Of a stretch of 64,000 nucleotides of DNA, positions 1 to 64,000 are shown one piece after another. The translations under genes and the position numbers were made by a program. The stretch is from the NCBI GenBank assembly GCA_964468755.1, contig CAYXWH010000003.1, positions 8,421 through 72,420 of the forward strand. The letters run 5' to 3'. The stretch is from an uncultured Dehalococcoidaceae bacterium. GTDB lineage: Bacteria > Chloroflexota > Dehalococcoidia > Dehalococcoidales > RBG-16-60-22. The notes below the pieces were generated by a model. It did not search any database. It was not told the origin of the DNA and was given only the letters and a program-made list of their open reading frames with translations. Positions within the stretch are counted from its first letter, which is position 1. Each line of letters opens with the position of its first letter.

Positions 1-292
1 ACGGTTCATGGAGGTGGCAAATGTCAAATTTCTCTTCTTCAAGCACGGCTCTTATCCGGGATGATAACCAGGGTGAGAGGGTAATTCGAGCGATTGAACC
101 GCTGGCGGGAACCGGGCGGGGCTTGCCCACCCGGATAAATCTTTCCCCGAAGCTTGACACCGCCTTGGATGCCGGGGCAATAATCTTTACTTCATGTCCC
201 ATTCGGGTAAAATGCCTCTCCAGGCAGGAAATATGATTGACGACACCGCCCGGATAAGCAAAGTCATAGGGAGAGACCAGGGCTATCTTCAT
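1..292 (-). CDS. GT4 glycosyltransferase, PimA-like (N-terminal 97 codons; gene runs off the window start)
   Basis: Not in ORF track because it is truncated by the window edge. Reverse-strand ATG at 292, 6 nt after the ino1 stop, followed by 97 stop-free codons: MKIALVSPYDFAYPGGVVNHISCLERHFTRMGHEVKIIAPAS...KFDICHLHEP. The PY-F--PGGV--H, GHEV--APAS and H-HEP pattern matches the N-terminal Rossmann domain of GT4 enzymes such as mycobacterial PimA. Confidence 0.6.
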   Translation of the reverse strand, partial: MKIALVSPYDFAYPGGVVNHISCLERHFTRMGHEVKIIAPASKAVSSFGERFIRVGKPRPVPASGSIARITLSPWLSSRIRAVLEEEKFDICHLHEP

Positions 293-298
293 TTGAAG

Positions 299-1390
299 CT
301 ATTTGGCCTCCTCGCGCTGGGTATGGGTCACAATAAATTCTTCTACCATCTGGCGGGCTTCATCATCGGTATACTGGACTGGCGGTGATTTCATGAAGTA
401 GGCTGAGGGTGCTTCCAGCTCTCCCTTCAGCTTACGGTCGAGGGCAATCTTGCAGCACCGGACGGCATCGATAACCACTCCGGCTGAGTTTGGGCTGTCC
501 CATACCTCCATCTTTAACTCCAGATTGAGGGGAACATTGCCAAAGGTTATCCCTTCCATCTTGATAAAGCAGTATTTACGGTCGTGCAGCCAGGCTACGT
601 AATCACTGGGACCAACGTGGATATTATCGGGGTCAAGGGTGTAGTCCAGTTGAGAGGTCACTGAAGTGGTCTTCGATATTCTCTTGGACTCAAGGCGTTC
701 CCGCTCCAGCATGTTGAGAAAGTCGGTATTGCCTCCGATATTCAACTGATAGGTCCGCCCCAGCTTCACCCCTCGGTCACGAAACAGCCTGGTGAGCACA
801 CGGTGGGTGATAGTGGCTCCCACCTGAGATTTAATATCATCACCGATAATGGGCAGCCCATGTTCGGCAAACCGCTTCTGCCAGTACTTCTCACGGGCAA
901 TAAAGACCGGAATACAATTTACCAGACCGCAGCCGGCAGCGAGCACCTGCTCGATGTACCATTTGGTTGCCTCTTCACTGCCCACCGGCAGGTAGTTTAT
1001 TACCACATCGGTCTTGGTTTCCTTGAGAATTTTAACGATGTCAACCGTCGGTCCCGGTGCTTTTTCAATTATTTCGGATAGATACTTGCCCAGGCCGTCG
1101 TGGGTCATACCCCGCTGTACCTTTATTCCGGTAGCCGGTACATCGCAGAATTTATACGTGTTATTTGGTGAAGTATAAATTGCCTGTGACAGATCTTTCC
1201 CTACCTTATTCTTATCAATATCAAAGGCAGCCACGAAGTTAATATCACTGATATGATATCCCCCGAGATTGACGTGCATCAGGCCTGGAACAAATTCGTT
1301 CTCTTTGGCATTCTTGTAGTACTGTACCCCCTGAACCAGTGACGAGGCACAATTGCCCACCCCTATGATAGCTACGTTCACCTTGCCCAT
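299..1390 (-). CDS. ino1: myo-inositol-1-phosphate (inositol-3-phosphate) synthase
   Basis: 363-aa ORF. The N-terminus [23 protein letters not shown] (NAD-binding) and the overall pattern are typical of bacterial/archaeal MIPS. Confidence 0.9.
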
Positions 1391-1925
1391 GCTTTTTATT
1401 TATTTCCCCCTTTCCTGGCCCCACCAAGACAGTCCCGGCAGAGCGAGCGTGATAACCTTTCTATGTTTTTATAGAGGGTTCAACCTGCTAAAATTGAAAT
1501 GACCCTTTCCCTGTGGAATAAAGTAAGGAATTCTCAGTGGGTACTTATGGCGCTTTATAATGAATCGTGCTTCCAACGTTTAATTCAGTATTTTATGTCT
1601 AATTCCAAAACAACCACCGGCAACAATTCACCGAACTGTCAACACCTGCCTCGATGAACCTATGCATGGCCGACTTTCAAACACTTCGTCCTGCATACCG
1701 GGTAGACTCTCCATCTTGCGTTTCACCATTTTAACGCCCCATCCGTCAGCTGGTTACGTTCTTTTTTCACTCGAGAGATACCACAATATGCCGCGCCATG
1801 CTACCAGTGTCTCTTGATGACATCCGTTGAACTATACCCTTTTATGCGCAACCTGTCAAGACCTTGCGGTAATTCCGCGCTCAGGAATGCCGCTGGTGTA
1901 GCCAAGGCGTATCACCGCTTAATTA

Positions 1926-2870
1926 TTAACGGAAAACCTTTACCGGGTGCCATCTTCCCGTCTCGCAGCTGAACCGAAGCACTCCGAAAAACCGTCCGTC
2001 CACGGTATAGCCTCGATAAAATTCATCATAGCCCGTCTGTTCCGGGTATTGTTGCCCCTCCAACCGGGTTTCCTCTTCCAGAACCACGGAACCACCATGA
2101 CGAATAATATCTTCCGCCTCACTCCCAACGACTATCGCCTTCCAGTGCCCGAGAACACTATCCGGGGGATACAAAAACCGCTGCCAGCGCCCGCGTTGAA
2201 AGGCATCTTCAAGCTGGGATAAGGTAACGGCATCATTAATATGAAAGATACCACATCTGGTGCGAACGAGGCTTTTCAAATGGGCGCCACACCCCAGCAT
2301 CTGGCCCAGGTCATGGGCTATTGAGCGTATATAGGTCCCCCGGCTGCACTCTATCTCTACCGTAGCTACCGGTAATCGCCAGTCTATCATATCCAGTCGG
2401 TAGACCTGCGCGGGTCGGCTTTCCCTCTCCACAGTAATCCCGCAGCGTGCCAGTTCGTAGAGCGGCCTACCATGGCGTTTCACGGCACTGAACATGGGAG
2501 GAATTTGCCGGATGGAGCCGCGAAAGGCGTTTAGTGCTTTCTCCATCTGCTCCTGAGTGATGCCAGTAGTATCTCCCTGCCGTACTACTTGCCCGCTGGC
2601 ATCATAAGTGTCGGTCGCTCTACCCAGTTCAATCTGTGCCCGGTACGTCTTGGAATCATTGACCAGAAATTCAACAACCCGGGTCCCCTGCCCGATACAG
2701 ACCGGCAGGACACCGGTGGCGGCCGGATCGAGGGTTCCGGCATGACCTGCCTTCTTGTTTCCACTGAGCCGTTTCACCCTGGCGACCACTTTAAACGAGG
2801 TCATCCCCGCCGGCTTATCAATATTCAGTATGCCATCCATAAACCCATCCGTATGACTATTGGCTGGCAA
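1926..2870 (-). CDS. truB: tRNA pseudouridine(55) synthase
   Basis: 314-aa ORF with GILNIDKPAGMTSFKVV and GHAGTLDPAATGVLPVCIG (catalytic Asp motif). Synteny is nusA-infB-rbfA-truB. The true start may be the internal ATG near 2840 (MDGILNIDKP). Confidence 0.92.
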   Translation of the reverse strand: MPANSHTDGFMDGILNIDKPAGMTSFKVVARVKRLSGNKKAGHAGTLDPAATGVLPVCIGQGTRVVEFLVNDSKTYRAQIELGRATDTYDASGQVVRQGDTTGITQEQMEKALNAFRGSIRQIPPMFSAVKRHGRPLYELARCGITVERESRPAQVYRLDMIDWRLPVATVEIECSRGTYIRSIAHDLGQMLGCGAHLKSLVRTRCGIFHINDAVTLSQLEDAFQRGRWQRFLYPPDSVLGHWKAIVVGSEAEDIIRHGGSVVLEEETRLEGQQYPEQTGYDEFYRGYTVDGRFFGVLRFSCETGRWHPVKVFR

Positions 2871-2916
2871 TCACGACATATACTTATGTAAAGTATATCG
2901 GGAAAATACTTGAGGT

Positions 2917-3270
2917 TTATGATTCCGGCTCTGAGTTGACCTGGTCTATCAATTGCAGTAAATGGTCTCCCCGTTCTATGGAATCATCCCAGTAGAAACT
3001 GAATTCAGGAACGCGGCGTAATTTAAGAGTATCGGTAAGTTCTTTACGGAGAAATCCGGCGGCAGAGGCTAACCCGCTCAGTATTTCCTTTTTCTCCTCG
3101 TCGCTGCTCATGCAGCTCACGAACACCTTGGCGTATTTCAGGTCAGCCGATGCCTCTACATCGGTAACTGCAATCAGTGAACCAAGCCGGGGGTCTTTTA
3201 CCTGATGCTGGAGTAGTTCACTGATTTCGCGACGGAGAAGTTGGTTTACCCGTTCAATCCGGTGTGCCAT
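2917..3270 (-). CDS. rbfA: ribosome-binding factor A
   Basis: 117-aa ORF (RVNQLLRREISELL...), of canonical size and position between infB and truB. Confidence 0.9.
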   Translation of the reverse strand: MAHRIERVNQLLRREISELLQHQVKDPRLGSLIAVTDVEASADLKYAKVFVSCMSSDEEKKEILSGLASAAGFLRKELTDTLKLRRVPEFSFYWDDSIERGDHLLQLIDQVNSEPES

Positions 3271-3290
3271 GACGTAACAAAAATCACCTA

Positions 3291-5135
3291 TCAGCTTGTT
3301 TTTTCAATCCGGTAGGATTCCATTATATCCCCTACCTGGAAGTCATTGAAATCCTTGACCCCTATGCCACATTCGTAACCGCTGCTGACTTCTCTCACGT
3401 CGTCCTTAAAACGTTTTAGACTGCTCACTGTTGACTCAGAGAGGAGTTCTTCCCCCCGCTTCACCCGTAACAATGCATTACGACTTATCTTGCCTTCAGT
3501 CACATAAACACCGGCTACCTTCGCTCCCTTGCCTGCCGAGAAAACAGCCCTTACCTCGGCCCTGCCTTCACCAACCTCGGTATACGTGGGCTCCAGCATG
3601 CCTTTGAGCGCCTTCTCCACATCATCTATCAGATTATAAATCACACCATAATAACGGATATCAATGCCCTTGGTACTGGCGAGACGGCGCGCCCCTTCCT
3701 CAGCGTTCACATTGAAACCAATAATAAGCCCATGGGAAGCAATGGCCAGCATAATATCGCTTTCGGTAACATTGCCGGTACCGCTGTGGATGATTCTCAC
3801 CTTTACTTTATCCGTATCCAGTCGCTCCAGTGAATCGCATATCGGCGCAATGCTTCCCTGAACATCAGTCTTCAGAACGAGATTAAGCTCTTTAACCTGT
3901 CCGGCACTTATCTGGTCGAAGAGATTGTTCAGGCTCAGCCCCTTAGCAGTCGCCGTTTCACTTTCCATATCCTCCTTGCGTCTGGCTACTAGAGACTGTG
4001 CCTGCCGCTCATCGGCTACCGCATTCATTATCTCGCCAACCTGAGGCACACTGCTTACGCCGAGAATTTCAATAGGAGTGGATGGCCCCGCTTTTCTCAC
4101 CTGCTTACCCACTTCATTAAACATCGCCCTGACTCTTCCCCAGGTAGCGCCCACCGCTATGATATCACCCTGCTTCAAGGTGCCGTTCTGAATCAGCACC
4201 GTAGCCAGTGGACCGCGGGTCTTGTCCATCTTCGCTTCAATCACTACTCCAACCGCAGGCTTCGACGGGTCTGCTTTGAGTTCTTCCATTTCAGCCACCA
4301 GTATTAAAGTTTCCAGCAACTCTGAAATGTTAATCTTCTCCTTGGCTGAAATTGAGACACAGACGGTGTCGCCACCCCATTCCTCGATAAGCAAACCAGC
4401 CTCAGATAGCTGTTGCTTGACACGGTCTACATTGGCTTCAGGCTTATCAATTTTATTGATGGCGACGACTACCGGAACCCCGGCTGCCCGTGCATGATTT
4501 ATTGCCTCAGCAGTCTGGGGCATGACACCATCATCAGCAGCGACAACCAGCACGGTAACATCGGTTATGTTGGCTCCGTGCGCCCTCATGGCGGTAAAGG
4601 CTTCATGACCCGGAGTATCCAGAAAAGTAATTTTCTGGTCATTAACCGTTGCCTGATACGCACCGATGTGCTGGGTGATGCCACCAACTTCGCTATCCAT
4701 TACTTTGGTCTGGCGTATGGCGTCCAGCAGCCGGGTCTTACCATGGTCAACATGTCCCATAACCGTGACCACCGGTGGGCGCGACTGAAGATTGCCGCCC
4801 TCCTCTGCCTGGAGCTGCCGTTTTTTAATCTCCCGGATGGCACTCACCGTCTGCTGGGCACTTATCGCTTTACGATGTGCCTCGTAGCCCAGCGCGGCGG
4901 CTATCGAGGCAGCAGATTCATAACCAAGCACCTGGTTAATATTCGCCATAATGCCATTCCGCATAAGCTGCTTGATAACCTGCACGACCTCTATCTGCAG
5001 GTACTCTGCCAGTTGCCTGACCGTTATCGTCTGTGGCAGTTCAATCTGAGGTGCCTTCTTGCGTGTAGTACTTTTAGCCTTCTTTTCTGCCACCGCCGAC
5101 TCTACCACGTTTTCTGATTTTATTGCCTTTGCCAT
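3291..5135 (-). CDS. infB: translation initiation factor IF-2
   Basis: 614-aa ORF with GTPase motifs [25 protein letters not shown] and NKID, plus IF-2 C-terminal domains. Confidence 0.95.
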
Positions 5136-5458
5136 TAACCGTTTCCTCTCAGACGCTCTTCTGCCTGTTGAGCAAGCTGTTCGCGTTTATCCGGAGAAAT
5201 GGTGCATCTCAGGGCACGCTCCAGGCGGTCATTTTTCAGTGCCGTTTCCCAGCAATCCAGGTCACGGCACAGGTAGGCGCCACGACCGGCCTTTTTACCG
5301 GTAGTATCAATCTCAACATTTCCCTCGGGAGTACGTACCAGACGCAGCAATTCTCGTTTGGCTTTCACCCTACGACAAGCCACACAGGTGCGCTGGACTA
5401 CCCGCCTGGTTAGTGCCGATCCCACCTTAGTAATACTCTTCTTCCTCCTCGTCAGCAA
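5135..5458 (-). CDS. ylxR: YlxR/DUF448 family RNA-binding protein
   Basis: 107-aa ORF with [17 protein letters not shown]...GRGAYLC. The stop overlaps the infB start (TAATG). Canonical position between nusA and infB. Confidence 0.8.
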
Positions 5459-6905
5459 CCTCTACCCCGCGCCGCGCTTTCTTCAATCTCACGCCCTCAT
5501 CAGTGCTGCTTTTGCCAGGCACACTCTTCTTTTTCTTCTTGGACACGGACTTAGCTGACTTGGATGTTGCCTTTGCCGGTTTAGCCGGTAGAATATCCTC
5601 AGCGAATCGCAATTGAGGTCTTTCCTCAGCTAACTGAGGCTCGAAGAAAGACTCCGGGGGCACGTATTCTTCAGTGGCAACAGGTTCTTCCTTGGCTACT
5701 TCTTCCGTTGTTTCCACAGCCGGTTCCAGAATTTCTTCCAGTTCAGACACGGCTTCAACCGGCGTTTCTTCAACCGTTACCGGTTCGGCTTCTTCCGCTG
5801 CTGCTATTTCATCGGTAACTACTTCTGTTTTCGCTTCCGCTTTCGGCTCCGGTACGGCTATCTTTTCGGCTTCAGCGGTTGATGCGCTCTTGATATCAAT
5901 GCGCCATCCAGTGAGTTTAGCAGCCAGCCGGGCATTCTGTCCTTCCTTACCAATTGCCAGCGAAAGCTGCCTGTCCGGTACTACCACCGAGGCTACCTCT
6001 TCGCCATGATTCAGATCAACAGAGACTATGTTGGCGGGACTGAGCGCATTGGCAATGAATACCGCCGTATCAGGGTTCCACATAATTACGTCTATTTTTT
6101 CACCGTTTAATTCATTAACGACATTCTGTATCCTTATACCGCGCAGGCCCACACAGCAACCAATCGGATCAATGCCCTCCTGACCGGCGGCGACCGCCAC
6201 TTTACTCCGGTGGCCAGCTTCACGGGCTATGGATTTCAGCTGCACCGCTCCACCGCTAATCTCGGGGACTTCCAGCTCAAAAAGCCGGCGGAGAAAATCG
6301 GGATGTGAGCGGGATACCACCACCCGGGGTCCCTTGCCGGTCCGCACTACCTGCAGGACGAGGACCTTAAGCCTCTGGCCGACCCGATAGCGTTCGGTGC
6401 GCACTTGCTCAGCTACCGGCAGTATTGCTTCAGTTCGACCCAGGTCAATGATTATCTGCCCGGCCTCAATGCGCTGCACCAGACCAGTAACCACATCGGT
6501 TTCCCGGTTCGCATACTCTTCAAATATGGCACTATGCTCAGCCTCATGGAGGCGCTGGAGGATAACCTGTTTTGCCGTTTGAGCCGCAATACGCCCGGCA
6601 TCATGCGGCGTGGATTCCACCATAAGCGAGTCGCCCATATTTGTCTCCGGGCTAATCTGGCGGGCATCGGCCAGTGAAATTTCCTGGCGTCTGTCAGATG
6701 GCTTTTCTACCACAATTTTCTCCGCCCACACCTCAACCTGGCCATTACCGGGATTAATTTTAACCGCAAGATTCTGGTTGGGAGCAAAATTCTCTTTCCG
6801 GTAAGCTGATACTAAAGCTGCTTCAATCGCAGCGATAACTACCTCCTTTGGCAGGTTTTTCTCAGCCGAGAGTTGAGTGATAGCGAGCAGGAAGTCGCTC
6901 TTCAT
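5427..6905 (-). CDS. nusA: transcription termination/antitermination factor NusA with long charged C-terminal tail
   Basis: The ORF track opens at a TTG at 6941. I prefer the ATG at 6905 ([23 protein letters not shown]), which is preceded by GGAGGG. S1 and KH domains are present ([11 protein letters not shown]). The last ~130 aa are E/K/A-rich and low complexity. Confidence 0.93.
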
Positions 6906-6939
6906 CTCAGTTAATACCCTCCAAATAATTCTTGCTACC

Positions 6940-6968
6940 AATTAAAAAAGTGGGATTCAAACCCACTT
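6940..6968 (-). terminator. intrinsic terminator/attenuator hairpin in the nusA leader
   Basis: The reverse strand reads AAGUGGG-UUUGAAU-CCCACUU followed by UUUUUUAAUU. It lies ~35 nt upstream of the nusA ATG and ~20 nt downstream of the predicted promoter. Confidence 0.5.
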
Positions 6969-6994
6969 GACTAATACACTATCTTGATGAGAAA

Positions 6995-7023
6995 AGTATA
7001 GCACAGCCGTGCCTTTTGTGCAA
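6995..7023 (-). promoter_or_regulatory. sigma70-type promoter for the nusA operon
   Basis: Reverse strand: TTGCAC (7023-7018), 17-nt spacer, TATACT (7000-6995). Confidence 0.45.
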
Positions 7024-7158
7024 GATATCCGCCGGTAAATTCGCCTTGCGGATGACCGTACCGCGTGTCTAAAAATCAGTTTATAGCCACGTTATGCTAT
7101 CGTTATGCTATAATGTACAATATGTTCATGGACTCCAGGCAACTGACAAATTTACGGG

Positions 7159-8340
7159 GTGTTAACTTTGGATATAACCAAATTAAAGTCATCGATTACC
7201 GATAAAATAGACGAGAGCCGCCAGCAACTGACCGACCTCTGTCTGAAAATACATGCCAACCCTGAACTCGGCTTTCAGGAATATAAAGCCGCCCAATGGT
7301 TAACCGAGCATCTGAGTGAAAACGGGTTCACTGTTGAACGGAATATCGGTGACCTGCCCACTGCTTTCCGGGCTACCTATGGCGAAGGGTTGCCGGCTAT
7401 CGCCGTGCTGGCTGAATATGATGCCCTACCGGAAGTCGGTCATGCCTGCGGTCATAACCTTATCGCCACCAGTGCCGTGGCTGCCGGGATAGCGGCAGCA
7501 ATCGCTGTCAGCGAACTCGGCGGCAGTGTGGTAGTCATCGGCACGCCTGCCGAGGAGCTCTACGGTGGCAAGATATTGATGGCGGAGAGAGGGACCTTCG
7601 ACCATATAGACATCGCCATGATGGTGCATCCCGGGGTACAGGATCTGGTTACCATTGAGACCCTCGCCTGCCAAACACTGGACGTAGAATTTTTCGGCAG
7701 GGAAGCCCACGCCGCTGCCCAACCGGAGGCAGGAATTAACGCCCTGGAAGCCATGGTACAGTCGTTTACCGCCATTAATTCCTTACGACAGCATACAAGT
7801 GAAAAATCCCGTATCCACGGCATCATCACCGATGGCGGGCAAGCCGCCAACATAGTGCCCGCGCACAGCGCAGGTAACTTCCTCGTGCGCGCCGAGACTG
7901 ATGACTATCTTGATGAGCTGAAGCAAAAGGTAATCAACTGCTTTTCGGGTGCCGCCATAGCCACCGGCGCCAGGCTGGAATACCGGTGGGCAGAGACCCG
8001 TTACGCCGCCATGCGCAACAATCTGACACTGGCGCGGCTCTTCCAGCAGAATATGCAGTCGCTGGGACGTGCAACTAGGTTCAGCGAACCCGGATTTAAT
8101 TTTGGCAGCACTGACATGGGTAATGTGAGTAAACTGGTGCCCAGCATTCACCCGTTCGTCGCCATTGCCCCGAACAACGTCATCGCCCACTCGCCCGATT
8201 TTGCCCGTGCCGCGGCTTCACCAGCCGGTATCCAGGGGCTTATTGACGCCGCCAAGGCTATGGCAATGACCATCGCTGACCTGCTGGCTGATAAGGAAAT
8301 GATTACCATGGCAAGAGAGGAGTTTGTCCAGAAGAAATGA
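7159..8340 (+). CDS. M20D-family amidohydrolase (AbgB/aminoacylase-like)
   Basis: 393-aa ORF with a GTG start. It has the HACGHNL metal-binding motif and the two-domain M20 pattern. An extended -10 (TGcTATAAT, 7106-7114) lies upstream. Confidence 0.8.
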   Translation: MLTLDITKLKSSITDKIDESRQQLTDLCLKIHANPELGFQEYKAAQWLTEHLSENGFTVERNIGDLPTAFRATYGEGLPAIAVLAEYDALPEVGHACGHNLIATSAVAAGIAAAIAVSELGGSVVVIGTPAEELYGGKILMAERGTFDHIDIAMMVHPGVQDLVTIETLACQTLDVEFFGREAHAAAQPEAGINALEAMVQSFTAINSLRQHTSEKSRIHGIITDGGQAANIVPAHSAGNFLVRAETDDYLDELKQKVINCFSGAAIATGARLEYRWAETRYAAMRNNLTLARLFQQNMQSLGRATRFSEPGFNFGSTDMGNVSKLVPSIHPFVAIAPNNVIAHSPDFARAAASPAGIQGLIDAAKAMAMTIADLLADKEMITMAREEFVQKK

Positions 8341-9344
8341 TAAGGGTAGGTATTCCCAGAGCGTTACTCTACTATCAGTATTATCCCATGTGGAAGACCT
8401 TTTTCGAAGCGCTTGATGCCGAAGTAATTGTTTCACCAGCCACCACCCAGACCATGCTGGCGGGTGGCTCGTCGCGGGTGGTGGCGGATACCTGTTTGCC
8501 GGTCAAGGTTTTCCTGGGTCACGTTCTCAACCTGGCCAAGGAATGCGACTATATTTTTATCCCGTCTATTCGCAGTGTAAAAAAAAGGGTCTATAACTGC
8601 TCCAAGTTCCTCGGGCTGCCGGACATGACACGGGCGGTTATCCCGGAAGCCCCCCCGATACTGGATACCGAGATTGACATCAATAAGCCGTCGCGAACCC
8701 TGTATCAGACTATCTATCAGCTGGGGCGACACTTCACCTGGAACCCGATGAAAATAAAGCAAGCCGCCACCGCTGCCTGGCAAGCCCACAAAGACTATTA
8801 CCAGCTAATGGCACAACAGACGCTCACACCACCGCAGGCAATAGCCGCCCTCACTGATAAAACAATGCCAGCACCGCAATTGCCGGCGAATATCTCACCA
8901 GCCGCCCAAACCAGGGTGGCTTTGATTGGTCATCCATATATGCTGTATGATGAACACATTAACCACCGGCTTATTACCAAGTTACAGCACTACGGCATTC
9001 AGGTTTTCATCCCGGAGATGGTCACTACTCCTGATCTGGAAATGTATACTGACCGATTGGTGGGCAATGCCTACTGGACATACGAGCACGAGGTGGTTGG
9101 CGCTGGTGGTTACTACCTGGATAGCAAGGTCGATGGTGTAATCGGCGCCATGGCTTTCGGCTGTGGTCCGGATTCACTGATGATGGACGTCGTTCGCCGG
9201 CAGGCTAACCGGCAGAGAGAACATGCCTTCATGTGCCTGACTCTGGAAGAGCACACCGCTGAAGCCGGACTGGTCACCCGGCTGGAAGCCTTCCTTGACA
9301 TGGTAACCAGAAAGAAGAGGAGACGGCAGGAACTATGCGTATAG
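8337..9344 (+). CDS. BCR/HAD-family accessory subunit (DUF2229-type, acyl-CoA dehydratase activase-related)
   Basis: 335-aa ORF starting MIRVGIPRALLYYQYYPMWKTFFEALDAEVIVS. This pattern matches the uncharacterised domain usually fused to BcrA/HgdC ATPase domains in large CoA-substrate-specific enzyme activase proteins. The start overlaps the upstream stop (ATGA). Confidence 0.7.
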   Translation: MIRVGIPRALLYYQYYPMWKTFFEALDAEVIVSPATTQTMLAGGSSRVVADTCLPVKVFLGHVLNLAKECDYIFIPSIRSVKKRVYNCSKFLGLPDMTRAVIPEAPPILDTEIDINKPSRTLYQTIYQLGRHFTWNPMKIKQAATAAWQAHKDYYQLMAQQTLTPPQAIAALTDKTMPAPQLPANISPAAQTRVALIGHPYMLYDEHINHRLITKLQHYGIQVFIPEMVTTPDLEMYTDRLVGNAYWTYEHEVVGAGGYYLDSKVDGVIGAMAFGCGPDSLMMDVVRRQANRQREHAFMCLTLEEHTAEAGLVTRLEAFLDMVTRKKRRRQELCV

Positions 9345-10420
9345 GTCTGCCTCACATAGGAAATCTGAATATAGCCATGAAAGCCCTTTTTGACGGACTA
9401 GGGGTCGACTACGTGATACCACCTCACAACAACCGGCGCACCCTTTCCCTGGGCGTCAAGTATGCCCCGGAAGGATTATGCATACCCTTCAAACTGACTC
9501 TGGGAAACATAATTGAAGCCGCCGAGATGGGAGCCGACACGATACTCATGGCGGCTGGCTACGGTATCTGCCGCTTGGGTTACTATGCCAAGATCCAGGA
9601 GCAAATACTCCATGACCTGGGCTATAACGCGGAAATGGTCCAGCTGGGAGTCTCGGAGAAGAAACTGTACGGTTTCCTGCAAATGGTCAAGCGCTTGTCA
9701 AATAACGCATCTTGGTTTAAGATAATTTCAGCGTTTCGTTTCGGGATGGCGAAGCTGAACGCGCTGGATGATATTGAGCGTCTGGTACAGAAGACACGCC
9801 CGGTAGAGCACCAGCCGGGAACTACCAACCAGCTTTATGCCAAGGCAATCCAGGACATTGACCAGGCATGTGATAACGCCAGTATAAAGAGGGTAAAGCA
9901 GGAGTACATCGAGAAACTACTGAGTGCCAATAAAAACGGCAATGCCAGACCGCTCATAGTGGGTATTACCGGTGAGTTTTACGTAGTACTTGAGCCTTTC
10001 TCCAATCTGGACATAGAGGTTGAGCTGGGCAAGCTCGGGGTAGAGGTGAGGCGGTCGACCTTTATCTCCGAGTGGACGAAATTCAGCTGGTTCTTAAATC
10101 CGCTGGGGGTCAATGAAAAAGACAGGATACACCAGGCAGCCATGCCTTACCTTAAACGAGACATTGGTGGTGATGGCTGGGAATCGGTCGGGGAAAAGGT
10201 GCTCCATGCCAAAGAATACGACGGCATTGTGCACCTGGCACCGTTTACCTGTATGCCGGAGATAATTGCCCAGAACATAATGCCAACCACCAGAGAAACT
10301 ATTCCGGTGCTGACCATTCTCTGTGATGAACAGTTAGCCAAGCCGGGAATGTTGACCAGGCTGGAAGCATTTGTTGATTTACTGGAACGGAGAAGGCGGA
10401 CCGCAAATAAAGCGCAATGA
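9335..10420 (+). CDS. BCR/HAD-family accessory subunit, second paralogous type
   Basis: 361-aa ORF starting MRIGLPHIGNLNIAMKALFDGLGVDYVIPP...GLCIPFKLTLGN. It has the same domain class as the C-terminal part of the fused activase proteins. 10-nt overlap with the upstream gene. Confidence 0.7.
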   Translation: MRIGLPHIGNLNIAMKALFDGLGVDYVIPPHNNRRTLSLGVKYAPEGLCIPFKLTLGNIIEAAEMGADTILMAAGYGICRLGYYAKIQEQILHDLGYNAEMVQLGVSEKKLYGFLQMVKRLSNNASWFKIISAFRFGMAKLNALDDIERLVQKTRPVEHQPGTTNQLYAKAIQDIDQACDNASIKRVKQEYIEKLLSANKNGNARPLIVGITGEFYVVLEPFSNLDIEVELGKLGVEVRRSTFISEWTKFSWFLNPLGVNEKDRIHQAAMPYLKRDIGGDGWESVGEKVLHAKEYDGIVHLAPFTCMPEIIAQNIMPTTRETIPVLTILCDEQLAKPGMLTRLEAFVDLLERRRRTANKAQ

Positions 10421-10441
10421 GACGAAATCTGAGGAGAGTCA

Positions 10442-11416
10442 ATGAAAGTCTATCTGGGAATTGATGTTGGGTCGGTTACTACCAAGATTGCGGCGCTCAA
10501 CCAGGATGATGAACTGATTGCCCATTGCTATATTCCCACTGAAGGCAAACCCATCACGATAATACAACAAGGCTTGAAACAAATAAAGCAGCAGTTGCCG
10601 GCTGACACCGAAATTAGCGGCGTGGCTACTACGGGGAGCGCCCGTTACCTCGCCGGGGTCATTGTGGGTGCCGACCTGGTTAAGAATGAGATTACCTGCC
10701 ATGCGGTAGCCGCCTTGCAGCGAATTCCTGAAGTGCAGACCATTATTGAAATCGGAGGACAGGACAGCAAAATCATCATTATTCGAGATAAAGTAGTTAC
10801 TGATTTCGGCATGAATACCGTGTGCGCCGCCGGCACCGGAAGCTTCCTTGACCACCAGGCGTTGAGACTCAATATGAGCATCGAAGATTTCACCCGGCAG
10901 GCGTTGAAGAGTGACACACCGGTCCGGATTGCCGGCCGCTGTACCGTTTTTGCCGAATCAGACATGGTCCATAAACAGCAAATGGGGCACCGGATTGAAA
11001 ACATTATCTACGGTCTCTGCCAGGCGCTGGTACGCAACTATCTCAATAATGTCGGCACCGGTAAGGAAATACTACCCCCGATTGCTTTTCAGGGCGGGGT
11101 TGCTTTTAATAGCGGTATCGTCAGAGCCCTTGAAGAAGAACTGAACACCACTATTGTCGTACCACCCCATCACGAGGTCATGGGAGCCATAGGGGCGGCT
11201 CTGCTCGCCCACGAAAAGGTGGTGGAATCCAGCAACGGCAGCCATTTCAAAGGGTTCGGCATAAGCGACGTGCACTATCAAACTTCATCATTTGAATGCA
11301 AATCCTGCCCGAATCTATGCGAGATTGCCCAGCTTTCAATCAATGGGAAGGTTCTTGCCCGCTGGGGTGGACGCTGTGACCTCTGGGAAAGAAGTCTCAG
11401 TGGTCAGCAATCTTGA
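10442..11416 (+). CDS. BcrA/BadF/HgdC-type ATPase (electron-transfer activase), single domain with Cys-rich tail
   Basis: 324-aa ORF. MKVYLGIDVGSVTTK and EIGGQDSK are ASKHA phosphate motifs, and CAAGTGSF is also present. The C-terminal tail is CKSCPNLCE...GRCDLWE. Confidence 0.8.
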   Translation: MKVYLGIDVGSVTTKIAALNQDDELIAHCYIPTEGKPITIIQQGLKQIKQQLPADTEISGVATTGSARYLAGVIVGADLVKNEITCHAVAALQRIPEVQTIIEIGGQDSKIIIIRDKVVTDFGMNTVCAAGTGSFLDHQALRLNMSIEDFTRQALKSDTPVRIAGRCTVFAESDMVHKQQMGHRIENIIYGLCQALVRNYLNNVGTGKEILPPIAFQGGVAFNSGIVRALEEELNTTIVVPPHHEVMGAIGAALLAHEKVVESSNGSHFKGFGISDVHYQTSSFECKSCPNLCEIAQLSINGKVLARWGGRCDLWERSLSGQQS

Positions 11417-11429
11417 CCAGAGGTAAGCG

Positions 11430-12437
11430 ATGATAATTGCCGTTGATGCTGCTGGCGGGGATTACGCCCCGCATGAAATTGTCAAGGGAGCCATAAAAGC
11501 CTCTCAGGAATACGGGGTTGAAATTGCCCTGGTAGGCAGGAGAGCCGTGCTTCACGTACTATTAGGGCGTGCCCGGCACAAACCCGGTATCAGTATCGTG
11601 GAAGCAACCCAGACAATTGGTCCCTACGAATCACCGATGAAGGCGCTGCGCAACAAGCCAAAATCATCGATCGTGGTCGGCATTAATCTGGTCAGGGAAG
11701 GCAAGGCGGCAGCATTTGTCTCCGCCGGCAATACCGGCGCAGTATTCGGTGCTGCCCTGGTCAACCTGGGTAAGACAAATGGTATTGAAAGACCGGCTAT
11801 CGGCTGTTTCCTGGATACCATCGGCTCTAACCCTGCGCTGCTGGTCGATGCCGGCGCCAATGCTGAGTGCCGCCCCAAGCATCTGGTTGAATTTGCCAGA
11901 TTAGGCTCCATTTACAGTAGTAATATCCTTAGGATTGACTCACCCCGCGTTGCCCTTCTCAATAACGGTGGAGAGGAAACCAAGGGTAACAGTCTGTCCC
12001 AGGAAAGCTATCAACTCCTTAAACAGACGAAGGAGATAAACTTCATCGGTAATATAGAAGGTCAGGATATCCTGCAAAAGTCCGCCGATGTTATCGTTAC
12101 CGACGGCTTTACCGGCAACATAGTACTCAAAACCATTGAAGGCCTTAGCGATAACTTTCTCACTTCGGCAAAGCAAATAGGGCATGTCTTTTCCAGTCTC
12201 TGTCATCTCCGCGGGCGTGACATGCTCCGCGATATCGGACTGGGTTCACTGGTCAAAAAGATGGATTACACGGAGTACGGCGGAGCCTGCCTCCTCGGTA
12301 TCCAGGGCAATGTAATCATCGCCCACGGGCGCAGTCAGTCGAAAGCGATTAAGAATGCCATCGGCCTTGCCCGAGAGACGGTTGAGCGAAGCACGGTACA
12401 GAAAATAAAGGAGGAAACGCATGAGCAAGCCAATTGA
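11430..12437 (+). CDS. plsX: phosphate acyltransferase PlsX
   Basis: 335-aa ORF with MIIAVDAAGGDYAPHEIVKGA and VTDGFTGNIVLK motifs. Confidence 0.92.
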   Translation: MIIAVDAAGGDYAPHEIVKGAIKASQEYGVEIALVGRRAVLHVLLGRARHKPGISIVEATQTIGPYESPMKALRNKPKSSIVVGINLVREGKAAAFVSAGNTGAVFGAALVNLGKTNGIERPAIGCFLDTIGSNPALLVDAGANAECRPKHLVEFARLGSIYSSNILRIDSPRVALLNNGGEETKGNSLSQESYQLLKQTKEINFIGNIEGQDILQKSADVIVTDGFTGNIVLKTIEGLSDNFLTSAKQIGHVFSSLCHLRGRDMLRDIGLGSLVKKMDYTEYGGACLLGIQGNVIIAHGRSQSKAIKNAIGLARETVERSTVQKIKEETHEQAN

Positions 12438-12747
12438 TATTGATGACAGTAATTTTGAGGAAATTGTCTCGAAGGCAAAGACACCGGTACTGATTGACTT
12501 CTGGGCACCCTGGTGTGCACCATGCAAGATGGTGGCTCCAGTGGTAGAGGAACTGTCAGCAGAATACGAAGGCAAGGTAAGCTTTGGCAAGGTCAATGTA
12601 GACGAGGCGCCGAAGATTGCTGTTAAATACGGGATTATGAGCATTCCCACCCTGATTGTTTTTAAAGACGGACAGCCGGTTTCCAATATAGTCGGCTACA
12701 GGCCAAAAGCCCAGTTAAAGGAAAGCCTGGACGCTGCGCTTGGTTGA
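12421..12747 (+). CDS. trxA: thioredoxin (WCAPC active site)
   Basis: 108-aa ORF with VLIDFWAPWCAPCKMVAPV and GIMSIPTLIVFKDGQ. The active site is CAPC rather than the usual CGPC. Confidence 0.9.
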   Translation: MSKPIDIDDSNFEEIVSKAKTPVLIDFWAPWCAPCKMVAPVVEELSAEYEGKVSFGKVNVDEAPKIAVKYGIMSIPTLIVFKDGQPVSNIVGYRPKAQLKESLDAALG

Positions 12748-13093
12748 GCATAGCATGCACGTTATCATTATCGACGATACCAGTATTGAATCCTGCGAGG
12801 CTCACTGCGGAGTTGACTGGTCTGCGGAAGAAAACATTAAACTGGCCGGTCAACGAATCACCGAACGGTTCAGCGACAGGATAGAAGTGCAGTATATTGA
12901 CCTCTCCAAGTCGTACTTCGAAAAGCAGGCCCGACAATGGCAAAGCAAGATAAAGACAGAACATTTGAACCTGCCGCTGCTGGTTATCAACGGGCGGGTG
13001 CGGATTTCCGGTCAGTTTGACGTCCGTATGCTACTGGATAGTATCGATGCCGAGCGAGAAATTACATATAAAGGTGATACCAATGGACAATAG
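12740..13093 (+). CDS. small Cys-containing protein, possibly thioredoxin-fold (YuzD/DUF1462-like)
   Basis: 117-aa ORF wedged between trxA and trxB, overlapping both. It has CEAHC near the N-terminus, YIDL, and PLLVINGRVRISG, resembling small disulfide-oxidoreductase-like proteins. The assignment is tentative. Confidence 0.4.
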   Translation: MVEHSMHVIIIDDTSIESCEAHCGVDWSAEENIKLAGQRITERFSDRIEVQYIDLSKSYFEKQARQWQSKIKTEHLNLPLLVINGRVRISGQFDVRMLLDSIDAEREITYKGDTNGQ

Positions 13094-14012
13094 CGCTGGA
13101 AAAGAATACGAGGTAATAATCATTGGCGGTGGCCCTGCCGGGCTCTCCGCCGCAATCTACACCTCGAGGGCACGGCTGAGCAGCCTGCTTATAGAGCGAG
13201 GCATAGTAGGCGGGCAAATCATCAATGCCGAGCTGGTGGAGAACTATCCGGGGTTCCCGGAAGGTATCAGTGGCATAGAACTGACCCAGCTCATGCACCA
13301 GCAGGCGACCAAATATGGACTGGCAACGGTAGTCAATGAGGTTACCGGCATTCGGCTAAACGGAGAGCAGAAAATTATCCGGACCACTGGCGGTGATTAC
13401 CCCGCCGGAGCCGTCATCATCGCCAACGGTTCTGAGCGACAAAAGCTTGGTATACCGGGGGAGGCCGAGTTCACCGGCAGAGGAGTATCCTATTGTGCCA
13501 CCTGTGACGCTGCCTTTTTCCGGGAAATGACCGTGGCCGTGGTCGGCGGTGGCAATTCCGCCCTTACCGAAGCCATCCACCTCAGCCGGTTTGCCTCCAG
13601 GGTCGTGGTAATACACCGTCGCGACCAGCTTCGGGCTACCCGGATTGTGCAGGAAAAAGCCATGGCTCTACCCAATATGGAATTCTTGTGGGATACCGTG
13701 GTCGAATCAATCGAAGGCGATGATTTCGTGCAATATCTCAAAGTACGCAACGTGAAGTCCGGGCAGCAGACCAGGCTGGATGTATCCGGCTTCTTCATCT
13801 CGATTGGCATTAAGCCCAATACCGGTTACCTGAAGGATTTAATCCCGATGGATGCCGCCGGTGCTGTCATTACCAACGACCGTATGGAAACTGAGATACC
13901 CGGCATTTTTGCCGCCGGTGACATACGGCATAACTCAGTGTGGCAGGTTATTGCTGCTGCCGGCGACGGGGCTATTGCCGCCATCGCTGCCGAAAAATAC
14001 CTCACCGGATAA
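13083..14012 (+). CDS. trxB: thioredoxin-disulfide reductase
   Basis: The ORF track starts at 13017. I prefer the ATG at 13083 (MDNSAGKEYEVIIIGGGPAGLSAA). Redox-active CATCD is present, plus a second GGGNSA NADPH-binding motif. Confidence 0.92.
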   Translation: MDNSAGKEYEVIIIGGGPAGLSAAIYTSRARLSSLLIERGIVGGQIINAELVENYPGFPEGISGIELTQLMHQQATKYGLATVVNEVTGIRLNGEQKIIRTTGGDYPAGAVIIANGSERQKLGIPGEAEFTGRGVSYCATCDAAFFREMTVAVVGGGNSALTEAIHLSRFASRVVVIHRRDQLRATRIVQEKAMALPNMEFLWDTVVESIEGDDFVQYLKVRNVKSGQQTRLDVSGFFISIGIKPNTGYLKDLIPMDAAGAVITNDRMETEIPGIFAAGDIRHNSVWQVIAAAGDGAIAAIAAEKYLTG

Positions 14013-14030
14013 TATTTAATAAAAATTCCC

Positions 14031-14059
14031 TTCACCAATTTAGTAAAGTGAAGTATAAT
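14031..14059 (+). promoter_or_regulatory. candidate promoter for the rplI-dnaB operon
   Basis: TTCACC (14031-14036), 17-nt spacer, TATAAT (14054-14059), 20 nt before the rplI GTG. Confidence 0.4.
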
Positions 14060-14079
14060 TATTAGCAAAGGAGAATTCT

Positions 14080-14658
14080 GTGAAGGTTGTTTTTTTAGAG
14101 GACGTACCCAACATTGCTGAAGTTGGTCAGATAAAGGATGTATCTGACGGCTACGCCCGGCACTATCTCATACCCAAAAAGCTGGCGGTGTTAGCCAATT
14201 CCGCTGCCTCCAATATCCTGGAAGCACAGCTAAAGAAGAAAGCCAAGCAACTGGCGCAAACCGAAGCGGAAATGACCAAGGTCGCCCAGCAGCTTAAGGG
14301 CAAGGAGCTTGTCCTTAAAGCCAAGGTAGGTGCCAAGGAACGCTTGTACGGCTCGATTACCAGTACCGATATTGCTGACGGAATACGTGACCAACTTGGG
14401 CTGGACATCGATAAAAGAAAGATAGAACTCGCCGAGCCGATACGTGAACTCGGCAGCTATGACGTAAGCATCAAGCTATTTAAAGACATCTCGCCGCAGA
14501 TAAAGGTTACCGTGGCGGCAGAGGAAATTGTCACCGAAGAAAAGAAAGAAATTGCGGAAAAGAAGCCAGGCAAAGCTGAGAAGAAAACCGGGGTAAAGGA
14601 AGAAGCAGAAGAAAAGACAGAAACGGCAGAGGCTGAGGAGAGCGACCAGGTTGTATAA
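14080..14658 (+). CDS. rplI: 50S ribosomal protein L9 with ~45-aa E/K-rich C-terminal extension
   Basis: 192-aa ORF starting MKVVFLEDVPNIAEVGQIKDVSDGYARHYLIPKKLAV. The tail AAEEIVTEEKKEIAEKKPGKAEKK...AEAEESDQVV extends beyond typical L9 length. Confidence 0.9.
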   Translation: MKVVFLEDVPNIAEVGQIKDVSDGYARHYLIPKKLAVLANSAASNILEAQLKKKAKQLAQTEAEMTKVAQQLKGKELVLKAKVGAKERLYGSITSTDIADGIRDQLGLDIDKRKIELAEPIRELGSYDVSIKLFKDISPQIKVTVAAEEIVTEEKKEIAEKKPGKAEKKTGVKEEAEEKTETAEAEESDQVV

Positions 14659-16027
14659 TGAGAAGCTACCGCCGCATGACCCGGATGCTGAAGAAGCCGT
14701 AATCGGCTCGTTGCTGATTGATGGTAACGCGATCTATAAAGTTGCCTCGCTGGTGCAGTCATCGGATTTCTATTATGAGCCGAACCAGTTAATCTACAGT
14801 GCCTGTTATTCGTTATACCAGCGCAACGATGCCATCAATCAGATAACGGTCGCTCAGGAATTGGCCCGGCAGAACAAGCTGGAACCATGCGGTGGCGCCG
14901 CCCACCTGAGCCACCTGATAGCCATCTGCCCCACATCCCTCGACATTGAGCACTATGCTCAAATTGTCTATCGGCTGTCGACAATGCGTAACCTGATAAC
15001 GGCTGCCGACAAGATTGCCGCCCTGGGTCATGAGGCTGGCCCGAACGTCGATGAGAGCCTCAACAAGGCGGAGGACATCCTGTTCCGCCTGCGCCATGGC
15101 CAAAGCTCACGTGACTTCGTCCACATCCGGCATGTGCTGGATAAATACTTCGAGCCGGTCAGTCCGGACGACATGGAAGCTTCCCTGACAGGTCAAGCAC
15201 CATACGTACTCTCCAACTTTACCGGCCTGGACGAATTCCTGGGCGGCTTTCAGCGCTCTGACCTGATAATCGTCGCCGGCAGACCCAGCATGGGTAAGAC
15301 CAGCCTAGCGCTTAATATCGCCCGAAACGCTGCCGTCGAGCAAAAGGCATGCGTGGCACTGTTCAGTCTGGAGATGGCACGGGACTCGCTGGTCTTGCGC
15401 CTGCTTTCCAGTGAATCCGGGGTTAATGCCCGGCGGGTACGGCTGGGGTCCCACAGCGAGGACGACGAAAGAAAAATCATGGACGCCATTGGTGTCCTTT
15501 CGGAATCAGCCATTTACCTTGATGACTCGCCTCAGCTAAGGGTGGTAGAAATGCGCAGTAAAGCCCGCCGTCTCCACTTTGAACGGGGTATCGACATGAT
15601 TATCGTTGACTATCTGCAATTGCTTCAGGGAGAAGGCAGAAATGAAAACCGCGTGCAGGAGATTGGCTATATCTCCCGTTCACTTAAGGCATTGGCCCGT
15701 GAACTTAATGTGTCGGTGATTGCCGTATCCCAGCTCAGTAGAGCGGTAGAATGGCGGGCATCGCACATGCCCCAGCTCTCTGACCTGCGGGAAAGTGGTA
15801 GTATCGAACAGGATGCTGACGTGGTAATGTTTATCTACCGTGATGAATACTACTACAACGAAGAGGAATGGCAGAACCAGCACCCGGATAGAGAATATCC
15901 GCGAGAAGAGGCAGACGTAATTATCGCCAAACACCGTAATGGCCCCACCGGCCAGGTCAAGCTGCGTTTCCGCCACAACCTGGCCCGCTTTGATAATATC
16001 GGCAGTGCTGAGCCAAAGCTAATATGA
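14651..16027 (+). CDS. dnaB: replicative DNA helicase DnaB
   Basis: 458-aa ORF with a TTG start overlapping the rplI stop. Motifs: LPPHDPDAEEAVIGSLL, Walker A GRPSMGKTS, and SQLSR. Confidence 0.95.
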   Translation: MYNEKLPPHDPDAEEAVIGSLLIDGNAIYKVASLVQSSDFYYEPNQLIYSACYSLYQRNDAINQITVAQELARQNKLEPCGGAAHLSHLIAICPTSLDIEHYAQIVYRLSTMRNLITAADKIAALGHEAGPNVDESLNKAEDILFRLRHGQSSRDFVHIRHVLDKYFEPVSPDDMEASLTGQAPYVLSNFTGLDEFLGGFQRSDLIIVAGRPSMGKTSLALNIARNAAVEQKACVALFSLEMARDSLVLRLLSSESGVNARRVRLGSHSEDDERKIMDAIGVLSESAIYLDDSPQLRVVEMRSKARRLHFERGIDMIIVDYLQLLQGEGRNENRVQEIGYISRSLKALARELNVSVIAVSQLSRAVEWRASHMPQLSDLRESGSIEQDADVVMFIYRDEYYYNEEEWQNQHPDREYPREEADVIIAKHRNGPTGQVKLRFRHNLARFDNIGSAEPKLI

Positions 16028-16734
16028 AGCAGTTTAACGGTTTTCCCGCCAGGATGGATTTTGCCGCTATACCCAGACTCTTCTTCAGTGCCTTGCTGCC
16101 GGAAATAAATGACATGGCAGAGTTGAAGACGAGCCTGCACGTGATGGCAGCGCTGTACCGGAAACGGGGGTATCCCCGCGTGGTCACCCTGGGAGAATTG
16201 CTGGATAATGCCAGCCTGATGAACAGCCTTAAAAGCTTTGCCAAGCCACCGGATGAAGTCCTGCGTGGTGCGCTGAAGCTGGCTACCGAGCGGGGTACAT
16301 TCCTCCATATTGCGATGGAGAGAGACGCAGCGGGCGAGGATGTCTATCTCCTTAACGATGAGTCCGGACGGCAGGTCGCCGCCAGGATTCAAAGCGGTGA
16401 GGTCAAGATACCCGGCTTTAAACCGGTAGCACCGCGATACGTTGAAACCGGGGAGCCGCCCAACATTTTTACCCTTTACGAACAGAACATCGGGCTACTC
16501 ACTCCTATAATTGCCGATGAACTGCGCGAGGCAGAAAAGCTTTACCCGGAAAATTGGATTGTCGATGCCATCAAAGAAGCGACCTTGCTTAACAAGCGTA
16601 ACATACGATACATTATGAAGATTCTGCAGCGCTGGTCTTCAGAAGGCAAAAGTGATGGAGCATATCAGCGAGATTCTAAAAAGGGCACAGATAAATACTT
16701 CAAGCAAAAATACGGGCACATGGTCCAGCGATGA
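16024..16734 (+). CDS. DnaD-domain replication protein
   Basis: 236-aa ORF with an ATGA overlap with dnaB. The C-terminal YEQNIGLLTPIIADELREAEKLYPENWIVDAIKEA...IRYIMKILQRW matches the DnaD/DnaB_2 C-terminal domain. Confidence 0.65.
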   Translation: MKQFNGFPARMDFAAIPRLFFSALLPEINDMAELKTSLHVMAALYRKRGYPRVVTLGELLDNASLMNSLKSFAKPPDEVLRGALKLATERGTFLHIAMERDAAGEDVYLLNDESGRQVAARIQSGEVKIPGFKPVAPRYVETGEPPNIFTLYEQNIGLLTPIIADELREAEKLYPENWIVDAIKEATLLNKRNIRYIMKILQRWSSEGKSDGAYQRDSKKGTDKYFKQKYGHMVQR

Positions 16735-18049
16735 CGAGAAATCCCCGGCAAACCCGGACTGTCCCCTTTGCCAGGGAGCTGGCTTCGTCCACCCGCTGCT
16801 GCCCACAGGAAAGCCTGACTACACTCAGGTTATTCCCTGCGACTGCGTAAAAAAGGTAGTAGACAAAGAACGCCAGGATCGCTTGGAACTGTACAGCAAC
16901 CTGGGCTTTTTGACCCGCTTCACCTTCGATAAGCTGCAGCCCCGGGGCATGAGTCAGAACCCTCAATACCAGGAGCAATTCAATCGCGCCTATGAAGCCG
17001 CCAAATCCTTTGCCGCCGAACCGAAAGGTTGGTTCATCTTAAGCGGGCCCAGTGGTTGCGGCAAGACCCACCTTGCCGCCGCTATTGCCAACGAGTGCCG
17101 TCGTCAGGGTTTCCCGGTTTTGTACCAGACCACGCCCGACCTGCTTGACCACCTGCGCGCCACTTTTTTGCCGGGGAGCGAAGTCCCCTACGATTATTTC
17201 TTCGATAAGGTCCGCAACGCTCCATTGCTAATACTGGATGATCTGGGCGCTCAAACCGTCACACCCTGGTCTAACGAAAAGCTTGACCAGCTCCTGACCT
17301 ACCGCTTCAATAGTGAGTTACCTACCGCTATAGTTACCATCCAGTCACTTGACCAGCTCGATGACAGGCTGCGCACCCGCCTGACCAATTCAGCAATATG
17401 CCAGATGCACACTATCGAAGAAGAGACAGCTTCGTCAGTATACCAGTGGGGACCGGAGTTTGCCGCCCAGAGGAGGATGACCTTCGCCAGTTTCGACTGG
17501 CGGCGGGTCAACCTGCCGGCGGAACAACGCGAGAACCTGGAGACTGCCTATCGCCTGGCTCTTGATTTTGCCGGCTCGCCGGAAGGCTGGCTGGTACTCC
17601 AGGGAGTAAACGGCTGTGGCAAGACTCATCTGGCATCCGCAATTGTAAACTCGCGCTACCAGGCTAATCAGCCGGCTCTTTTCGTGGTGGTACCCGAGTT
17701 TCTTGACCACCTGCGCTACACCTTCAGCCCGGAAAGCAAGGTATCCTATGACCAGCTTTTCGAGAGTGTCAAGAAAGCCCCGCTTCTGGTGCTGGATGAC
17801 TTCGGCGAACAATCAACCACTCCCTGGGCACAGGAGAAGCTCTACCAGGTAATCAACTATCGCTATAATGCGCTGCTGCCCACTGTCATCACCACCGTCT
17901 GCTCCCTGGACGAGATTGAGGGGCGGGTTGGTTCCAGGCTGATTGATAACAAGCTCAGCACCTTTTTCCACATCACTGTACCTGACTACCGCGGTGACCT
18001 GTATTCCGGCCGCAGAAAAGCATCACCCAAAAATAGAAAAAACCGGTAA
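16655..18049 (+). CDS. DnaC/DnaI-like helicase loader with two tandem AAA+ modules
   Basis: N-terminal zinc-ribbon-like CPLCQGAGF...CDC. Two Walker A motifs (GPSGCGKTHLAAAIAN at ~17045; GVNGCGKTHLASAIVN at ~17603) and two Walker B motifs (LLILDDLG; LLVLDDFG). The flanking segments are alignable with each other. Confidence 0.8.
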   Translation: MEHISEILKRAQINTSSKNTGTWSSDDEKSPANPDCPLCQGAGFVHPLLPTGKPDYTQVIPCDCVKKVVDKERQDRLELYSNLGFLTRFTFDKLQPRGMSQNPQYQEQFNRAYEAAKSFAAEPKGWFILSGPSGCGKTHLAAAIANECRRQGFPVLYQTTPDLLDHLRATFLPGSEVPYDYFFDKVRNAPLLILDDLGAQTVTPWSNEKLDQLLTYRFNSELPTAIVTIQSLDQLDDRLRTRLTNSAICQMHTIEEETASSVYQWGPEFAAQRRMTFASFDWRRVNLPAEQRENLETAYRLALDFAGSPEGWLVLQGVNGCGKTHLASAIVNSRYQANQPALFVVVPEFLDHLRYTFSPESKVSYDQLFESVKKAPLLVLDDFGEQSTTPWAQEKLYQVINYRYNALLPTVITTVCSLDEIEGRVGSRLIDNKLSTFFHITVPDYRGDLYSGRRKASPKNRKNR

Positions 18050-18280
18050 TACGAAACCCTCTTCACAGACTATGTTACGGTGCATCAGGCACCTATTACG
18101 ACCTCTCACCATAACCCCGGCCGGGCTACGGGGCATTCACCCGATATACCAGCCGAATTCCCTTCCCGGAATCTTCTCCAGCCAAACAGGCGTTATTCAG
18201 TATAATTTGACTTTTCATTCAACACAATGCAAGCCACATTATAAATATGACAAAATGGTATTATTTTGGTCAAATAACGC

Positions 18281-18309
18281 TTGACTTTTTATTCAACATT
18301 ATATATAAT
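18281..18309 (+). promoter_or_regulatory. sigma70-type promoter of the HTH membrane protein gene
   Basis: TTGACT (18281-18286), 17-nt spacer, TATAAT (18304-18309), 34 nt before the ATG at 18343. It lies inside the N-terminal extension proposed by the ORF track. Confidence 0.5.
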
Positions 18310-18342
18310 CATTCAAATACTGCACCCCCGGGGTCTTTAGTC

Positions 18343-20262
18343 ATGAATGAAGCGAAAAAATTCGGGATAAGGTTAAGGGAATTAAGAGTCAAAGCCGGCA
18401 TGACGCTGCGGGAACTTGCCAATGCAGTCAACATTGACTTCACCTACCTCAGCAAGATCGAAAATGGCATAATGCCTCCCCCCAGCGAAAAGGTACTACT
18501 GCAACTGGCTGAAGCCCTTAATACCGACCAAGATGAACTGCTCACTTTAGCCGGCAGAATACCGCCCGATATCGCTGAAATCCTGAAAGACCCGGAGGCA
18601 TTGGCCATGCTACGCTCGAAGCATGTCCAAAAGAAGAGTGAACCATCGGGCTGGAAAGGGGTTAAAATGCCAAGACCATCAGCTACGCTAAAAACGTTAT
18701 ACCGGGTGGCTATCCCGCTCATTCTGGTCATCGCCGTGGCTACCTCATTGTGGTTTGCCACCCCAACCAAGGCACTCACCATAGACTATCCAACGCTTCC
18801 CAGCGGAAATGTCGGCAGTACTCACTCCGGTCAGGTAGTGATTACCATTGAAGATAATGAGCATCTGCCGGTACAGAGTATTAATATGGAGATTTACAAT
18901 GTAGCTGACTCCACCAAGAAGGCGACCTGTACCTACCTGCCCACAACCGCTACCACCAAGAACTATTCTAGCGCTCAGACCGGTAACGGTGGCGCAGTCG
19001 CGGTTACTGCCACAACCGGTTTTGGCTGGCAGTACGTAACCAAGGCGGGTTATGCCGACTGGAAAGGGTCCGCCTATACCTGGCTTCCCATGGCCGGTTA
19101 CGGCTACGCCTATAGCCCCGGCTCAGTCTCGATAACCTATGACATAACCTGGTCGTCACCTTCGGGATGGCCCAGCGGCGACTATAAAATCAAAACCGAG
19201 ATTATCGCCAACGGTAATACCTTTACCGAGTATAGCGGCTCGTTCACCCTTGTTGCCGCCACCGGCGGTGGCTCAGTGCCGGCGACTAAGCCAGGAGCCA
19301 CCAATGTTACCAATGCGGTTAATATGCACGGTGAATTCAACCAGACGGTGACGGCAACATCCGCCGATGGAAACATCTCAATGACCATTAACAGGGGTAC
19401 CACCGGCAAGGACAAACATGGACAGACACTTAGAGAAATACTCATAGTACCGTCAAGCACACCGCCGGCGCCGCCACCACAGGCGAATATCATCGGTCTG
19501 CCCTATAATTTCGGGCCTGACGGAGCCACTTTCGACCCGCCGATTACCATTACGTTTACCTATGACCCGGCGACAATTCCCGAAGGGGTTGAGCCCGGTG
19601 ACCTGGTTATTGCCTTCTGGGATGAGAATACCAATCAGTGGGTCAAACTGGATAACATCGTTGTCGACCCGGTCTCTCATACCATCAGCGGAGAAACCAG
19701 CCACTTCACCACCTTCTCGGTCATCGCCCATACCGGTCCCGCCGGGTTTACCTTCAGTCAGCTTAACGTTACCCCCACCGATGCCACGGCTGGAGACATG
19801 GTTACCATTGAGGTCACCGTAACCAACACCGGCGACCTTAACGGCGATTGCGAAGTAATTCTTAAAATTGGTGACGAGGTATCCGAAGTCAGGCAGGTAA
19901 CGGTGGCCGGACACAGTAGCCAGCAGGTAAGCTTCACCACCACCATGGCTGATGCGGGAAGCTACACGGTGGACGTGAACGGGTTAGCCGGCACCATGAC
20001 CGTTTTACCGGCAGCGGGCCCCGCACCAGAACCCACAACCCCACCGTCTCCACCGGTACAACCGGCCCCGGCACCACCGGCTCCGGCTCCGGAACCACCA
20101 ACCCAGGCGCCAACAGTGCCAGCACCGGTGCCACCATCGGTAACACCAGAGCCATCACCGGAGGCACAAGCGTTTAACTGGTGGTATGTCGGCGGCGGTA
20201 TTATCGGCGCTATCATATTGATTACCATCGTTACCATGCTGGTGGTACGCCGCAGAGAATAG
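18343..20262 (+). CDS. XRE-family HTH protein anchored by two TM helices with a large extracytoplasmic beta-rich/CARDB-like domain
   Basis: Start moved to the ATG at 18343 (MNEAKKFGIRLRELRVKAGMTLRELANAVNIDFTYLSKIENG = HTH_3). TM1 is YRVAIPLILVIAVATSLWFA. About 430 aa are extracytoplasmic, including a CARDB-like VTIEVTVTNTGDLNGDCEVILKIGDE...SYTVDVNG. A P/A-rich linker precedes the C-terminal TM GGGIIGAIILITIVTMLVV-RRRE. Confidence 0.75.
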   Translation: MNEAKKFGIRLRELRVKAGMTLRELANAVNIDFTYLSKIENGIMPPPSEKVLLQLAEALNTDQDELLTLAGRIPPDIAEILKDPEALAMLRSKHVQKKSEPSGWKGVKMPRPSATLKTLYRVAIPLILVIAVATSLWFATPTKALTIDYPTLPSGNVGSTHSGQVVITIEDNEHLPVQSINMEIYNVADSTKKATCTYLPTTATTKNYSSAQTGNGGAVAVTATTGFGWQYVTKAGYADWKGSAYTWLPMAGYGYAYSPGSVSITYDITWSSPSGWPSGDYKIKTEIIANGNTFTEYSGSFTLVAATGGGSVPATKPGATNVTNAVNMHGEFNQTVTATSADGNISMTINRGTTGKDKHGQTLREILIVPSSTPPAPPPQANIIGLPYNFGPDGATFDPPITITFTYDPATIPEGVEPGDLVIAFWDENTNQWVKLDNIVVDPVSHTISGETSHFTTFSVIAHTGPAGFTFSQLNVTPTDATAGDMVTIEVTVTNTGDLNGDCEVILKIGDEVSEVRQVTVAGHSSQQVSFTTTMADAGSYTVDVNGLAGTMTVLPAAGPAPEPTTPPSPPVQPAPAPPAPAPEPPTQAPTVPAPVPPSVTPEPSPEAQAFNWWYVGGGIIGAIILITIVTMLVVRRRE

Positions 20263-20292
20263 TCATAATTTCTCATCCATTCAAACTCGCAA

Positions 20293-20329
20293 AGCGGGGG
20301 GCTGCTAAGTAGCAGCCCCCCGCTTTATT
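20293..20329 (+). terminator. rho-independent terminator
   Basis: AGCGGGGGGCUGCU-AAGU-AGCAGCCCCCCGCU followed by UUAUU, 30 nt after the stop at 20262. Confidence 0.8.
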
Positions 20330-20395
20330 CGTTCATGATGGTATCTACCAATATCCTTGGAACAGATAACCATAGATTTTTTGGTTAGTTACCTA

Positions 20396-20429
20396 TATAC
20401 TATAGTATAATGACCAATGTACTATAGTA
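20396..20429. promoter_or_regulatory. two copies of the palindrome TACTATAGTA (operator-like) overlapping a TATAAT box
   Basis: TATACTATAGTATA at 20396-20409 (14-nt perfect palindrome) and TACTATAGTA at 20420-20429. Centres are 22 bp apart. TATAAT at 20406-20411 overlaps the first copy. The site lies 35-70 nt upstream of the GTG at 20464. Confidence 0.4.
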
Positions 20430-20463
20430 TCATTTCATCTATCATCCGGTCACCTGAGGTTAC

Positions 20464-21216
20464 GTGAAACTAGCGCTATCACACAAGAATGCCTATACCT
20501 GGCCGGGGCTCAGCCTGCTCATCGCCGGTATAATACTATCCTCGTCAGCATATTTTATCCTTAACCTCATCTGGTTAACCGCCCTGGGCATCTGCATGCT
20601 GATATTATCGTTTATTTTACTGACTCTGGGACGAACAGTGCCCAGGCTGTCACCTGAAGTGTGTAGCCTTCTCCTCGAAACCGGTGTCGACAATATTGCC
20701 TCCATTGCGGAAGAGATTGGACTCAGGTCCAAGGCTCTCTATCTCCCCGCCTCACTTACCAGTGACCAGCCACAGGCACTCGTTCCGCTTCATTCAAACT
20801 CGTCATTGCCCACTATCGATAAAACCCTGCCCCGACGTTTTATCGTCCGCTACGGGAACCAACCGGACGACGTTGGACTGCTCATATCAACGATTGGAAG
20901 TACCGCCATTACCATGCTTGAATCAAAACCGGGACCCAGTACGGCTGAGCTTGAATCGGCGCTGAACTACCTCTTTACCGGTTGCCTTGGAATAGCCGAC
21001 GGAACGATGGTTTCCCATCTGGACAATACTATCAAAGTAGAGATTAGCCGGCCTCGCCTTGACAACCACGCCAATTGGTCACATCACTGCCTGGGAGGAC
21101 CGCTTGCTTCAGTGGTAGCCACGGTCGCCGCTGAAGCCTGGAACAAACCGGTCACCATCACTCATGAGGAGACCCGGAACGGCAAATGCTACATTGAACT
21201 CGAGGTCACCGGGTGA
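20464..21216 (+). CDS. membrane protein, unknown function (2 N-terminal TM helices + ~170-aa domain)
   Basis: 250-aa ORF with a GTG start. Hydrophobic stretches are GLSLLIAGIILSSSAYFIL and LTALGICMLILSFILLTL. I recognise no motif. It is the first gene of a translationally coupled operon. Confidence 0.5.
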   Translation: MKLALSHKNAYTWPGLSLLIAGIILSSSAYFILNLIWLTALGICMLILSFILLTLGRTVPRLSPEVCSLLLETGVDNIASIAEEIGLRSKALYLPASLTSDQPQALVPLHSNSSLPTIDKTLPRRFIVRYGNQPDDVGLLISTIGSTAITMLESKPGPSTAELESALNYLFTGCLGIADGTMVSHLDNTIKVEISRPRLDNHANWSHHCLGGPLASVVATVAAEAWNKPVTITHEETRNGKCYIELEVTG

Positions 21217-21464
21217 AATTATATAATAGGTACATTATCACCGTCGCTCTCACGCTTTTACTGACTACGGTCATCCTGGTCACTCTGGGACAGAACACAC
21301 TTACTATTTATTACACCGTTTATTTAATTGAAGCCCTTATCATCACCGAGTTATACGCATTTTTTAATTCCCGGGCACGCCGCCAGCTAACTATTGTAAG
21401 CAGTATGTTATTCGGTGGTTTTGTGTTTGTTTTATGCCGGAGCATTATTGAAATTCTGATTTGA
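21213..21464 (+). CDS. small integral membrane protein
   Basis: 83-aa ORF overlapping the upstream stop by 4 nt. It has three hydrophobic segments. Confidence 0.45.
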   Translation: MKLYNRYIITVALTLLLTTVILVTLGQNTLTIYYTVYLIEALIITELYAFFNSRARRQLTIVSSMLFGGFVFVLCRSIIEILI

Positions 21465-21483
21465 ATCTCACCTTTTAGTAATC

Positions 21484-23175
21484 ATGAAAAGACTGGTTAT
21501 TGTACTCCCGATTATGTTGATGTTGGGTGTGCTTGCCCTCAGTTGTCCCAGCCTGGCTCATCCCAACTCCATTCCTCATGAAAACCCGGCTGCTGCCGCC
21601 GGCTCGCTGGACACCGCCGAACTGCTGCTATTCTACAGCGATATGTTTAACACAGGCGCCGACAGGCGCTATCAGGACTCACGGGATATGCTCGAGGAGT
21701 TCAGGGCTCTGGATTTTGCCGGAGAGCTAAAATATGTCACCGACCGCTATAACCGTATCTCTGAAGAGCTGTTTATCACACTGAACCAAACCGAGTTCCA
21801 CCTCAACGAAGCTTCAAACTTTTTCGCAGAAAACCAGTTCCATATTGCCGAGGAGAGTCTCACCGCATCCAAGACAGCATTGCAGAACGCCCGATCCTTG
21901 CTCAACGAACTGGAGACATCTGCTGCCCTTTTAATTGAGCGGCTCCCTGTCCAACTGGACTCAGCCACCAGCCAGTTTAATCAGGCATGCCAACAACTGC
22001 AGAAAAGCCTGCAACGCCTTCACCAGCTTACCGATGAGCTGGAGCATATATCGAACCACCTCAAAGAGAGGCCGGATGCAACCATTACCACCCGGTTCTA
22101 TCACCCTACCTTACTGGAAATAGCCACGCCGGCTACCATATACCCCGGACTGCCATTTACCGTTACCGGATGGGTACAGTCAGACTACGAAAACGTTGAA
22201 CGGACGCTCAGCGTACTCTTCGACGACAGTGAGCTTGCCAGCACTACCGCCCTTGGGCATTTTACCCTTGAATCAACCGTCTCACCACACGCGTCAACCG
22301 GGAAACACGAGCTGACTGTGCAGGTCGCTGCTCAAGATAACCATGCAGCAGCCACCCAGAGTCAGCATATTACCGTCACGAGACTGCCCGTGCAGTGTGA
22401 AATTCATTCACCCAGACTCGCGGTCATGCCGCAGGAATTCACGGTTACCGGAACCGTTCAGTATAATCTCGAGTCCATTCCGGACGCCGGTATCAACCTC
22501 AGTGTCAATGACTTCTCAGCCACGACCGTAACCGATAGCAACGGTAATTTCGCGGTAACCGTTCGTCCCAGCATATCCATAGCCACCACAACCGCAGCCA
22601 ATCCTTTTTATACTACGACCACCACACAAACGCTGCCGTTTGACTTCTCATTATTCGGCTGGCGGGAAATGACCGTCACCATCGACCCGGCTGAGCCCTG
22701 GTATACTCCGGTTAAATTAACCGGACAAACATTTGTCATAAACCCGGTAAACACGGCACTACTGCTTGCCCTTTTATTTTCCCTGAGTCTGTCCGCCTAC
22801 CGACGAAGCCGGGCCATGATAACAGAACCGGACATCAATTTACCTCTCCCGGAAGATCTGCCTTCATTTACCCCGTTATCCAGCCAAAAAACTGATTTCT
22901 CCGGTATTAAGAGGGAGGTTCTGTCCAGTTATAAGAGCGGGCTGACCGCGGTAGAAAAAGCCAGTGGCATAAGCATGACGGCACCCGGCACACTCCGGGA
23001 ATTCCTGAACGCCGTCAGTCCTCTGTTAACCACCGCAGCCTCCTTGTTTGCGGAGTTAACTGAACTGGCTGAGCTGGCGCTTTACTCACCGCACAAACCC
23101 GGCGAAGACGTTGCTCTGAGGGCTGAACAACTGGCAGTAAGCCTGAAAAAGGAGACTCACCTTGGGACTCCCTAG
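21484..23175 (+). CDS. secreted/membrane-anchored protein with coiled-coil and Ig-like regions, a TM helix and a C-terminal DUF4129-like domain
   Basis: 563-aa ORF. Signal peptide MKRLVIVLPIMLMLGVLALSCPSLAHP. CarboxypepD_reg-like TVTDSNGNFAVTV. TM NTALLLALLFSLSLSAY. C-terminal GTLREFLNAV...FAELTELAELALYSPHKPGEDVA fits the DUF4129 pattern. Confidence 0.6.
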   Translation: MKRLVIVLPIMLMLGVLALSCPSLAHPNSIPHENPAAAAGSLDTAELLLFYSDMFNTGADRRYQDSRDMLEEFRALDFAGELKYVTDRYNRISEELFITLNQTEFHLNEASNFFAENQFHIAEESLTASKTALQNARSLLNELETSAALLIERLPVQLDSATSQFNQACQQLQKSLQRLHQLTDELEHISNHLKERPDATITTRFYHPTLLEIATPATIYPGLPFTVTGWVQSDYENVERTLSVLFDDSELASTTALGHFTLESTVSPHASTGKHELTVQVAAQDNHAAATQSQHITVTRLPVQCEIHSPRLAVMPQEFTVTGTVQYNLESIPDAGINLSVNDFSATTVTDSNGNFAVTVRPSISIATTTAANPFYTTTTTQTLPFDFSLFGWREMTVTIDPAEPWYTPVKLTGQTFVINPVNTALLLALLFSLSLSAYRRSRAMITEPDINLPLPEDLPSFTPLSSQKTDFSGIKREVLSSYKSGLTAVEKASGISMTAPGTLREFLNAVSPLLTTAASLFAELTELAELALYSPHKPGEDVALRAEQLAVSLKKETHLGTP

Positions 23176-24067
23176 GTTCTTGCTGATACTCACCGCAGCG
23201 CTTATCGCGCTTATGCTATTACTAGTATGGTTTGTTCCGCCGGACGATGATTTCCGGACCGGCAACCCTTCCTGGAATGGCAGCCAGTCTATCTGCGCTC
23301 ACAGCAAAGCAATACCGGTAGACTCCCTCGCCAATCTGCCCGGTTCACCCCAACGTTCCACACTTATTCTCATACCGTATCTCGATTTCACGCCGGCTGA
23401 ACTGGATACAGTGTATCATTTTGTCACTCATGGCGGCAGGCTAATCCTAGCCGACGACTATGGCTACGGCAACCGGATACTGGAACACCTCGGGCTTGCC
23501 GCACGCTTCTCCGGACAAAGCCTTCTCGACCCGATATTACACTATAAGAACAAATGGCTTCCCAGGATTACCCGCTTTTACCCCGGTACAGTTACCAGCG
23601 GTATTGATAGCATTGTCCTCAACCATGCCACTACTATCGACCATATTGAAACCGGGGCGGCTATTGCTCTTTCTTCCTCTTTTAGCTTTCTTGACCGGAA
23701 TGGTAACAGCATCCGCGAAGACGATGAACCCACCGGCCCGCTTCCGGTTATCTCCCGACACTATTTGGGAAGCGGACAGATTTTCCTGATCGCTGACCCG
23801 AGCATCTTTATTAACAGCATGGAGGCAGTGGCCGACAACAATATCTTTCTCCAGACCATAACCGGTACCACTGTCTCCGGTCTCTACATTGACCAGTCGC
23901 ACCTGCCACCATCAAACCTTTACCGAATGAAAAGCCTGCTCGCTCACACGCGTGATTTCTTTACCTCCCCGGTTATCACCATTGAACTGATACTGATGGT
24001 TTTGCTACTTACCTTAAGCCCCATATGGTATAAACCAGCTAATCGATTCTGGAAAGGAGACAAATAA
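23162..24067 (+). CDS. DUF4350-like membrane protein
   Basis: 301-aa ORF with a TTG start and 14-nt overlap. It has an N-terminal TM, then STLILIPYLDFTPAELDTVYHFVTHGGRLILADDYGYGN, and a C-terminal TM. The pattern and gene context fit DUF4350. Tentative. Confidence 0.5.
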   Translation: MGLPRFLLILTAALIALMLLLVWFVPPDDDFRTGNPSWNGSQSICAHSKAIPVDSLANLPGSPQRSTLILIPYLDFTPAELDTVYHFVTHGGRLILADDYGYGNRILEHLGLAARFSGQSLLDPILHYKNKWLPRITRFYPGTVTSGIDSIVLNHATTIDHIETGAAIALSSSFSFLDRNGNSIREDDEPTGPLPVISRHYLGSGQIFLIADPSIFINSMEAVADNNIFLQTITGTTVSGLYIDQSHLPPSNLYRMKSLLAHTRDFFTSPVITIELILMVLLLTLSPIWYKPANRFWKGDK

Positions 24068-25008
24068 TGGCGACAGATCTGGCAAAGTTACATACACTGG
24101 CCAATAATATCATCACTGAGGTATCCAGGATAGTTATCGGCAAAGATGATTTAAAGGAAACCCTGCTGGTAGCCCTGTTGAGTCAGGGGCATGTGCTTAT
24201 TGAAGGGCTTCCCGGCACCGCGAAAACCACCATTGCCCGTACCTTCGCCCGCGCTATCGGGGGTATTTTCAAACGAGTGCAGGGTACCCCGGACATGTTA
24301 CCGGCTGATATCACCGGGTTCTACCTTTATCGTCCCGATGGCAGCTCTACCTTCATGCCCGGTCCAATCTTTGCCAACATACTGCTGGCGGATGAGTTGA
24401 ACCGGACTACCTCCCGTTGTCAGTCAGCCCTCCTCGAAGCCATGCAGGAACAGCAGGTCTCTATCGAACGGGAGACCCACACCATCGATTCCCCGTTCCT
24501 CGTCATTGCCAGCCAGGTACCCTATGGCAGCCCCGGTACCTCCCCACTCAGCGAGGTACAGCTTGACCGCTTCATGTTCCGCGTCTGGAGTGCTCTCCCC
24601 GGCATCGAAGAAGAGAAGCAAGTACTCAGCAACATTGATACCATATCTGAACCTCATACTTCGGCGGTTACCACTACGGCTCAGATTGTCCGGTTGCGGC
24701 AAGAGGTCAAAAAGATACATATTTCCGAGGATATCGTGAATTACATCATTGCCCTGCTTGATAGCCTGCGCCATCATCAGGAAGTGGCGCTTGGCCCCAG
24801 CCCCCGGGCTGGTATTGCCCTTTATAAAGGCTCACGGGCACTGGCTTTTATCCGGGGAAGGGATTTCGTCATTCCTGATGATATAAAGCAATTGCTGATT
24901 CCCGGTCTCTCTCACCGACTCCACGTCAGTGCCGAAGCGGCTATGGAAGAGGTTACCGCCGAAGACATTATCAACACCGTAGCCGGTCAGGTGCCGGTAC
25001 CTAAATAA
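24067..25008 (+). CDS. moxR: MoxR-family AAA+ ATPase
   Basis: 313-aa ORF with Walker A GHVLIEGLPGTAKT, Walker B ILLADELNR, and the typical MoxR C-terminal lid (GPSPRAGIAL). Confidence 0.92.
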   Translation: MATDLAKLHTLANNIITEVSRIVIGKDDLKETLLVALLSQGHVLIEGLPGTAKTTIARTFARAIGGIFKRVQGTPDMLPADITGFYLYRPDGSSTFMPGPIFANILLADELNRTTSRCQSALLEAMQEQQVSIERETHTIDSPFLVIASQVPYGSPGTSPLSEVQLDRFMFRVWSALPGIEEEKQVLSNIDTISEPHTSAVTTTAQIVRLRQEVKKIHISEDIVNYIIALLDSLRHHQEVALGPSPRAGIALYKGSRALAFIRGRDFVIPDDIKQLLIPGLSHRLHVSAEAAMEEVTAEDIINTVAGQVPVPK

Positions 25009-25012
25009 GACC

Positions 25013-26593
25013 ATGCATGATTCATCAATAAAATTATTATGTCAAATATATGCCCTGCTGGTGCTGCTGGCAACAACGGCGATGTCAGCGCTGCCTTACT
25101 CGGCACTGAGCCTGATTATATTACTGATAATGCTATGGATTACCATGCGGCCACTACCCTACAGGTTCACCATGGTCTTTACCATACTGGCCATATTTTT
25201 GTTAACACCGGCGCTGGCATCCGTTACCAGTCGAACACTAGGCTTGCCGTCACCTGCAGTGGAACTCGTGCCGGCAATCCTGATTCTGCCCTTTATCTAC
25301 CTACTGGACGGGCATCTGCAGCAAGGGGGGCATCACCGCGGTGAATTCGCACCGGGCAACAAAGTGCGTCACATCACCAGAACCGGAGTTGCCCTGTTTG
25401 CCACAGCGCTTGCGGCACTAGTCATCGCCACCATCACCGATAAAACCGAGCTGGTCTTTACGGCTGCGTTCTTTCTCATGTACCTGCTATGGATGCTGAC
25501 AAGAATAGTACTCACGGTACCACGCCAACCAGTGAACACTGGTGCCACCGTTAAAAAGGTAATCGCCGGTGCCACGACTGATATCCGCCTGGATATTACC
25601 AGCAAGGCCCGGGGTGAAATACAATGCCTGATACGCCCCGAAGCACCATGGGTCAGGGTAAGTCCACAAAGGTTCAGCAATAGCAACGGAAAAATGGAGG
25701 TCAGCCTTCAGCTCACCCCGCCACTCGCCGGCCCGACAACAGTGCAACTCCTGGTCTCGGTCATCGATTCGCGAGGCTTAGTCCAAACAAACCAGACAAT
25801 CAATCCGCTGGAGCTACGGGTTATCCCCCGTGCCAAATACGCCGATTGGCTGGCGAGGAAGTACCTGGAATCCACTGGCGACGGAGTTATCGGAACCGCA
25901 TCAACAGCAAAGTCCACGGCATTGCTCAAAGGCGGCATCGAATACCAGGAAAGTCGAAGTTACCGGGCTGGTGATGAGCTCAGAACCATAGACTGGAAAC
26001 ACACCCTTAAATTAAGCCAGCTAATCGTCAAAGAATACGCAGACTCCAGGGAAAAAGCAGCCATAATTGCCGTAAACCTCGCCGTTAATGATGCTGAAGA
26101 GGCGGATGTGCTCGCCTTTAACCTGATAACGGCCGCACTAACCCTTAGCCGGGAAAATATAGCAACTTCTCTCGTTGCCTATAATCATCGTAGCCTGGTC
26201 CGTAGTACCACAGTCACCAGTCCTGCGGAAATTCTCGGGCAAACCCTGGCACTGGTCAAAGACATCACCGTGGTAAAGCTGTCACCGCGCTACCTTGAAC
26301 CACCGGACATTACCCGATTGAGGCACCACAGGTCTTTGCTTAAAAAGGCAACCTCAGTATCAGCAGGTCGGCTCTACGACCTGCTCACCTTCGAGTACCG
26401 GGCTATCGAGGAAGCCGCCAGGAAACATCCGGCAACCCTTGCCCTCTCAACGGCAATCGGTCAGACACCGGTACCAGCCGTGATACTGCTGATATCACCA
26501 CTCAACCATGACACCGAAGCCCTGACCGTTATACTGGAGAAGCTATCCACAAAGGAGTTCCGCACGATAAAGCTACCCGTAAATGACCGATAG
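25013..26593 (+). CDS. DUF58 domain protein with polytopic N-terminal membrane region
   Basis: 526-aa ORF with about five N-terminal hydrophobic helices. The DUF58 signature YQESRSYRAGDELRTIDWKHTLKLSQLIVKEY is present. Confidence 0.85.
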   Translation: MHDSSIKLLCQIYALLVLLATTAMSALPYSALSLIILLIMLWITMRPLPYRFTMVFTILAIFLLTPALASVTSRTLGLPSPAVELVPAILILPFIYLLDGHLQQGGHHRGEFAPGNKVRHITRTGVALFATALAALVIATITDKTELVFTAAFFLMYLLWMLTRIVLTVPRQPVNTGATVKKVIAGATTDIRLDITSKARGEIQCLIRPEAPWVRVSPQRFSNSNGKMEVSLQLTPPLAGPTTVQLLVSVIDSRGLVQTNQTINPLELRVIPRAKYADWLARKYLESTGDGVIGTASTAKSTALLKGGIEYQESRSYRAGDELRTIDWKHTLKLSQLIVKEYADSREKAAIIAVNLAVNDAEEADVLAFNLITAALTLSRENIATSLVAYNHRSLVRSTTVTSPAEILGQTLALVKDITVVKLSPRYLEPPDITRLRHHRSLLKKATSVSAGRLYDLLTFEYRAIEEAARKHPATLALSTAIGQTPVPAVILLISPLNHDTEALTVILEKLSTKEFRTIKLPVNDR

Positions 26594-26598
26594 CCGGT

Positions 26599-28383
26599 CT
26601 ATTCCACAGTAACGCTTTTAGCCAGATTTCGTGGATAATCTATAGAGCAGCCTCTTTGCCTGGCTACGTAGTAGGCAAGAAGTTGTAACGCCACCACGTT
26701 CACCACCGGGGAAAAGATAGTCTCAACCTCAGGCACTGTAATTACCCAGTCAGCCAGCTCCCCGATGTTCTTATCTCCCTCACTCACTATCGCCAGCACC
26801 GGAGAATGTCTGGCTTTCACTTCCTTGATACCGGTCACCATTGCCTCATAGGTCTTGTCGGGAGCCGCCGCCACCACTACCGGTGTATCATCACCCAGTA
26901 GGGCAAAGGGACCGTGTTTCAGCTCGCCGGCAGCATAACCCTCGGCATGAATATAGGATATTTCCTTCAGTTTCAGGGCACCTTCCAGAGCTATAGGAAA
27001 GTTTATCCCTCTGCCAATGAAAAATACATTATCATACCCGGATAGATACCGGGCACACTCCGCAATTACTTCCTCATTATCCAGCACCTGCTGGACCTTG
27101 GCCGGTAACTGCCTCAATCCCACAATGAGGTTATCCAGCCGTCTCATATCGACCCTGGAATACGGCAGGGCCAGCCAGTACAGGGCGATGAGCTGGGCCA
27201 TAAAGCTTTTCGTTGCCGGCACACTTATCTCCGGGCCAGCCCGGGTATACACAACCTGGCTGGCAAGCCGGCTGATGGTGCTGCCCACCACATTGGTGAT
27301 AGCCGTCACCTGACAGCCTTGCTCGTTAAGCCTTTTCACAGCGCGGAGCACGTCGGCAGTCTCGCCGGACTGGGTGAGGACAACGACTCTATTTCTTGCT
27401 GATATCTGCCCACAGTAATTAAACTCGGAAGCCAGCTCGGCCCGTACCGGAACCTCGGCAAGCTCTTCGATGAGGTATTTCCCGACCAGAGCGGCATTGT
27501 AGGAAGTGCCGCAAGCCAGGACAAGCAGGTCTTCCAGACCGTCACTACCCGTCATGGCTGAATCGGCGTTTAAATCGGCGGCGGTAATATATTGTTTCAG
27601 GGTATCCCGTATTACCCTGGGTTGTTCATGTATTTCCTTGAGCATAAAATGTTGATACCCACCCTTCTGGGCATCTTCAACGCTCCATAAAACCTTGTGC
27701 TCCTCCCGGTGTACCGCAACGCCATTTTCAGTAACCTCGATAGCATTCGGGGTAATCACGGCAAGGTCACCATCTTCCAAATAGATAACGCTGCTGGTAT
27801 AATCGAGCACCGCGGGCACGTCAGAGGCAATGAAGTACTCACGGTCGCCAACGCCAATAATCAGCGGGCTGTCCTTCCTGGCAGCCACCAGTGTCGTTTC
27901 CCCTTCGATAAGGGCAATGATGGCATACGAACCATCAACATCCTCGAGCGCCCTGCCTACCGCCTTGACCAGGTCACCGTTGTAGTACTTTTCAATCAGG
28001 TGGGGAATTACCTCGGTATCCGTCTCGGAAAGCAGGGTATGTCCCTCATGAGCCAACTGCTGCCGCAAACTCTGAAAATTACTGATGACACCGTTATGTA
28101 CCACGGCAACTTTACCCTTGCAACCGCAGTGGGGGTGGGCGTTTTCCGGCGAAGGTTCGCCATGTGTTGCCCACCGGGTATGGCCAATACCCGCCGTCCC
28201 CGCTAGCTTCGGCAATGTCTTCTCCAACGCCTTCACCCTGACCGCATCCTTGAATACCTGAATACTATCCCCCATGACGGCGACACCACAGGAATCATAG
28301 CCCCGGTATTCCAGCCGGTTCAGGCAGTTCAATAAAATAGGCTGCGCCTCACGTTCACCGATATAACCGATTATTCCACACAT
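26599..28383 (-). CDS. glmS: glutamine--fructose-6-phosphate aminotransferase
   Basis: 594-aa ORF with MCGIIGYIG (N-terminal nucleophile Cys), two SIS domains, and a C-terminal SVTVE. Confidence 0.95.
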   Translation of the reverse strand: MCGIIGYIGEREAQPILLNCLNRLEYRGYDSCGVAVMGDSIQVFKDAVRVKALEKTLPKLAGTAGIGHTRWATHGEPSPENAHPHCGCKGKVAVVHNGVISNFQSLRQQLAHEGHTLLSETDTEVIPHLIEKYYNGDLVKAVGRALEDVDGSYAIIALIEGETTLVAARKDSPLIIGVGDREYFIASDVPAVLDYTSSVIYLEDGDLAVITPNAIEVTENGVAVHREEHKVLWSVEDAQKGGYQHFMLKEIHEQPRVIRDTLKQYITAADLNADSAMTGSDGLEDLLVLACGTSYNAALVGKYLIEELAEVPVRAELASEFNYCGQISARNRVVVLTQSGETADVLRAVKRLNEQGCQVTAITNVVGSTISRLASQVVYTRAGPEISVPATKSFMAQLIALYWLALPYSRVDMRRLDNLIVGLRQLPAKVQQVLDNEEVIAECARYLSGYDNVFFIGRGINFPIALEGALKLKEISYIHAEGYAAGELKHGPFALLGDDTPVVVAAAPDKTYEAMVTGIKEVKARHSPVLAIVSEGDKNIGELADWVITVPEVETIFSPVVNVVALQLLAYYVARQRGCSIDYPRNLAKSVTVE

Positions 28384-28424
28384 AACGTATTTCCTCTGGT
28401 TCTGTTTATCATGCGTAAAACCGG

Positions 28425-29603
28425 TTAATATACCAGACTCCGGTCAGGTACTTTACCTCCCACCAGCTTCATGGCATGAATCTGGCAATAGTTACCGACA
28501 ATCGTGCCCGGCTGAATCACGACATTACCACTCACGTTACAGTCTTCCCCCATCATCACTCCGTAGCTCACGGAATGAGATTCGCCATTGACCTTGACCT
28601 CGCCTTCACCACTGCAGGCGGTAAGGTGTCCTTTAATCGCACACCCCTCATCTATTACTGAATCCTCGATAATGCAGCCTGGCCCGATAGCCACGTCATT
28701 GCCGATAACACTGTTCTTAATCTCGGTGAATGATGATATAACTACATTATCGCCGATACTCGTTCCCGGTAATATACAGACGTTGGGACCAATGTGACAG
28801 CCACTGCCAATAATTACCGGCCCGGAGAGATATGAATTGGAACGTATCACGCTGTCCTTCCCCACGGTAATCTGACCTCTAAGGAAAACATTTGATTCAA
28901 CAGTACCACCCACAGCAGGTTCAACGTGGTCAAGCACCTCTTCATTCAAATTCAGGATATCCCAGGGGTATACGACATCCAGCCAGCTGCCGTCGGTTTC
29001 CACCGCGTTTACCTCGTGTCCCTCATTTATCATGTTGTTCAGTACTTCAGGTATATCCAGGACTGACCCGGTATAGTTAAATATTTCTTTATTGAAGGCA
29101 TAAACACCGGTATTAACCAGGTTGCTGCGAGCTTCACCGGGTTTTTCTTCAATCCCCTGCACTATTCCCTGCTGTACCGCGACCACTCCGTACCGTGACG
29201 GGTCAGCCACCCTCTTTACCAGTAACGCTCCCGGTTTTTCATCGATAAATCGAGCGATGGTGTCGGCTACAATCAGGTTATCCCCCGGCAACACCAGAAA
29301 TTCATCTTCAGCCACGTCTACCGCCTGAGCCAGGGCATGTGCCGTACCCAGTTGCTTTTCCTGAGTAACGTATGTTATATCAACCCCCAACTGCTCTCCG
29401 GAGCCGATAGCATCGTAAATTTGCTCTTTCCGGTAGCCAACCACCAGCACGATGTTGCGGATGCCATTTTGTGATAATGCCTCAATTACATACCGGACTA
29501 TCGGCTTATCGGCGACGGCAAGCATGGTCTTGGGACGGTTCACCGTAAACGGCCTCAGCCTCTGCCCCTCGCCTGCGGCGAGAATTATTGCCTGCTTCAT
29601 CAT
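28425..29603 (-). CDS. bifunctional sugar-1-phosphate nucleotidyltransferase/acetyltransferase (GlmU-like, archaeal-type architecture), paralog 2
   Basis: Start moved to ATGATG at 29603 (MMKQAIILAAGEGQRLRPFT), preceded by GAGGTGAT. The ORF-track start at 29687 would overlap the upstream gene. N-terminal NTP-transferase fold plus C-terminal left-handed beta-helix hexapeptide repeats. Confidence 0.8.
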   Translation of the reverse strand: MMKQAIILAAGEGQRLRPFTVNRPKTMLAVADKPIVRYVIEALSQNGIRNIVLVVGYRKEQIYDAIGSGEQLGVDITYVTQEKQLGTAHALAQAVDVAEDEFLVLPGDNLIVADTIARFIDEKPGALLVKRVADPSRYGVVAVQQGIVQGIEEKPGEARSNLVNTGVYAFNKEIFNYTGSVLDIPEVLNNMINEGHEVNAVETDGSWLDVVYPWDILNLNEEVLDHVEPAVGGTVESNVFLRGQITVGKDSVIRSNSYLSGPVIIGSGCHIGPNVCILPGTSIGDNVVISSFTEIKNSVIGNDVAIGPGCIIEDSVIDEGCAIKGHLTACSGEGEVKVNGESHSVSYGVMMGEDCNVSGNVVIQPGTIVGNYCQIHAMKLVGGKVPDRSLVY

Positions 29604-29613
29604 AGCGATCACC

Positions 29614-30819
29614 TCAATAAATCTTTGAACCCGGTAGAATAACCCCACTGACCACGGCTCCCGGGCCGATATGGGTATCATTGCCAATCAGGCATCCAAG
29701 GTTTATTGACGCATTAATCCCGGTCTCCACACCATCACCAACTATCGCTCCCAGCTTGCGCCTCCCGGTCTTCTGGTTGATTACCGATATCTCTTTCCCG
29801 TCAAGCCGGAGGTTAGCAATCTTGGTACCGGCTCCAAAATTGCAATTTTCACCGATAACACTGTCACCGACATAGTTATGGTGGGGAAACTTGCTTCCCT
29901 TCATGATAATTGAGTTCTTGACCTCAACGGCACTGCCGATATGGCAGTTATCTCCGATGGAGGTGCCGGGACGAATATAGCAATTGGGTCCGATTTCACA
30001 ACCGCTCCCTATTGCCACCGGCCCGACGATATAGGCACCTGACCGGACCACCGTGTTCCGGCCAATGGCGACCACGCCCTTGATAACCGCATTGGTTTCT
30101 ATCTCACCCAGATTCTGCCCCTCAATCCGGGACAGCAGTGACTCATTCAGTGAGAGCAGGTCCCAGGGATAGCTCACGTCCATCCAGTGGCTAATTTCCT
30201 GACAGACAACCCCCTCCTGTGACTGGTCTATCATCAACTGTAATGAGTCGGTTATCTCATACTCTCCCCGCGGCGATTTGGGGGTATCGGCTATAGCAGC
30301 AAATATGTCCGGAGTGAAGAGATACATGCCGGCGTTGGCCATAGTACCGGGGGAGCGCACCGTTTTTTCATATATGCGCACCACCTTGCCTTCCTCCATC
30401 TCTACCATACCCAGGCCGGCGGTCCGCTCCACCTTAACCACGCTGATGGTAGCACTATCATTGCCGGCGACCTTACTAATGTCATCATGGCTTACCAAGA
30501 TATCCCCGTTAATTACCAGGAAGCTCCCGTCTACCATATTCTCTACGGCCCGGATGGCATCGGCGGTACCCAGCTGTTTTCTCTGGTTCCGGTAGGTGAT
30601 GTTTACCCCCCATTTCTCCCCGCTGCCGAAGTAACCACGCACCTGCTCATCACAATAGCCAACTATAAAGATAAATTCGGTGATACCTGCCTGGCGGGCT
30701 TCATCGAGCAGGTGCTCCAGTATAGGCTTGTTGGCAACGGAAACCATTACCTTGGGCCGGCTATAGGTCAAGGGACGCATGCGACTGCCTTCGCCGGCGG
30801 CTAAAATAACTGCCTTCAA
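29614..30819 (-). CDS. bifunctional sugar-1-phosphate nucleotidyltransferase/acetyltransferase (GlmU-like), paralog 1
   Basis: 401-aa ORF starting MKAVILAAGEGSRMRPLTYSRPK, with C-terminal hexapeptide repeats. Same architecture as the downstream paralog. Confidence 0.8.
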   Translation of the reverse strand: MKAVILAAGEGSRMRPLTYSRPKVMVSVANKPILEHLLDEARQAGITEFIFIVGYCDEQVRGYFGSGEKWGVNITYRNQRKQLGTADAIRAVENMVDGSFLVINGDILVSHDDISKVAGNDSATISVVKVERTAGLGMVEMEEGKVVRIYEKTVRSPGTMANAGMYLFTPDIFAAIADTPKSPRGEYEITDSLQLMIDQSQEGVVCQEISHWMDVSYPWDLLSLNESLLSRIEGQNLGEIETNAVIKGVVAIGRNTVVRSGAYIVGPVAIGSGCEIGPNCYIRPGTSIGDNCHIGSAVEVKNSIIMKGSKFPHHNYVGDSVIGENCNFGAGTKIANLRLDGKEISVINQKTGRRKLGAIVGDGVETGINASINLGCLIGNDTHIGPGAVVSGVILPGSKIY

Positions 30820-32108
30820 TCAGTCCTCCCGATACTGTTTTCCATTATACTGACGCCACTCTGATACAACTGGCGCGCCCTTGTCTCACTCTTTGCCTCG
30901 GCGGTTAACCTGACCTTGGGCTCGGTACCGGATGCCCTGACCAGCAACCAGCCATCCTTAAAAATAAGCTTTATGCCATCAATTGTCTCGATTGATTGGG
31001 GCTTGAGAGCCACCAATTTATCTTGCAGGCCGGTCATGTCAAGCCCATCGTTAATAATGCTACCCCGCCGGAGCGGGTACGAGGGCAGGCGGTCAACCAA
31101 CCCGGATATTCTCTGCTGGCTGGCGATAGCGGCAATTTGAGCTGCAGCATAGATGCCGTCCGGGCAGAGTGAGATGCCAGGAAAAATCCAGCTACCCGAG
31201 GCTTCCCCGCCAAAGTCCCCGCCTTTTCTCAGCTCTTCAGATACCGCGGCATCCCCCACTCGGGTGCGCCGGGTCACGAAACCCGCCTCTTCCATCACCA
31301 TTGAGGCATCCACCGTAGTTACCACGCTGCTGGCTCCGATTGCCCGACCGAGAATTACCAGTAGCGCATCTCCGGGGATAAATCTTCCCCGGTCGTCTAC
31401 CGCCATCATCCGGTCGGCATCTCCATCGTGGGCAATGCCGACCACGGCGCCGGTGTGCTTCACCGCCGCCATCAGCTCTGCCAGGTTGGCAGCCGTCGGC
31501 TCACTCTTCCGGGGGAACATGCCGTTATGGGAACAATTCAACGGTATCACCTCACCGCCCATCATGGTTATCAGGTATGGAGTAACCTCAGCCGCCGCAC
31601 CGCCACCGGCGTCCACCACCACCTTGCAATTCAATTTAGCCGGAAAATCCCGCAGTATCCGTTCAACATGCTGTTCCACCGCCCCGCTGCGGCTCTTGCC
31701 CGGCTTCATCTCTGACCACGGCGCTATATCCAGGGCATTGCTCAAAATTGCTTCCTCGATTTTTTTCTGCTGCGTGGAATCAAATGCCGAGCCATCGGGG
31801 TTCCAGAGCTTGATGCCGTTGTACTCCGGCGGATTATGTGAAGCGGTTATCATTACCCCGGCATCAAACTCCCCGGCGATAAAGGCAAGTGTCGGCGTGG
31901 GCACGATACCAATATCAATACTCCTGGCGCCAGCCGCCAGCAGTCCGGAAATAAGGGCACATTTCATAACATCGCTGGACGTCCTGGTGTCATTGCCCAC
32001 CACCACACTGTCGTTGTCCCGACCCACTGCCAGACCTACCTTAAAGGCTACATAGATTAAATCTTTATCGACAATTGCCCGTATCCCCGAAGTACCGAAG
32101 AGTTTCAT
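30816..32108 (-). CDS. glmM: phosphoglucosamine/phosphohexose mutase
   Basis: 430-aa ORF with MKLFGTSGIRA, the active-site loop TASHNPPEYNGIK, and the metal site HDGDADR. Confidence 0.85.
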   Translation of the reverse strand: MKLFGTSGIRAIVDKDLIYVAFKVGLAVGRDNDSVVVGNDTRTSSDVMKCALISGLLAAGARSIDIGIVPTPTLAFIAGEFDAGVMITASHNPPEYNGIKLWNPDGSAFDSTQQKKIEEAILSNALDIAPWSEMKPGKSRSGAVEQHVERILRDFPAKLNCKVVVDAGGGAAAEVTPYLITMMGGEVIPLNCSHNGMFPRKSEPTAANLAELMAAVKHTGAVVGIAHDGDADRMMAVDDRGRFIPGDALLVILGRAIGASSVVTTVDASMVMEEAGFVTRRTRVGDAAVSEELRKGGDFGGEASGSWIFPGISLCPDGIYAAAQIAAIASQQRISGLVDRLPSYPLRRGSIINDGLDMTGLQDKLVALKPQSIETIDGIKLIFKDGWLLVRASGTEPKVRLTAEAKSETRARQLYQSGVSIMENSIGRTD

Positions 32109-32354
32109 ATTGATTTAATTCTACAACTCCAAGCGTAAATGTCAACAAGGCTAACCCGTAACTATTACGCCCTATTGCCTGAGCGATGGTCGGTTAAGAA
32201 TTTCCACCCGGAGTCCACTCCCCGCGGTTACCAGCCAGGCGAGTCATCGACAACGGTGCCTATACCTGCCGTGGCGCTACAGTTCGATTTGGGGTAAACC
32301 AGCTATGAATAAAGCGAACAAAGCAGTATTGGCTTATCCATTGTCTGCCGGCGG

Positions 32355-33560
32355 CTATCTTCTTCTCAATAATGCCAGCGACACCACTGATAACGCCACA
32401 CTGATAATAGCCATTACGTAGAAGACATCAATAATGCCAAATACATCCATGAAGTGCCCGGCGACGGGCTGAAGCAGGCTCTGCCCCTCCATACTCAGAC
32501 CAAAGTAAATACCAAATATGGTCGCCCTCAGATACGCCGGTGTTTTATCTATTAGAAGTGCCTGCATGGTTGCCTGTCGCATATACATGAATAGACCAAA
32601 AGCAATCAAGACCACGATAAGCCCCGCATTAAACGGTAAACTGGTCAGCAGGTATAAAATCGGACCGGTAGCCAGGAGTGCAAAAACCGCCGCATTGTTT
32701 CTCCCCCATCTATCTGACAGCCACCCTCCGATAAGGCTTCCGGCAATCCCCCCACCCCTTATGGCAGCTACCAGCATGGTGGCATAGGCGGCGGCAATGC
32801 CGTGCTTGTCCATCATATAAAGCGTTACAAAACCCAGGGCTGAGCCGGAAATAAATTCGAGGAGTATAAACAGGGTAATGACCGGAGCTACGCTAATCAA
32901 CACAGTACGCAGGCTTATTCTACGAACCGCCGCTTGACTATCATTCCCTGCAGCCGCAACATAACCAACCGGCTCCTGGTGCCGGAACTTTCTTATTACC
33001 AGCGGTGCGGCAATTACAGTAACAATTCCCAGAATGATATAGGCAAAGTTCCATCTCAAGGCTTCAGCGATGACACCCCCAACTATAGGACCCAGCGCAT
33101 AGCCAATACTGCCCCCCACGTTGTGAATTGCTATCGCTTTTCCCCGCCCCTCCTCTTCATAGCAGTTCGAAATCATGGAGACGGCTGATGGATGATATAG
33201 ACCGGCAAAGAGCCCCATGATAACCAGAAGAACCAGCATGGGATAATACGAAGGGCTGAACCCTATCCCCACCGCCAAAAGCCCGACACCACCCATCCCC
33301 ACGGCAACCACTATGCTCCGCCTGAGCCGGTCGCCGAGCCAGCCTCCGGGAAACTGGGAAATACCGGCGGTAATGGCGTATGCGGAGAGAAGCAGTCCCG
33401 ACTGCAGATAGGTTATGCCCAGGCTTATCTTAACCAGCGGCAAAAGGGCGGGAAGTAGCCCACTGCAAAGGTCATGACTGGCATGGGTATATGCAAAAAA
33501 CGCCGCCGTGCCACCACCCCACCGTCGATACAGGGCTTTCAATTTTCCACGTTCTAACAA
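32355..33560 (-). CDS. MFS transporter
   Basis: 401-aa polytopic ORF with FPGGWLGDRLRRS (MFS motif A-like). Paralogous to the MFS at 55776-56981. Confidence 0.8.
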   Translation of the reverse strand: MLERGKLKALYRRWGGGTAAFFAYTHASHDLCSGLLPALLPLVKISLGITYLQSGLLLSAYAITAGISQFPGGWLGDRLRRSIVVAVGMGGVGLLAVGIGFSPSYYPMLVLLVIMGLFAGLYHPSAVSMISNCYEEEGRGKAIAIHNVGGSIGYALGPIVGGVIAEALRWNFAYIILGIVTVIAAPLVIRKFRHQEPVGYVAAAGNDSQAAVRRISLRTVLISVAPVITLFILLEFISGSALGFVTLYMMDKHGIAAAYATMLVAAIRGGGIAGSLIGGWLSDRWGRNNAAVFALLATGPILYLLTSLPFNAGLIVVLIAFGLFMYMRQATMQALLIDKTPAYLRATIFGIYFGLSMEGQSLLQPVAGHFMDVFGIIDVFYVMAIISVALSVVSLALLRRR

Positions 33561-33670
33561 TTAACAGCATCCTTGTAAATCCAGACAAACGATACCGAGG
33601 TTTACCGTCGGCACGGGAGTCTAATCTTCTGTGAATCAGGTCAACAGTGGCCTGCAGTCCGCGCCAGAAG

Positions 33671-34966
33671 CTAGCACCGGTTGGTCCTGACACCCAGATA
33701 CTTTGCCACCAGCTCCATAGCGCAGTATTCGCCGCACATGCTACACGCCGGACTGGCCGAGGTATGTTTCCCGTGCACGCTTTTAACCCGCTCCGGGTCC
33801 AGAGCCAGGCGTGCCTGCTCATCCCAATCAAGGTTCTTGCGAGCCAGTGACATCTTCTTGTCCCGCTCTGCCGCTCCCGCCACTCCCTTGACGATATCCG
33901 CAGCGTGCGCTGCGATTCGCGAGGCGATTACTCCTTGCCTCACATCGTCAATATCGGGTAATGACAGGTGCTCCGACGGTGTCACATAGCAGAGAAAATC
34001 GGTACCGGCAGCGGCAGCAATAGCCCCGCCGATGGCGCCGGTTATATGGTCATAGCCAGCAGCCACATCAGTCACCAGCGGCCCCAGCACGTAAAAGGGG
34101 GCTTCATGACAGAGCGACTTCTGCAAGCGGACATTGGCTTCAATATGGTTCAACGGCAAATGCCCCGGTCCTTCAACCATCGCCTGAACACCAGCCTGCT
34201 GTGCCCTCTGGACTAGCTCGCCGATGACGAGCAATTCCTCTATTTGAGCCCGGTCGGTGGCATCAGCCAGACTACCGGGACGCATACCATCACCCAGGCT
34301 CAGAGTGACATCATACTCACTGGCTATCTCCAGAAGACGGTCGTAGTGCTCATATAACGGGTTTTCGCGCTCATTATGGAGAATCCAGCCAATCAGGAAA
34401 GCACCCCCCCGGGAAACCACATCAGCCACCCTTCCCTGCTTCTTGAGACGGTCAATAGCCGACCGGGTTACCCCACAATGCACGGTCAGGAAATCAACAC
34501 CATCCCGGGCGTGCTCTTCAATGACCGAAAAGAATTCATCAACAGTCATCTTCACTATAGCACCGTGTTTGTCAATGGCTTGAATACCGGCCTGATAAAT
34601 GGGCACCGTGCCCAACGCTACCTGACTGGCGGCAACAATTGCCCGTCGAAGTCCCGATATATCACCGCCGGTGCTCAAGTCCATAACGGTATCGGCACCG
34701 GCATCAACCGCCGTCTGTAGCTTGGCTAACTCGGTATCAAAGCTGCCAAAGTCCGGGGATGTTCCAATATTGGCATTCACCTTGGTCGCCAGGCCCCGGC
34801 CAATGCCACCGGGAACGAGCCCGGTATGATTGATATTCGCCGGAATGACGATTACACCATCGGCTATACCCTGACGGATAAATTCAGCTTCCAGCCCCTC
34901 AGCCCTGGCTACCAGTTCCATTTCAGGAGAAATATCACCCTTTTTCGCCGTGTCTACCTGAGTCAT
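33671..34966 (-). CDS. thiC: phosphomethylpyrimidine synthase
   Basis: Start set at the ATG at 34966 ([10 protein letters not shown]), preceded by AGGAG. Radical-SAM ThiC pattern with the C-terminal CSMCGEYCA cluster motif. A TPP riboswitch lies directly upstream. Confidence 0.95.
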
Positions 34967-34975
34967 CGCCACTCC

Positions 34976-35116
34976 TAAAAATAAAACCAAGGGCTACGAC
35001 GACTGCTAAACCCTTGGTCCAAACTGTTTCCGCTTCCCTACGCTCGCATTACCGAGAGCAGGTTCACAGGGTTGGCACCAAATCGCCTCTCAGCCTCTTC
35101 GAGCACCCCTAGCGGT
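34976..35116 (-). ncRNA. TPP (THI-box) riboswitch with terminator expression platform
   Basis: The reverse strand reads CUAGGGGUGCUCGAAGAGGCUGAGAGGCGAUUUGGUGCCAACCCUGUGAACCUGCUCUCGGUAAUGCGAGCGUAGGGAAGCGG, containing the conserved GGGGUGC, CUGAGA, ACCCU-GAACCUG and GUAGGGAA elements. It is followed by ACCAAGGG-N17-CCCUUGGU plus UUUUAUUUUU (34976-35018). Confidence 0.85.
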
Positions 35117-35197
35117 TTAACTACTATTCCAGAATATACCACAAACTTTGTTAAAGTTCAAACGGGTAGCACCTGCCGACTTATACCGTCACCTGGT

Positions 35198-35521
35198 TTA
35201 ATCTGGTTTTGGCCCCTTTACATCCAGCCTTTTCTTCACCGATTCCACCTTATGACTCATGGTAGCTACCTTATCCCAACGCTCGTCAATCTTCACTGTG
35301 GTAACCACCCGCGGCACTCCGGCTTCCAGGGCAGAACGGTGCATTCTACCCGCCAGGCTCAATAGCCGGTCAAGCTCACCTTCAATAATGGTGCCCATAG
35401 CGGTCAGCTCATAGGTAATATCCGGCTCAGCCTTTACTATAGCCACCGCGCTAGCTACATACTCACTGACCGAAGCCGTTCCCGTTCCCACCGGCACAAT
35501 GCTTACCTCAATGATTGCCAT
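35198..35521 (-). CDS. MTH1187/YkoF-family (thiamine-binding-like) protein
   Basis: Start moved to the ATG at 35521 (MAIIEVSIVPVGTGTASVSEYVA...), preceded by GGAGGA. About 107 aa with the ferredoxin-like DUF77 pattern. Confidence 0.8.
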   Translation of the reverse strand: MAIIEVSIVPVGTGTASVSEYVASAVAIVKAEPDITYELTAMGTIIEGELDRLLSLAGRMHRSALEAGVPRVVTTVKIDERWDKVATMSHKVESVKKRLDVKGPKPD

Positions 35522-35661
35522 TATTCTATCCTCCTTTTCCAAGTTGCGGAAACCACCCGTTCCCGACTTAATCTGTGCCCCCCTGCCAGCATATAATTTA
35601 TTGTAGCCAAACAGCAACAATCATACCATACGGTAGTAGGGTAACTATCAGGCTGATTTCC

Positions 35662-35690
35662 TTGACTTTTATTTTACCTTAGTTTAGAAT
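35662..35690 (+). promoter_or_regulatory. candidate promoter of the Wood-Ljungdahl cluster
   Basis: TTGACT (35662-35667), 17-nt spacer, TAGAAT (35685-35690), ~125 nt upstream of the cooC ATG. Confidence 0.4.
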
Positions 35691-35814
35691 ATTTAATCAT
35701 TATATAAAGCATTTCCGGTAATACGAATCGAAAACACCTGCCTTCGAATTAAATTACCAGTCTGAGCAATTCTTGCGGAGTTGCAGGTTTTATGTTACTC
35801 AAAGCAAGGTTTTC

Positions 35815-36603
35815 ATGAAGATAGCGATTAGTGGCAAAGGCGGAGTAGGTAAAACCTTACTGGCGGCTTTCTTATCTAAAAAATTCGTCAAGGCGGGATA
35901 TTCGGTAATCGCTATTGATGCTGATCCGGACGCCAATTTAGCATCAACCTTGGGTTTTCCCAGTCCGGAAACTATTACGCCTATTTCGGAGTTAAGTGAC
36001 CTTATTGAAGATCGTACGGGCATGCGGCCCGGTCAGTCAGGCACATTCTTCAAGTTAAATCCCAGGGTTGATGACCTACCCGAAGACTACTCGGCAAAAC
36101 TTGATGGTATAAAACTGATGGTAATGGGACGGATCAAACGGGGCGGTACCGGTTGCTATTGTCCGGAGGGTGCCTTATTACAGGCACTGCTCTCCCATCT
36201 GCTGGTTTACCGCGATGAGGTGGTTGTTCTGGACATGGAGGCGGGAATAGAGCACCTGGCACGAGGCACCGCGAAGTCAGTCGATAAACTCATTGTCGTG
36301 GTGGAGCCAGGTCACCGCAGTATCGAGACCGCTCATACCATAAACAAACTAGCTCAGGACCTGGGCATGAAGAATATCGCATTGGTCGGCAATAAAATCC
36401 GAAATAACGCTGACGAAGAATTCGTCAAGTCGAATCTGCCTGACTTTGAATTCTTTGGTTTTATCCCCTATGACCAGGCAATAGTAGAAGCCGACCTGGC
36501 CAACCGTTCGGTATTCAACGCGAGTCCCCGTGTTTCAGAAACAATAAACACTATCCATGAGAGACTGATGTCATCACTGGGAACGCGAAACATAAAGAGC
36601 TAA
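35815..36603 (+). CDS. cooC: CooC-type Ni-insertion ATPase (CODH/ACS maturation)
   Basis: Start at the ATG at 35815 (MKIAISGKGGVGKT). Deviant Walker A and the CYCPEG (CxC nickel motif). MinD/ParA fold. Confidence 0.8.
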   Translation: MKIAISGKGGVGKTLLAAFLSKKFVKAGYSVIAIDADPDANLASTLGFPSPETITPISELSDLIEDRTGMRPGQSGTFFKLNPRVDDLPEDYSAKLDGIKLMVMGRIKRGGTGCYCPEGALLQALLSHLLVYRDEVVVLDMEAGIEHLARGTAKSVDKLIVVVEPGHRSIETAHTINKLAQDLGMKNIALVGNKIRNNADEEFVKSNLPDFEFFGFIPYDQAIVEADLANRSVFNASPRVSETINTIHERLMSSLGTRNIKS

Positions 36604-36695
36604 GCACCTGGCTTTTTACTTTATCCCATTAGAGACTATAAAACACCGGTACCAAAAACGGGTAAAAACAAAATAATAATGTGAGGAGGTTTCCT

Positions 36696-38459
36696 GTGGC
36701 CTACGATGCAACCAAAATGAAGGACTGGCAAATTGCCGAAGCGGCTGAAGAAAACATGCCAAAGTCAGCGGAGTGGCAGGAGCGACTGGGCCTGGAAAAG
36801 GACGAGATACTACCCTATGGACGCATTGCCAAGCTCGATTTCCTGAAGATTATGGACCGGCTCCGGGGCCGGCCGGATGGTAAGTACATTGAGGTCACCG
36901 CTATAACCCCCACGCCGCTTGGTGAAGGCAAAACCACGACCACGATGGGTCTTCTTGAAGGTCTCGGCAAGCGCGGCAAGAATGCGGGCGGCTGTATTCG
37001 CCAGCCCTCCGGCGGTCCCACCATGAACATTAAGGGGACTGCCGCCGGTGGCGGCAACGCGCTCCTTATCCCGATGACCGAGTTTTCGATGGGGCTCACC
37101 GGCGACATTAACGATATTATGAATGCCCACAACCTGGCTATGATAGCGCTCACTGCCCGAATGCAGCATGAGCGCAACTACGATGACGAGCAGTTAGCCC
37201 GCCTGACCAGGATGCCCCGCCTGAATATTGACCCCACCCGCGTGGAGATGGGCTGGATTATGGACTTCTGCGCTCAGAGCCTGCGCAATATCATTATCGG
37301 CATTGGCGGTCGCATGGACGGCTTCACCATGCAGTCCAAATTCGGCATTGCGGTCAGCTCCGAGCTGATGGCCATTCTATCCATTGTTACCGACCTCGCT
37401 GATTTACGCAAACGCATGGACGAGATTACCCTCGCCTATGACCGCAAAGGAAAGCCGGTTACTACCGGTGACCTTGAGGTAGGCGGAGCGATGACTGCCT
37501 GGATGCGCAATACCATAAACCCGACTCTGGCGAGCACAGTAGAATACCAGCCCTGCATGGTCCATGCAGGTCCTTTCGCCAATATTGCCGTTGGTCAGTC
37601 CTCCATTATCGCTGACCGCATCGGACTGAAGATGTTCGACTACCACGTTACCGAAAGCGGTTTTGCTGCCGACATCGGCTTTGAGAAATTCTGGAACGTC
37701 AAGTGCCGCTACAGTGGCCTCAAGCCACATGTCTCCGTGCTGACTACCACCATCCGCGCCCTGAAGATGCACGGCGGCGGACCCAAGGTGGTTGCCGGGC
37801 TTCCCCTGCCTGAAGCCTATACCAAGGAAAACACAGAGCTACTGGAAAAGGGCCTGGAGAATATGCTGCACCACATCAACGTTATCAAGCAGTCGGGTAT
37901 CAACCCGGTGGTATGCATCAACTCATTCTACACCGATACCAAGGATGAGGTAAACGTAGTCAGAAAGGCAGCGGAAGCAGCCGGGGCACGCTGTGCGCTC
38001 TCTTCCCACTGGGCTGACGGCGGCGATGGTGCTCTGGAACTGGCTGACGTCGTGATGGACGCCTGCAACGATACCAATGACTTCCGGTTCCTGTATCCCA
38101 ATGAAATGAAGCTGCGTGAACGTGTCAATAATATCGCCAAAGTGGTCTATGGCGCTGACGGCGTTTCCTGGACACCGGAAGCCGAGGCGAAAGCCAAGAG
38201 ATTTGAAGAAGACGCCAAATATGATGAGTACACCACCATGATGGTAAAGACCCATCTATCCCTCACTCATGATCCGGCTCTTAAAGGAGTACCCAAGGGC
38301 TGGACACTCCCCATCCGCGACGTGCTGATTTATTCCGGGGCAAAATTCCTCTGCCCCTGCGCCGGAGCCATCAGCCTGATGCCCGGGACCAGCTCTGACC
38401 CGGCTTTCCGTAAAGTGGATGTGGACGTAAATACCGGAAAGGTACAGGGGTTATTCTAA
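36696..38459 (+). CDS. fhs: formate--tetrahydrofolate ligase
   Basis: A GTG at 36696 follows AGGAGG. Motifs [17 protein letters not shown] and the long FTHFS pattern are present. Confidence 0.95.
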
Positions 38460-38489
38460 ACGGAGCCGAACCGGAAAACACGGGGTTAC

Positions 38490-40463
38490 ATGAAGAAAGC
38501 TTCCAAAAATAGCAAGGTAAGGGTTCACTTCAACCCGGACAATGTTGACATTATCGTCGACAAGGGAGAAAACCTGTTACAGGCGGCGATCGCCGCCGGG
38601 GTACATATCCACGCTTCCTGTGGCGGTAAGGGTGTTTGTGGCACCTGCAAGGTGGTCATCGAAAAGGGTGAGGTGGAATCCGCCAGGACTGACCGGGTTT
38701 CCGAAGCCGAATACCAGCAGGGAATACGGCAAGCCTGTCAGTGCCAGATACTGTCCGACCTGGCCGTCTATGTACCGGTAGAATCGAGACTGGAAAAGGC
38801 TGTTTTGTCCCAGGAAAGCAAAATGACCTCGTCAGTCCTGGCTACCGGCTGGAGATTCAAACCACCCCTTAGCAAATTGTACGTGGAACTGTCCCCACCG
38901 ACGCTCACCGACAATGCCGGAGACCTTACCCGCCTGCTCCGGGGTTTAAAGCAGCGCTTTGCCCTGAGCGACCTGTCGGTTGACTTCCCGGTAGTCAGGA
39001 AACTGGGCAAGGTTCTGCGCGACAGCGACTGGAAGGTTACCGTAACCACGCTTGTCACCGCCGCCAAACCGCGCACCAAGGCATGGAGACGGCCAAGGAT
39101 TATAGACATTGAACCGGGTGATACCAGGGAGATCCATTATGCTCTTGCCTTCGATATTGGCACCACCACCGTCTGCGGACAATTACTTGACCTGAACCGG
39201 GGCAAAGTGCTTGCCGAAAGCATAGACTATAACGGACAGATTAGCTACGGAGAGGATGTCATTACCCGCATTGCCTACTGCCAGAAAGCCGGCGGTCTGA
39301 AAAAACTACAGCAAGCCGTGGTGGCGACCATAAACGGGACTATCGATGAGATGGTCACCAGGAGCCGTGTTCCTGTTGAAACTATCGGCCACATAATGCT
39401 GGCGGGCAATACCACCATGACTCAGCTCTTGCTGGGACTGGACCCCAGATATATCCGGCTGACTCCCTATACCCCGGTGGCTAACTTTTTCCCGCCGGTT
39501 GAAGCCGCCTCTCTGGGTATCAAGGTTGGGGAACACGTGCAGGTCTTTGCCTTCCCCGCCGTCGCCAGCTATGTGGGCGGGGACATTGTCGCCGGTGTTA
39601 TTGGCGCGGGACTGCACCAGAGAAAGGCCCTGACCTTCTTCATGGATATAGGGACCAACGGTGAAATAGTAATCGGTAATTCGGAATGGATGGTGACTGC
39701 TTCCTGTTCGGCGGGGCCCGCCTTTGAAGGCGGCGGCATCAAGCACGGTATCGTCGCCAGTAACGGCGCCATTGAAGACTTCAGCATCGACCCCAATAGC
39801 CTTGAGCCCACCATCGGCACTATTGGCCAGGTGAAACCAAAAGGAATCTGTGGCTCGGGGCTGATTAACATTATCGCCGGTCTGCTTGAAGCCGGTCTCA
39901 TCAATCAGAAGGGGAAATTCAACCCTGACCTGCCCACAAAACGAATCAGGCCGGGTGACGACGGTTATGAGTATGTGCTATCCTGGGCAACGGAAACCCA
40001 GACCGGAAAAGACATTGTCATTACCGAGGTAGATATTGATAACCTCATACGGGCGAAGGGAGCTATCTATGCCGGCTGCCAGACACTGAGTGCCAGCGTC
40101 GGGGTGAACTGTGCTGACTTTGAGCAGGTGATTATCGCCGGCGCTTTCGGCAGCCATATTGATATTGAACGGTCAATTACCATCGGCTTACTCCCTGACC
40201 TGCCGGTGGACAGGTTCGTGTTCGTCGGCAACGGCTCGCTGCTGGGTGCCAGGCTTACTTCGTTCTCCCGAGACCTGCTCGATGATGCCCGGCGGGTAGC
40301 GCAAATGATGACCAATATTGAGTTGAGCGAAAGCATCGATTTCATGAATAATTATATCGCTGCCCTGTTTCTACCTCACACCAACGCCAGTGAATTCCCT
40401 GCGGTAAGCAAACGTCTGGCACAAAAGGCAGGCAAGAAAACCAAACAGGGGAGTGCCAATTGA
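38490..40463 (+). CDS. acsV: corrinoid activation/regeneration protein (RACo/AcsV: 2Fe-2S ferredoxin + ASKHA ATPase)
   Basis: 657-aa ORF. N-terminal plant-type ferredoxin CGGKGVCGTCKV...C, then LAFDIGTTTV and FMDIGTNGE (ASKHA phosphate motifs). Confidence 0.85.
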   Translation: MKKASKNSKVRVHFNPDNVDIIVDKGENLLQAAIAAGVHIHASCGGKGVCGTCKVVIEKGEVESARTDRVSEAEYQQGIRQACQCQILSDLAVYVPVESRLEKAVLSQESKMTSSVLATGWRFKPPLSKLYVELSPPTLTDNAGDLTRLLRGLKQRFALSDLSVDFPVVRKLGKVLRDSDWKVTVTTLVTAAKPRTKAWRRPRIIDIEPGDTREIHYALAFDIGTTTVCGQLLDLNRGKVLAESIDYNGQISYGEDVITRIAYCQKAGGLKKLQQAVVATINGTIDEMVTRSRVPVETIGHIMLAGNTTMTQLLLGLDPRYIRLTPYTPVANFFPPVEAASLGIKVGEHVQVFAFPAVASYVGGDIVAGVIGAGLHQRKALTFFMDIGTNGEIVIGNSEWMVTASCSAGPAFEGGGIKHGIVASNGAIEDFSIDPNSLEPTIGTIGQVKPKGICGSGLINIIAGLLEAGLINQKGKFNPDLPTKRIRPGDDGYEYVLSWATETQTGKDIVITEVDIDNLIRAKGAIYAGCQTLSASVGVNCADFEQVIIAGAFGSHIDIERSITIGLLPDLPVDRFVFVGNGSLLGARLTSFSRDLLDDARRVAQMMTNIELSESIDFMNNYIAALFLPHTNASEFPAVSKRLAQKAGKKTKQGSAN

Positions 40464-41218
40464 GTATTAACATTGCCGTAGCCGGGAAAGGCGGTAGCGG
40501 AAAATCCTCCGTTGCCAGCCTGATTATCCGTTTTCTGAAGCAGAATGGAAAGACCCCCATTCTGGCGGTTGACGCTGACCCCAATGCCAACCTGGCAGAA
40601 GGTCTGGGACTTGAGGTAACCGAGACGGTAGGTCGTATACTAAACGATTTTCAGGGTATCAAATTGAAAATACCGCCGGGAATGACCAAAGAGGCGTATC
40701 TGCAATACCAGCTCAATACCGCCATAGTGGAAAGTACCGGTCTTGACCTGCTGACCATGGGACGGGGTGAAGGCCCGGAATGCTACTGCTACCCCAATGT
40801 GGTTATCCGCAAGCTTATCGACGAACTCTCCGGGAACTATGCCTGTGTGGTCATGGATAATGAGGCGGGCATGGAACATCTCAGCCGGAGAACCACCCAG
40901 AATATAGATGAGCTTATTCTCGTCTCCGATCACTCCATAAAGGGAATACGAGCCATCTCCCATATCAAGGAACTGGTCAGGGAGCTGAAGCTGGTAGTAA
41001 AAAGAGAATCGGTGATTATCAATTTCGTTGCCAACGGTATTGACCCCCTTCTCAACAAAGAGATGGAGCGACTGCACATTGCGCCGACGGCGACCATTCC
41101 TGTGGACGAGGATTTGCGGAGATTCGACCTTGAGCAAAAACCGCTCTTTGAAATGCCAGACACCTCGAAGGCGGTTATAGCAGTCAATGAGCTTATGAAT
41201 ACGTTATTGCCAAAGTAA
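40460..41218 (+). CDS. second CooC/AcsF-type Ni-insertion ATPase
   Basis: 252-aa ORF with a TTGA overlap. INIAVAGKGGSGKSS and the ECYCYPN CxC motif. Confidence 0.8.
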   Translation: MSINIAVAGKGGSGKSSVASLIIRFLKQNGKTPILAVDADPNANLAEGLGLEVTETVGRILNDFQGIKLKIPPGMTKEAYLQYQLNTAIVESTGLDLLTMGRGEGPECYCYPNVVIRKLIDELSGNYACVVMDNEAGMEHLSRRTTQNIDELILVSDHSIKGIRAISHIKELVRELKLVVKRESVIINFVANGIDPLLNKEMERLHIAPTATIPVDEDLRRFDLEQKPLFEMPDTSKAVIAVNELMNTLLPK

Positions 41219-41253
41219 AAACTTTGTAATTCTTTACAATAAAGGGGTGGAAA

Positions 41254-42141
41254 ATGACAGCACAAATTATCAGTGGCACGGAAATTGCCAAACAGATTCG
41301 CGAGGAGCTTAAACAGGAGATTGCCGAGCTGAAAGAAAAGCACAACCTTGTGCCCGGCCTGGTTACCGTGCTGGTGGGCGCAGACCCCGCCTCACAGGTA
41401 TATGTCGGGCAGAAGGAAAAAACCTCCAACGCCCTGGGTATATACTCGGAACGGTATGACCTGCCGGAGGAGACTACCCAGCAAGAACTACTGGCTCTGA
41501 TCGATAAACTGAACAACGACCCCAAGATTCACGGGATTCTGGTTCAACTCCCCCTGCCCAAACACCTGAACGAGGAGGAAGTCCTTTATGCTATTAACCC
41601 CGTGAAAGATGTTGATGGCTTCCACCCGGTAAATGTAGGTAAACTGATGATAGGTGAACCAAACTACCTGCCCTGTACCCCGGCAGGCATCCAGCAGCTG
41701 CTTATCCGTTCCGGTGTAGAAACGGAAGGAGCCGAGGTAGTGGTTGTCGGCAGGAGTAACATCGTGGGTAAACCGATTGCCAATATTCTCCTTCAGAAAG
41801 CACCGGGAGCTAACGCCACGGTTACTTTATGCCACACCAGAACCCGCGATATTTCCTTTCACACCAAGCTAGCTGATATAATAATAGTAGCTGCCGGTAA
41901 ACCGAAAGCGATAACTGCCGACATGGTTAAAGAGGGAGTAGTTGTTATTGATGTCGGTGTGAACCAGGTGGGCACAACGCCGGAGGGCAAGCGAATACTC
42001 GCCGGTGACGTTGATTTTGATACCGTGAAAGAAAAGGCAAAGGCCATCACCCCGGTACCCGGTGGTGTGGGCCCAATGACCATAACCATGCTCATGAAAA
42101 ACACCGTAAAGGCAGCCAAACTGGCGGCTGGTCTAACCTAG
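41254..42141 (+). CDS. folD: bifunctional methylene-THF dehydrogenase / methenyl-THF cyclohydrolase
   Basis: 295-aa ORF with LVGADPASQVYV, HGILVQLPLP, VVGRSNIVGKP and PVPGGVGPMT. Confidence 0.95.
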   Translation: MTAQIISGTEIAKQIREELKQEIAELKEKHNLVPGLVTVLVGADPASQVYVGQKEKTSNALGIYSERYDLPEETTQQELLALIDKLNNDPKIHGILVQLPLPKHLNEEEVLYAINPVKDVDGFHPVNVGKLMIGEPNYLPCTPAGIQQLLIRSGVETEGAEVVVVGRSNIVGKPIANILLQKAPGANATVTLCHTRTRDISFHTKLADIIIVAAGKPKAITADMVKEGVVVIDVGVNQVGTTPEGKRILAGDVDFDTVKEKAKAITPVPGGVGPMTITMLMKNTVKAAKLAAGLT

Positions 42142-42155
42142 GCAAAGGAGGAACC

Positions 42156-42374
42156 ATGGAATATAAAATTGAGAAGGTGAAAGCTCCGGGCAGGGATGAT
42201 GTGGAGTTGCTGGGCGCAACCTATGAACCGGGTAGACCTGAGGGAGAGGAAATCGGACAGTGGCGGCAGAAGCTTGAGAGCCGGGAGGAAAAGCTCAGGT
42301 ATCTGCAAAACGGAGAGCGTTACTGGTATGGGAAAGACTGGTTTGGTAGCGAAAAGAGAAAAAACCCGGCTTAG
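42156..42374 (+). CDS. small charged hypothetical protein inside the acs operon
   Basis: 72-aa ORF with a strong RBS (AAAGGAGGA, 5-nt spacer) and a 14-nt gap from folD. No recognisable motif, no Cys, and no TM segment. Confidence 0.45.
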   Translation: MEYKIEKVKAPGRDDVELLGATYEPGRPEGEEIGQWRQKLESREEKLRYLQNGERYWYGKDWFGSEKRKNPA

Positions 42375-42387
42375 TTAAGGAGGGGAA

Positions 42388-43335
42388 ATGGCATTTGAAA
42401 AACCAAAAACGGCATACAGCGGTAAAATCAAGGAAATCACCTTAAGTAAGGGGGAAAAGGCGGTAACTGTGGGTGGCGAGACAGCCTACCCGTTTTATCT
42501 CTTCGAAGGAGAGATGCCCAAACTCCCCAGAATCGCCATGGAGGTTTATGACTGCCCCCCCGAGGAGTGGCCCGAAGCCGCCCTGGAACCCTTTGCCGGG
42601 GTAACCGATGACCCCGTTGCCTGGGCGCAAAAGTGCATCAATGACTATGGCGCCGAGATGATATGCCTTCAGTTGCTCAGTACCGACCCCAACGGTCTTG
42701 ACCGAGATGCTGACGAAGCCGCCGCCGTGGTCAAGAAGGTAGCTGACGCCATCGATGTACCGCTTATTGTGTGGGGTACCGCCAACCATGAGAAAGACAC
42801 CGAAGTCTTAAGAAAAGTTGCTGAGCTCTGCCAGGACAAAAACCTGATTCTGGGGCCGGTTGAGGAAGGTGACCACAAGCGGATCGGTGCCGCAGCTATT
42901 GGCTACAAGCATACGGTAGCTGCCTCCACTCCCATCGATATTAACCTCGCCAAGCAGCTCAATATTCTACTGGGTAACCTCGGTGTTCCCGATGAACAGC
43001 TTATCATTGACCCCACGGTCAGCGGCATTGGCTACGGAATCGAGTACTGTTACTCGGTGATGGAACGAATACGGATGGCCGCTCTGACCCAGCAGGACGA
43101 AAAGCTCCAGTTCCCGATTATCTGCAATATAGCCAAAGAAACATGGAAAACCAAGGAAGCCAAACTGTCAGCCGAAGAGGCTCCCGGCATGGGAGACCCT
43201 AAAAAGAGAGGCATTTTACTAGAGGCTACGTCTACCATGACTTTACTACTGGCCGGAGCCGATATCCTGGTCATGAGGCATCCCGAAGCCATCGAGCTGG
43301 TCCGGGAGATGATATCCGAGCTGACTGCTTCCTGA
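42388..43335 (+). CDS. acsD: corrinoid iron-sulfur protein small subunit (AcsD/CdhD)
   Basis: 315-aa ORF with VTVGGETAYPF and a TIM-barrel pattern. Position is within the acs cluster. Confidence 0.85.
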   Translation: MAFEKPKTAYSGKIKEITLSKGEKAVTVGGETAYPFYLFEGEMPKLPRIAMEVYDCPPEEWPEAALEPFAGVTDDPVAWAQKCINDYGAEMICLQLLSTDPNGLDRDADEAAAVVKKVADAIDVPLIVWGTANHEKDTEVLRKVAELCQDKNLILGPVEEGDHKRIGAAAIGYKHTVAASTPIDINLAKQLNILLGNLGVPDEQLIIDPTVSGIGYGIEYCYSVMERIRMAALTQQDEKLQFPIICNIAKETWKTKEAKLSAEEAPGMGDPKKRGILLEATSTMTLLLAGADILVMRHPEAIELVREMISELTAS

Positions 43336-43365
43336 GATACTAACCAAAAATGGGAGGATAAGTAA

Positions 43366-45336
43366 ATGGCAGAAGAGGAAAAGAAACAAAAAAGCATAGA
43401 TCAAGCCAGCAATGAGCTGATAGAAAAGGCAGCCAAGGATGGGGTTAACACTGCCTTTGACAGAGCCGAAGCAATGAAGCCATGCCCCATAGGCGCAGTG
43501 GGTAGCTGTTGTAAAAACTGCGGTATGGGTCCCTGCCGGGTACCTTTACCCAAGGGGAAAGAGGAAACCCCGGAGGAAAAGAAGAAAAGGCGTGGTATCT
43601 GCGGAGCTACCGCCGAGACCATCGCCGCCCGTAACTTCATCCGCATGGTAGCCGGCGGGGCATCAGCCCACTCCGACCACGGCCGGGGAGTGGCTGAACT
43701 CTTCCTGGCAGTAGCCAGGGGAGAAGCACCGGGTTACGAGATTAAAGATGAGCAGAAACTACTGCAGCTTGCTCTGGAATGGGGCGTGGAAATCGGTGAA
43801 CGGAGTAACAACGAGATAGCTGTTGACATCGGTGAGAAGGCTCTGTCGGAGTTCGGCAAGCAGGAGGGTGAGCTCATAACCCTGAAAAAGGCCCCGCTAA
43901 AGCGCCAGGAGCTATGGCGGCAGCAGGGCATTGCCCCGAGGGGCATAGACAGAGAGATTGTGGAGATAATGCACCGCACTCATATCGGCGTTGACCAGGA
44001 CTACCCAAGCCTGCTCAAACAGGGAGTGAGGGCAGCCATAGGCGACGGCTGGGGCGGCAGCATGATTGCCACCGAGCTCCAGGATATTCTCTTCGGCACC
44101 CCAACACCGATACTGGGCAAGGCAAACCTGGGGGTGCTCAAAGAAGATGAAGTGAACCTCGTCATTCACGGGCATGAGCCTCTCCTCTCCGAGATGATAG
44201 TCGCTGCGGCTCAGGACCCGGAAATGGTGAAACTGGCTGAGTCCAAGGGAGCAAAAGGGATAAACCTGTCCGGTATGTGCTGCACCGCCAACGAGATATT
44301 GATGCGGCACGGAGTGCCCATCGCCGGGAACTTCCTGCAACAGGAACTGGCGATAGTAACCGGAGCGGTTGATGCCATGGTGGTGGACGTACAGTGCATC
44401 ATGCAGTCCATACAAACCGTAGCTGAGTGCTATCACACCAAAATCATCACCACCTCTCCCAAAGCCAAAATCACGGGTGCTCTGCATATAGAATTTGATG
44501 AGCACGATGCCCTCAAGTCGGCGCGGGAAATAGTAAAGCTAGCCATAGAGAACTTCCCTAACAGGAAGTCAAATATATATATCCCTGACGTGCAGACCGA
44601 CCAGATTGCCGGATTCAGCCATGAGACCATCAACTACCTGCTGGGCGGGATGTTCCGGGCTTCCTACCGGCCGCTTAACGACAACATCATCAACGGTCGC
44701 ATCAGGGGAGTAGCCGGTGTTGTCGGCTGCAATAACGCGCGTGTCAAGCACAACGAGCCCCACGTTACCATGGTCAAGGAGCTGATAAAGAATGATGTAC
44801 TGGTGATTACCACCGGCTGCAATGCCATTGCCTGTGCTGAAGCCGGGCTGATGGTCCCCGAAGCTGCCAGAGAGTTTGCCGGTGAAGGACTTGCCGAGGT
44901 CTGTGAAACGGTGGGCATCCCGCCGGTGCTGCACATGGGCTCCTGCGTTGACAACAGCCGCATCCTGATAGCTGCCACCGCCATGGTCAAGGACGGCGGA
45001 CTGGGCGACGATATCAGTGAACTACCGGTAGCCGGGGCTGCCCCCGAGTGGATGAGTGAAAAAGCCATTTCCATCGGGCAGTACTTCGTCGCCTCCGGCG
45101 TCTATACCGTGTTCGGTGTTACCTGGCCTACCGAAGGCAGCAAAGAGGTCACCGATTACCTGTTCAAGGACATGGAGCAGATGGTCGGCGGCATGTGGGA
45201 CTTTGAGCCTGACCCGGTTAAAGCCGCCCAAAAGATGATTGAGCACATTGACAAGAAACGCAAGGCATTGGGCATCGACAAGGCCAGGGAGAGAGTACTC
45301 TACGACATGGAGATGAGGCGCGAGATGGAAGGCTAG
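43366..45336 (+). CDS. acsA: anaerobic carbon-monoxide dehydrogenase catalytic subunit
   Basis: 656-aa ORF with the N-terminal Cys cluster CPIGAVGSCCKNCGMGPCRV and the internal HGHEP and SGMCCTANE motifs of Ni-CODH. Confidence 0.92.
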   Translation: MAEEEKKQKSIDQASNELIEKAAKDGVNTAFDRAEAMKPCPIGAVGSCCKNCGMGPCRVPLPKGKEETPEEKKKRRGICGATAETIAARNFIRMVAGGASAHSDHGRGVAELFLAVARGEAPGYEIKDEQKLLQLALEWGVEIGERSNNEIAVDIGEKALSEFGKQEGELITLKKAPLKRQELWRQQGIAPRGIDREIVEIMHRTHIGVDQDYPSLLKQGVRAAIGDGWGGSMIATELQDILFGTPTPILGKANLGVLKEDEVNLVIHGHEPLLSEMIVAAAQDPEMVKLAESKGAKGINLSGMCCTANEILMRHGVPIAGNFLQQELAIVTGAVDAMVVDVQCIMQSIQTVAECYHTKIITTSPKAKITGALHIEFDEHDALKSAREIVKLAIENFPNRKSNIYIPDVQTDQIAGFSHETINYLLGGMFRASYRPLNDNIINGRIRGVAGVVGCNNARVKHNEPHVTMVKELIKNDVLVITTGCNAIACAEAGLMVPEAAREFAGEGLAEVCETVGIPPVLHMGSCVDNSRILIAATAMVKDGGLGDDISELPVAGAAPEWMSEKAISIGQYFVASGVYTVFGVTWPTEGSKEVTDYLFKDMEQMVGGMWDFEPDPVKAAQKMIEHIDKKRKALGIDKARERVLYDMEMRREMEG

Positions 45337-45373
45337 GCTTCCTGCGCCACAGTAATAAGGAGGTTACGAGGAC

Positions 45374-47581
45374 ATGTCTAAAATAATTGCATCGGCAGCC
45401 ATCAGGGGTGCCCATAAAATTGTAGACCAAGCTGACAAGAAGTGGCAGGAAGCAATGGACAAGTGGGGAGCCAACGAACCGGTCGGCTTCCCCAACACCG
45501 CGTATTATCTGCCGGTTATCTACGGGATTCTGGGGGAAAAGGTGGAAAAACTGGGAGATATGGAAAAGGTACTTAAAAAGTGTAAAACCATACTCCCGCC
45601 GCCGGTGCGGGAAAACCATCCCCTGCCCTACCTAGCTCCGGCACTTGATGCCGGGATGGCAACCTTCTTTGCCGAGGAACTTATCGAAGCGATAAGATAT
45701 CTGGAGCAGCCAGACTTTTACATCAAAGGTGAAGATGTTGCCGATAGTAATATATGGCTGGGAGCCGCTGACGATGTCATTCTCAGAAAGAGAGGCGTCG
45801 AGTTCGTTGACGGTACGGCACCGGGCTTTGCGGCGATTCTTGGGTCGGCTCCGACCAGTGAGATAGCTGCCAAAATCGCTCAAGAACTCCAGGAGAAGAA
45901 CCTTTATGTTTTCATGTCGGCTGAGTACAACGGCAAGAGGTTCTCCGAGCAACTCGTCGAAGCCGGAGTGCAGATAGGTTGGCCTACCCGCCTCGTTTCG
46001 TTCGGGCCTGAGGTCAGTGCTACCGTATTTGCTGCCGGCTTTGCCACACGAGCGGCCCTTTCCTTCGGCGGCGTCGAGCCGGGCGAATATCGTAAAATAC
46101 TTATCTATAATAAAGATAGAATATTCGCGTTTGCCATGCCACTGGGCTATGTTACCGATGAATGGTATGCCAACGCTGCCGGCGCTATCAATTTCGGCTT
46201 CCCTACTATTGCCGATACCCCCATACCTGAAGTACTGCCCACCGGCATCTGCACCTATGAGCATGTCGTTTCCAATATCCCCCATGATGAGCTGGTCGCC
46301 AAGGCTATTGAGGTACGAGGGCTCAAGGTAACCGTTACCGAGCTTCCCATTCCGGTATCTTTCGGTGCCGCTTTCGAGGGGGAAAGAGTCCGCAAGGAAG
46401 AGTTCTACCTGGAAGCCGGCGGTAACCGGACGCCGATGTGTGAGTGGTGCACCAGCAAACGAATGGACGAGGTCGAGGATGGCAAGATTGAGGTAATCGG
46501 CCCCGAGATAGACGACGTGGAAGTGGGAACGGCTGTACCCTTGGCAATTGTGGTTGAGGTAGCCGGACGGGAAATGCAAGAGGACTATGAGCCCATACTG
46601 GAGCGCCAGATACACCACCTGATTAACTACGCCCAGGGGGTGTGGCACCAGGGGCAAAGAGATACCGCCTGGCTGCGCATCAGCAAGACAGCCAAGGAAA
46701 AGGGCTTCAAGCTGGAACACATCGGCACCTTGCTCCACGCCAAGCTCCACCAGGACTTCGGGCGGATTTTTGATAAGCTTCAGGTCAAGCTCTACACCAA
46801 AGATGATCAAGTAAGGAAGGCAGTAGAACAGGCAAAAGAAGTCTATGCCCATCGTGATGCCCGTATTGAAGGCATGACTGACGAGACAACTGATACCTAC
46901 TATTCCTGCACGCTATGTCAGTCTTTCGCCCCCAGTCACGTCTGCGTTATCAGTCCCGAAAGGACCGGGCTTTGCGGCTCCTACAACTGGATGGACTGCA
47001 AGGCCGCCTACGAGATTAATCCCACCGGCCCCAACCAGCCGGTAGAAAAGGGGAAAGTCATTGACGCCAAGCTGGGACAATGGCTTGGGGTCAACGGGTT
47101 TGTCCAGAAGGCTTCCCGCGGTAAGATAGACCATTACAACTTCTATAGCATCATGATTGACCCGATGACCACCTGCGGCTGTTGTGAATGTATCGCCGCC
47201 GTCCTGCCCATGTGCAACGGCATCATGACGGTGAACCGCGAATATACCAAGGAGACCCCCTGCGGGATGAAATTCACCACGCTGGCGGGTACTATCGGCG
47301 GCGGTATCAGCACCCCCGGCTTCGTCGGTCACGGCAAGTATAATACCACCCAGCGCAAATTCATCAAAGGCGACGGTGGCTTGCTCCGGGTGGTTTGGAT
47401 GCCAACATCGCTTAAGGAGGAGATTGGTGACCGTATCAAAGCCAGGGCTGAGGAATTGGGAGTACCCGACCTCCTCGACAAAATTGCCGATGAGACAGTA
47501 GGAACCACTGAAGAGGAAATTATACCATTCCTGCAAGAGAAAGGGCACCCGGCCCTTACCATGGAATCGATACTAGGTTAG
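45374..47581 (+). CDS. acsB: acetyl-CoA synthase (A-cluster subunit)
   Basis: 735-aa ORF with CQSFAPSHVCVISPERTGLCGSYNW and TTCGCCEC (A-cluster ligands). Confidence 0.93.
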   Translation: MSKIIASAAIRGAHKIVDQADKKWQEAMDKWGANEPVGFPNTAYYLPVIYGILGEKVEKLGDMEKVLKKCKTILPPPVRENHPLPYLAPALDAGMATFFAEELIEAIRYLEQPDFYIKGEDVADSNIWLGAADDVILRKRGVEFVDGTAPGFAAILGSAPTSEIAAKIAQELQEKNLYVFMSAEYNGKRFSEQLVEAGVQIGWPTRLVSFGPEVSATVFAAGFATRAALSFGGVEPGEYRKILIYNKDRIFAFAMPLGYVTDEWYANAAGAINFGFPTIADTPIPEVLPTGICTYEHVVSNIPHDELVAKAIEVRGLKVTVTELPIPVSFGAAFEGERVRKEEFYLEAGGNRTPMCEWCTSKRMDEVEDGKIEVIGPEIDDVEVGTAVPLAIVVEVAGREMQEDYEPILERQIHHLINYAQGVWHQGQRDTAWLRISKTAKEKGFKLEHIGTLLHAKLHQDFGRIFDKLQVKLYTKDDQVRKAVEQAKEVYAHRDARIEGMTDETTDTYYSCTLCQSFAPSHVCVISPERTGLCGSYNWMDCKAAYEINPTGPNQPVEKGKVIDAKLGQWLGVNGFVQKASRGKIDHYNFYSIMIDPMTTCGCCECIAAVLPMCNGIMTVNREYTKETPCGMKFTTLAGTIGGGISTPGFVGHGKYNTTQRKFIKGDGGLLRVVWMPTSLKEEIGDRIKARAEELGVPDLLDKIADETVGTTEEEIIPFLQEKGHPALTMESILG

Positions 47582-47596
47582 TAAGGAGGTTTGTAG

Positions 47597-48943
47597 ATGG
47601 CACTAACCGGAATAGAGATATTTAAATTACTACCCAAGACCAATTGCGGTGAGTGCGGGGTACCCACCTGTCTCGCCTTCGCCATGAACCTGGCGGCAGG
47701 TAAAGCCGAGCTCTCTGCCTGCCCCTATGTGTCCGAAGAGGCACGGGAAAAGCTATCGGAAGCTGCGGCGCCACCAATCCTGCCGGTTACCATTGGCACG
47801 GGGGAGAGAGCCCTGAAGATTGGCGGTGAGACGGTCATGTTCCGTCATGAAAAAAGGTTCGAGAATCCTCCCGGCATAGCCATCCTGGTCAGCGACAGCA
47901 TGGATGCCGCTGAAATCGATGCCAGGATAGACAAATGCAACACGATGCAGTATGAGAGAGTCGGCCTTATCCTCCGCCCCGACCTGATAGCGGTAAAAGA
48001 TGATTCCGGGGACGCAGCGAAGTTTACCGCTCTTGCCAGCAAAGTCAAGGAAAAGAGCGACGCCGGATTTATCCTGATAAGCGACAACCCGGATATCCTC
48101 GCCGCTGCGGTGAAGGACTGTGCCGACCGCAAGCCGCTGCTCTATGCCGCCACCAAGGATACCGTCGACCGTATGGCTGAGCTAGCCAAGGAAAGCTCCT
48201 GTCCACTGGCGGTAAAAGGGGCAAACCTCGAAGAACTGGCGGAAATAACCGAAAAACTCACTGCCGACGGAATCAAAAACCTGGTCATTGACTCTGGCTC
48301 GAGAACCCTCAAGCAGGCATTTGAAGACCAGATAATGATTAGAGGCGCCGCCCTTAACAAGAAGTTCCGTCCGCTGGGATACCCCACCATCACCTTCCCC
48401 GGAGAGATGACTGATAATCCCATGAAAGAAGCGATGCTCGCTGCTATGTTCATCGCCAAGTATGCCGGTATCATCGTTCTCTCTGACTTCCGGGGCGAAA
48501 GTCTTTTCCCATTGCTGGTGGAGAGGCTTAATGTTTATACTGATCCGCAGCGTCCGCTGGCGACTACTGAAGGAATCTACGAAATCAATAATCCCAAAGA
48601 GGACTCACCCCTATTGATTACTACTAACTTCTCGCTTACCTACTTCATTGTCTCTGGTGAACTTGAAAACAGCAGGGTACCCAGCTGGCTGCTGGTCAAG
48701 GACACTGAAGGACTTTCCGTGATGACCGCCTGGGCAGCCGGAAAATTCTCTGCCGATATCATCGGTCCTGCGGTCAAAAAGAGTGGTGTAGCCGACAAGA
48801 TCAAGCACCAGAAGCTGATTATCCCCGGCTACGTCGCCGCTGAAAGTGGGGGTCTGGAAGAAGAATTACCTGGCTGGGAAATCATGGTTGGACCCAGGGA
48901 AAGTGCTCACCTCCCAGCCTATCTTAAGACTTGGAAGCCTTAG
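47597..48943 (+). CDS. acsC: corrinoid iron-sulfur protein large subunit (AcsC/CdhE)
   Basis: 448-aa ORF with the N-terminal [4Fe-4S] motif LPKTNCGECGVPTCLAFAMNLA. Confidence 0.9.
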   Translation: MALTGIEIFKLLPKTNCGECGVPTCLAFAMNLAAGKAELSACPYVSEEAREKLSEAAAPPILPVTIGTGERALKIGGETVMFRHEKRFENPPGIAILVSDSMDAAEIDARIDKCNTMQYERVGLILRPDLIAVKDDSGDAAKFTALASKVKEKSDAGFILISDNPDILAAAVKDCADRKPLLYAATKDTVDRMAELAKESSCPLAVKGANLEELAEITEKLTADGIKNLVIDSGSRTLKQAFEDQIMIRGAALNKKFRPLGYPTITFPGEMTDNPMKEAMLAAMFIAKYAGIIVLSDFRGESLFPLLVERLNVYTDPQRPLATTEGIYEINNPKEDSPLLITTNFSLTYFIVSGELENSRVPSWLLVKDTEGLSVMTAWAAGKFSADIIGPAVKKSGVADKIKHQKLIIPGYVAAESGGLEEELPGWEIMVGPRESAHLPAYLKTWKP

Positions 48944-48952
48944 GAGGAAATA

Positions 48953-49828
48953 ATGATCCTTATCGGAGAAAGCATAAACGTAGTATCAAAGACCATCGGA
49001 CCAGCGATGAAAGAGAGAAATCCGAAGCCTATTCAGGAGATGGCCAAGGCCCAAGCTGAAGCCGGCGCGGACTATCTTGACGTCAATATTGGACCCGCCC
49101 GCCGAAACGGTGAGGAACTAATGGAATGGGTAGTCAACACCGTGCAAGAGGTAACCGATCTGCCATTATCATTGGACACCACCAATCCATCAGCCATGGA
49201 GGCAGGGCTAAAGGTATGCAAGAGCAAGGCATTAATTAATTCTATCTCTGTAGTCAGGATGGATGAAGAATTACCCCTTGCTCAACAATACAATGCCGAC
49301 TTCATCGGGCTCCTGTGGGGGCGTGAAGGAATGCCCAGGGACGCTGACGAAAGAGCCATGATAGCCCTTGAACTCACCACCACAGCCAACGGAATGGGTA
49401 TACCCAACGAGCGTACCTGGCTTGACCCCATTGTCACGCCGGTAGTCAACATTGAGTCAAACCAAGCCAAGCCATGCCTGGAGTTCATGATGAGTGCGGC
49501 TGATGTCATCCCGGGATGTAAATCGGTGGTAGGCTTATCCAACGTTTCCAACGGTGCCCCTACCCACCTCCGCCCTCATCTCAACCGGACCTACCTGATA
49601 ATGCTGATGCGCTACGGGGTGTACTCCGCCATCGCTGACGTCTTCGATAAGGAGTTAGTATCAATCGCCAGGGGTGAGATGCCGGAAATTGCTGACCTGG
49701 TCTATCGCGTAATGAATGGCGACACACCGGATATGTCCTCATTGAACCGGAAGGAACGGGAATATGTAAAGACAGCCACGGTTATCACCGGAGAATCACT
49801 CTATTCTCATTCCTGGCTTGAGATATAG
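48953..49828 (+). CDS. acsE: methyl-THF:corrinoid/iron-sulfur protein methyltransferase
   Basis: 291-aa ORF starting MILIGESINV...PIQEMAKAQAEAGADYLDVNIGP (pterin-binding TIM barrel). Confidence 0.85.
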   Translation: MILIGESINVVSKTIGPAMKERNPKPIQEMAKAQAEAGADYLDVNIGPARRNGEELMEWVVNTVQEVTDLPLSLDTTNPSAMEAGLKVCKSKALINSISVVRMDEELPLAQQYNADFIGLLWGREGMPRDADERAMIALELTTTANGMGIPNERTWLDPIVTPVVNIESNQAKPCLEFMMSAADVIPGCKSVVGLSNVSNGAPTHLRPHLNRTYLIMLMRYGVYSAIADVFDKELVSIARGEMPEIADLVYRVMNGDTPDMSSLNRKEREYVKTATVITGESLYSHSWLEI

Positions 49829-49899
49829 TGAAACAATAGTGATTGGTCAATCAGCGAAGTATGGAGCGAGCAGCCGGGGAATAATAGATATATTTGCGG

Positions 49900-50571
49900 A
49901 TGAACGATAAAAACCTGACCTTGCCGAAAAAGAAATACGAGTACGGCTACGAGCTTGCGTACCAGATTGCGAGCAAGCAACTGGCCAGCCTTACTGCTAT
50001 TGAGCAGCAGTGTCTCAATAGCGGCGCACGCTATATTGATGCCGGAAAAGTCAGTATCGACTACCTGAATCAATCATACCTCATTTCGATTCCCACTGCT
50101 GAAGTCTCAACGCTGACCGGGAAAGAGAAGGTTCCCATCAGGGATACCATCCTCATCCTCCACTACTTTATCCAGGCGAAAGGGACCCCCCTTTCCCACC
50201 GGCTGGTCGCCTACCGGGAACTCAAGGAAGGTTCACTATATGCTCCGGTATTCTACCAGCGCGCCCTCAAGCCACTGGTTGACCATTTCGGCAACGAGCC
50301 GCAGCGGTTACTGGATACCGCCGGGGCTCTGGGTGGGCAGCCTGCCCGGTTTGGAGACGTAGCGGTAACCATTGACGCCTTCCCCCGGGTGCCTATCACC
50401 CTGGCCCTGTGGAGGGGTGATGACGAATTCCCACCGGAAGGGAACCTGATGTTTGACAGTACGGTACCCGACTACCTGACCAGTGATGATATTCATGCAT
50501 TATGTGAAATTATAGCCTGGAGGCTGGTTAAACTGCTCAAGGCGGGAGGTGATAGCCCTGATAAAAGGTAA
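49900..50571 (+). CDS. DUF3786-like protein
   Basis: ATG at 49900 (the ORF track uses a TTG at 49894). The pattern FGDVAVTIDAFPRVPITLALWRGDDEFPPEGNLMFDSTVPDYL matches my recollection of DUF3786, a family often found next to acs genes. Confidence 0.6.
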   Translation: MNDKNLTLPKKKYEYGYELAYQIASKQLASLTAIEQQCLNSGARYIDAGKVSIDYLNQSYLISIPTAEVSTLTGKEKVPIRDTILILHYFIQAKGTPLSHRLVAYRELKEGSLYAPVFYQRALKPLVDHFGNEPQRLLDTAGALGGQPARFGDVAVTIDAFPRVPITLALWRGDDEFPPEGNLMFDSTVPDYLTSDDIHALCEIIAWRLVKLLKAGGDSPDKR

Positions 50572-50599
50572 TGTTCTCCAAGCAGATGTCAAGGAAACA

Positions 50600-51037
50600 A
50601 TGAAGGAAATCTTCGCCCACTATAGCGGCGGCCGGGAGGAGCTTATTCCCGTCCTGCAGGAGACCCAGCAACACTTCCGCTATTTACCCGAAGAAGCCAT
50701 GCAGGAAATTGCCAGATTTCTGAAAGTGCCGGCAAGCACCGTGTACGGAGTGGTTACCTTCTACGCTCAGTTCAAGCTTACGCCGTTAGGCAGGAAGATA
50801 GTCAAAATATGCCGGGGTACCGCCTGCCATGTCCGCGGTGGTGCCAAGATACTGGAGGAGGTAGAAAAACAGCTGGGTATTAAAGCCGGGGAGACCACCG
50901 AAGACCTTGAGTGGTCTCTGGAAACAATCGCCTGCTTTGGCTCGTGCGCACTGGCCCCGGTAATGGTGATTGATAATGAAGTGCACGGCCGTATGTCTCC
51001 AGCCAAGGTTAAATCGGTTCTTTCCGGTACGGAATAA
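50600..51037 (+). CDS. NuoE/HydC-like [2Fe-2S] subunit
   Basis: ATG at 50600 after AAGGA. Cysteine motif CRGTACHVRGG...CFGSCALAP. Confidence 0.85.
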   Translation: MKEIFAHYSGGREELIPVLQETQQHFRYLPEEAMQEIARFLKVPASTVYGVVTFYAQFKLTPLGRKIVKICRGTACHVRGGAKILEEVEKQLGIKAGETTEDLEWSLETIACFGSCALAPVMVIDNEVHGRMSPAKVKSVLSGTE

Positions 51038-51054
51038 GCTAAGAGGTGCGTCAA

Positions 51055-52995
51055 GTGAACTTCGAGGAGTTACAAAAAAAGGCAACCGCCGAGTGGCAAT
51101 CACTGAGCAATCTGGACCACCCGCATATCATCATCGGGACGGCTACCTGCGGTCGTGCCGCCGGAGCGATGGGTGTTATCGCTGCCATCAAGAATGAGCT
51201 TGCCAAACACAACATCCCGGCAACCATCACCCAGGTCGGCTGCATTGGCATCTGCTATGCCGAACCGCTGGTCGAGATAGCCAAGCCGGACCGGCCTCAT
51301 ATCGTCTATGGTAACGTTACCCCGAAAATGGTCCCCCAGCTTATCGAAGACTACCTCTTGCATGATAACCCTCATCCCGAACTGGCGATGGGTACTGTCG
51401 GTGAAGAGACTATCGAGGGAATTCCCCGGTTATGGGAGTTGCCTATACTGAAACCACAGGTACGAATATCGCTGCGAAATTGCGGGATTATCGACCCGGA
51501 GAAAATCGACCATTATATTGCCCGTGACGGTTATAGCGGGCTGGTAAATGCCCTGAAAAAGAGCCCGCAAGAAGTGATTGACGAAATAAAGAAATCAGGA
51601 CTGCGTGGTCGTGGTGGCGCCGGCTTTCCCACCGGCATGAAGTGGCAGTTCTGCCGTGACGCTCAGGGAATACCCAAGTACCTGATTTGCAATGCCGACG
51701 AAGGTGACCCCGGCGCCTTCATGGACCGGTCGCTGCTGGAAAGTGACCCCCATGCCGTGCTGGAGGGGATGCTCATCGGCGCCTATGCCATGGGCGCTAA
51801 CGACGGCTATCTTTACTGCCGTGCCGAGTACCCGCTGGCTATCGAACGGCTCAAGCTGGCGCTCCAGCAGATGGAAGCCTACGGACTGATTGGCGATAAT
51901 ATCCTCGGCACGGATTTCAGTTTCCACATCAAGATTAAAGAAGGCGCCGGCGCCTTTGTCTGCGGTGAAGAGACTGCCCTTATCGCCTCCATCGAGGGCA
52001 AGCGAGGTATGCCCCGCTCCCGTCCTCCCTTCCCCGCTCAGTCCGGTCTCTGGGGAAAACCGACCAATATCAATAACGTGGAGACGTGGGCTAATGTCTC
52101 CGCCATATTACAGCACAGCGGCGACTGGTATGCCGGTTACGGTACCGAAAAAAGCAAGGGCACCAAGACCTTTGCGCTGGCCGGAAAGATAAACCGTACC
52201 GGACTTATCGAAGTGCCCATGGGTATATCCCTCCGTGAAATCATTTACGGCATCGGTGGCGGTATACCCGGCGGTAAAGAATTCAAGGCGGTGCAGACCG
52301 GCGGACCTTCCGGCGGCTGCCTGCCCGCTACCCTGCTTGACCTGCCCGTTGAATATGAGTCCCTGGCCGAGGCCGGGGCTATCATGGGTTCGGGCGGCAT
52401 GGTGGTTATGGACTCGGACACGTGCATGGTTGATATCGCCCGCTACTTCCTGTCGTTTACCCAGTCGGAATCATGCGGGAAGTGTGTCCCCTGCCGGGTC
52501 GGTACCAAGCACATGCTGGACATCCTGGAAAAAATAACCCGGGGCGAAGGCACACCGGAAGATGTTGACCTGCTGCTCAATCTCGGTAAATCAATTAAGG
52601 TGGGGGCACTCTGCGGACTGGGACAGACAGCGCCCAATCCGGTGCTTACCACCTATCGCTACTTTGCTGATGAATATGAAGCGCATACCCGGGACAAGAT
52701 ATGCCCGGCTTTAGCCTGCACCGATCTGATTACTTTTTATATCCTGGCGGATAAGTGCCAGGGATGCGGCATTTGCCTGCGAAGTTGTCCGGCTGAAGCC
52801 ATCACCGGCGCCAAGCGACTGGTGCACGTCATTGACCAGAGTAAGTGTATCAAATGCGGCACCTGTCTTGAGGTCTGCCCCACCAAGTTCAGCGCAGTGG
52901 TCAAGGTCTCCGGAGAGGAAATAGCCGTGCCCAGTGAGCCGGTCCCGGTTACCGCCGCCAGACCCACCGCCGGCACAACGGCTCAAGATGAATGA
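51055..52995 (+). CDS. NuoF/HydB-like NAD(P)H-binding flavoprotein with extra FeS domains
   Basis: GTG at 51055 (or 51046). N-terminal thioredoxin-like [2Fe-2S] region (GTATCGRAAGA...GCIGICYAEP), GLRGRGGAGFPTGMKW (FMN/NADH site), CGKCVPCRVGT, and a C-terminal 2x[4Fe-4S] domain (CQGCGICLRSCP, CIKCGTCLEVCP). Confidence 0.9.
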   Translation: MNFEELQKKATAEWQSLSNLDHPHIIIGTATCGRAAGAMGVIAAIKNELAKHNIPATITQVGCIGICYAEPLVEIAKPDRPHIVYGNVTPKMVPQLIEDYLLHDNPHPELAMGTVGEETIEGIPRLWELPILKPQVRISLRNCGIIDPEKIDHYIARDGYSGLVNALKKSPQEVIDEIKKSGLRGRGGAGFPTGMKWQFCRDAQGIPKYLICNADEGDPGAFMDRSLLESDPHAVLEGMLIGAYAMGANDGYLYCRAEYPLAIERLKLALQQMEAYGLIGDNILGTDFSFHIKIKEGAGAFVCGEETALIASIEGKRGMPRSRPPFPAQSGLWGKPTNINNVETWANVSAILQHSGDWYAGYGTEKSKGTKTFALAGKINRTGLIEVPMGISLREIIYGIGGGIPGGKEFKAVQTGGPSGGCLPATLLDLPVEYESLAEAGAIMGSGGMVVMDSDTCMVDIARYFLSFTQSESCGKCVPCRVGTKHMLDILEKITRGEGTPEDVDLLLNLGKSIKVGALCGLGQTAPNPVLTTYRYFADEYEAHTRDKICPALACTDLITFYILADKCQGCGICLRSCPAEAITGAKRLVHVIDQSKCIKCGTCLEVCPTKFSAVVKVSGEEIAVPSEPVPVTAARPTAGTTAQDE

Positions 52996-55760
52996 GACAC
53001 GACATGGAAAAAATCACCCTGACCATTAACGGTCAGAAAGTCGAAGCGGAAAAAGGGATGACTGTTCTTGAAGCCGCCACTGCGGCTGGTATTTACATCC
53101 CCACGCTCTGCTATCATCCTGACCTGCAACCGTACGGCGGCTGCCGCCTGTGTGTCGTCGAGATTGAAAATGTCCGCGGTTTGCCTACTTCCTGCACCAC
53201 CCCCGCCACCGACGGCATGGTGGTCACCACGGAGTCCGAGGCTATCAACGAGGTACGCCGTACCTCTCTGGAACTGATACTGGCTAACCACCCCTGCGAA
53301 TGCCTGCTCTGTCACCGCCGCGACCGCTGCCAGCCTAATGATATATGTTTGCGCCACGTGGCGGTAACTGACCGCTGCGTGGTCTGCCCGCGAAACGGGC
53401 ACTGCGAGCTCCAGCAGGTAGTCGACTACCTTGGGGTGCATGAGTTACATATCAGCATGGACAAGAAGAGAGTACCGATAGACACCAGCAATCCCTTTTT
53501 CGATATTGACCGTAACCGCTGCATTCTCTGCGGCCGTTGCGTGCGTACCTGCCAGGAGATAACCTGTGCCGGGGCAATTGACATGTCCTATCGCGGCTAC
53601 TCCATGAAGGTAGCGACCTTCGGTGACACGCCACTGATGGACTCCACCTGCCGTTCCTGCGGTGAATGCATGGTCCGCTGTCCGGTAGGCGCCATTGTTC
53701 CCAAAAACACCGGTCAGGCGGAAACAGAGGTGTTAACCGTATGTCCTTACTGCGGAGTCGGCTGCCAGATGTATCTGGGTATTGCCGACGACCATATAGT
53801 GGGAGTCCGCGGTGATGAAGCAGGCCCGGCCAATCAGGGGCTGCTCTGTGTAAAAGGACGCTTTGGTATTACCGAGTTTGTCCACCACCCCGAGCGCCTG
53901 ACCACTCCCCTCATCAAGAGGAACGGTCACTTTGAAGAAGCTTCCTGGGAAGAGGCACTGGCGCTGGTAGCCAGCAAGCTGGAGAATTATGAAAGTGACC
54001 AGGTGGCAGTCATCTCTTCCGCCAAGTGCACCAACGAGGACAACTATGTAGCCCAAAAATTCGCCCGGGCGGTGCTGGGCACCAACAATGTCGACCACTG
54101 TGCCCGCCTCTGACATTCCCCCACAGTGGCCGGTCTGGTCACTACCCTCGGCAGCGGAGCCATGACCAACTCCATCTCCGATATAAAGGACGCCGCCTGT
54201 ATCCTCTCCATCGGCAGCAATACCACTACCTCCCACCCGGTAATCGGCATGCGGGTGCTCCAGGCGGTACAGAAAGGTACCAAACTGATTGTCGCCAATC
54301 CCCGGGAAATTGACCTTGTCCGCTATGCTGACCTGTGGCTGCGGCACCGCTCCGGCACCGATGTCGCCCTGCTCATGGGCATTATGAAGATAATCGTTGA
54401 TGAAGGATTAGCCGACGACAGCTTTATCCAGCAGCGGTGCGAGAATTTTGACGCTTTTCGAGAATCATTAAACGATTATCCCCTTGATACAGTGGAGCGA
54501 ATTACCGGGGTACCGGCCGACCGGATAGTTGCCGCCGCCAGGATGTACGCTACGAATAGTCCGGCATCCCTCCTCTATGCGATGGGCATTACCCAGCACT
54601 CTCACGGGACCGACAACGTCATTGCTACCGCCAATCTGGCGATGCTTACCGGCAATATCGGTAAGCCGGGGAGCGGGGTAAACCCGCTCCGCGGGCAGAA
54701 TAATGTGCAGGGTGCGTGTGACGTGGGCGCCCTGCCCAATGTCTATCCCGGCTACCAGTCGGTTGCCGACCCGGCAATCCGGGAGAAATTCGAGAATGCC
54801 TGGGATTACCGGCTGAACCCTGCCCCGGGAATGGTGCTCACCGAGATTATCCCCGCCGCTTATGAAGGCAAGATAAAGGCAATCTATCTCATCGGGGAAA
54901 ACCCCATCCTCAGCGACCCGGATGCCAGCCATGTTGAAGAAGCATTGAAGCACCTGGATTTCTTCGTCGTTCAGGACATTTTCCTTTCGGAGACAGCGAA
55001 ACTGGCTGACGTTGTTTTACCGTCAACCACTTTCGCTGAAAAGGAAGGCACTTACACCAATACCGAGCGCCGCGTGCAACTGTCACAAAAAGCCATCAAT
55101 CCGGCAGGTAGCTGCAAGCCCGACTGGTGGATTACCCGGCAGATTGCCCAGCGGATGGGTGGCAAGGGATTTGAGTACCAGAATCCCGCTCAGATTATGC
55201 AGGAAATAGCCAGATTGACCCCCAGCTATGGAGGTATTTCCTTCGAGCGCCTCGAAAGAGAAGGCGGCTTGCAGTGGCCCTGCCCCACCGAAGAACACCC
55301 CGGAACGCCCATTCTGCATACCGCTCAGTTCACCCGGGGTAAGGGAAGGTTTATACCACTGGAATACAAGCCTCCCATGGAACTCCCCGATGATGAGTAC
55401 CCGCTGATTCTCACCACCGAGCGCGACCTGTTCCACTTCCACACCGGCACCATGACACGAAAAGTCAAGGGCCTCAACACCTTCCGGTCGGAAGAGTTCG
55501 TGCAGATAAGTCCGCAGGACGCCGAGTCGCTCAACATCATGGATGGTGACATGGTACAGGTGACTTCCCGTCGCGGTGAGGTGACCGCCAGAGCACAGCT
55601 TACCGACATTTCCCCGGTTGGCGTCATTTCGATGACCTTTCACTTTGCGGAAAGCCCCACCAATAAAGTGACCAGCCCGGCACTTGACCCGGTAGCCAAG
55701 ATACCTGAGTTCAAGGTAGCAGCGGTAAGAATCAAGAAAAGCGAATTAGTACCCCGATAA
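52992..55760 (+). CDS. fdhA: formate dehydrogenase catalytic subunit, selenocysteine-containing (TGA at 54111-54113 read as Sec)
   Basis: ORF-track entries 52992..54113 and 54126..55760 are in the same frame, separated only by TGA plus 12 nt. Read-through gives [30 protein letters not shown]. The N-terminal part carries NuoG-like 2Fe-2S and 4Fe-4S motifs and CPYCGVGCQM. The C-terminal part is the Mo/W-bisPGD domain. Total 922 aa. Confidence 0.88.
54125..54143 (+). other. SECIS-like hairpin
   Basis: AGUGGCC-GGUCU-GGUCACU: a 7-bp stem with one G-U pair and a GGUC-containing apical loop. It begins 11 nt after the UGA, the same spacing and loop sequence as I recall for the E. coli fdhF SECIS. 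Confidence 0.6.
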
Positions 55761-55775
55761 GGACAGCGATTATTT

Positions 55776-56981
55776 ATGAATGACTCAGCTACCAGCAGGT
55801 CCAGCCTGCGCTCATTTTTTACCGGACTGCTGCCGCTTTTCGTCCTGGCGCACTGTGCCCATCACATCATCAATTCCCTGACGGTCCCCCTCCTGCCCAT
55901 GATTCGTGAAGACTTTGCCCTTACCTATACCCAGGCAGGATTTATCGCTTCGGCATTCAGCATCGCCTACGGTATCGGGCAACTGCCATCGGGATGGCTC
56001 GCCGACCGTATTGGAGCCCGCATCACTATTACTATAGGTATCGTGGGAGTTGCCGTGGCAGGGTTTCTCGTCGGGGTTTCTCAGACCTATATCATGGTGG
56101 TTATCGTCATGGTACTGATGGGAATAGCTGGCGGCGGTTATCACCCCTCGGCAGCACCGATGATATCGGCATCAGTAGCACCGGAGAAGCGCGGCCGGGC
56201 ACTGGGAATTCACCTGACCGGTGGTGGCATCAGCTTTTTCCTGTCGCCACTCATCGCAGCTGCCATCGCCACCATCTGGGGCTGGCGCGGGGCATATCTG
56301 AGCCTATCCATTCCCACCATTATCTTCGGCATCATTTTCTACGTGCTACTGAAGCGTGTGCAGTCAACCCGGACAGCACGGCGAGAGACCGCCATAACGC
56401 ATGCGGAAACACCACCGGTTCCAGGTGAACGCCGCCGCCTGGTGGTGATTATCATTCTCAACACCATCATCCAGGCGACATATCTATCAATAGTCACCTA
56501 TATCCCGCTGTTCCTGGTAGACAATTTTGGTATTAGCGAAGGGGCAGCAGCTTCCATGATGGCACTACTATACTCCGGCGGGCTCTGGGTGAGTCCTCTG
56601 GGAGGCTACCTTTCCGACCGTCTGGGTAGGCTGCCGGTAATACTGACGGTATGTTTTATCACCGGCCCCTTCATTTACCTGCTTAATATAGTGCCACAGG
56701 GAATTGCCTTCGGTGCTTTCCTGGTTATCCTGGGGATGATTCAGTATATGCGTATGCCGGTATCGGAAGCATATGTTGTCGACCACACTCCAGAGGGTAA
56801 ACGCTCGACCATAATGGGAATATACTATTTCGGCAATATGGAAGTCGGCGGTCTGCTAACACCGGCAATCGGCTACCTTATAGACCGGTTTGGCTTCTAT
56901 ACCAGTTTCTCCATTACCGGCGCAGCGATCCTGGCAGTATTCCTGCTCTGTTCCGTCTTCTTATGGAAACGGGGGGACTAG
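55776..56981 (+). CDS. MFS transporter
   Basis: 401-aa polytopic ORF with LPSGWLADRIGAR and GGYHPSAAPMIS. It lies 15 nt downstream of fdhA. Confidence 0.8.
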   Translation: MNDSATSRSSLRSFFTGLLPLFVLAHCAHHIINSLTVPLLPMIREDFALTYTQAGFIASAFSIAYGIGQLPSGWLADRIGARITITIGIVGVAVAGFLVGVSQTYIMVVIVMVLMGIAGGGYHPSAAPMISASVAPEKRGRALGIHLTGGGISFFLSPLIAAAIATIWGWRGAYLSLSIPTIIFGIIFYVLLKRVQSTRTARRETAITHAETPPVPGERRRLVVIIILNTIIQATYLSIVTYIPLFLVDNFGISEGAAASMMALLYSGGLWVSPLGGYLSDRLGRLPVILTVCFITGPFIYLLNIVPQGIAFGAFLVILGMIQYMRMPVSEAYVVDHTPEGKRSTIMGIYYFGNMEVGGLLTPAIGYLIDRFGFYTSFSITGAAILAVFLLCSVFLWKRGD

Positions 56982-57014
56982 CCACCGGGCTTGGTTACGG
57001 GCATTCCAGATAGA

Positions 57015-58064
57015 CTACAAAACCAGCATCGCATCGCCAAAGCTGTAAAAACGGTACCCCCGGTCTATTGCTCCCTGGTAAACCTGTCTGACTTGTTCCG
57101 TTCCGGCAAAGGCGCTGACCAGCATCAGCAGGGTTGACCTCGGTAAATGGAAGTTGGTAACCAGGGCATCAACCATGCGGAACCGGTAGCCGGGAAGGAT
57201 GAACAGGCTGGCCCAGCCCCGGAATGGCTTGAGGTCAAGCGGGTCACTGTTCATTGCCGCCTGTTCCACTATGCGCACCGCAGTGGTGCCCACGCAGATG
57301 ACTCTCCTTCCGTCCTGCTTCGCCTGCGATAACGCAGCGGCGGTCTCCGCACCTATTACCGCATACTCCTGATGGATAGCATGCTCCCTGGGGTCTTCCT
57401 CGCGGACCGGTTGAAACGTGTCCAGCCCGACATGCAGGGTAACAAACACACATCTCGCGCCTTTTCGCTTAACCGCGTCGAGTAACTCAGGGGTAAAATG
57501 CAGACCGGCAGTAGGCGCAGCGACACTCCCGGACTCGCGGGCATATACCGTCTGGTAACGCTCCGGCTGATGAAGCGGGGCATGAATATAAGGTGGTAGC
57601 GCTACCTTGCCCAGCGTGCTCAACAGGGTCTCGTCACCGAAATGAATAACCCTTATCCCGTCCAGACGCTGCTCGACAACCTCAGCCGATAGCTTCGCCT
57701 CGCCGGTAGTACCAACCGAATAAGAATCTACCACCTCAACCCTGGCACCGACACGCATACGCCGCCCCGGCTTGACCAGCGCTTCCCAGATATTGGCGTC
57801 GAGCCGGCGCAGCAGCAAAATCTCCACCCGGCCGCCGGTATCAATCTTCACCCCGGAAAGACGGGCCGGGATAACCCGGCTATCGTTAAACACCAGGACA
57901 TCGCCCTCTCTCAGGTATTCCGTAATCTCAAAGAAACGCCGATGCTCCGTGGCGCCATCCTGTCGATTGAGCACCAGGAGCCGCGAGTGGTCCCTGGGCT
58001 CCACCGGACTTTGTGCAATCATCTCCGACGGTAAAGAATAGTCAAAATCGCTGCTCTTCATCAA
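57015..58064 (-). CDS. queA: S-adenosylmethionine:tRNA ribosyltransferase-isomerase
   Basis: 349-aa ORF with FDYSLPSEMIAQSPVEPRDHSRLLVL, VAAPTAGLHFT, and a C-terminal YRFYSFGDAMLV. Confidence 0.93.
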   Translation of the reverse strand: MMKSSDFDYSLPSEMIAQSPVEPRDHSRLLVLNRQDGATEHRRFFEITEYLREGDVLVFNDSRVIPARLSGVKIDTGGRVEILLLRRLDANIWEALVKPGRRMRVGARVEVVDSYSVGTTGEAKLSAEVVEQRLDGIRVIHFGDETLLSTLGKVALPPYIHAPLHQPERYQTVYARESGSVAAPTAGLHFTPELLDAVKRKGARCVFVTLHVGLDTFQPVREEDPREHAIHQEYAVIGAETAAALSQAKQDGRRVICVGTTAVRIVEQAAMNSDPLDLKPFRGWASLFILPGYRFRMVDALVTNFHLPRSTLLMLVSAFAGTEQVRQVYQGAIDRGYRFYSFGDAMLVL

Positions 58065-58267
58065 TGCACCTGAAAATCACAGTATTGAAATCACAGTACT
58101 GGTAAAAAACCGGACACAATATTACTATACCGTCTCGTTTCAACAAAGGCAAAGAATTACCAGTCGTTATGATTTTGATAGTAAGTTGAACACTCATTGT
58201 CTTGAACCGGAACACTATCTATGCTAGTATAGATTTGGATATTTCCCTTTTTCTTTGTTGAGGTTAG

Positions 58268-58693
58268 ATGAGTCAAGATGCAGAGTGGGAGCCGAAGATT
58301 CTCGGCTTCCTGTGTCGGTGGTGCAGCTATGCTGGCGCCGATTTAGCCGGAACCAGCCGTAAAAAGTATCCACCAAACGTCAGAATCATCAAGATTCCCT
58401 GTTCAGGTAGAGTCGACCCGCTGCTAATTCTCAAGGCGTTGCGCATGGGTTTCGATGGCGTACTGGTATCCGGCTGTCACCCCGGCGACTGTCATTACCA
58501 GACGGGCAACTACCGCGCCCGGAGAAGAATCGCCATCACCAAGAAGTTCCTCGAATACATAGGTGTTGAACCCCAGCGTGTTCAGGCAAGCTGGGTATCC
58601 GCTTCCGAGGGAGACAAGTGGTCCCAGGTAGTGGCTGATGTCACCAGAGAAATAAAGGAAATCGGGCCCAATAATTTATTCGCTGATGAATGA
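58268..58693 (+). CDS. mvhD: MvhD/FlxD-like [2Fe-2S] protein
   Basis: 141-aa ORF with ILGFLCRWCSYAGADLAG...IKIPCSGRVD...VLVSGCHPGDCHY (MvhD/FlpD signature). Confidence 0.85.
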   Translation: MSQDAEWEPKILGFLCRWCSYAGADLAGTSRKKYPPNVRIIKIPCSGRVDPLLILKALRMGFDGVLVSGCHPGDCHYQTGNYRARRRIAITKKFLEYIGVEPQRVQASWVSASEGDKWSQVVADVTREIKEIGPNNLFADE

Positions 58694-59645
58694 CATAGAA
58701 TCAAAACTACGAACTGAAGCCAGGAATCTGCTGGAACAGGGTAAAGTTAATGCTATTATCGGCTTTGCCCCGGGAAGCTTGAAGTTTACCACCACCCCAC
58801 TGATAACCGGAGACAAAGAAGACACTGACCGCCTGGTAATCAACCCCTTTATTGCCAATAATCTCAGTGTTTTCCTTCATGAAATCGAGGGGCCGGTGGG
58901 TATCGTCGCCAAGGGGTGCGACGCCCGTTCTATCGTCAGCCTCATCCAGGATAATCAGCTGGCCAGAGAGGACGTGTTTATCCTGGGCATACCCTGTCCC
59001 GGGGTAATCGACCTGCGCAAGGTCGAGAAACTGGTTGGCAGGGACCGGGATGAAATTGATGATATCACCCGTGACAATGACCGGGTAACCGTAGCGGTCG
59101 GAGGAGAGAACAAAGAGTTCTCCATCACCGAAGTCCTTCGGGACGACTGTCTCAGCTGCGAATCGCCGGCACCAAAGGAGTATGACCTGCTTCTGGGCGA
59201 GGATAATGTGGTGGTCGGTGACCGTGAATTGAGCCGGAGCCACATCCGGGAGCTGGAATCGCTGCCACCCGCCGAACGTTGGGAGTTCTGGAAGAACGAG
59301 TTCAGCCGCTGTATTCGCTGTTACGCCTGCCGTCAGGTGTGCCCGGCATGCTTCTGTGAGCGTTGCTTCGTGGAAGAGTCCGAGCCGCAGTGGATATCTC
59401 CACTACCACGCTGGCAGGACAACCTCGTCTTCCAAGCAACCCGGGTTATCCATGTTGCCGGCAGGTGTGTCGACTGCGGTGAATGTGAGCGTGCCTGTCC
59501 GGTCAATATTCCCCTGCGCAGCCTTACCGGGAAGATGGACGAGATAGTTGAAGAACTCTTCGGCTATAAAGCGGGGACTGATAAAGATGCCCCGCCACTC
59601 ATGACCGCCTATGTACCGGAGGAAGCGGAAGATTTTATCCGGTGA
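58686..59645 (+). CDS. iron-sulfur protein with 2x[4Fe-4S] (FlxB/C- or HydB-like)
   Basis: 319-aa ORF with GIVAKGCDARSIV, CIRCYACRQVCPACFCERC and CVDCGECERACP. 8-nt overlap with mvhD. Confidence 0.65.
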   Translation: MNDIESKLRTEARNLLEQGKVNAIIGFAPGSLKFTTTPLITGDKEDTDRLVINPFIANNLSVFLHEIEGPVGIVAKGCDARSIVSLIQDNQLAREDVFILGIPCPGVIDLRKVEKLVGRDRDEIDDITRDNDRVTVAVGGENKEFSITEVLRDDCLSCESPAPKEYDLLLGEDNVVVGDRELSRSHIRELESLPPAERWEFWKNEFSRCIRCYACRQVCPACFCERCFVEESEPQWISPLPRWQDNLVFQATRVIHVAGRCVDCGECERACPVNIPLRSLTGKMDEIVEELFGYKAGTDKDAPPLMTAYVPEEAEDFIR

Positions 59646-59649
59646 TAAC

Positions 59650-60672
59650 ATGAAGAAGATAAAAAAGAAAGATATAGGTAAGCTGCTCAGCAAATGGCAG
59701 GCGGACTTCACTGTCTTTACTCCGTCAAGAGCCACCGGAGTAGCCAGAATGGAGGAATGGGACGGCAAGGATACAGACTTCCTCACCTGGTACCGGAATA
59801 CCGTTATCCCACCCAAGAACAATATCCTGCCCAACATGGAGGCAATGTTCCGCTTTCAGAAAGACGAGGCGGGTTACCAACTGGAGCCGGTTACTCCCGA
59901 GCAGAAGCAGATCATCTTTGGTATCCGCCCCTGCGATGCCCGGGCGCTGACTATAATTGACATGGTCTTCAAGGATACCTACGAAGACCGTTACTACCTC
60001 ACCCGAAGGCAGAACACCGTGCTCGTCGGGCTGGGCTGCACCAACCCGTACGAAAGCTGTTTCTGCACATCGCTGGGCATCCACCCGGCACAGTCGGCGG
60101 ATGTTGACCTCATGCTGACCGACATAGGGAATGAGCTCCTGATTGAAGAGATTACCGATAAGGGTAAAGAGTTGCTCGGCAAGTCGAGTGGCCTCACCGA
60201 TGCATCTTCAAACGATGAGGACAGCGCCAAGCAGTCCAGGGAGACAGCCTACCAGAAAGTAACCAGAAAGCTGGACACCACCGGCATTGCCGATAAATTG
60301 CAGGCTTCATTTGAAGATAAGGACTTCTGGGAGAAGGTAGCCGCCAAGTGCATCACCTGCGGTATCTGCACCTTCCTCTGTCCCACCTGCTACTGTTTCG
60401 ACATTAATGATGAGATTAGCAAAGGAAGTGGAGCCAGGTTCCGAAACTGGGATAGCTGTAGTTTCTCGCTTTACACCAAAATGCCGGCGGAAAACCCCAG
60501 GGAGGAAAAGTGGCAGCGGGTGCGGCAAAAGGTCTGCCACAAGTACGAGTTCTACCCGCGCCTCTTCGACACAATCGCCTGCACCGGCTGCGGCCGCTGT
60601 ATCCGCTTCTGCCCGGTAAACTGGGATATTACGCAAACACTGGAGAGCGTGCCGGAACATTCAGCCGTATAA
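59650..60672 (+). CDS. AsrA/HydB-like iron-sulfur protein
   Basis: ATG at 59650, 4 nt after the upstream stop. Motifs: FGIRPCDARAL, GCTNPYESCFCTSLG, CITCGICTFLCPTCYCFD and CTGCGRCIRFCP. Confidence 0.7.
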   Translation: MKKIKKKDIGKLLSKWQADFTVFTPSRATGVARMEEWDGKDTDFLTWYRNTVIPPKNNILPNMEAMFRFQKDEAGYQLEPVTPEQKQIIFGIRPCDARALTIIDMVFKDTYEDRYYLTRRQNTVLVGLGCTNPYESCFCTSLGIHPAQSADVDLMLTDIGNELLIEEITDKGKELLGKSSGLTDASSNDEDSAKQSRETAYQKVTRKLDTTGIADKLQASFEDKDFWEKVAAKCITCGICTFLCPTCYCFDINDEISKGSGARFRNWDSCSFSLYTKMPAENPREEKWQRVRQKVCHKYEFYPRLFDTIACTGCGRCIRFCPVNWDITQTLESVPEHSAV

Positions 60673-60685
60673 ATGGAGCAGAGCC

Positions 60686-61558
60686 ATGGCAATAACCGAC
60701 ATCAGCAATAGAAAAAAGTTCCCCGCCAACGGGAATGTGTATCTACCTAATATAGCCGTCATCGAGAAAATAATCGAGGAAACTGCCGACACCAGAACCT
60801 TCCATTTTAACTTCAAGGACGAGAAACTACGCGAGCAATTCACCTTTGAATCCGGCCAGTTCGGTGAGTACTCGGTTTTCGGTGTCGGTGAAGCTACCTT
60901 CTGCATTTCCTCCAGTCCCACCCGGCGCGACCACCTGGAGTGCTGCGTGAAGCGGGTAGGCAGGGTCACCAACGCCCTGCACCGCCTCGGGGTCGGGGCA
61001 GAGATTGGAGTCCGGGGACCGTATGGCAACAGCTTCCCGCTGGACTACCTCAAGGGAAAGAACCTGGTCTTTGTCGCCGGCGGTATCGGGCTGGCGCCGC
61101 TGCGCTCGCTCATCTGGAACGTGCTGGACAACCGGAATGACTACGGAAACATAGACATTATCTACGGTGCCCGCACCCCGGGCGACCTCTGCTTCACCTA
61201 TGACCTTGACGCCTGGGAGAAGGATAGTTCAGTAAAAATGACCACCACCATTGACCGCGAGCATGAGGGGTGGAGCGGACGGGTAGGCTTTGTGCCTCAG
61301 GTGCTGGAACAGGCGGCTCCTTCCGCCAAGAATGCGGCAGCCATCGTCTGCGGGCCCCCGGTCATGATACGCTTTACATTCCCGGTACTGGAGAAGCTCG
61401 GCTTTACCCCGGAGCAGATGATAACCACCCTGGAAAAGAGAATGAAATGCGGCATCGGCAAGTGCGGTCGCTGCAATATCGGCGATCTTTACGTATGCCG
61501 CGATGGCCCGGTTTTCAGCTTTGCTCAGATTAAGGACTTCATCTCCAGCGAGTATTAA
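60686..61558 (+). CDS. FAD/NAD(P)-binding oxidoreductase with C-terminal [2Fe-2S] (HydG/AsrB/PyrK/FlxA-like)
   Basis: 290-aa ORF. It has an FNR-like fold (GQFGEYSVFGVGEATFCISS; FVAGGIGLAPLRSL) and the C-terminal motif CGIGKCGRCNIG. Confidence 0.8.
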   Translation: MAITDISNRKKFPANGNVYLPNIAVIEKIIEETADTRTFHFNFKDEKLREQFTFESGQFGEYSVFGVGEATFCISSSPTRRDHLECCVKRVGRVTNALHRLGVGAEIGVRGPYGNSFPLDYLKGKNLVFVAGGIGLAPLRSLIWNVLDNRNDYGNIDIIYGARTPGDLCFTYDLDAWEKDSSVKMTTTIDREHEGWSGRVGFVPQVLEQAAPSAKNAAAIVCGPPVMIRFTFPVLEKLGFTPEQMITTLEKRMKCGIGKCGRCNIGDLYVCRDGPVFSFAQIKDFISSEY

Positions 61559-61587
61559 TCCTTCGCTGTCGATACATAACACCCGGT

Positions 61588-62469
61588 CTACGATGAAATA
61601 CCGGCGGCGTCCAGTATCTGCGGTACCCTTTTCTCCCAGCCGATAGCCATAATATGCACCCCCTGGCAGAGGTCCTTCAAGTCCTTAATCAGGTTCGCCG
61701 CGATTTCTATGCCGGTTGCCGCCCGGTCTTCCGCCTCAGCCATCCTGGCTATCAGCTCTTCCGGCACGAAGACACCGGAGACATTCTTGTTCATAAACCG
61801 CGCCATACCGGCTGACTTGAGCGGGATTACCCCTGCCAGAACCGACACGCCCAGTCCCTCCACCCGCTTCATGAATCGGGCAAAGTGGTCGACATCATAG
61901 ACCGCCTGCGTCTGGAAGAACCTCGCCCCGGCTTTAATCTTCTTCTCCATCTTCACCAGCTGCAGCTCCATGGCAGCTTCGGTGTCCGACTCAACTTTTA
62001 CCACGGCTCCGGGGAAGAAATCCGGCTTGCCCTTTAGTTCATTGCCAACGATGTCATATCCGGCATTCAACCGGCTTATCGTCCACAGGAGCTGTACCGA
62101 GTCCAGATCAAAGACCGGCTTTGCCTGGGGATGGTCACCCAGCGCGGGCAGGTCCCCGGTAATAGCCAGCACGTTCTTGATACCCATAACCCAGGCACCC
62201 AGCAAATCTGACTGCAAGGCTATGCGGTTCCTGTCCCGGCAGGTCATCTGAAAGATAGGCTCCAGCCCTCTCTCCGCCAGCAAATGGGCAACAGTAAGTG
62301 AACCCAGTCTCATCACCGAGCTTTGCTGGTCAGTGACGTTAGCCGCAGTCACTTTGCCTTTAAGAATCTCCGCCACTTCCTCAATCTCGGTGGTATCGGT
62401 TCCCTTCAGGGGGCCCACCTCAGCGGTAATGACAAATTTCCCGGCTTCCAGTTCTGATTGCAAGCTCAC
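61588..62469 (-). CDS. metF: methylenetetrahydrofolate reductase
   Basis: 293-aa ORF with a MetF TIM-barrel pattern (FVITAEVGPLKGTD...NVLAITGD...FFQTQAVYD). 4-nt overlap with metV. Confidence 0.9.
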   Translation of the reverse strand: MSLQSELEAGKFVITAEVGPLKGTDTTEIEEVAEILKGKVTAANVTDQQSSVMRLGSLTVAHLLAERGLEPIFQMTCRDRNRIALQSDLLGAWVMGIKNVLAITGDLPALGDHPQAKPVFDLDSVQLLWTISRLNAGYDIVGNELKGKPDFFPGAVVKVESDTEAAMELQLVKMEKKIKAGARFFQTQAVYDVDHFARFMKRVEGLGVSVLAGVIPLKSAGMARFMNKNVSGVFVPEELIARMAEAEDRAATGIEIAANLIKDLKDLCQGVHIMAIGWEKRVPQILDAAGISS

Positions 62470-63155
62470 TTTACTTTCTCCTCCTGGTCATATTGCTCCA
62501 GTGCATAGCGTGAGGTGGATAGCAGCGCCGGTTTCGCCATTAACTTACTGTTATCCAGGGGTTCAATAAATACCCTGAGCTTGTCAAGCTGTCCTTTGGC
62601 TTTCAGTCGTTGATAGATCAGCTCCCATCCACAGTCCCGCTTGGGGTCAAGCTCACATTTCCCGTTGGACGCTCCGCCACAGGCACCACTCACCAGGCCC
62701 TTGGTGCACGCCGTGAGCGGGCATATGCCCCCGGTATAGTCGAGGAGGCACTGACCGCATTCCTGGCACCGTTCACTGCCCTGCCATTCCCCCCGGCTCC
62801 CGCCCAGGTTAATGGTATTGCAGGCCGGATGGCAGACCTTGTTTACCGAGGCGGCAACCGCCTGAACACCAACACCACAGGTCATAATCAGAATAGAGTC
62901 GGCAGCGGCAACCTCGTCAATCCTGCCCCTGAGCCCCGACTTTACCAGAGCCTTCTCACAGAGAAAATCGATGACCTTGGTACCGGTGACGTTTTTTCCG
63001 GCTTCTTCCAGCTTCTGCTTCATCTCGGCAACCTGCTGCGGACCGCCGCTGCCTGACGACTGGGCGCAGCCATTGCAGCCCAGGATAAAAACGTTCTTTT
63101 CCCCCTCTAAATAACCCAGTATCTCGTCAAATGGTTTTTGCTCCGAAAGAATCAT
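62466..63155 (-). CDS. metV: MTHFR small Cys-rich subunit (MetV; MTHFR C-terminal-domain protein)
   Basis: 229-aa ORF with MILSEQKPFDEILGYL, GCNGCAQ, and CGQCLLDYTGGICPLTACTKGLVSGACGG...GKCE. Strong RBS AAGGAGGT. Confidence 0.8.
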   Translation of the reverse strand: MILSEQKPFDEILGYLEGEKNVFILGCNGCAQSSGSGGPQQVAEMKQKLEEAGKNVTGTKVIDFLCEKALVKSGLRGRIDEVAAADSILIMTCGVGVQAVAASVNKVCHPACNTINLGGSRGEWQGSERCQECGQCLLDYTGGICPLTACTKGLVSGACGGASNGKCELDPKRDCGWELIYQRLKAKGQLDKLRVFIEPLDNSKLMAKPALLSTSRYALEQYDQEEKVK

Positions 63156-63172
63156 GTTACCTCCTTATGCGG

Positions 63173-64000
63173 TTACACTACCCGGAACTTACCCAGGTCT
63201 CTCCCCCGGGGGGTAACCATATGAACAGCACAGGCAAGACAGGGGTCAAAGGAACGGATGATACGTACGATTTCAAAGGGGTTGCTCTCATCCTTTACCC
63301 CGGTACCTATTATCGCCTGCTCGATTGGCCCGTGGTTACCGCTGTCATCCATCGGCGATACATTCCAGGTGGTCGGTACCACGCACTGGTAATTGGCGAT
63401 CTTCTTGTCCTCTATCTCAATCCAGTGACCGAGGGCGCCACGAGCGGCTTCAGTCAGTCCCATACCCGTGGCCTGGTCGGGAATCTCATACTCAACGAAG
63501 GTCGGCTCTCCCGGCTTCAACGCCAGCAGCCACTGGTCCATAGTATCGGCGATAAACTTGGCGGACAGCGCCCGTGCCAGATGGCGCCCCATTACCGAGA
63601 ACAATGCTGACGGGGATGCCTTGAGCTGATTGAGAGCACCGTTAACCAGTTCAGTCATTCCGGCATCACCGCGGGCATAGGTAACCGCCACCCTGGCCAG
63701 CGGGCCCACCTCATAGACTTTGCCATCATAGCGAGGCGCTTTTACCCACGAATAAGCGCCGTCCTTGCCATACCTCGGGGTCGTCTCTCCCTGAGCGGGA
63801 TGCCTGCCGGTGGTGGCATCTTCATACCAGGAATACCTGACATACTCGGCTATCTTATCCGTATCCAGGTCACCCGTTTTAAGGTCGCTGGACAGGGTAC
63901 CCTGCTGGAACAAGCGATTCCGCCGGGTATAATCCGGATTATCGCCCACAAGGTCAAAACCGCCATACGACAGCAGGTTCCGACAGCCCACCCCGATTTC
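63173..64000 (-). CDS. [NiFe]-hydrogenase large subunit, C-terminal part (gene continues beyond window end)
   Basis: The frame is open to position 64000. YSWVKAPRYDGKVYEVGPLARV is present, and the C-terminal Ni-binding motif DPCLACAVH is followed by a 15-aa extension (protease-cleaved tail). Confidence 0.88.
   Translation of the reverse strand, partial: EIGVGCRNLLSYGGFDLVGDNPDYTRRNRLFQQGTLSSDLKTGDLDTDKIAEYVRYSWYEDATTGRHPAQGETTPRYGKDGAYSWVKAPRYDGKVYEVGPLARVAVTYARGDAGMTELVNGALNQLKASPSALFSVMGRHLARALSAKFIADTMDQWLLALKPGEPTFVEYEIPDQATGMGLTEAARGALGHWIEIEDKKIANYQCVVPTTWNVSPMDDSGNHGPIEQAIIGTGVKDESNPFEIVRIIRSFDPCLACAVHMVTPRGRDLGKFRVV

Follow-up and report, generated by a model that had tools for sequence, protein, structure and literature searches.

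The anaerobic plasmalogen synthase PlsA/PlsR is encoded by CPE1194-1195 in Clostridium perfringens, and as a single-gene PlsA in Enterococcus, Listeria, and Bifidobacterium. Its parts are arranged as Act1-Act2-Red1(-Red2), with a tandem pair of ATPases. Ger ('modified PlsA') of Thermotoga maritima and Desulfatibacillum alkenivorans is an anaerobe enzyme of the benzoyl-CoA reductase (BCR)/2-hydroxyacyl-CoA dehydratase (HAD) superfamily with the architecture BBDHDDH / BBDHDHDH (PMC13159169). PlsA/PlsR and Ger, the sole characterised DUF2229 enzymes, reduce the sn-1 esters of glycerolipids (PMC13159169; PMC8788747; PMC12838417). In Bacillota, 'additional PlsA homologs' without an activation domain occur beside fused PlsA/Ger, and their role was called unclear (PMC13274423, 2026).

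The window analysed here, the whole stretch of 64,000 nucleotides from an uncultured Dehalococcoidaceae bacterium, contains a trio of co-directional genes on the + strand between an M20 amidohydrolase gene and plsX, as assigned from the sequence and from Pfam and NCBIfam matches.

7159..8340, + strand, M20 amidohydrolase gene (Pfam; NCBIfam TIGR01891, 5e-67)
8337..9344, + strand, ORF1, predicted Red1-like catalytic subunit, 335 aa (Pfam DUF2229 and an HGD-D-like C-terminus)
9335..10420, + strand, ORF2, predicted Red2/PlsR-like paralogue of ORF1, 361 aa (Pfam DUF2229, N-terminal part)
10442..11416, + strand, ORF3, predicted ASKHA-type electron-transferring ATPase (activator, 'archerase'), 324 aa (BcrAD_BadFG)
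11297..11377, + strand, 4-Cys motif of the ORF3 tail, C286-x2-C289-x3-C293-x18-C312 (homologue alignment)
11430..12437, + strand, plsX, phosphate acyltransferase (NCBIfam TIGR00182, 1e-103)
12421..14012, + strand, genes for thioredoxin, a DUF1462 protein, and thioredoxin reductase (Pfam), packed and overlapping

As read from the sequence, the M20 gene and ORF1 share a 4-nt overlap (ATGA), and ORF1 and ORF2 share a 10-nt overlap (ATGCGTATAG). ORF2 and ORF3 are separated by a 21-nt spacer with GAGGAG 5 nt 5' of the ATG, and ORF3 and plsX by a 13-nt spacer carrying AGAGG. A sequence-only reading of this DNA had placed both overlaps inside the trio; the 10-nt overlap was recovered there, whereas the 4-nt overlap belongs to the M20/ORF1 junction. 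The same reading had correctly identified the three ORFs with their N-termini, the overlapping M20 gene upstream, and plsX 13 nt downstream. No terminator-like site was found on the + strand from 7159 to 14012, and the trio is therefore part of a tightly packed array of eight genes (M20, ORF1-3, plsX, trx, DUF1462, and trxB).

In Pfam, ORF1 matched the whole DUF2229 model (E = 1.9e-54) and gave a sub-threshold C-terminal match to HGD-D (1.5e-5), and ORF2 matched DUF2229 over its N-terminal part only (3.7e-11). The best PDB folds for the AF2 model of ORF1 (pLDDT 94.9) were HadC/HadB, DCCP, BzdNO, and MbdON (E = 6e-8 to 1e-5), and the model of ORF2 (pLDDT 83.5) matched DCCP, BzdNO, and HadBC (E = 4e-8 to 4e-5). 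These predicted structures indicate that ORF1 and ORF2 share the catalytic fold of the 2-hydroxyacyl-CoA dehydratases and benzoyl-CoA reductases. The two families aligned to each other over 314 columns with a probability of 99.9% (hhalign, E = 1e-36), indicating that ORF1 and ORF2 are paralogues. Three cysteines are invariant in each family, Cys53, Cys88, and Cys276 of ORF1 (79/79 homologues) and Cys49, Cys79, and Cys306 of ORF2 (66/66 homologues), and those of ORF1 are putative ligands of a 3-Cys [4Fe-4S] cluster. Searches of the PDB sequences with ORF1 or ORF2 singly gave no match at E ≤ 1; the ORF1-family profile found DCCP and HadC, the latter at E = 1e-3.

ORF3 matched BcrAD_BadFG (Pfam, 4.6e-45), in agreement with the earlier assignment of two DUF2229-type proteins and one BcrA/HgdC-type ATPase, and TIGR00241, 'acyl-CoA dehydratase activase' (NCBIfam, 7e-55). 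Its matches among the PDB sequences included MbdQ (5e-41), HgdC (7e-37), HadI (4e-36), and DCCP-R (1e-24). Cys128 and Cys167, the cluster-bridging cysteines as in HgdC, are kept in 60/60 homologues. In addition, the Cys-rich tail noticed in the sequence-only reading is real, with C286, C289, C293, and C312 invariant in the same number of homologues (60/60), and is missing from HgdC, HadI, and MbdQ, whose chains stop at ~residue 270. The tail may form an extra metal site, either [4Fe-4S] or Zn, and would dock onto, or pass electrons to, ORF1/ORF2. The HAD activators HgdC and HadI are homodimers, for which one ATPase gene is normal, and the single ATPase domain is thus not the oddity it had been taken for.

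The trio might also be read as a small-molecule reductase of the double-cubane-cluster (DCCP/YjiM-like) type together with its reductase partner, as DCCP ranked high among the matches by structure and by profile and DCCP-R matched ORF3. The defining feature of DCCPs, however, is a 7-Cys (or 6-Cys) motif (PMC7317905), whereas three invariant cysteines are present in each of ORF1 and ORF2, which makes this reading extremely improbable.

The trio was compared with the fused PlsA-type proteins of Listeria, Collinsella, and Fusobacterium. ORF3 aligned to their second ATPase domain (B2) and Cys linker, with 31-34% identity to this domain (31-43% for fused DUF2229 proteins), and a CxxCxxxC-x18-C motif with spacing identical to that of the ORF3 tail lies between this ATPase and Red1. 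ORF1 aligned to Red1 (residues 670-944 of the fused Listeria protein), as a DUF2229 part with an HGD-D end, and ORF2 aligned to Red2 (Listeria residues 1030-1380) and to Fusobacterium PlsR. All of the Fe-S ligand cysteines are common to ORF1/ORF2 and Red1/Red2, both Red parts having 3-Cys motifs, and the bridging cysteines of the ATPase are likewise present in PlsA/PlsR. Between ORF1 and Red1, 26-28 of the 40 family-invariant positions (65-70%) are identical, including K57, H62, D71, Y201, D205, W247, D279, E305, and R315, and 23-25 of 48 are identical between ORF2 and Red2/PlsR. These alignments indicate that ORF1, ORF2, and ORF3 match Red1, Red2, and Act of PlsA/PlsR/Ger part by part, as the earlier proposal of split equivalents had held. 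Divided among its subunits, the trio encodes all the components of the large ATP-driven iron-sulfur enzymes by which other anaerobes turn ester into ether lipids.

In contrast to PlsA/PlsR, each part has a gene of its own here, Red1 being followed by Red2 and then Act, and one ATPase gene, the product of which would form a homodimer, replaces the tandem pair. The B, D, and H content of Ger, compared by domain description alone, matches that of the three proteins summed, whereas the BB-D core, reportedly kept in all alkyl-ether producers, is not in one polypeptide here and the trio has a single B gene. The Red-part identity between the trio and the PlsA-type proteins was 20-24%, compared to 35-48% among PlsA-type orthologues of three phyla. 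The best 150 of 2,588 cluster representatives, which are dominated by the split ORF1 type (PGAP label 'acyl-CoA dehydratase activase-related protein'), were all split or ORF1+ORF2 forms; the trio therefore appears to be a deep clade apart from the PlsA-type proteins. Judged by these comparisons, it very probably belongs, as a split enzyme of three subunits, to the DUF2229 (PlsA/PlsR/Ger-like) branch of the BCR/HAD radical-enzyme superfamily, and its best reading is an ATP-driven [4Fe-4S] radical reductase/dehydratase.

HadBC/HadI and HgdAB/HgdC, the best solved-structure matches of ORF1-3, also combine a homodimeric one-domain ATPase with a heterodimer of paralogous 3-Cys [4Fe-4S] subunits, as we infer for the trio. 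The fit of ORF3 to the activase model, the HadBC-like folds of ORF1 and ORF2, and the overlap of the M20 gene with ORF1 could accordingly point to a classical 2-hydroxyacyl-CoA dehydratase and its activator in amino-acid fermentation, perhaps fed by the M20 amidohydrolase. However, ORF1 and ORF2 matched DUF2229 and not the full HGD-D model, with DUF2229 in place of the HGD-D N-terminal part, and their sequence similarity to HadBC/HgdAB is limited to the C-terminal ~65 residues; just the ORF1-family profile reached HadC, and HgdC and HadI lack the 4-Cys tail. Across ~96 related loci, no gene family recurred as a neighbour of the module, CoA-transferases included. The M20 gene lies 5' of the trio in 20/28 Dehalococcoidia loci, and outside Dehalococcoidia none was found but one weak, distant match ~5 kb upstream in a Clostridia locus (L048). 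A classical fermentation dehydratase, against which the sequence-only reading had also argued, is thus highly improbable.

For the subunit stoichiometry, cofactors, and substrate of the DUF2229-branch enzyme, we infer the following scheme. An ORF3 homodimer would bridge one [4Fe-4S] cluster via Cys128 and Cys167, like HgdC and HadI, and would receive its electron from ferredoxin or flavodoxin as the low-potential donor. ATP hydrolysis would drive the electron to an ORF1-ORF2 heterodimer, possibly through the 4-Cys tail site. Each of ORF1 and ORF2 would carry one [4Fe-4S] cluster on three cysteines and, because only three cysteines hold it, one Fe would be left free to bind the substrate carbonyl, giving a ketyl radical. 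The host is strictly anaerobic and its genome has a Wood-Ljungdahl gene cluster, which fits an O2-sensitive enzyme.

Gene neighbourhoods were compared in 28 Dehalococcoidia and 52 other-lineage loci (80 in all), and in 16 further loci. The trio was found, with its gene order kept, in Chloroflexota, Bacillota, Actinomycetota, and Melainabacteria; the order 1-2-3 was seen in 52/80 loci, besides 2-1-3 and fused variants. The split form of the PlsA-like module, which had been supposed an undescribed configuration, is thus widespread as judged from these sequences, and homologues are already mentioned in the literature (PMC13274423): the Bacillota proteins without an activation domain are probably DUF2229-only members of the ORF1/ORF2 family. 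That account mentions neither an ATPase gene as partner nor the conserved order of the three genes, and neither the 4-Cys tail nor the occurrence in Dehalococcoidia.

The plsX gene lies directly 3' of ORF3 in 16/28 Dehalococcoidia loci, all Dehalococcoidales, but in none of the 52 other-lineage loci (none within 8 kb) and none of the 16 further loci. In Dehalococcoidales the trio sits in a housekeeping block, nusA-infB / M20 / trio / plsX / trx / trxB / rplI / dnaB. These results indicate that the plsX adjacency is a local, lineage-specific gene order and not a conserved functional link, and the argument for a lipid function that had been drawn from it does not hold. The adjacency, the 13-nt spacing, and the lack of a terminator-like site between the genes would also suit an enzyme that is metabolically coupled to PlsX and uses acyl-phosphate or acyl-ACP in place of finished phospholipids. 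This is very unlikely, since in seven Dehalococcoidia loci (L001, L003, L009, L011, L023, L024, and L025) the gene next to ORF3 is trx, trxB, or rplI and plsX is missing, and the array is a mix of unrelated housekeeping genes.

For the substrate, we tentatively propose, at somewhat less than an even chance, the carbonyl of an acyl ester in a membrane glycerolipid, whose reduction and dehydration would yield a vinyl or alkyl ether; a non-glycerolipid substrate is nearly as likely. The glycerolipid is plausible by analogy with PlsA/PlsR and Ger, which all act on such esters. A lipid substrate is weakly favoured by two separate lineages in which lipid genes adjoin the module: the Dehalococcoidales, with plsX, and the Clostridia, where a cardiolipin-synthase-like gene of the PLD type lies immediately 5' of it in four loci (L038, L042, L045, and L048). 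Against it stand the separate clade, the confinement of the plsX linkage to the Dehalococcoidales block, and the finding of no lipid-gene enrichment around the module in ~68 non-Dehalococcoidia loci. Of the ether-lipid module as originally proposed, the domain correspondence holds, whereas the plsX argument does not, and the configuration is not rare; the identity to the PlsA-type proteins is low, and the ether-lipid function is therefore a lead, no more.

Conversely, the same machine may well serve a third DUF2229-branch reaction, in which ATP-driven one-electron chemistry would reduce or dehydrate a carbonyl compound other than a glycerolipid ester. This reaction would be a core function in Dehalococcoidia, and in spore-forming Bacillota its genes would be transcribed together with the spoVA operon. 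Against this reading, both characterised DUF2229 sub-branches use one substrate class, PlsA Red1 has many of the invariant residues of ORF1 that are not ligands, suggesting a similar active site, and no conserved neighbour points to an alternative substrate. The low Red identity within a deep clade, however, is in keeping with another substrate, as are neighbourhoods that are otherwise unrelated between lineages. If the Bacillota homologues without an activation domain are of the split type, the split and fused PlsA/Ger forms that co-occur there may be non-redundant. Another substrate is also favoured by the median identities of ORF3 (76%) and ORF2 (69%) among Dehalococcoidia loci, which are at the housekeeping level (DnaB 71%, InfB 66%, and PlsX 63%), and by the position of the trio immediately 3' of spoVAF in many Bacillota, where the genes overlap by 4 nt in one locus (L087).

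The three genes between the M20 amidohydrolase gene and plsX (ORF1, ORF2, and ORF3; together, the trio or split module) are present as proposed from the sequence alone, lie on one strand, and span ~3.1 kb.

8337-9344, + strand: ORF1, 335 aa, DUF2229 over the whole model plus a sub-threshold C-terminal HGD-D match
9335-10420, + strand: ORF2, 361 aa, DUF2229 in the N-terminal part
10442-11416, + strand: ORF3, 324 aa, BcrAD_BadFG, TIGR00241

The upstream M20 amidohydrolase gene (TIGR01891) overlaps ORF1 by 4 nt (ATGA), ORF1 and ORF2 overlap by 10 nt, ORF2 and ORF3 are separated by a 21-nt spacer with a GAGGAG site, and plsX follows ORF3 after 13 nt. Thus, of the 4- and 10-nt overlaps that the sequence-only reading had assigned to the trio, the latter stands and the former belongs to the M20/ORF1 junction. 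The downstream genes encode PlsX (TIGR00182, 1e-103), thioredoxin, a DUF1462 protein, and thioredoxin reductase. No terminator-like site was found on the + strand across 7159-14012, and the G+C content is flat across the region. The small DUF1462 gene (12740-13093, + strand), which only some Dehalococcoidia relatives have between trx and trxB, overlaps both of these flanking genes.

Pfam profile searches, run as a check on the initial domain assignment, placed ORF1 in DUF2229 (PF09989) over 218/218 model positions (E = 1.9e-54), ORF2 in the same family through its N-terminal part (3.7e-11), and ORF3 in BcrAD_BadFG (4.6e-45); ORF3 also matched TIGR00241, the acyl-CoA dehydratase activase model (7e-55). 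None of the NCBIfam models is specific to ORF1 or ORF2. The HGD-D (PF06050) match of ORF1 covers the last ~60 residues only and falls below the Pfam cut-off. The best Foldseek matches of the AF2 model of ORF1 (pLDDT 94.9) among solved structures were HadC/HadB, DCCP, BzdNO, and MbdON (E 6e-8 to 1e-5, TM ~0.5-0.58), and the model of ORF2 (pLDDT 83.5) yielded the same list. A PDB sequence search with ORF1 or ORF2 alone gave zero matches, and HAD, BCR, and DCCP were reached only via the family profile and structure models. The ORF1 and ORF2 families aligned with each other in hhalign over 314 columns (probability 99.9%, E 1e-36), indicating that they are paralogues, the same relationship as that seen between HadB and HadC.

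Invariant cysteines were observed in all three proteins when homologues drawn from four phyla were compared: Cys53, Cys88, and Cys276 of ORF1 in 79/79 homologues, Cys49, Cys79, and Cys306 of ORF2 in 66/66, and Cys128 and Cys167 of ORF3 in 60/60. The latter two correspond to the cluster-bridging Cys of the activator HgdC, and both are retained in the alignments of ORF3 to HgdC and MbdQ. The Cys-rich tail first noticed by eye in ORF3 proved to be a fixed motif, C286-x2-C289-x3-C293-x18-C312, with all four Cys invariant in the 60 homologues, whereas the known activators HgdC, HadI, and MbdQ stop short of such a tail. The trio contains two hallmarks of the BCR/HAD superfamily, an ASKHA-type BcrAD_BadFG ATPase with two bridging Cys and two homologous HAD/BCR-fold subunits with a 3-Cys motif in each.

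From the established knowledge of HAD/BCR enzymes (summarised in PMC7317905), ORF3 is predicted to form a homodimeric ATPase bridging one [4Fe-4S] cluster, ORF1 and ORF2 would pair as the catalytic heterodimer, each holding one 3-Cys [4Fe-4S] cluster, and the ORF3 tail would provide an additional metal site. With these motifs, the trio would be expected to carry out ATP-dependent low-potential electron transfer and to bind Fe-S clusters. The architecture (ORF3)2 + ORF1-ORF2, a split DUF2229-branch BCR/HAD enzyme, is well supported. The single ATPase gene, which the sequence-only reading had counted as part of an undescribed configuration, is nothing unusual, given that the activators of HAD enzymes act as homodimers.

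The Cys motifs and the gene context led us to reject two assignments. A classical 2-hydroxyacyl-CoA dehydratase is extremely unlikely, as full HGD-D subunits are missing from the trio; moreover, no neighbour family of any kind, a cognate CoA-transferase included, was recurrent at the loci examined. A DCCP-like small-molecule reductase is the least probable of all the readings considered: DCCP/YjiM proteins are defined by a conserved 7-Cys (or 6-Cys) motif binding [8Fe-9S] (PMC7317905), whereas ORF1 and ORF2 have three invariant Cys apiece.

The characterised DUF2229 enzymes, PlsA/PlsR and Ger, make ether lipids from glycerolipid esters. PlsA is described as Act1-Act2-Red1-Red2 (activation ATPases and reduction parts; PMC12838417), and T. 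maritima Ger as BBDHDDH (B, BcrAD_BadFG ATPase; D, DUF2229; H, HGD-D; PMC13159169). For comparison with the trio, the following fused or two-gene PlsA-type loci, retrieved by tblastn of plasmid records (chromosome pieces mislabelled as plasmids), stood in for the enzymes of proven activity from C. perfringens, E. faecalis, and T. maritima.

Listeria monocytogenes: 1475 aa
Collinsella aerofaciens: 1479 aa, followed by a TetR/AcrR regulator
Fusobacterium animalis: pair of 975 + 404 aa

Listeria is reported to have active plsA/plsR orthologues (PMC9702350). ORF3 aligned with the second ATPase domain of the PlsA-type proteins at 31-34% identity, with the alignment running on through the Cys linker, and the CxxCxxxC-x18-C spacing of its tail is identical to that in the Listeria, Collinsella, and Fusobacterium linkers. 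ORF1 aligned with Red1 (23-24% identity) and ORF2 with Red2/PlsR (21-24%). Of the 40 positions with ≥95% conservation among split-type ORF1 proteins, 26-28 carry the identical residue in PlsA-type Red1, the shared non-ligand residues including K57, H62, D71, Y201, D205, W247, D279, E305, and R315; for the ORF2 family, the number is 23-25 of 48 conserved positions. These part-by-part alignments and shared positions indicate that every part of a PlsA-type enzyme (activation, Red1, Red2, and the Cys-rich linker after the ATPase) is present in the split module, in agreement with the earlier proposal that its genes are split equivalents of the fused PlsA/PlsR/Ger-type domains.

On sequence comparison, the split module is not an orthologue of the PlsA-type proteins, because these share 35-48% identity among themselves across three phyla, compared with 20-24% to the module in the Red parts overall and 31-34% in the ATPase, and because the best 150 of 2,588 representatives for ORF1 (down to 193 bits), from an exhaustive search over 1.84 billion cluster representatives, were all stand-alone proteins of ~330 aa or ORF1+ORF2 fusions of ~700 aa. 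The Listeria PlsA-type protein scored ~55-72 bits. In addition, two activation domains joined to D (BB-D) are reported to be conserved in all alkyl-ether producers (PMC13159169), whereas the only ATPase gene of the trio encodes a single B domain and is distinct from the genes for the D proteins. Paraclostridium bifermentans encodes a 1282-aa BB-DUF2229 protein (L082:4189-8037), adjoining a Crp/Fnr regulator and an ABC transporter. All three Cys have been lost from the second Red-like half of this protein, which shares just 26% identity with Listeria PlsA and seems to represent a further, uncharacterised sub-branch; no fused relative of ORF3 came closer than its second ATPase domain (43% identity).

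The distribution scan, with one genome for each GTDB species, returned 80 loci, including the following arrangements.

ORF1-ORF2-ORF3: 52 loci (22 Dehalococcoidia, 30 others)
ORF2-ORF1-ORF3: 3 loci
ORF1+ORF2 fusion plus ORF3: 3 loci

Outside Dehalococcoidia, the module occurs in Anaerolineae, many Clostridia, Tissierellia, Thermincolia, Syntrophomonadia, Halanaerobiia, Actinomycetota, and Gastranaerophilales, with ORF3 identities to Dehalococcoidia of 54-65% (54-62% for Bacillota loci). Within Dehalococcoidia loci, the median identities were 76% for ORF3, 71% for DnaB, 69% for ORF2, 66% for InfB, and 63% for both ORF1 and PlsX; the module is conserved there at the level of core genes.

Variant forms were also seen. 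In a different Dehalococcoidales lineage, ORF1 and ORF2 form a single protein (~700 aa; L022:448-2550, L096:7001-9121, proteins P0391-P0473); in L096, the fusion gene is flanked by rtcB and a URO-D gene, and neither an ATPase gene nor plsX is close by. In some Anaerolineae, the same type of fusion precedes ORF3, or the genes run ORF2-ORF1-ORF3. At one locus (L001:8963-11151), two paralogues of ORF2 stand in tandem, with 52% and 69% identity to ORF2 of the window, and at another (L013:4428-7176) a ~2.7-kb insertion separates ORF1 from ORF2.

The linkage to plsX, to which the sequence-only reading had given functional meaning, did not hold across lineages. plsX lies directly 3' of ORF3 in 16/28 Dehalococcoidia loci, and trx, trxB, or rplI takes its place in seven informative ones; it was found within 8 kb of the module in 0/52 loci outside Dehalococcoidia and in 0/16 further loci reached through distant representatives. 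These counts indicate that the adjacency is lineage-specific synteny in a dense housekeeping array, confined to Dehalococcoidales, and not a conserved functional link. We therefore rejected it as functional evidence, and a coupling of the trio to the PlsX step is very unlikely.

When all flanking ORFs of the 80 loci were clustered, no neighbour family outside Dehalococcoidia occurred in more than 11/52 loci, the repeated clusters being spoIIA/spoVA sporulation genes, Gate-domain proteins, and HD-GYP. Among seven further distant representatives with Pfam-annotated neighbours, no two contexts were alike. Three contexts recur. For the first, dacF-spoIIAA-AB-sigF-spoVAC-D-E-spoVAF lies immediately upstream; many spore-forming Bacillota have the trio directly after this block (L087:5499-8023, L031, L032, L058, L060, L062, L067, L076, L098), and in L087 spoVAF, a GerA-family gene, and the ORF1 homologue share a 4-nt overlap, suggesting co-transcription of the trio with a forespore operon. 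For the second, a PLD-type cardiolipin-synthase-like gene lies immediately upstream in four related Clostridia loci (L038:4532-6049, L042, L045, L048; Alkaliphilus, Anaerovirgula, and their relatives); the gene encodes two HKD motifs, lies ~50 nt 5' of the ORF1 homologue, and represents a second, independent phospholipid-gene adjacency. For the third, a 490-aa protein without an assigned family is encoded upstream, and two Gate-domain proteins and an HD-GYP protein downstream.

A GltD/NfnB-like Fe-S flavoprotein (Fer4_20 + Pyr_redox_2), which could be a low-potential electron source, is encoded 1-3 kb 3' of the trio at loci from Actinomycetota and at a single locus from Clostridia (L064:12096-13613, L047, L074, L048). 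The corresponding position in Dehalococcoidia holds a genuine trxB with a CATC motif.

With respect to the substrate, the trio may be a lipid ester reductase/dehydratase, a reading to which we give slightly less than an even chance; by analogy with PlsA/PlsR and Ger, an sn-1 acyl ester would be its substrate and a vinyl or alkyl ether its product, which we hold with the same reserve. The only two characterised DUF2229 sub-branches both use a glycerolipid ester, ORF1 and PlsA Red1 have a common active-site framework, and, as a weaker point, the lipid genes plsX and cls adjoin the module in two unrelated lineages. Against this stand the wide sequence gap between the module and PlsA-type proteins, the absence of an overall lipid-gene enrichment around it, its housekeeping-level conservation, and the 'additional PlsA homologs' without an activation domain in Bacillota genomes that also have fused PlsA/Ger (PMC13274423). 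These same points bear on the alternative that the machinery of PlsA/Ger acts here on a different substrate, which we consider nearly as likely. A more specific and more doubtful proposal is that the trio is not an ether-lipid synthase but performs a third DUF2229-branch reaction, the ATP-driven radical reduction of another carbonyl, core in Dehalococcoidia and placed in the forespore spoVA operon of many spore-forming Bacillota. Fervidicola ferrireducens (L076), a trio carrier, makes DMAs and glycerol monoalkyl ether; since a Ger homologue also scored positive there in the genome screen (PMC13274423), this organism does not discriminate between the readings.

Members of the family are numerous and carry the automatic annotations 'acyl-CoA dehydratase activase-related protein' and 'CoA protein activase', and those with DUF2229 only have probably already received passing mention in published work. 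In the literature on DUF2229, COG3580/3581, CoA-substrate-specific enzyme activase, and Dehalococcoidia plasmalogens, we found no functional study of the split module and no published description of a conserved three-gene unit with its own tailed ATPase, of its one-to-one correspondence with the PlsA parts, or of its almost universal, core-like occurrence among Dehalococcoidales.

Anoxic sediments and aquifers count Dehalococcoidia among their most abundant bacteria, yet to our knowledge almost nothing has been reported of the membrane lipids of this class. If the trio makes vinyl- or alkyl-ether lipids, homology screens with full-length Ger or PlsA and strict cut-offs would miss the split module, and the origins now assumed for ether-lipid biomarkers in sediments would have to be revised; in a Black Sea survey, Chloroflexota are not listed among the phyla named as Ger-homologue carriers (PMC11868695). 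Should it have another function, the trio would be an ATP-driven radical enzyme of wide, housekeeping-grade conservation without a known reaction. Under either reading, the trio is compact and self-contained, and can be tested with the anaerobic E. coli expression assay of PlsA and Ger.

The closest homologues carry the names Dehalococcoidia or Dehalococcoidales. The window encodes FTHFS (formate-THF ligase), RACo, CODH, ACS, corrinoid Fe-S protein subunits, methyltransferase, and MTHFR of the Wood-Ljungdahl pathway, indicating that the host is a strict anaerobe. This cluster (35773-63155) also has CooC-like ATPases, a FolD-like gene, NuoF/formate-dehydrogenase-like genes, and an MvhD/Hdr-like region. 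A TPP riboswitch (Rfam RF00059, 68.9 bits; 35018-35120, - strand) lies directly 5' of thiC (33671-34990, - strand). A myo-inositol-1-phosphate synthase gene (299-1390, - strand; Pfam 2e-35) is a hint that the organism may have lipids or solutes that contain inositol.

Follow-up and report, generated by a model that had tools for sequence, protein, structure and literature searches.

A putative replicative helicase loader with two diverged AAA+ modules per chain in Dehalococcoidales and other Chloroflexota

Work on the mechanism of bacterial helicase loaders (DnaC of Escherichia coli, DnaI of Bacillus and Staphylococcus, DnaC of Aquifex) has dealt exclusively with single-module homo-oligomers, and because the loaders studied are homo-oligomers, their six ATP sites are indistinguishable. 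In E. coli DnaC, residues K143, F146, S177 and Y179 take part in the grip on ssDNA, the sensor I substitution N203A abolishes the ATPase activity, and R237 is the sensor II arginine (PMC8213410); in S. aureus DnaI, the latter is Arg304 in the C-terminal tail. The DnaB hexamer is bound by three DnaI dimers (PMC3791466). For Dehalococcoides, Anaerolinea, Chloroflexus and Roseiflexus, one resident dna[CI] gene and no dciA have been reported (Brezellec et al. 2016).

The gene described here is the last one in an overlapping rplI-dnaB-DnaD-domain-loader operon located in the window, i.e., the whole stretch of 64 kb that was analysed. Its product is probably a resident replicative helicase loader of the dna[CI] lineage that is built as a covalent pseudo-dimer, the ATP sites of which have diverged. 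Current annotation of such proteins, "ATP-binding protein" or "DnaC", gives no sign of the duplicated architecture.

Loader gene, its two modules and their number in Chloroflexota

The open reading frame of the loader begins at 16652 (GTG) or 16655 (ATG) and encodes 465 or 464 amino acids, respectively. The ATG is taken as the start because the N-terminal consensus of the family is MEHIxEIL; residue numbers are counted from the in-frame GTG. The features of the gene and of the operon are collected in Table 1.

Table 1. Features of the loader gene and its operon (window positions; M1 and M2, first and second AAA+ module)
Feature	Position	Strand	Evidence and remarks
rplI (ribosomal protein L9), first operon gene	14080..14658	+	Pfam Ribosomal_L9_N and Ribosomal_L9_C; 8-nt overlap with dnaB
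dnaB replicative helicase, presumed loader client	14651..16027	+	Pfam DnaB 9e-28, DnaB_C 7.7e-102; 4-nt overlap with next gene
DnaD/DnaB_2-domain protein, candidate co-loader or adaptor	16024..16734	+	Pfam DnaB_2 6.2e-8; NCBIfam DnaD_dom 38.8 bits vs cut-off 24.95
Tandem-AAA+ helicase loader gene (putative)	16655..18049	+	ORF list, Pfam, BLASTP, family alignment
N-terminal tail, residues 1-35	16652..16756	+	Predicted disorder; conserved T23-W24-S25; mostly inside gene overlap
Four-Cys zinc ribbon C37-x2-C40 ... C63-x-C65	16757..16849	+	Presumed helicase-binding N-domain; one per chain
AAA+ module 1 (M1), residues 89-255	16916..17416	+	Walker A K138; Walker B D196-D197; putative box VII R239/R243; I230 replaces sensor I Asn; sensor II Arg absent
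M1 Walker A, G132-T139, GPSGCGKT	17045..17068	+	Conservation of K138
M1 Walker B acidic pair D196-D197	17237..17242	+	99% conserved
Inter-module linker, residues 256-274	17417..17473	+	Least conserved internal segment, W266 and F270 excepted
AAA+ module 2 (M2), residues 275-441	17474..17974	+	Walker A K324; Walker B D382-D383; putative box VII R425/R429; V416 replaces sensor I Asn, conserved T414-T415 before it
M2 Walker A, G318-T325, GVNGCGKT	17603..17626	+	K324 100% conserved
M2 Walker B acidic pair D382-D383	17795..17800	+	100% conserved
M2 tail P444-D445-Y446-R447, sensor II equivalent	17981..17992	+	P444 99%, R447 85%

A Pfam search identifies IstB_IS21 (PF01695) in two stretches of the protein (97.5 bits against a gathering cut-off of 24.1), in agreement with the initial annotation, which had described a DnaC/DnaI-type loader homologue with a zinc-ribbon-like N-terminus followed by two complete, alignable AAA+ modules. 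All the motifs quoted there are indeed present, namely CPLCQGAGF...CDC, the pair GPSGCGKTHLAAAIAN / GVNGCGKTHLASAIVN, and the pair LLILDDLG / LLVLDDFG. A BLASTP comparison of the N-terminal half with the C-terminal half aligns residues 89-255 with residues 275-441 without gaps, with 74 of the 167 positions identical (44%) and E=7e-53. The nucleotide sequences of the two modules are 54% identical, third codon positions only 38%, and the longest exact run is 15 nt, so that the duplication is old, and a recent or assembly-derived origin is ruled out.

The four cysteines of the zinc ribbon are invariant in 50 homologues, and the same ribbon is found in single-module and four-module relatives. In the family alignment, S25 of the preceding tail is invariant and T23 and W24 are conserved in at least 90% of the sequences; the AlphaFold2 model assigns a pLDDT below 50 to residues 1-32. 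The mean frequency of the top residue in the inter-module linker is 0.50, with W266 and F270 again at 90% or higher, and the pLDDT is low near residues 176-178 of the modelled two-module core.

Sequence searches against solved structures place E. coli DnaC, Aquifex DnaC and DnaI at the top, and Foldseek searches with individual modules identify the same group (6qem_G, rmsd 2.8 A; 3ecc, TMt 0.72; 2w58, 0.71; 5he8, 0.76), so that both modules resemble DnaC and DnaI in fold. The NCBIfam equivalog models all score below their cut-offs (DnaI NF006505, 122.5 vs 228; DnaC NF005931, 113.6 vs 357; IstB NF038214, 118.7 vs 200); the subfamily model PRK08116 is passed with 199.3 vs 189, a score reached only by summing the modules, the halves alone giving 94 and 108.5. 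AlphaFold2 models the individual modules with confidence (pLDDT up to 90), with the M1-M2 orientation not fixed and a pTM of 0.46 for the full chain and, in a run that used a deeper alignment, 0.59 for the core of two modules. In this model, beta2 and beta3 are separated by two helices of high pLDDT in either module (residues 161-171 and 180-188 in M1, 347-356 and 366-374 in M2), and each module thus is predicted to contain the motif that is specific to the initiator/loader clade. Each module stops right after beta5, i.e., there is no lid. Membership in the type II double-ring AAA+ proteins (p97/NSF/ClpB) was considered and rejected, given the missing lids and no sign of stacked D1/D2 rings; likewise, the whole-chain Foldseek matches to p97/Cdc48/NVL (TMq 0.22-0.36, rmsd 12-23 A) were discarded as a structural analogy that reflects only the presence of two AAA+ domains in one chain.

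Both modules are present in all of the best 120 homologues, and two full modules are detected in 97 of the best 150 cluster representatives at 50% identity. The two-module loader is the rule in Dehalococcoidales, is found also in Anaerolineae, and is widespread in two or more classes of Chloroflexota. The case that the initial annotation had named as a refutation of its reading, single-domain homologues with this genome as a lone exception, is not borne out: within the clade, the homologues are uniformly two-module. In other Chloroflexota, the same operon slot is occupied by a single-module (locus L082) or a four-module (locus L081) orthologue. The single-module loaders (P0193 and P0274, 281 aa; P0200, 248 aa) probably represent the ancestral state.

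A neighbour-joining tree of 120 modules has internal branches too short to resolve, and some of its "single-module" entries are truncated tandem proteins; an attempt to count duplication events from this tree was dropped on account of the unresolved internal branches. As a local result, modules 1-3 of the four-module protein P0121 cluster together, beside M1 of the tandem protein P0145, and module 4 of P0121 lies beside M2 of P0145, so that the four-module form derives from a two-module ancestor. A literature search, in which subscription journals were thinly covered, found no description of multi-module DnaC/DnaI loaders. The two-module design is old and widespread, and apparently has not been described before.

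ATP sites and possible roles of the modules

Conservation was assessed in 79 family members, 48 diverse tandem proteins and 19 single-module proteins. Both modules contain the Walker A (GxxGxGK[T/S]) and Walker B (hhhhD[D/E]) motifs; the Walker A lysines K138 and K324 are present in 100% of the family members, and both this lysine and the first Walker B aspartate are found in 48 of the 48 diverse tandem proteins in each module. The four ssDNA-contacting residues of DnaC named above correspond to R169, F172, T204 and W206 in M1 and to R355, F358, T390 and W392 in M2, and these positions are conserved in both modules across the diverse tandem proteins. A conserved R-x3-R pattern, the putative box VII with its arginine finger, occurs in both modules as well; its second arginine is 94-100% conserved, and the box VII Arg is found in 43/48 first and 46/48 second modules of the diverse set. 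The ungapped HMMER register sets R429 against DnaC R216, not R220, in conflict with the R-x3-R pattern, so that the register here is ambiguous.

The residues of hydrolysis have been lost to an unequal extent. An HMMER alignment to DnaI, Aquifex DnaC and E. coli DnaC indicates that the sensor I asparagine is lost in both modules of this protein; it is retained in 14 of the 19 single-module proteins, and in 22 M1 and 5 M2 of the 48 tandem proteins. Given that the loss of this residue is sufficient to inactivate the DnaC ATPase, ATP turnover by the loader may be weak or absent, and the Dehalococcoidales branch, in which neither module has the asparagine, might load the helicase with little or no ATP hydrolysis. 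The sensor II arginine of M2, R447 (85% conserved), is located six residues past beta5, the same spacing as for DnaC R237; there is no counterpart after M1, where the equivalent position lacks an Arg. All five catalytic motifs occur in both modules in only one of the 48 diverse tandem proteins; the full set is found in 13 of the 19 single-module proteins. The mean pairwise identity is 70.5% for M2 vs 60.9% for M1 (p=2e-5). Thus, at the level of sequence, the divergence of the two ATP sites that had been proposed from the letters alone is upheld by the stronger conservation of M2, the loss of the sensor II Arg tail from M1 and the near absence of doubly catalytic proteins. Other branches, the Anaerolineae type and P0121 among them, have fully catalytic modules on the N-terminal side and a degenerate last module.

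The most probable explanation of these observations is the following scheme. In an ancestral protein that combined a zinc ribbon with a single AAA+ domain, the latter would have been duplicated in frame, yielding a chain with one ribbon and two loader modules, which would be co-expressed with its client DnaB and the DnaD-domain partner from one overlapping operon. Binding of DnaB and its ATP-dependent loading by the tandem protein are presumed from the co-operonic linkage. Given that the nucleotide-binding, putative box VII and ssDNA-grip positions are kept, both modules are likely to bind ATP and to join an ATP-dependent AAA+ spiral that would hold DnaB open and touch the ssDNA. For such action in pairs, the three DnaI dimers on the DnaB hexamer are a precedent. 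The two ATP sites may have split roles, as in clamp loaders or ORC, one serving mainly in binding and assembly and the other being the better candidate for turnover and release.

The number of chains in such an assembly is a matter of speculation, and this applies to the arrangement of three chains per DnaB hexamer, in a fixed register, that the initial annotation had proposed. Orthologues with one and four modules occupy the same operon slot, so that a two-module 3:6 arrangement is not required by the system, and the flexible number of modules per chain weakens any model with a fixed stoichiometry; furthermore, with one zinc ribbon per two modules, the 6:6 contacts of the DnaC N-domains could not be copied. 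We tentatively suggest, as a possibility that falls somewhat short of even chances, that the DnaB-loading spiral of Chloroflexota is assembled from covalently linked modules, 1, 2 or 4 per chain, and that six modules would be provided by three chains of the two-module form, ATP-binding assembly sites and turnover/release sites sharing the work.

The main competing possibility, which we regard as unlikely, is that only M2 is a working loader AAA+ domain and M1 is a degenerate pseudo-ATPase that acts as an adaptor, a spacer or an autoinhibitory domain, so that six chains would bind the DnaB hexamer as in the case of DnaC. It is in line with the faster evolution of M1, with the lack of a sensor I Asn as well as a sensor II Arg in M1 of this subfamily, with the best matches of the single-module relatives, which are to M2, and with the single zinc ribbon per chain, which suits a 6:6 contact with DnaB. 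However, M1 retains the Walker A Lys in 100%, the Walker B D-D pair in 99% and the box VII Arg in 94% of the sequences, along with the equivalents of the four ssDNA contacts, none of which would be needed in a spacer. The reverse distribution of catalytic and degenerate modules in the Anaerolineae type and in P0121 also speaks against this explanation: the catalytic position differs among the branches, so that neither module position is generally dead.

Still less probable is the assembly of six tandem chains, that is, 12 modules, on each DnaB hexamer, in the form of a longer filament, a two-tier assembly or a bridge between two hexamers for dual origin loading. One helicase-binding zinc ribbon per chain would preserve the N-domain contacts of the DnaC type, and the four modules per chain of the variant at L081 do not divide six evenly. 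AAA+ proteins of the DnaC/DnaA clade form open-ended spirals, which also counts in favour of such an assembly. Against it stands the single-module orthologue in the same slot, which suggests that a DnaC-like number of modules is sufficient.

Should the spiral of covalently linked modules be the correct reading, these loaders would be a natural single-chain counterpart of the heteromeric clamp loaders and ORC. They would also offer a test, set up by nature, of the reason for the six identical ATP sites in DnaC. With fused, diverged modules, each ATP site can be mutated separately and the neighbours of each module are fixed, and the single- and four-module orthologues are built-in controls. It thus becomes possible to ask how many of the loader ATP sites have to bind and how many have to hydrolyse, how many contacts with N-domains are necessary for DnaB, and whether loaders work in pairs, a possibility raised by the trimer-of-dimers crystal of DnaI. 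The family also bears on the unstudied initiation of replication in Anaerolineae and in Dehalococcoidia, among them the organohalide respirers Dehalococcoides and Dehalogenimonas.

Operon and genomic context

The rplI-dnaB-dnaD-like-loader operon recognised in the initial annotation is confirmed by searches of the neighbouring genes, with L9, DnaB and the DnaD/DnaB_2 protein encoded at the expected places. The order L9-DnaB-DnaD-loader is kept across 80 related genomes wherever the contig is long enough. At its 3' end, the DnaD-like gene extends 80 nt into the loader gene in a different frame, and an overlap of 80-89 nt is found in 61 of 66 related loci. A promoter-like site, identified as a consensus match only, is located upstream of rplI (14031-14059). 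The neighbours of the loader gene are dnaB, the DnaD-domain gene and a gene for an HTH/CARDB membrane protein; no transposase gene adjoins it, and no other DnaC-like ORF was found within the 64 kb.

The absence of a neighbouring transposase and the conserved chromosomal operon make a role in replication far more likely than that of an IS21 IstB helper, as the initial annotation had argued, and the synteny in the 80 related genomes is the kind of conserved context by which domesticated resident dna[CI] genes are recognised (Brezellec et al. 2016). Admittedly, the best Pfam name is IstB_IS21, pairs of DnaD-like and DnaC-like genes are frequent in phages, dna[CI] genes are thought to be phage-derived, and single-module relatives, with less than 60% identity, are present in 699 phage records. 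Nevertheless, the reading that this is a mobile-element protein and not the chromosomal loader, either an IstB-type helper or part of a DnaD+DnaC replication module of a prophage, appears highly improbable: the operon opens with rplI and is not adjoined by a transposase, the loader gene lies between dnaB and the DnaD-like gene on one side and housekeeping genes on the other in an order that is constant in dozens of species-level genomes, the IstB equivalog model scores well short of its cut-off, and each of the listed phage matches covers about 630-660 nt of the record, the equivalent of one module.

An artefact (a collapsed assembly repeat or adjacent genes fused by a sequencing error) is refuted by the conservation across genomes. 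Although a relative with three modules, two of them nearly identical (P0122, on a contig of 5.7 kb), indicates that an artefact or a very recent duplication is possible in the family, this ORF recurs undivided across at least 80 independently assembled species-level genomes and hundreds of contigs from metagenomes, and the divergence of the modules, already held against an artefact in the initial annotation, amounts to the 54% nucleotide identity and 15-nt longest run given above.

Comparison with known systems

DnaI of Bacillus, Staphylococcus and Geobacillus (PDB entries 2w58, 4m4w and 5he8) shares with the tandem loader the order of an N-terminal zinc module followed by an AAA+ domain of the DnaC/DnaI clade, the Asp-Asp Walker B pair (D225/D226 in S. 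aureus DnaI), the location of the sensor II Arg, for M2 alone, in the very last part of the chain, and the position of the gene beside that of a DnaD/DnaB_2-domain partner; the fold match per module is 0.71-0.76 (TMt). The differences are the single AAA+ domain per chain in DnaI vs two in the tandem loader and the intact sensor I, N260 in S. aureus DnaI vs I230 and V416; among the 25 listed Pfam families, no match of the tandem loader to DnaI_N occurs.

E. coli DnaC (6qel/6qem) is the best match among solved structures by sequence, and one module superposes on it with an rmsd of 2.8 A. The likeness extends to the ssDNA tetrad, which has equivalents in both modules, and to the sensor II-like Arg at an equal distance from beta5. 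In contrast to the tandem loader, the N-domain of DnaC is helical and zinc-free, its Walker B pair is D-E, N203 is intact, and the protein, with its single module, binds DnaB in a 6:6 complex. The IS21 protein IstB (5bq5, 8q3w) belongs to the same Pfam family, PF01695, and to the same AAA+ clade, but is a single-module protein whose gene accompanies that of the IstA transposase on a mobile element, and forms a decamer on dsDNA.

The single-module loaders of Chloroflexota are similar to the tandem loader in the zinc ribbon, the type of AAA+ domain with the PDYR tail and the rplI-dnaB-DnaB_2-loader operon (L082), and differ in having one module, with the full catalytic set in the majority of them (13 of 19). 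Two AAA+ modules in one chain are found also in p97, and the clamp loader and ORC combine catalytic and degenerate ATP sites in one assembly. The type II AAA+ proteins (p97/Cdc48, NSF) and the heteromeric loaders (clamp loader, ORC-Cdc6) are analogies only, as the tandem modules belong to the initiator/loader clade. Within that clade, all characterised DnaC/DnaI members have one AAA+ module per polypeptide, whereas the loader described here has two.

The tandem AAA+ loader and its family assignment

The loader contains two AAA+ modules, M1 (residues 89-255, numbered from the GTG codon) and M2 (residues 275-441), which align without gaps, with 44% identity and E=7e-53, in a BLASTP comparison of the N-terminal and C-terminal halves. 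The downstream ATG is favored as the start by the N-terminal family consensus MEHIxEIL. The modules follow a ribbon with four cysteines (C37, C40, C63, C65), all invariant. All the motif strings cited in the initial annotation are found in the protein, and its description as two DnaC/DnaI-type modules in one chain is borne out by the self-match and by Pfam, in which IstB_IS21 (PF01695) matches two stretches with 97.5 bits (cut-off, 24.1). The modules show 54% nucleotide identity (38% at third codon positions) and share no exact run longer than 15 nt; the duplication is therefore old and, as had been argued from the divergence of the modules, it cannot be an assembly artifact. Conservation of the tandem across genomes likewise rules out an artifact.

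Both modules are homologous, in sequence and predicted fold, to the AAA+ domains of helicase loaders. The top sequence matches among solved structures are DnaC from E. coli (6qel/6qem) and Aquifex (3ec2/3ecc) and DnaI (2w58, 4m4w, 5he8). Confidence in the AlphaFold2 model of each module is high, with mean pLDDT reaching 76.8 over the full chain and 90.4 when the two-module core is modeled, and Foldseek superpositions of one module give 2.8 A on 6qem_G and TMt 0.72, 0.71 and 0.76 on 3ecc, 2w58 and 5he8, respectively. In the model, the two helices between beta2 and beta3 of each module represent the initiator/loader-specific motif, and the modules stop just past beta5, without a lid domain, like DnaC and DnaI. 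The curated NCBIfam equivalogs are all missed (DnaI, 122.5 vs 228; DnaC, 113.6 vs 357; IstB, 118.7 vs 200); the only curated model passed is PRK08116, a generic subfamily model, and only by summing the two modules. These scores place the loader in the DnaC/DnaI lineage but outside all named orthologous groups.

Public databases already contain members of the family, which has been recognized as the resident dna[CI] of Chloroflexi. A single dna[CI] domestication is counted in Chloroflexi, and one resident dna[CI], with no dciA, is tabulated for Dehalococcoides, Anaerolinea, Chloroflexus and Roseiflexus (Brezellec et al. 2016); the text and supplements of that study do not mention the duplicated architecture. 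In the literature searched, incompletely, no description was found of the multi-module architecture and its spread, of the series of 1, 2 and 4 modules, or of the asymmetric decay of the ATP sites.

Distribution and number of modules

All 120 best database homologs span 92-100% of the query, with lengths of 444-476 aa except for two longer fusions, so that the two-module form is not, as the initial annotation had considered, an exception of this genome among uniformly single-domain homologs. They are labeled 'ATP-binding protein' or 'DNA replication protein DnaC' and the sources, where named, are Chloroflexota, Dehalococcoidia or Dehalococcoidales. The GTDB representative genomes contain at least 567 stretches that code for relatives, and 78 of the best 80, among which are Dehalogenimonas and a Dehalococcoides mccartyi MAG, match nearly the entire query. 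When 1.84 billion 50%-identity representatives are searched exhaustively with HMMER, 621 match at E<=1e-30; among the best 150, two full modules are present in 97, three in one (P0122), four in one (P0121), and one in about 50, many of which are contig-end fragments. Some single-module entries are genuine (248-290 aa, zinc ribbon and one module). A search started with P0223, a distant tandem member (33% identical to the loader), adds 120 two-module proteins, which are 426-487 aa long and in several cases named Anaerolineae; all source names observed for the homologs are Chloroflexota. None of the 699 matching phage records reaches 60% identity, and the matches listed cover only a single module (~630-660 nt).

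The four-module protein P0121 (827 aa, Chloroflexota) combines one zinc ribbon with four diverged modules and follows an intein-containing dnaB and a DnaB_2-domain gene (locus L081, 3433-8484, on a 64 kb contig). Given that a single-module relative is encoded in an L9-DnaB-DnaB_2-loader operon (locus L082), the same operon slot is occupied by loaders with 1, 2 or 4 modules. Modules 1-3 of P0121 retain all five motifs (Walker A, Walker B, sensor I, box VII Arg and sensor II), and module 4 lacks sensors I and II. In local groupings of a neighbor-joining tree with poorly resolved internal branches, modules 1-3 cluster together beside M1 of the relative P0145, and module 4 lies beside its M2, a pattern implying M1 amplification in a two-module ancestor. 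P0122 (792 aa), with the Walker B sequence LDG instead of LDD, has nearly identical modules 1 and 2 and a repeated C-terminal segment and lies on an ENA contig of 5.7 kb; it may thus be an assembly artifact, or else the product of a very recent duplication.

State of the ATP sites and stoichiometry

Mutagenesis of E. coli DnaC has assigned roles to Walker A K112, Walker B E170, sensor I N203, the Arg finger R220, sensor II R237, the coupling residue R216 and the ssDNA contacts K143/F146/S177/Y179 (PMC8213410). The key residues of S. aureus DnaI are K170, D225/D226, N260, R288 and R304 (PMC4887207). Conservation was assessed in 79 Dehalococcoidales sequences, 48 diverse complete tandem proteins and 19 single-module proteins. 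The Walker A Lys is present in 100% of the Dehalococcoidales set and, like the first Walker B Asp, in 48/48 of both M1 and M2 in the tandem set; Asp also occupies the second acidic position in 41/48 M1 and 38/48 M2. Equivalents of the ssDNA contacts are kept in both modules (R169/F172/T204/W206 and R355/F358/T390/W392). Box VII of both modules contains R-x3-R, with the second Arg most conserved (R243, 94%; R429, 100%; 43/48 M1 and 46/48 M2 in tandem proteins). An ungapped HMMER alignment places R429 opposite DnaC R216; the R-x3-R spacing and the S-R-L signature, similar to that of DnaA box VII, favor R429 as the candidate finger.

The sensor I Asn is replaced in both modules of the loader (I230 and V416); it is kept in 14/19 single-module proteins, 22/48 M1 and 5/48 M2. 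The sensor II Arg lies in the P-D-Y-R tail of M2 (R447, 85% conserved), six residues past beta5, at the distance found for R237 in DnaC, and its M1 equivalent is absent from this subfamily. All five motifs occur in both modules of only one of the 48 tandem proteins, in M1 only in 19, in M2 only in 4 and in neither module in 24, and in 13 of the 19 single-module proteins. The pattern of the loader (M1 ++-+-, M2 ++-++, in motif order) is the second most common among the tandem proteins. Mean pairwise identity is higher for M2 (70.5%) than for M1 (60.9%; paired Wilcoxon p=2e-5). Judging by these counts, duplicated proteins keep the residues for nucleotide and DNA binding in all their modules, and the hydrolysis residues of one module or more have decayed asymmetrically, in a manner that differs between lineages. 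The suggested divergence of the two ATP sites is thus seen at the sequence level.

The proposal that such pseudo-dimers load as three chains per DnaB hexamer is speculative; a pairwise unit has a precedent in a crystal structure at 7.5 A in which three DnaI dimers are bound to DnaB6 (PMC3791466). A fixed 3:6 design is weakened by the single zinc ribbon per two modules, the M1-M2 interface that AlphaFold2 does not predict confidently (pTM 0.46 for the full chain, 0.59 for the core), the one- and four-module orthologs, and the lack of the sensor I Asn in both modules, which also puts the need for hydrolysis in question. Six chains per hexamer, and hence 12 modules, would be an alternative. The possibility that M1 is a dead adaptor and M2 alone is functional is weakened because M1 conserves its P-loop, its Walker B, its box VII Arg and the residues that contact DNA, and because in some branches it is the N-terminal modules that are intact.

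Operon context and proposed mechanism

The loader closes a set of four genes with successive overlaps of 8, 4 and 80 nt, as expected from the rplI-dnaB-dnaD-like-loader operon initially proposed, and a module HMM applied to all six frames of the 64 kb window detects no second DnaC-like ORF. The order (TrxR-like)-L9-DnaB-DnaD-loader is repeated in related loci wherever the contig is long enough, so that co-operonic linkage of the loader to dnaB and the DnaD-domain gene is conserved. Derivation from an IS21 or prophage module is rejected in favor of the chromosomal replication role originally preferred, given this synteny and the sub-threshold IstB score, and because no transposase lies next to the gene.

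Features of the loader locus and its surroundings in the window
Feature	Position	Strand	Basis or remark
Thioredoxin-like ORF	12421-12747	+	WCAPC motif, read by eye; upstream of rplI
Thioredoxin-reductase-like ORF	13017-14012	+	CATC motif, read by eye; upstream of rplI
rplI	14080-14658	+	Pfam
dnaB	14651-16027	+	Pfam, DnaB_C E=7.7e-102
DnaD/DnaB_2-domain gene	16024-16734	+	Pfam / NCBIfam domain match
Tandem-AAA+ loader ORF	16652 (GTG) / 16655 (ATG) to 18049	+	ORF call
DnaD-domain gene/loader overlap	16655-16734		two different frames
Loader residues T23-W24-S25	16718-16726		
671 aa protein	18247-20262	+	directly 3' of loader
ORF	33671-34990	-	
TPP riboswitch	35018-35120	-	68.9 bits vs gathering score 54.3; just upstream of the preceding ORF

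The overlap between the DnaD-domain gene and the loader is a conserved dual-coding stretch of ~27 codons (median 83 nt; 80-89 nt in 61 of 66 related loci, with an identical frame offset in 65), which suggests tight translational coupling of the two genes. Within the N-terminal tail, predicted to be disordered (AlphaFold2 pLDDT <50), S25 is nevertheless invariant and T23 and W24 are at least 90% conserved, which could stem from a short linear binding motif or simply from the dual-coding overlap. Outside the operon, the thioredoxin-reductase-like gene is syntenic in 42 of 80 related loci and the 671 aa protein in only 2; the latter, with an N-terminal Cro/C1-type HTH, a CARDB domain, a Pro/Ala-rich stretch and a C-terminal hydrophobic segment, is predicted to be an unusual membrane-anchored HTH protein. 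ARAGORN finds no tRNA or tmRNA gene in the window.

The two-module loader should be of moderate to good interest to specialists in replication initiation, mainly because it offers a natural and tractable means of dissecting the ATP sites of loaders. In the mechanism that we propose, M1 and M2 would both bind ATP and enter the AAA+ spiral that opens DnaB, gripping ssDNA; one ATP site would mainly steady the assembly, and the other would be the better candidate for turnover and release. The zinc ribbon would tether the chain to DnaB, like the N-domain of DnaI, and the DnaD-domain partner may serve as an adaptor, by analogy with B. subtilis DnaB, which acts in this capacity by contacting DnaI (PMC13326638).

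Follow-up and report, generated by a model that had tools for sequence, protein, structure and literature searches.

A formate dehydrogenase gene with a predicted selenocysteine codon and SECIS hairpin in an uncultured Dehalococcoidaceae bacterium

Genes and features of the fdhA locus

A formate dehydrogenase (FDH) gene, fdhA, was identified in a Wood-Ljungdahl cluster within a 64-kb stretch of DNA from an uncultured Dehalococcoidaceae bacterium. This whole stretch is called the window below. The following genes and sequence elements were predicted at the locus.

50549..51037, plus strand: NuoE/HoxE-like thioredoxin-type 2Fe-2S subunit, probable FDH gamma subunit (PF01257; NCBIfam NuoE / formate dehydrogenase gamma)
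51046..52995, plus strand: NuoF-like FMN/NAD(P)H-binding subunit with extra 4Fe-4S domains, probable beta subunit (PF01512, PF10589, TIGR01959)
52992..55760, plus strand: fdhA, predicted single gene of 922 codons, Sec374 included, for the alpha subunit of an NAD(P)H-type Mo/W-bisPGD formate dehydrogenase; alternative start at ATG 53004
Both halves of fdhA: N-terminal 2Fe-2S/4Fe-4S, Molybdop_Fe4S4, Molybdopterin and Molydop_binding domains (Pfam)
54111..54113, plus strand: in-frame UGA, predicted Sec at residue 374, Mo/W ligand in CARL-U-H (from alignment and relatives)
54114..54124, plus strand: 11-nt spacer between UGA and hairpin, CAUUCCCCCAC, coding for H, S, P and part of T (from sequence)
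54125..54143, plus strand: predicted SECIS apical hairpin (from folding, covariation and TGA linkage)
54125-54131, plus strand: 5' arm of the hairpin, AGUGGCC (from sequence)
54132-54136, plus strand: hairpin loop, GGUCU (from sequence)
54137-54143, plus strand: 3' arm of the hairpin, GGUCACU (from sequence)

Gene order at the NuoE-like gene is conserved in the related loci L001-L003 and L088. The start of fdhA is ambiguous. It is either ATG 52992, which overlaps the stop codon of the NuoF-like gene (51046..52995) as ATGA, or ATG 53004, and the alignments of homologues to FdhA begin at residue 5-7. The whole frame from ATG 52992 contains 923 codons including the TAA stop, giving 922 residues.

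The sequence-only reading had claimed that ORFs 52992..54113 and 54126..55760 share a frame and form one gene with a 922-aa read-through product, and the analysis bears this out. The first ORF ends with TGA 54111-54113, the 12 nt that then separate it from the second (CAT TCC CCC ACA) encode H-S-P-T, and translation through the TGA yields one continuous product of the claimed length. The domains of an FDH alpha subunit, PF04879, PF00384 and PF01568, were all detected in the expected order. PF00384 (Molybdopterin) is interrupted by the TGA in the Pfam scan, with profile positions 1-81 upstream and 97-352 downstream of it. The joined protein matches the NCBIfam Fdh-alpha profile TIGR01591 with 887.2 bits (cut-off 666.25), and the match runs in one stretch across the TGA (residues 249-914 to profile positions 1-672 of 672). 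The best 120 database homologues, which share 66-77% identity, are all single polypeptides of 886-927 aa. The single-gene claim is upheld by the split domain, the one-stretch match and these homologues. Compared with TGA orthologues, dN/dS is 0.08-0.23 in both halves of fdhA, and by this measure both halves are under purifying selection.

The CARLCH motif is present in 119 of the 120 best full-length homologues, all 119 with Cys at the site. This is expected among the closest annotated full-length homologues, since Sec forms are broken up during gene calling. Gene finders routinely mis-split genes with such a UGA and SECIS layout.

The in-frame UGA codon and the downstream hairpin

The UGA had been claimed to occupy the metal-ligand position, and the alignment with solved FDHs agrees. 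Residue 374 aligns with the ligand Cys (CARVCH/CARLCH) of Rhodobacter capsulatus FdsA and T. kivui FdhF. The aligned residue is Cys in 6tg9 and 9wxb (FdsA) and in 7qv7 (HDCR FdhF), and X, presumably Sec, in 9t1s. The same alignment shows conservation of the adjoining His and of the Arg motif GVNPLRGQNNVQG. For the catalytic residues we assume the assignment established for FdhF and FdsA.

TGA 54111-54113 is the only internal in-frame stop among the 49 window genes. Since TGA terminates 16 of the 49, a global reassignment of this codon was rejected. A search of the window for other split selenoprotein genes (TGA flanked by open frame on either side; TGA-bounded extensions of genes) revealed nothing convincing. 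The TGA and the 57 nt downstream of it are identical in three independent metagenome contigs (assemblies ENA ERZ27256778, JGI 3300029267 and JGI 3300017987), which differ at 1, 10 and 16 other fdhA positions; 18 of these 27 substitutions are synonymous.

A comparison of the aligned codon among relatives, drawn from 80 genomes and counted as distinct sites, gave 45 sites with TGA and 42 with TGC/TGT. The best match among the species representatives scanned, a set that does not include the window's own genome, is 74% identical. Judged from the alignment and these relatives, UGA 54111-54113 is very probably a selenocysteine codon.

A hairpin starting 11 nt past the TGA, AGUGGCC-GGUCU-GGUCACU, had been proposed as a SECIS element. 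It is present in the sequence, with a stem of 7 pairs (one of them G-U) in the coding context T-V-A-G-L-V-T, and RNAfold returned exactly this structure (MFE -9.8 kcal/mol). Neither the 50-nt nor the 41-nt segment folds better than its shuffled versions (z = +1.4 and +0.2, respectively), and the isolated 24-mer (z = -2.5) is the sole segment that stands out. Single-sequence thermodynamics was rejected as a criterion, given the unsupportive z-scores of the 41-50-nt context, because a short SECIS hairpin should not be conspicuous within GC-rich coding sequence. Hairpins with a 7-bp stem and a 5-nt loop occur at about 0.1-0.2% of window positions, and at +11 nt from 5 of the 2303 window TGA triplets. 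The version with a GGTCT loop was found once in 128,000 positions, namely at this site. By position, the hairpin exceeds what chance would give.

The only Rfam family matched at the site is SECIS_3 (RF01989), with 42.0 bits and E = 1.1e-8 in a 201-nt search, below its gathering score of 63. This match takes in the whole model (54108-54166) and aligns its apical hairpin; the model's outer stem does not form at this site. At the gathering threshold, the 64-kb window gave a TPP riboswitch only and no SECIS family, and seven related loci gave no SECIS match. The Rfam family thresholds are too narrow to inform at this site.

Decisive support for the predicted hairpin is comparative, and comes from its covariation and its linkage to the TGA. 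At least 6 of the 7 stem pairs are formed at 44 of the 45 TGA sites, and the stem is intact at only 3 of the 42 Cys sites. The form found at TGA sites has an 11-nt spacer and a 6-7 bp stem, with a GGTCT loop at 43 of 45. The loop Gly codon is GGT at 44 of the 45. Gly is kept at 32 Cys sites, as GGG (10), GGC (9), GGA (7) or GGT (6), and the remaining 10 have Ala instead. In the covariation analysis 95% of cells are paired, with compensatory changes in 4 of the 7 pairs. The observed score was reached by none of 500 shuffles, and slid controls were 18-55% paired. RNAalifold on 44 TGA orthologues independently predicted the same 7 pairs. The SECIS proposal thus holds: the element lies in the register of Escherichia coli fdhF, covaries in the TGA orthologues and is largely absent from the Cys ones.

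Comparison with known systems and the decoding machinery

Among known systems, E. coli FdhF has the Mo-bisPGD catalytic module in common with the window FdhA (563 bits to 1aa6), and its UGA140 lies at the homologous CAR-x-U-H position. The spacer is 11 nt in both genes, and GGUCUG, the Gly-Leu codons of V-A-G-L, lies at offset +21 in both. Decoding by SelB is presumably also common to the two. No citable statement of an 11-nt spacing rule for the minimal SECIS of E. coli was found in the literature, and the spacing argument draws on E. coli fdhF itself, whose sequence was compared directly. Unlike FdhF, the window FdhA has a 245-aa N-terminal FeS extension (Fer2_4, NuoG-type 4Fe-4S) and is partnered with NuoE/NuoF-like subunits, whereas FdhF partners hydrogenase 3. 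The hairpins also differ. That in the window has a perfect 7-bp stem and a 5-nt GGUCU loop, without bulged U or lower stem, whereas the E. coli SECIS combines a lower helix and a bulged U with a GGUC loop of 4 nt. The bulged U in the 5' arm is a determinant for E. coli SelB; to our knowledge it is specific to E. coli and not universal among bacterial SECIS elements.

Among solved structures, the NAD+-dependent FdsABG of R. capsulatus / Cupriavidus necator (6tg9, 9wxb; 754-771 bits) is the best full-length homologue, with FdhA residues 7-917 aligned to FdsA 24-934. FdsABG resembles the window FDH in its FeS-rich N-terminus and its NuoE/NuoF-like partners. It differs in having the Cys form (CARVCH) and therefore has neither UGA nor SECIS. 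Two further likenesses are drawn from descriptions and concern other species and other subunit sets, namely the Sec-containing NADP-dependent FdhAB of Moorella thermoacetica and the Sec-FDHs of Chloroflexi/Dehalococcoidia (An-B22 SAG; Dehalogenimonas alkenigignens DEALK_19115).

No selA, selB, selD or tRNA-Sec gene was found within the 64-kb window or the fetched flanks. ARAGORN found no tRNA-Sec in the window, which is without any tRNA, or in 43 loci. Searches of the window and all loci by tblastn with E. coli SelA, SelB and SelD retrieved IF-2 only, as the sole SelB-like match. NCBIfam and Pfam scans of about 50 longer window ORFs, which include all but one of the ORFs taken as genes, found no sel gene. 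Dehalogenimonas has been reported to have Sec machinery together with a formate dehydrogenase carrying UGA and SECIS (PMC4918011). Sec-FDHs have likewise been reported from Chloroflexi SAGs (PMC4959059, PMC5736913), and 46-49 selenoprotein genes are listed for Dehalococcoidia MAGs (PMC13326102). We infer that selA, selB, selC and selD are located elsewhere in the genome, which the published Sec machinery and Sec-FDHs in Dehalococcoidia support (PMC4918011, PMC4959059, PMC13326102).

Interpretation of the split gene

It is highly likely, on the sequence evidence, that the two ORFs are one fdhA gene in which UGA 54111-54113 is decoded as Sec, the Mo/W ligand. The product would serve as catalytic subunit in a Mo- or W-dependent formate dehydrogenase that is cytoplasmic and coupled to NuoE/NuoF (NAD(P)H-type), and this enzyme would perform the CO2-to-formate step of the surrounding Wood-Ljungdahl cluster. 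By homology to E. coli fdhF, the C-terminal domain of SelB would bind the mRNA hairpin at 54125-54143. The tethered Sec-tRNA(Sec) would thereby be delivered to the ribosomal A site at the UGA, in competition with release factor 2, and Sec would be inserted there. Since the hairpin is embedded in the V-A-G-L-V-T codons, constraint would act on this segment at the protein and the RNA level alike. The locus represents an already-known kind of selenoprotein gene combined with a gene-calling artefact. It is conceptually nothing new, because no bacterial selenoprotein is commoner than FdhA (PMC13326102) and Sec-FDHs accompanied by a SECIS have been reported in the class (PMC4918011).

The syntenic Cys-codon orthologues L016, L006 and L088 retain an intact or barely decayed 'fossil' SECIS. 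It might be supposed that this Dehalococcoidales clade is in active Sec/Cys flux and that the UGA is decoded conditionally or non-canonically (SelB-dependent Cys, or selenium-dependent switching), a reading that we regard as very unlikely. If true, the clade would offer a natural series to date Sec loss and a test of what maintains a SECIS once the UGA is gone.

A related alternative is that the UGA is recoded to a residue other than Sec, either to Cys through SelB and a tRNA-Sec-like tRNA(Cys), or by near-cognate Trp/Cys read-through at scarce selenium. Some anaerobes have been described as having SelB-dependent tRNAs of a non-canonical type. The window content is silent on which aminoacyl-tRNA is delivered, and Sec and Cys forms swap readily within the clade. 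Such recoding is nevertheless without positive evidence, the element is homologous in position to the SECIS of E. coli fdhF, and members of the class are documented to have the canonical Sec trait (PMC4918011, PMC13326102). We consider it very unlikely.

The TGA could also have arisen recently from a Cys codon by nonsense mutation, leaving a dead formate dehydrogenase gene. One transversion suffices to turn TGC or TGT into TGA, and close Cys relatives exist (e.g., P0002 with 77% and P0003 with 75% identity). However, the TGA is common to three strain variants and to the 45 distinct orthologous sites, which belong to several phyla. The downstream half of fdhA has a dN/dS of 0.12-0.18 and is free of further stops or frameshifts. 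Inactivation would also give no reason for a hairpin kept through covarying synonymous sites, and a pseudogene is highly improbable.

Two genuine polypeptides, an FeS subunit ending at the TGA and a molybdopterin subunit starting from GTG 54126, are annotated by gene callers in each of the three metagenome contigs, at 373 aa and 544 aa, and a GTG is indeed present four codons past the TGA. Such a division would cut inside one Pfam domain and deprive both products of the metal ligand and the adjacent His. No Shine-Dalgarno sequence was found upstream of GTG 54126. The H-S-P-T codons between TGA and GTG are conserved as coding in all orthologues, and all Cys-form relatives are one polypeptide. 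Separate subunits are thus extremely improbable. A stop codon arising from sequencing or assembly error, conceivable as a general possibility, has a negligible probability and is refuted, because the assemblies of three independent samples agree on the codon and its flanks and differ elsewhere in the gene.

Under the preferred reading of one Sec-encoding fdhA, automatic gene calling splits the enzyme and hides Sec forms from protein databases. Split fdhA calls of this kind would distort Wood-Ljungdahl reconstructions in uncultured Dehalococcoidales. A Sec-FDH would further imply that CO2 fixation or formate metabolism in this organism requires selenium.

One formate dehydrogenase gene across an in-frame TGA

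The features of the formate dehydrogenase alpha subunit gene (fdhA) are as follows.
52992-54113, forward strand: first ORF, ending in the TGA at 54111-54113
54126-55760, forward strand: second ORF, starting with GTG 54126
54125-54143, forward strand: hairpin, 11 nt 3' of the TGA
52992-55760, forward strand: joined gene, read-through product of 922 residues

The two ORFs lie in an identical frame, with the TGA and, in the 12 nt before GTG 54126, four sense codons (CAT TCC CCC ACA) between them, as the sequence-only reading had described. Its view that they form a single gene is borne out by the domain models and homologues. The TGA interrupts the Pfam Molybdopterin domain (PF00384): the first ORF closes with profile positions 1-81, and the second opens with 97-352. 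The joined protein matches the NCBIfam equivalog model for formate dehydrogenase subunit alpha (TIGR01591; cut-off 666 bits) with 887 bits over residues 249-914 in a single unbroken stretch. Each of the 120 best full-length homologues in the database (66-77% identity) is one polypeptide, 886-927 aa long, and CARLCH occurs in 119 of them; the few with named sources are from Chloroflexota or Dehalococcoidales. No purine-rich ribosome-binding sequence was found 5' of GTG 54126. ORF calling that is naive to recoded stop codons divides the gene into two.

The start of fdhA is ambiguous between ATG 52992, which overlaps the stop of the nuoF-like gene as ATGA, and ATG 53004. Since alignments to homologues begin only at residue 5-7, translation may instead start at ATG 53004 and give 918 aa. 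A clear Shine-Dalgarno sequence is present at neither ATG.

Over its whole length, the joined protein can be aligned with NAD-dependent FdsA (6tg9 from R. capsulatus, and 9wxb; 754-771 bits), and its catalytic module aligns with FdhF of the T. kivui HDCR, an F420-dependent FDH and E. coli FdhF. In these solved-structure alignments to FdhF/FdhA homologues, the TGA coincides with the Cys of CARVCH/CARLCH, and with the X given in the 9t1s entry. The His after this position is conserved, as is the GVNPLRGQNNVQG arginine motif.

Decay of the gene was considered and rejected. In comparisons with more distant orthologues that also bear the TGA, dN/dS is 0.08-0.23 before and 0.12-0.18 after the TGA, values that are approximate because dS is near saturation. 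Sequencing error was also rejected. In three contigs, each from an independent metagenome assembly, the encoded N-terminal ORF is exactly that of the window, and the TGA and the next 57 nt are identical too; elsewhere in the gene they show 1, 10 and 16 differences from the window, with 18 of the 27 substitutions synonymous. A reassigned codon was rejected, as TGA terminates 16 of the 49 genes catalogued in the window and the fdhA TGA is the sole internal in-frame stop among them.

The hairpin downstream of the TGA

RNAfold returned the hairpin claimed in the sequence-only reading, AGUGGCC-GGUCU-GGUCACU, as both the minimum-energy and the centroid structure. Fold z-scores were +1.4 (50 nt), +0.2 (41 nt) and -2.5 (isolated 24-mer); the hairpin is thus thermodynamically unremarkable in its 41-50-nt context, and the isolated 24-mer alone is unusual. 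Hairpins with 7 bp and a 5-nt loop occur at about 0.1-0.2% of window positions, and exactly 11 nt after 5 of the 2303 TGA triplets in the window. The version with a GGTCT loop occurs once over both window strands, at the fdhA site. Placement by positional coincidence is unlikely. At the plsX stop TGA (window 12435), an AT-rich 7-bp hairpin also lies at +11 nt; it was rejected as a SECIS and judged a chance match, having no GGUCU loop and no notable open frame downstream.

The site was lined up with fdhF of E. coli K-12.
E. coli fdhF: TGA CAC GGC CCA TCG GTT GCA GGT CTG CAC
Window fdhA: TGA CAT TCC CCC ACA GTG GCC GGT CTG GTC
Both have GGUCUG at offset +21, encoded by the Gly-Leu of a conserved V-A-G-L, and both stems start after 11 nt; by position, therefore, the window hairpin is homologous to the SECIS of fdhF. 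Unlike that of E. coli, the window stem is a perfect 7-bp helix (-9.8 kcal/mol) with a 5-nt loop, and lacks the bulged U and the lower stem. The Rfam model SECIS_3 matches 54108-54166 over its full length (E = 1e-8), with a score of 42 bits, below the gathering score of 63 and therefore outside formal family membership.

A scan of one genome per species, with the window's own genome outside the species representatives, found relatives at 80 loci from Dehalococcoidales, other Chloroflexota, Planctomycetota including Kuenenia, Desulfobacterota, Clostridia and others. With duplicates removed, 45 distinct sites have TGA at the aligned codon and 42 have TGC/TGT (Cys).

Table. Hairpin features at TGA and Cys sites
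Stem pairs kept: TGA sites, at least 6 of 7 at 44/45; Cys sites, all 7 at 3/42
Loop sequence: TGA sites, GGTCT at 43/45; Cys sites (42), varied
Gly codon in loop: TGA sites, GGT at 44/45; Cys sites, GGG 10, GGC 9, GGA 7, GGT 6

The loop Gly is kept at 32 of the 42 Cys sites and is Ala at the other 10, and the peptide downstream of Cys sites drifts too (e.g., VAGLAQ, VVGGIA, VAAALA). In an ungapped alignment of 44 TGA sites, standard pairs fill 95% of cells, compared with 18-55% when the 3' arm is slid. Compensatory double changes occur in four of the seven pairs, for example GUGGCC/GGCCAC to GUUGCA/UGCAAC in Clostridia and GCC..CUG to GCU..CUA; these changes fall at synonymous third positions on both sides. 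The observed covariation score was reached by 0 of 500 shuffles, and RNAalifold independently gave exactly the helix of the sequence-only reading.

Of the three Cys sites whose stem is full, two appear to be recent Sec-to-Cys replacements: L016 (site 7696), where the hairpin is intact (GTGGCCGGTCTGGTCAC), and L006 (site 11030). In the syntenic orthologue L088 (75% identity; fdhA 10001-12757), TGT precedes a hairpin with a single mismatch, and L051 and L078 (Cys codon) keep partial remnants with 6/7 and 5/7 pairs. At all five Cys codons, the hairpin resembles a 'fossil' SECIS element that a recent replacement of Sec by Cys left behind.

In each of four loci (L022, L060, L071 and L082), two FDH alpha genes with a TGA lie no more than about 10 kb apart, and each gene has a SECIS hairpin of its own; the two TGA sites of L022 are identical in sequence.

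Genomic surroundings and enzyme role

Window 36681-63155 holds a near-complete Wood-Ljungdahl cluster of a Dehalococcoidales-like bacterium, in the following order.
Start: fhs, acsV, folD, acsD, acsA, acsB, acsC, acsE, DUF3786 gene
Middle: nuoE-like, nuoF-like, fdhA, MFS transporter gene, queA (opposite strand)
End: mvhD with FeS/flavoprotein genes, metF, metV, adjacent NiFe hydrogenase large-subunit gene

Three related loci (L001-L003) repeat the gene order between acsD and the NiFe hydrogenase, and L088 repeats only its acsD-to-fdhA part. The position of fdhA within this cluster suggests that the enzyme is most likely the CO2 reductase/formate dehydrogenase of the methyl branch, linked to NAD(P)H or possibly to ferredoxin; we infer its exact electron partners from domain content only.

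Other features were recorded in the window. The thiC gene (33671-34990, minus strand) is directly preceded by a TPP riboswitch (Rfam RF00059, 68.9 bits; 35018-35120, minus strand). Two bifunctional GlmU-like genes in tandem and a GlmM, all of archaeal type (28425-32108, minus strand), adjoin glmS and fit a Dehalococcoidia-like lineage. A 465-aa ORF beside dnaB (16652-18049, plus strand) has two separate stretches matching DnaC/IstB-type helicase-loader ATPase models, and may be a tandem duplication or fusion. No molybdenum/tungsten-cofactor riboswitch was found in the window; such riboswitches lie near Sec-FDH genes in Clostridia-type loci (L073 6614-6735, L075 14312-14430, L080 96-215 and L081 7368-7486).

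Selenocysteine machinery and annotation

No tRNA gene and no selA, selB or selD was found within the 64-kb window, and no tRNA-Sec, selA, selB or selD in the flanks of related loci. The organism's own genome is outside the species representatives. That it must carry selABCD, as stated in the sequence-only reading, is therefore an inference. This is reasonable since the trait is reported in relatives: in Dehalogenimonas alkenigignens, selC, Sec-synthesis genes and selB occur together with a formate dehydrogenase that has an in-frame UGA and SECIS (PMC4918011), subsurface Chloroflexi single-cell genomes have Sec-FDHs and Sec-specific elongation factors (PMC4959059, PMC5736913), and BSepDB places two Dehalococcoidia MAGs among the ten most selenoprotein-rich bacteria.

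Collectively, the observation made in the sequence-only reading is confirmed and its interpretation is supported, with fdhA predicted to be a canonical selenocysteine-containing formate dehydrogenase gene with an fdhF-type SECIS. Genes of this kind are already known, also within this class of bacteria, and the finding matters mainly for annotation.

Follow-up and report, generated by a model that had tools for sequence, protein, structure and literature searches.

The window, by which we mean the whole analysed stretch of 64,000 nucleotides, ends inside hydL, a gene for the large subunit of a [NiFe]-hydrogenase, which on the minus strand is followed by metV and metF. Based on the membership of their products in the PF12225 and PF02219 families, MetVF is predicted to be a methylene-tetrahydrofolate (methylene-THF) reductase (MTHFR). 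The main features, with the evidence for each in brackets, are as follows.

63173..64000, minus strand: 3' part of hydL, [NiFe]-hydrogenase large subunit, residues 245-519 of 519 (PF00374, 302 bits)
63172-63156, minus strand: hydL-metV spacer, 17 nt, CCGCATAAGGAGGTAAC (sequence read directly)
63166-63159, minus strand: ribosome-binding site AAGGAGGT in the hydL-metV spacer (sequence read directly)
63155..62466, minus strand: metV, Fe-S (small) subunit of MetVF-type MTHFR, hydrogenase-linked subfamily, 229 aa (PF12225, 102.7 bits)
62469..61588, minus strand: metF, flavin (large) subunit of MTHFR, 293 aa (PF02219, 148.9 bits)
35773..49828, plus strand: Wood-Ljungdahl (WL) cluster of cooC, fhs, RACo, cooC/acsF, folD, acsD, cooS/acsA, acsB, acsC and acsE (Pfam scan)
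51046..55760, plus strand: NuoF-like subunit and selenocysteine formate dehydrogenase (Pfam annotation of the same genes in contig L001)

The window holds 275 of the 519 hydL codons (64000..63173), the rest lying beyond its end, and the gene closes with a TAA stop codon at 63175-63173. The C-terminal Ni-binding motif of HydL, SFDPCLACAVH, is followed by an extension of 15 aa, MVTPRGRDLGKFRVV. The GTG start codon of metF overlaps the stop codon of metV by 4 nt (GTGA). The match of MetF to PF02219 is full-length (residues 3-290), the score against the MTHFR part of NF006396 is 241.7 bits, and a sequence search of the PDB retrieves solved MTHFR structures as distant matches.

The gene order, the gap of 17 nt with its ribosome-binding site and the 4-nt metV/metF overlap given in the preliminary description of this DNA are all present, on the minus strand. 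Its statement that neither a maturation protease gene nor an mvhB-type gene intervenes between hydL and metV also holds in the window, as read from the 17-nt spacer. A terminator or promoter between 63155 and 63173 had been named as evidence against a coupling of the two enzymes; a consensus scan of the spacer found no promoter- or terminator-like site, although such scans performed at chance level here and their consensus may not fit Chloroflexota.

The upstream part of the operon is supplied by contig L001, which is 99.84 % identical to the window over 11.5 kb and carries hydS (297 aa) and a complete hydL (519 aa) directly upstream of metV. This extension recovers the small-subunit gene that the preliminary description had sought there, but the mvhD and hdr genes sought along with it are absent from the operon. 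The distance between the WL cluster and metF in the window is 12 kb, and the formate dehydrogenase gene has an in-frame TGA (selenocysteine) codon at 54111-54113. An MvhD-FeS-ShyB-ShyC operon on the opposite strand converges on metF; it recurs only in loci L042 and L044. The same organism has a second metV/metF set, adjoining HdrA/NuoEFG genes in L001. In L001 and L006, genes for a histidine kinase and a pair of response regulators precede hydS by 0.2-3.4 kb.

Conservation of the hydS-hydL-metV-metF arrangement

For comparison, another 81 loci were examined, of which 80 are species representatives; all are carried by uncultured MAGs and are distributed among the Dehalococcoidia, Actinomycetota, Thermodesulfobacteriota, Acidobacteriota and Anaerolineae. 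The metV gene directly follows hydL in 75 of the 81 loci, nine of these, from the 65-68 % clade, having a HyaD/HybD-type maturation protease gene between the two; it directly precedes hydS in four loci, and the downstream DNA is absent in two. In other words, metV adjoins hydSL in every informative locus, with hydS-hydL directly upstream of metV in 75 of 79. The order hydL-(hycI)-metV-metF is seen in 68 of the 81 loci, six contigs end after hydL-metV, and metF is absent in one case (L004, hydSL-metV without metF). Spacing is tight, with a median hydL-metV gap of 18 nt in 66 related loci, and metV and metF overlap by 4 nt or 1 nt in the majority of related loci. The hydL-metV arrangement is far beyond chance.

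The four genes are frequently embedded in WL operons. Directly upstream of hydS and on the same strand, acsE is present in 14 loci, which read acsB-acsC-acsE-hydS-hydL-metV-metF where the upstream DNA suffices, and folD in 12, with fhs before folD in several, making 26 loci with one or the other. A DUF3786 gene follows metF in 19 loci. A 53 % relative has the order fchA-folD-hydS-hydL-hycI, its hydS being Tat-less. The distance matrices of HydL and MetV correlate with r = 0.88, and those of HydL and HydS with r = 0.92.

In four Anaerolineae-type loci, hydS is preceded by HdrA-MvhD and a MetV of a different kind. However, HdrA, MvhD and NuoEF were not found flanking most loci with 7 kb of upstream DNA, and only hydS, hydL, metV and metF are conserved. 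The MvhD-FeS-ShyB-ShyC operon and HdrA/NuoEF were considered as conserved partners and rejected, since they recur in few loci only.

Class and predicted location of the hydrogenase

The preliminary description had led us to expect an Mvh-like hydrogenase, and the profiles point elsewhere. The L001 HydL scores 732.5 bits against NF033181 (cutoff 600) and 568 bits against the HysA model, compared with 108.8 bits against the VhuA model (cutoff 800). These scores led to rejection of an Mvh (group 3c) identity; in addition, mvhD in the window belongs to the convergent operon. The top PDB matches of both subunits are all periplasmic [NiFe] or [NiFeSe] enzymes, 5AA5 and 7UTD (groups 1h, Hhy, and 2a, Huc) standing far below the group 1a/1b structures among these matches. 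By profile scores and PDB matches, the hydrogenase is assigned to group 1, nearest to 1a/1b.

The N-terminal Ni-Fe ligand motif of L001 HydL is RICGVCPQSH, and both RxCGxCxxxH and DPCxxCxxH are present in all complete family members. The Fe-S ligands of HydS, CxGC...C...GCPPHP and then HxxC-x19-C-x5-C-x8-C-x18-CxxC, are conserved family-wide and fit the proximal, medial and His-ligated distal clusters; the medial position reads NWV (3Fe type) in the Dehalococcoidales and NWC in other clades. HydL carries the 15-aa tail in the window, as it does in 62 loci, while 19 loci are without it. Outside the 65-68 % clade, a HyaD/HybD-type protease gene adjoins the module in L004, L014 and L088.

HydS starts with MVKELPVIYLQTAACSGC, an upstream start codon being impossible in L001. 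In the alignment with the small subunit of Desulfomicrobium baculatum in its mature form, residue 3 of HydS stands opposite residue 6, and the profile matches of HydS begin past the signal region, from position 50 in TIGR00391 and from position 38 in NiFeSe-small. No Tat motif was found in HydS of about 78 homologues, and most of these have their first CxGC within residues 15-19 even with the most upstream start codon. A C-terminal membrane anchor was not found in HydS, and no respiratory acceptor gene (cytochrome b, cytochrome c3 or HybA-type) adjoins hydSL in 82 loci. Adjoining genes of this kind are carried by the outgroups L085, L086 and L089. A 60 % relative has SRREFLQ in the small subunit and a gene for a HybA-like Fe-S protein, a 50 % relative has RRDFLK and a cytochrome b gene, and L089 (49 %) has cytochrome c3 genes on its flanks; in L090, another 49 % relative, the small subunit is long (385 aa).

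The hydrogenase is predicted to be cytoplasmic. It does belong by sequence to group 1, whose periplasmic topology the preliminary description had considered incompatible with a cytoplasmic MetVF complex; however, the topology objection fails, because HydS is Tat-less in about 78 members, whereas the nearest outgroups have Tat signals. The periplasmic enzymes of groups 1a/1b (D. baculatum 1CC1, Desulfovibrio fructosovorans 1FRF, D. vulgaris HysAB) provide the best sequence matches of both subunits and share with the module the NiFe motifs, the three-cluster small subunit with its His-ligated distal cluster, the C-terminal extension and the HyaD/HybD-type protease. Unlike them, the module has no Tat signal, no anchor and no gene for cytochrome c3, cytochrome b or HybA, its partners being metV and metF. 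Groups 1h and 2a are likewise Tat-less [NiFe]-hydrogenases of the uptake type, situated on the cytoplasmic side as predicted for the module, but their sequence matches are weaker, they come from aerobes, and they are quinone-linked, not folate-linked.

The MetV subfamily and the known MetVF enzymes

The hydrogenase-linked MetVs form their own clade (75 linked proteins and two encoded nearby); its members are at least 44 % identical to one another, and their identity to MetVs outside it does not exceed 48 %. MetV has the MTHFR_C/DUF5981 domain (the PF12225 match above). Eight conserved cysteines are a criterion for MetV (PMC3315566), and eight C-terminal ones are invariant here (Cys130, 133, 136, 145, 150, 159, 167 and 175). 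The linked clade has gained Cys112 and lost Cys34, and it carries the motif GGsRGEW..ERCxEC. A sequence search found no MetV homologue in the PDB. The AlphaFold2 model, built from a 37-sequence alignment of low diversity, has a mean pLDDT of 53.6, and Foldseek with this model found no PDB match at E <= 0.001, returning generic alpha/beta matches only. A reading of the N-terminal domain of MetV as an MvhD-like adaptor is not supported, its hhalign probability in the comparison with MvhD sequences being 2.4 %.

Of the four recognised arrangements of MetVF-type MTHFRs, none includes a hydrogenase (PMC8760232). The genes of A. woodii run fhs-fchA-folD-rnfC2-metV-metF, and MetV was called 'the entry point for electrons' (PMC3315566); the slot of rnfC2, directly upstream of metV, is that of the hydSL input module. 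The acetogen enzymes of types II-IV (Clostridium ljungdahlii MetVF; Acetobacterium woodii RnfC2-MetVF; Moorella thermoacetica and Sporomusa ovata MetVF-HdrABC-MvhD; PMC8760232, PMC3315566) have in common with the module the MetF flavoprotein and the 8-Cys MetV, and also the position of metV directly upstream of metF, in or beside WL clusters; co-transcription of the module genes is predicted. The differences lie in MetV, which in the module belongs to the separate clade with Cys34 lost and Cys112 gained, and in the input, which is a two-subunit [NiFe]-hydrogenase with no HdrABC-MvhD or RnfC2 in the operon. Therefore the donor would be H2 itself, not NADH or ferredoxin. The known MetVF inputs (none/ferredoxin, RnfC2, HdrABC-MvhD) are not matched by the module, which would be a fifth arrangement.

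Predicted function and alternative readings

Taken together, hydS-hydL-metV-metF probably encodes a soluble cytoplasmic four-subunit H2:methylene-THF oxidoreductase. The [NiFe] site of HydL would cleave H2, and the electrons would pass through the proximal, medial and His-ligated distal Fe-S clusters of HydS; from the distal cluster they would enter the Fe-S clusters of the dedicated MetV, standing in place of a cytochrome, and then the flavin of MetF, where 5,10-methylene-THF would be reduced to 5-methyl-THF for the WL pathway. Such an enzyme may have originated from a periplasmic group-1 uptake hydrogenase that lost its Tat signal and its cytochrome or HybA partner and was inserted before metVF, in the place taken by the NADH-oxidising RnfC2 in A. 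woodii.

The direct hydrogenase-MTHFR coupling suggested in the preliminary description thus has strong comparative-genomic support, from the multi-phylum distribution of the module, its tight spacing and its WL operons. The accompanying suggestion that the coupling is possibly bifurcating is left without support, as no HdrA or other bifurcating flavoprotein is encoded by the four conserved genes. The reduction of methylene-THF with H2 yields -41 kJ/mol under standard conditions and -18 kJ/mol at 10 Pa H2 (calculated with E0' of -414 and -200 mV).

The MTHFR step is the most exergonic one in the WL pathway, and acetogen models usually assign energy conservation to it. An H2-driven MTHFR without energy conservation would waste this step, which speaks against the proposed enzyme, as does the second metV/metF set beside the HdrA/NuoEFG genes in the same organism. 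Moreover, MetV could also feed electrons elsewhere, because L004 has no metF and the four Anaerolineae-type loci have MetV-HdrA-MvhD before hydS.

The same complex might work in reverse, oxidising methyl-THF and evolving H2 in a reversed WL pathway, e.g. in syntrophic oxidation of acetate or methyl groups. Syntrophaceae/Thermodesulfobacteriota MAGs and sediment Dehalococcoidia, for which reversal of the WL pathway has often been proposed, are among the carriers of the module, whose nearest solved relatives are of the [NiFeSe] type, known for good H2 producers. We nevertheless consider this direction unlikely: it would be endergonic unless H2 fell below ~0.01 Pa at equal substrate ratios (calculated with -200 mV) or, with a 100-fold methyl/methylene ratio, below ~1 Pa, and an energy-input module is absent from the operon. 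As for the sequence itself, it favours neither direction.

It is also rather improbable that the four subunits are the core of a larger bifurcating complex, in which H2 would reduce both methylene-THF and ferredoxin (or NAD(P)+) via nearby HdrA, MvhD or NuoEF-type subunits or the MetF flavin. Genes for HdrA-like and/or NuoEF proteins do lie upstream of hydS in L001, L023, L024 and L028; in L072, L078 and L080 a gene for a 1490-aa HdrA fusion is followed by those for MvhD, MetV2, HydS and HydL; and the type IV MTHFR has been proposed to bifurcate (PMC8760232). However, HdrA, MvhD and NuoEF are missing beside most loci with sufficient upstream DNA, and the MvhD operon that converges on metF in the window lies on the opposite strand and has its two counterparts only. 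Besides, a driving force of about -13 to -18 kJ/mol at environmental H2 leaves scant room for ferredoxin reduction.

A third possibility is co-transcription without a complex, the hydrogenase reducing a soluble carrier, e.g. ferredoxin, that a type II MetVF would use, so that the linkage would reflect co-regulation only. The type II MetVF takes reduced ferredoxin in vitro (PMC8760232), and the L004 metV is not followed by metF. We nonetheless find this reading hard to credit, since H2 at low partial pressure needs coupling to reduce ferredoxin. To our knowledge, the standard group-1 small subunit has no ferredoxin-reducing activity, and the linked MetV, a separate clade co-varying with HydL and having motifs of its own, behaves as a docking partner would. 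Finally, HydSL as an H2 sensor (like the group 2b HupUV/HoxBC) controlling metVF/WL expression via the nearby kinase and regulators is rejected as highly implausible, for although these regulators lie near hydS in L001 and L006 and the 19 family members without the large-subunit extension are sensor-like, the window HydL retains its extension, maturation proteases adjoin L004, L014 and the nine loci of the 65-68 % clade, the sequence fits group 1a/1b and not group 2, and the kinase is situated inside the metV2-metF2 cluster and missing from almost all other loci.

Returning to the H2:methylene-THF oxidoreductase, we lean, by a narrow balance, towards regarding HydSL-MetVF as a fifth, undescribed type of MTHFR, in which a group-1 hydrogenase turned cytoplasmic would dock its distal cluster on a specialised MetV. 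The unit would have spread among the Dehalococcoidia, Actinomycetota, Thermodesulfobacteriota, Acidobacteriota and Anaerolineae, and may be a main H2 entry into the WL pathway of abundant uncultured subsurface bacteria, answering the question of the MetVF donor there. No prior description of a hydrogenase-metVF operon was found in the literature available without subscription.

Acetogen bioenergetics has long lacked the physiological donor of MetVF-type MTHFR, and the conserved hydSL-metVF module offers a testable answer for many uncultured WL bacteria, the candidate donor being H2. According to earlier genome studies, the 'Hup'-type group 1 hydrogenases of Chloroflexi lack the canonical partner (PMC3971608); the module would name the missing redox partner of these enzymes in non-respiring Chloroflexi. 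More generally, group 1 by sequence need not mean periplasmic, respiratory H2 uptake, and metagenomic surveys scoring group 1 genes as respiratory hydrogenotrophy are affected. The most electropositive WL step, if coupled directly to H2, would remain exergonic down to very low H2, which could explain subsurface H2 use.

Two known systems follow a similar logic. In the methanogen MvhAGD-HdrABC complex (group 3c), a cytoplasmic [NiFe]-hydrogenase is likewise hard-wired via Fe-S subunits to a terminal reductase of a C1 pathway, but it is of another hydrogenase lineage, and the conserved module has neither the bifurcating flavin of HdrA nor MvhD. The hydrogen-dependent CO2 reductase (HDCR) of A. 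woodii and Thermoanaerobacter kivui rests on the same concept, its hydrogenase being joined to a WL reductase by Fe-S subunits for carrier-free H2 drive. Unlike the module, the HDCR pairs an [FeFe]-hydrogenase with a formate dehydrogenase, and it catalyses the first, not the last, reduction of the methyl branch. Combined with an HDCR, the module would make the methyl branch H2-driven and carrier-free, which may be of interest to biotechnology.

Organization and conservation of the operon

The preliminary description had placed metV and metF, the Fe-S and flavin subunit genes of a methylene-THF reductase (MTHFR), immediately behind a [NiFe]-hydrogenase large subunit gene (hydL), and direct sequence reading, Pfam and a site scan show this layout to be accurate:

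64000–63173, minus strand: hydL, 3' fragment (PF00374, 302 bits)
start 63155, minus strand: metV, 229 aa (PF12225, 103 bits)
GTG start 62469, minus strand: metF, 293 aa (PF02219, 149 bits)

The hydL fragment ends with ...SFDPCLACAVH followed by MVTPRGRDLGKFRVV and a TAA stop codon at 63175–63173. The spacer to metV is 17 nt, CCGCATAAGGAGGTAAC, and the metF start and the metV stop share 4 nt. The scan of the window found no promoter-like or terminator-like sites between the three genes.

The upstream part of the operon was read outside the window, from the near-identical contig L001 of the same population (ENA ERZ27256778, 35.9 kb), retrieved by exact MetV protein look-up and matching the window without gaps at 99.84 % identity across 11,535 nt. 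The extension proposed in the preliminary description yields the small subunit gene: hydS (297 aa) is directly followed by hydL (519 aa), metV and metF.

When each GTDB species was represented by a single genome, scanning gave 80 loci with HydL identity of 65–84 %, spanning, by record titles, Dehalococcoidales/Dehalococcoidia, Gaiellales/Actinomycetota, Syntrophaceae/Thermodesulfobacteriota, Acidobacteriota and Anaerolineae. The census also includes L004, a Chloroflexota MAG locus found by protein look-up; all carriers are MAGs, with taxonomic labels as deposited.

Gene arrangements at the 81 loci (phmmer census; hycI, maturation protease gene)
hydL-metV-metF: 59 loci
hydL-hycI-metV-metF: 9 loci
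hydL-metV, contig end after metV: 6 loci
metV directly 5' of hydS (Anaerolineae type, with HdrA fusion and MvhD): 4 loci
hydL-metV without metF: 1 locus
hydL without downstream DNA: 2 loci

The median hydL-metV gap in related loci is 18 nt, and in most pairs metV and metF overlap by 4 or 1 nt. Pairwise distances of HydL correlate with those of MetV (r = 0.88) nearly as with those of HydS (0.92). The hydrogenase-linked MetVs group in a single clade, whose identity to the other MetVs of these loci does not exceed 48 %. An additional, invariant cysteine, Cys112, and a GGsRGEW..ERCxEC motif mark this clade; Cys34, typical of the other MetVs, is missing from it. The MetV structure prediction is of low confidence.

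Class and location of the hydrogenase

Full-length HydL scores 732.5 bits with NF033181 (cutoff 600) and 568 bits with the HysA model; with VhuA it reaches no more than 109 bits. The best structure matches of both subunits are periplasmic [NiFe]/[NiFeSe] enzymes (1FRF, 1CC1, 2WPN). On these grounds the hydrogenase is assigned by sequence to group 1, closest to 1a/1b. HydS retains ligands for all three clusters. Its N-terminus is MVKELPVIYLQTAACSGC, where residue 3 aligns with position 6 in the mature subunit of D. baculatum, and profile matches start at position 38 or 50, past the signal region. Counted from the start codon farthest upstream, most of about 78 homologues still have their first CxGC at residue 15–19, and a Tat motif was found in none of them; nor was an anchor found at the HydS C-terminus, which carries a conserved 20-aa tail. 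The preliminary description had held that a group 1 enzyme would refute a hydrogenase–MTHFR coupling on grounds of topology. The model scores do give group 1, but the topological objection lapses, as HydS has neither Tat motif nor anchor.

The nearest outgroups retain the periplasmic design: L085 (60 % identity; small subunit of 383 aa with SRREFLQ, HybA-like Fe-S protein), L086 (50 %; RRDFLK, cytochrome b and hyp genes), L089 (49 %; flanking cytochrome c3 genes) and L090 (49 %; small subunit of 385 aa). That group 1 hydrogenases of Dehalococcoidia are without a canonical partner was noted by Hug et al. (PMC3971608). The medial-cluster position of HydS (NW[V/C], near residue 252 in L001) is Val, the 3Fe-4S type, in Dehalococcoidales and Actinomycetota, and Cys, the 4Fe-4S type of [NiFeSe] enzymes, in Syntrophaceae and the 65–68 % clade.

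Proposed reaction and its alternatives

The best-supported reading of these gene facts, from which we infer a complex, an electron path and a reaction direction, is that HydSL-MetVF is a cytoplasmic H2:methylene-THF oxidoreductase. H2 would be split at the NiFe site, and electrons would pass to the three HydS clusters, the MetV clusters, the MetF flavin and finally methylene-THF. By our calculation from standard potentials, the reaction yields −41 kJ/mol under standard conditions, −18 at 10 Pa H2 and −13 at 1 Pa; therefore, H2 would still be pulled at subsurface concentrations. The coupling had earlier been called possibly bifurcating, for which this calculated yield leaves little room.

Rival readings are H2 evolution, with the Wood–Ljungdahl (WL) pathway reversed; co-regulation of hydSL and metVF without a physical complex; and HydSL as an H2 sensor. 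Another rival is that HdrA, MvhD or NuoEF join the four proteins in a larger, bifurcating complex, but their genes adjoin the module in just a handful of loci.

For the HydSL-MetVF oxidoreductase, Acetobacterium woodii offers a parallel: its gene order is fhs-fchA-folD-rnfC2-metV-metF, RnfC2 being the NADH input module and MetV "the entry point for electrons" (PMC3315566). Since hydSL occupies the place of rnfC2, 5' of metV, it stands in the input-module slot. The recognised MTHFR arrangements, types I–IV, contain no hydrogenase (PMC8760232), and full-text searches of openly accessible literature found no report of a hydrogenase-metVF operon. The hydSL-metVF operon brings known modules, MetVF-type MTHFR and group 1 hydrogenases, together in a new combination.

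Genomic context and variants

The whole WL cluster lies inside the window at 35.8–49.8 kb. Two further features are:

51046–55760, plus strand: selenocysteine formate dehydrogenase with NuoF-like subunit
58268–61558, plus strand: MvhD (141 aa), FrhB-like Fe-S protein (319 aa), ShyB/AsrA-like (353 aa) and ShyC/AsrB-like (290 aa) proteins

The formate dehydrogenase alpha subunit, NuoG-like at its N-terminus, follows the 649-aa NuoF-like subunit; the in-frame TGA at 54111–54113 (HCARL*HSPTVAGL), which splits its ORF, is a selenocysteine codon. The MvhD operon lacks a hydrogenase catalytic subunit, is convergent with metF (stop codons 29 nt apart) and recurs in loci L042 and L044; a possible role is as the NAD(P)H-linked module of an Hdr-type partner.

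Directly 5' of hydS, on the same strand, are acsE in 14 loci (acsB-acsC-acsE-hydS-hydL-metV-metF where the DNA extends that far), folD in 12 (fhs-folD-hydS-hydL-metV-metF, with fhs in several) and cooC in five. DUF3786, a usual WL cluster member, follows metF in 19 loci (~220 aa; L022 11135–11845 and 18 others), often overlapping its stop codon, and is directly 3' of metF where the module is inside an acs operon; its role could be that of an additional subunit or of a WL accessory protein. Locus L088 (2462–6418, 53 % HydL identity), from a "bacterium" MAG without classification, reads fchA-folD-hydS (277 aa, no Tat)-hydL-hycI up to the contig end, hence the Tat-less, WL-linked lineage is wider than the 80 surveyed loci.

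In L001, positions 1–7349, 5' of hydS, hold a second MTHFR cluster: HdrA-like, NuoG-like, NuoE, NuoF, MetV2, histidine kinase, MetF2 and two response regulators. It is also present in L006, and in both the two-component system splits the metV/metF pair, as reported for metF_1 in DscP3, a marine Chloroflexi cell. For marine Chloroflexi, Sewell et al. (PMC5736913) described hdrABC-mvhD-metVF, and also a metF flanked by a two-component system.

In L004 (8577–12280) hycI-hydS-hydL-metV is followed, with metF absent, by unrelated opposite-strand genes. The Anaerolineae type (L072, L078, L080 and L082) has a 1330–1490-aa HdrA fusion, MvhD, MetV2, hydS and hydL, with MetF2 ~2 kb 3' of hydL, and L078 and L080 have a hydrogenase-type MetV-MetF pair ~4 kb downstream; the type may represent an H2-driven version with Hdr, which would bifurcate. 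Four loci (L035, L048, L079, L081) carry tandem metVs between hydL and metF, the hydrogenase-type one and then a second, divergent one.

At 19 loci (L042–L046, L048–L056, L062, L064, L065, L067, L070) HydL (504 aa) has the His of DPCxxCxxH as its last residue, without the protease-cleaved extension, which suggests a subclade with protease-independent maturation. The hydL-metV gap is 55–61 nt in 12 of these, about the usual 17 nt plus 15 lost codons, and 20 to 153 nt in the remainder. Finally, in L003 (2.0-Mb contig, Chloroflexota MAG) nickel/cobalt uptake genes (2786–7203: LarC-type Ni-insertion protein, Fur, CbiM, ABC ATPase) lie just 5' of hydS, and an HdrD-like protein, EtfBA, HdrA and MvhD are encoded 3' of metF.
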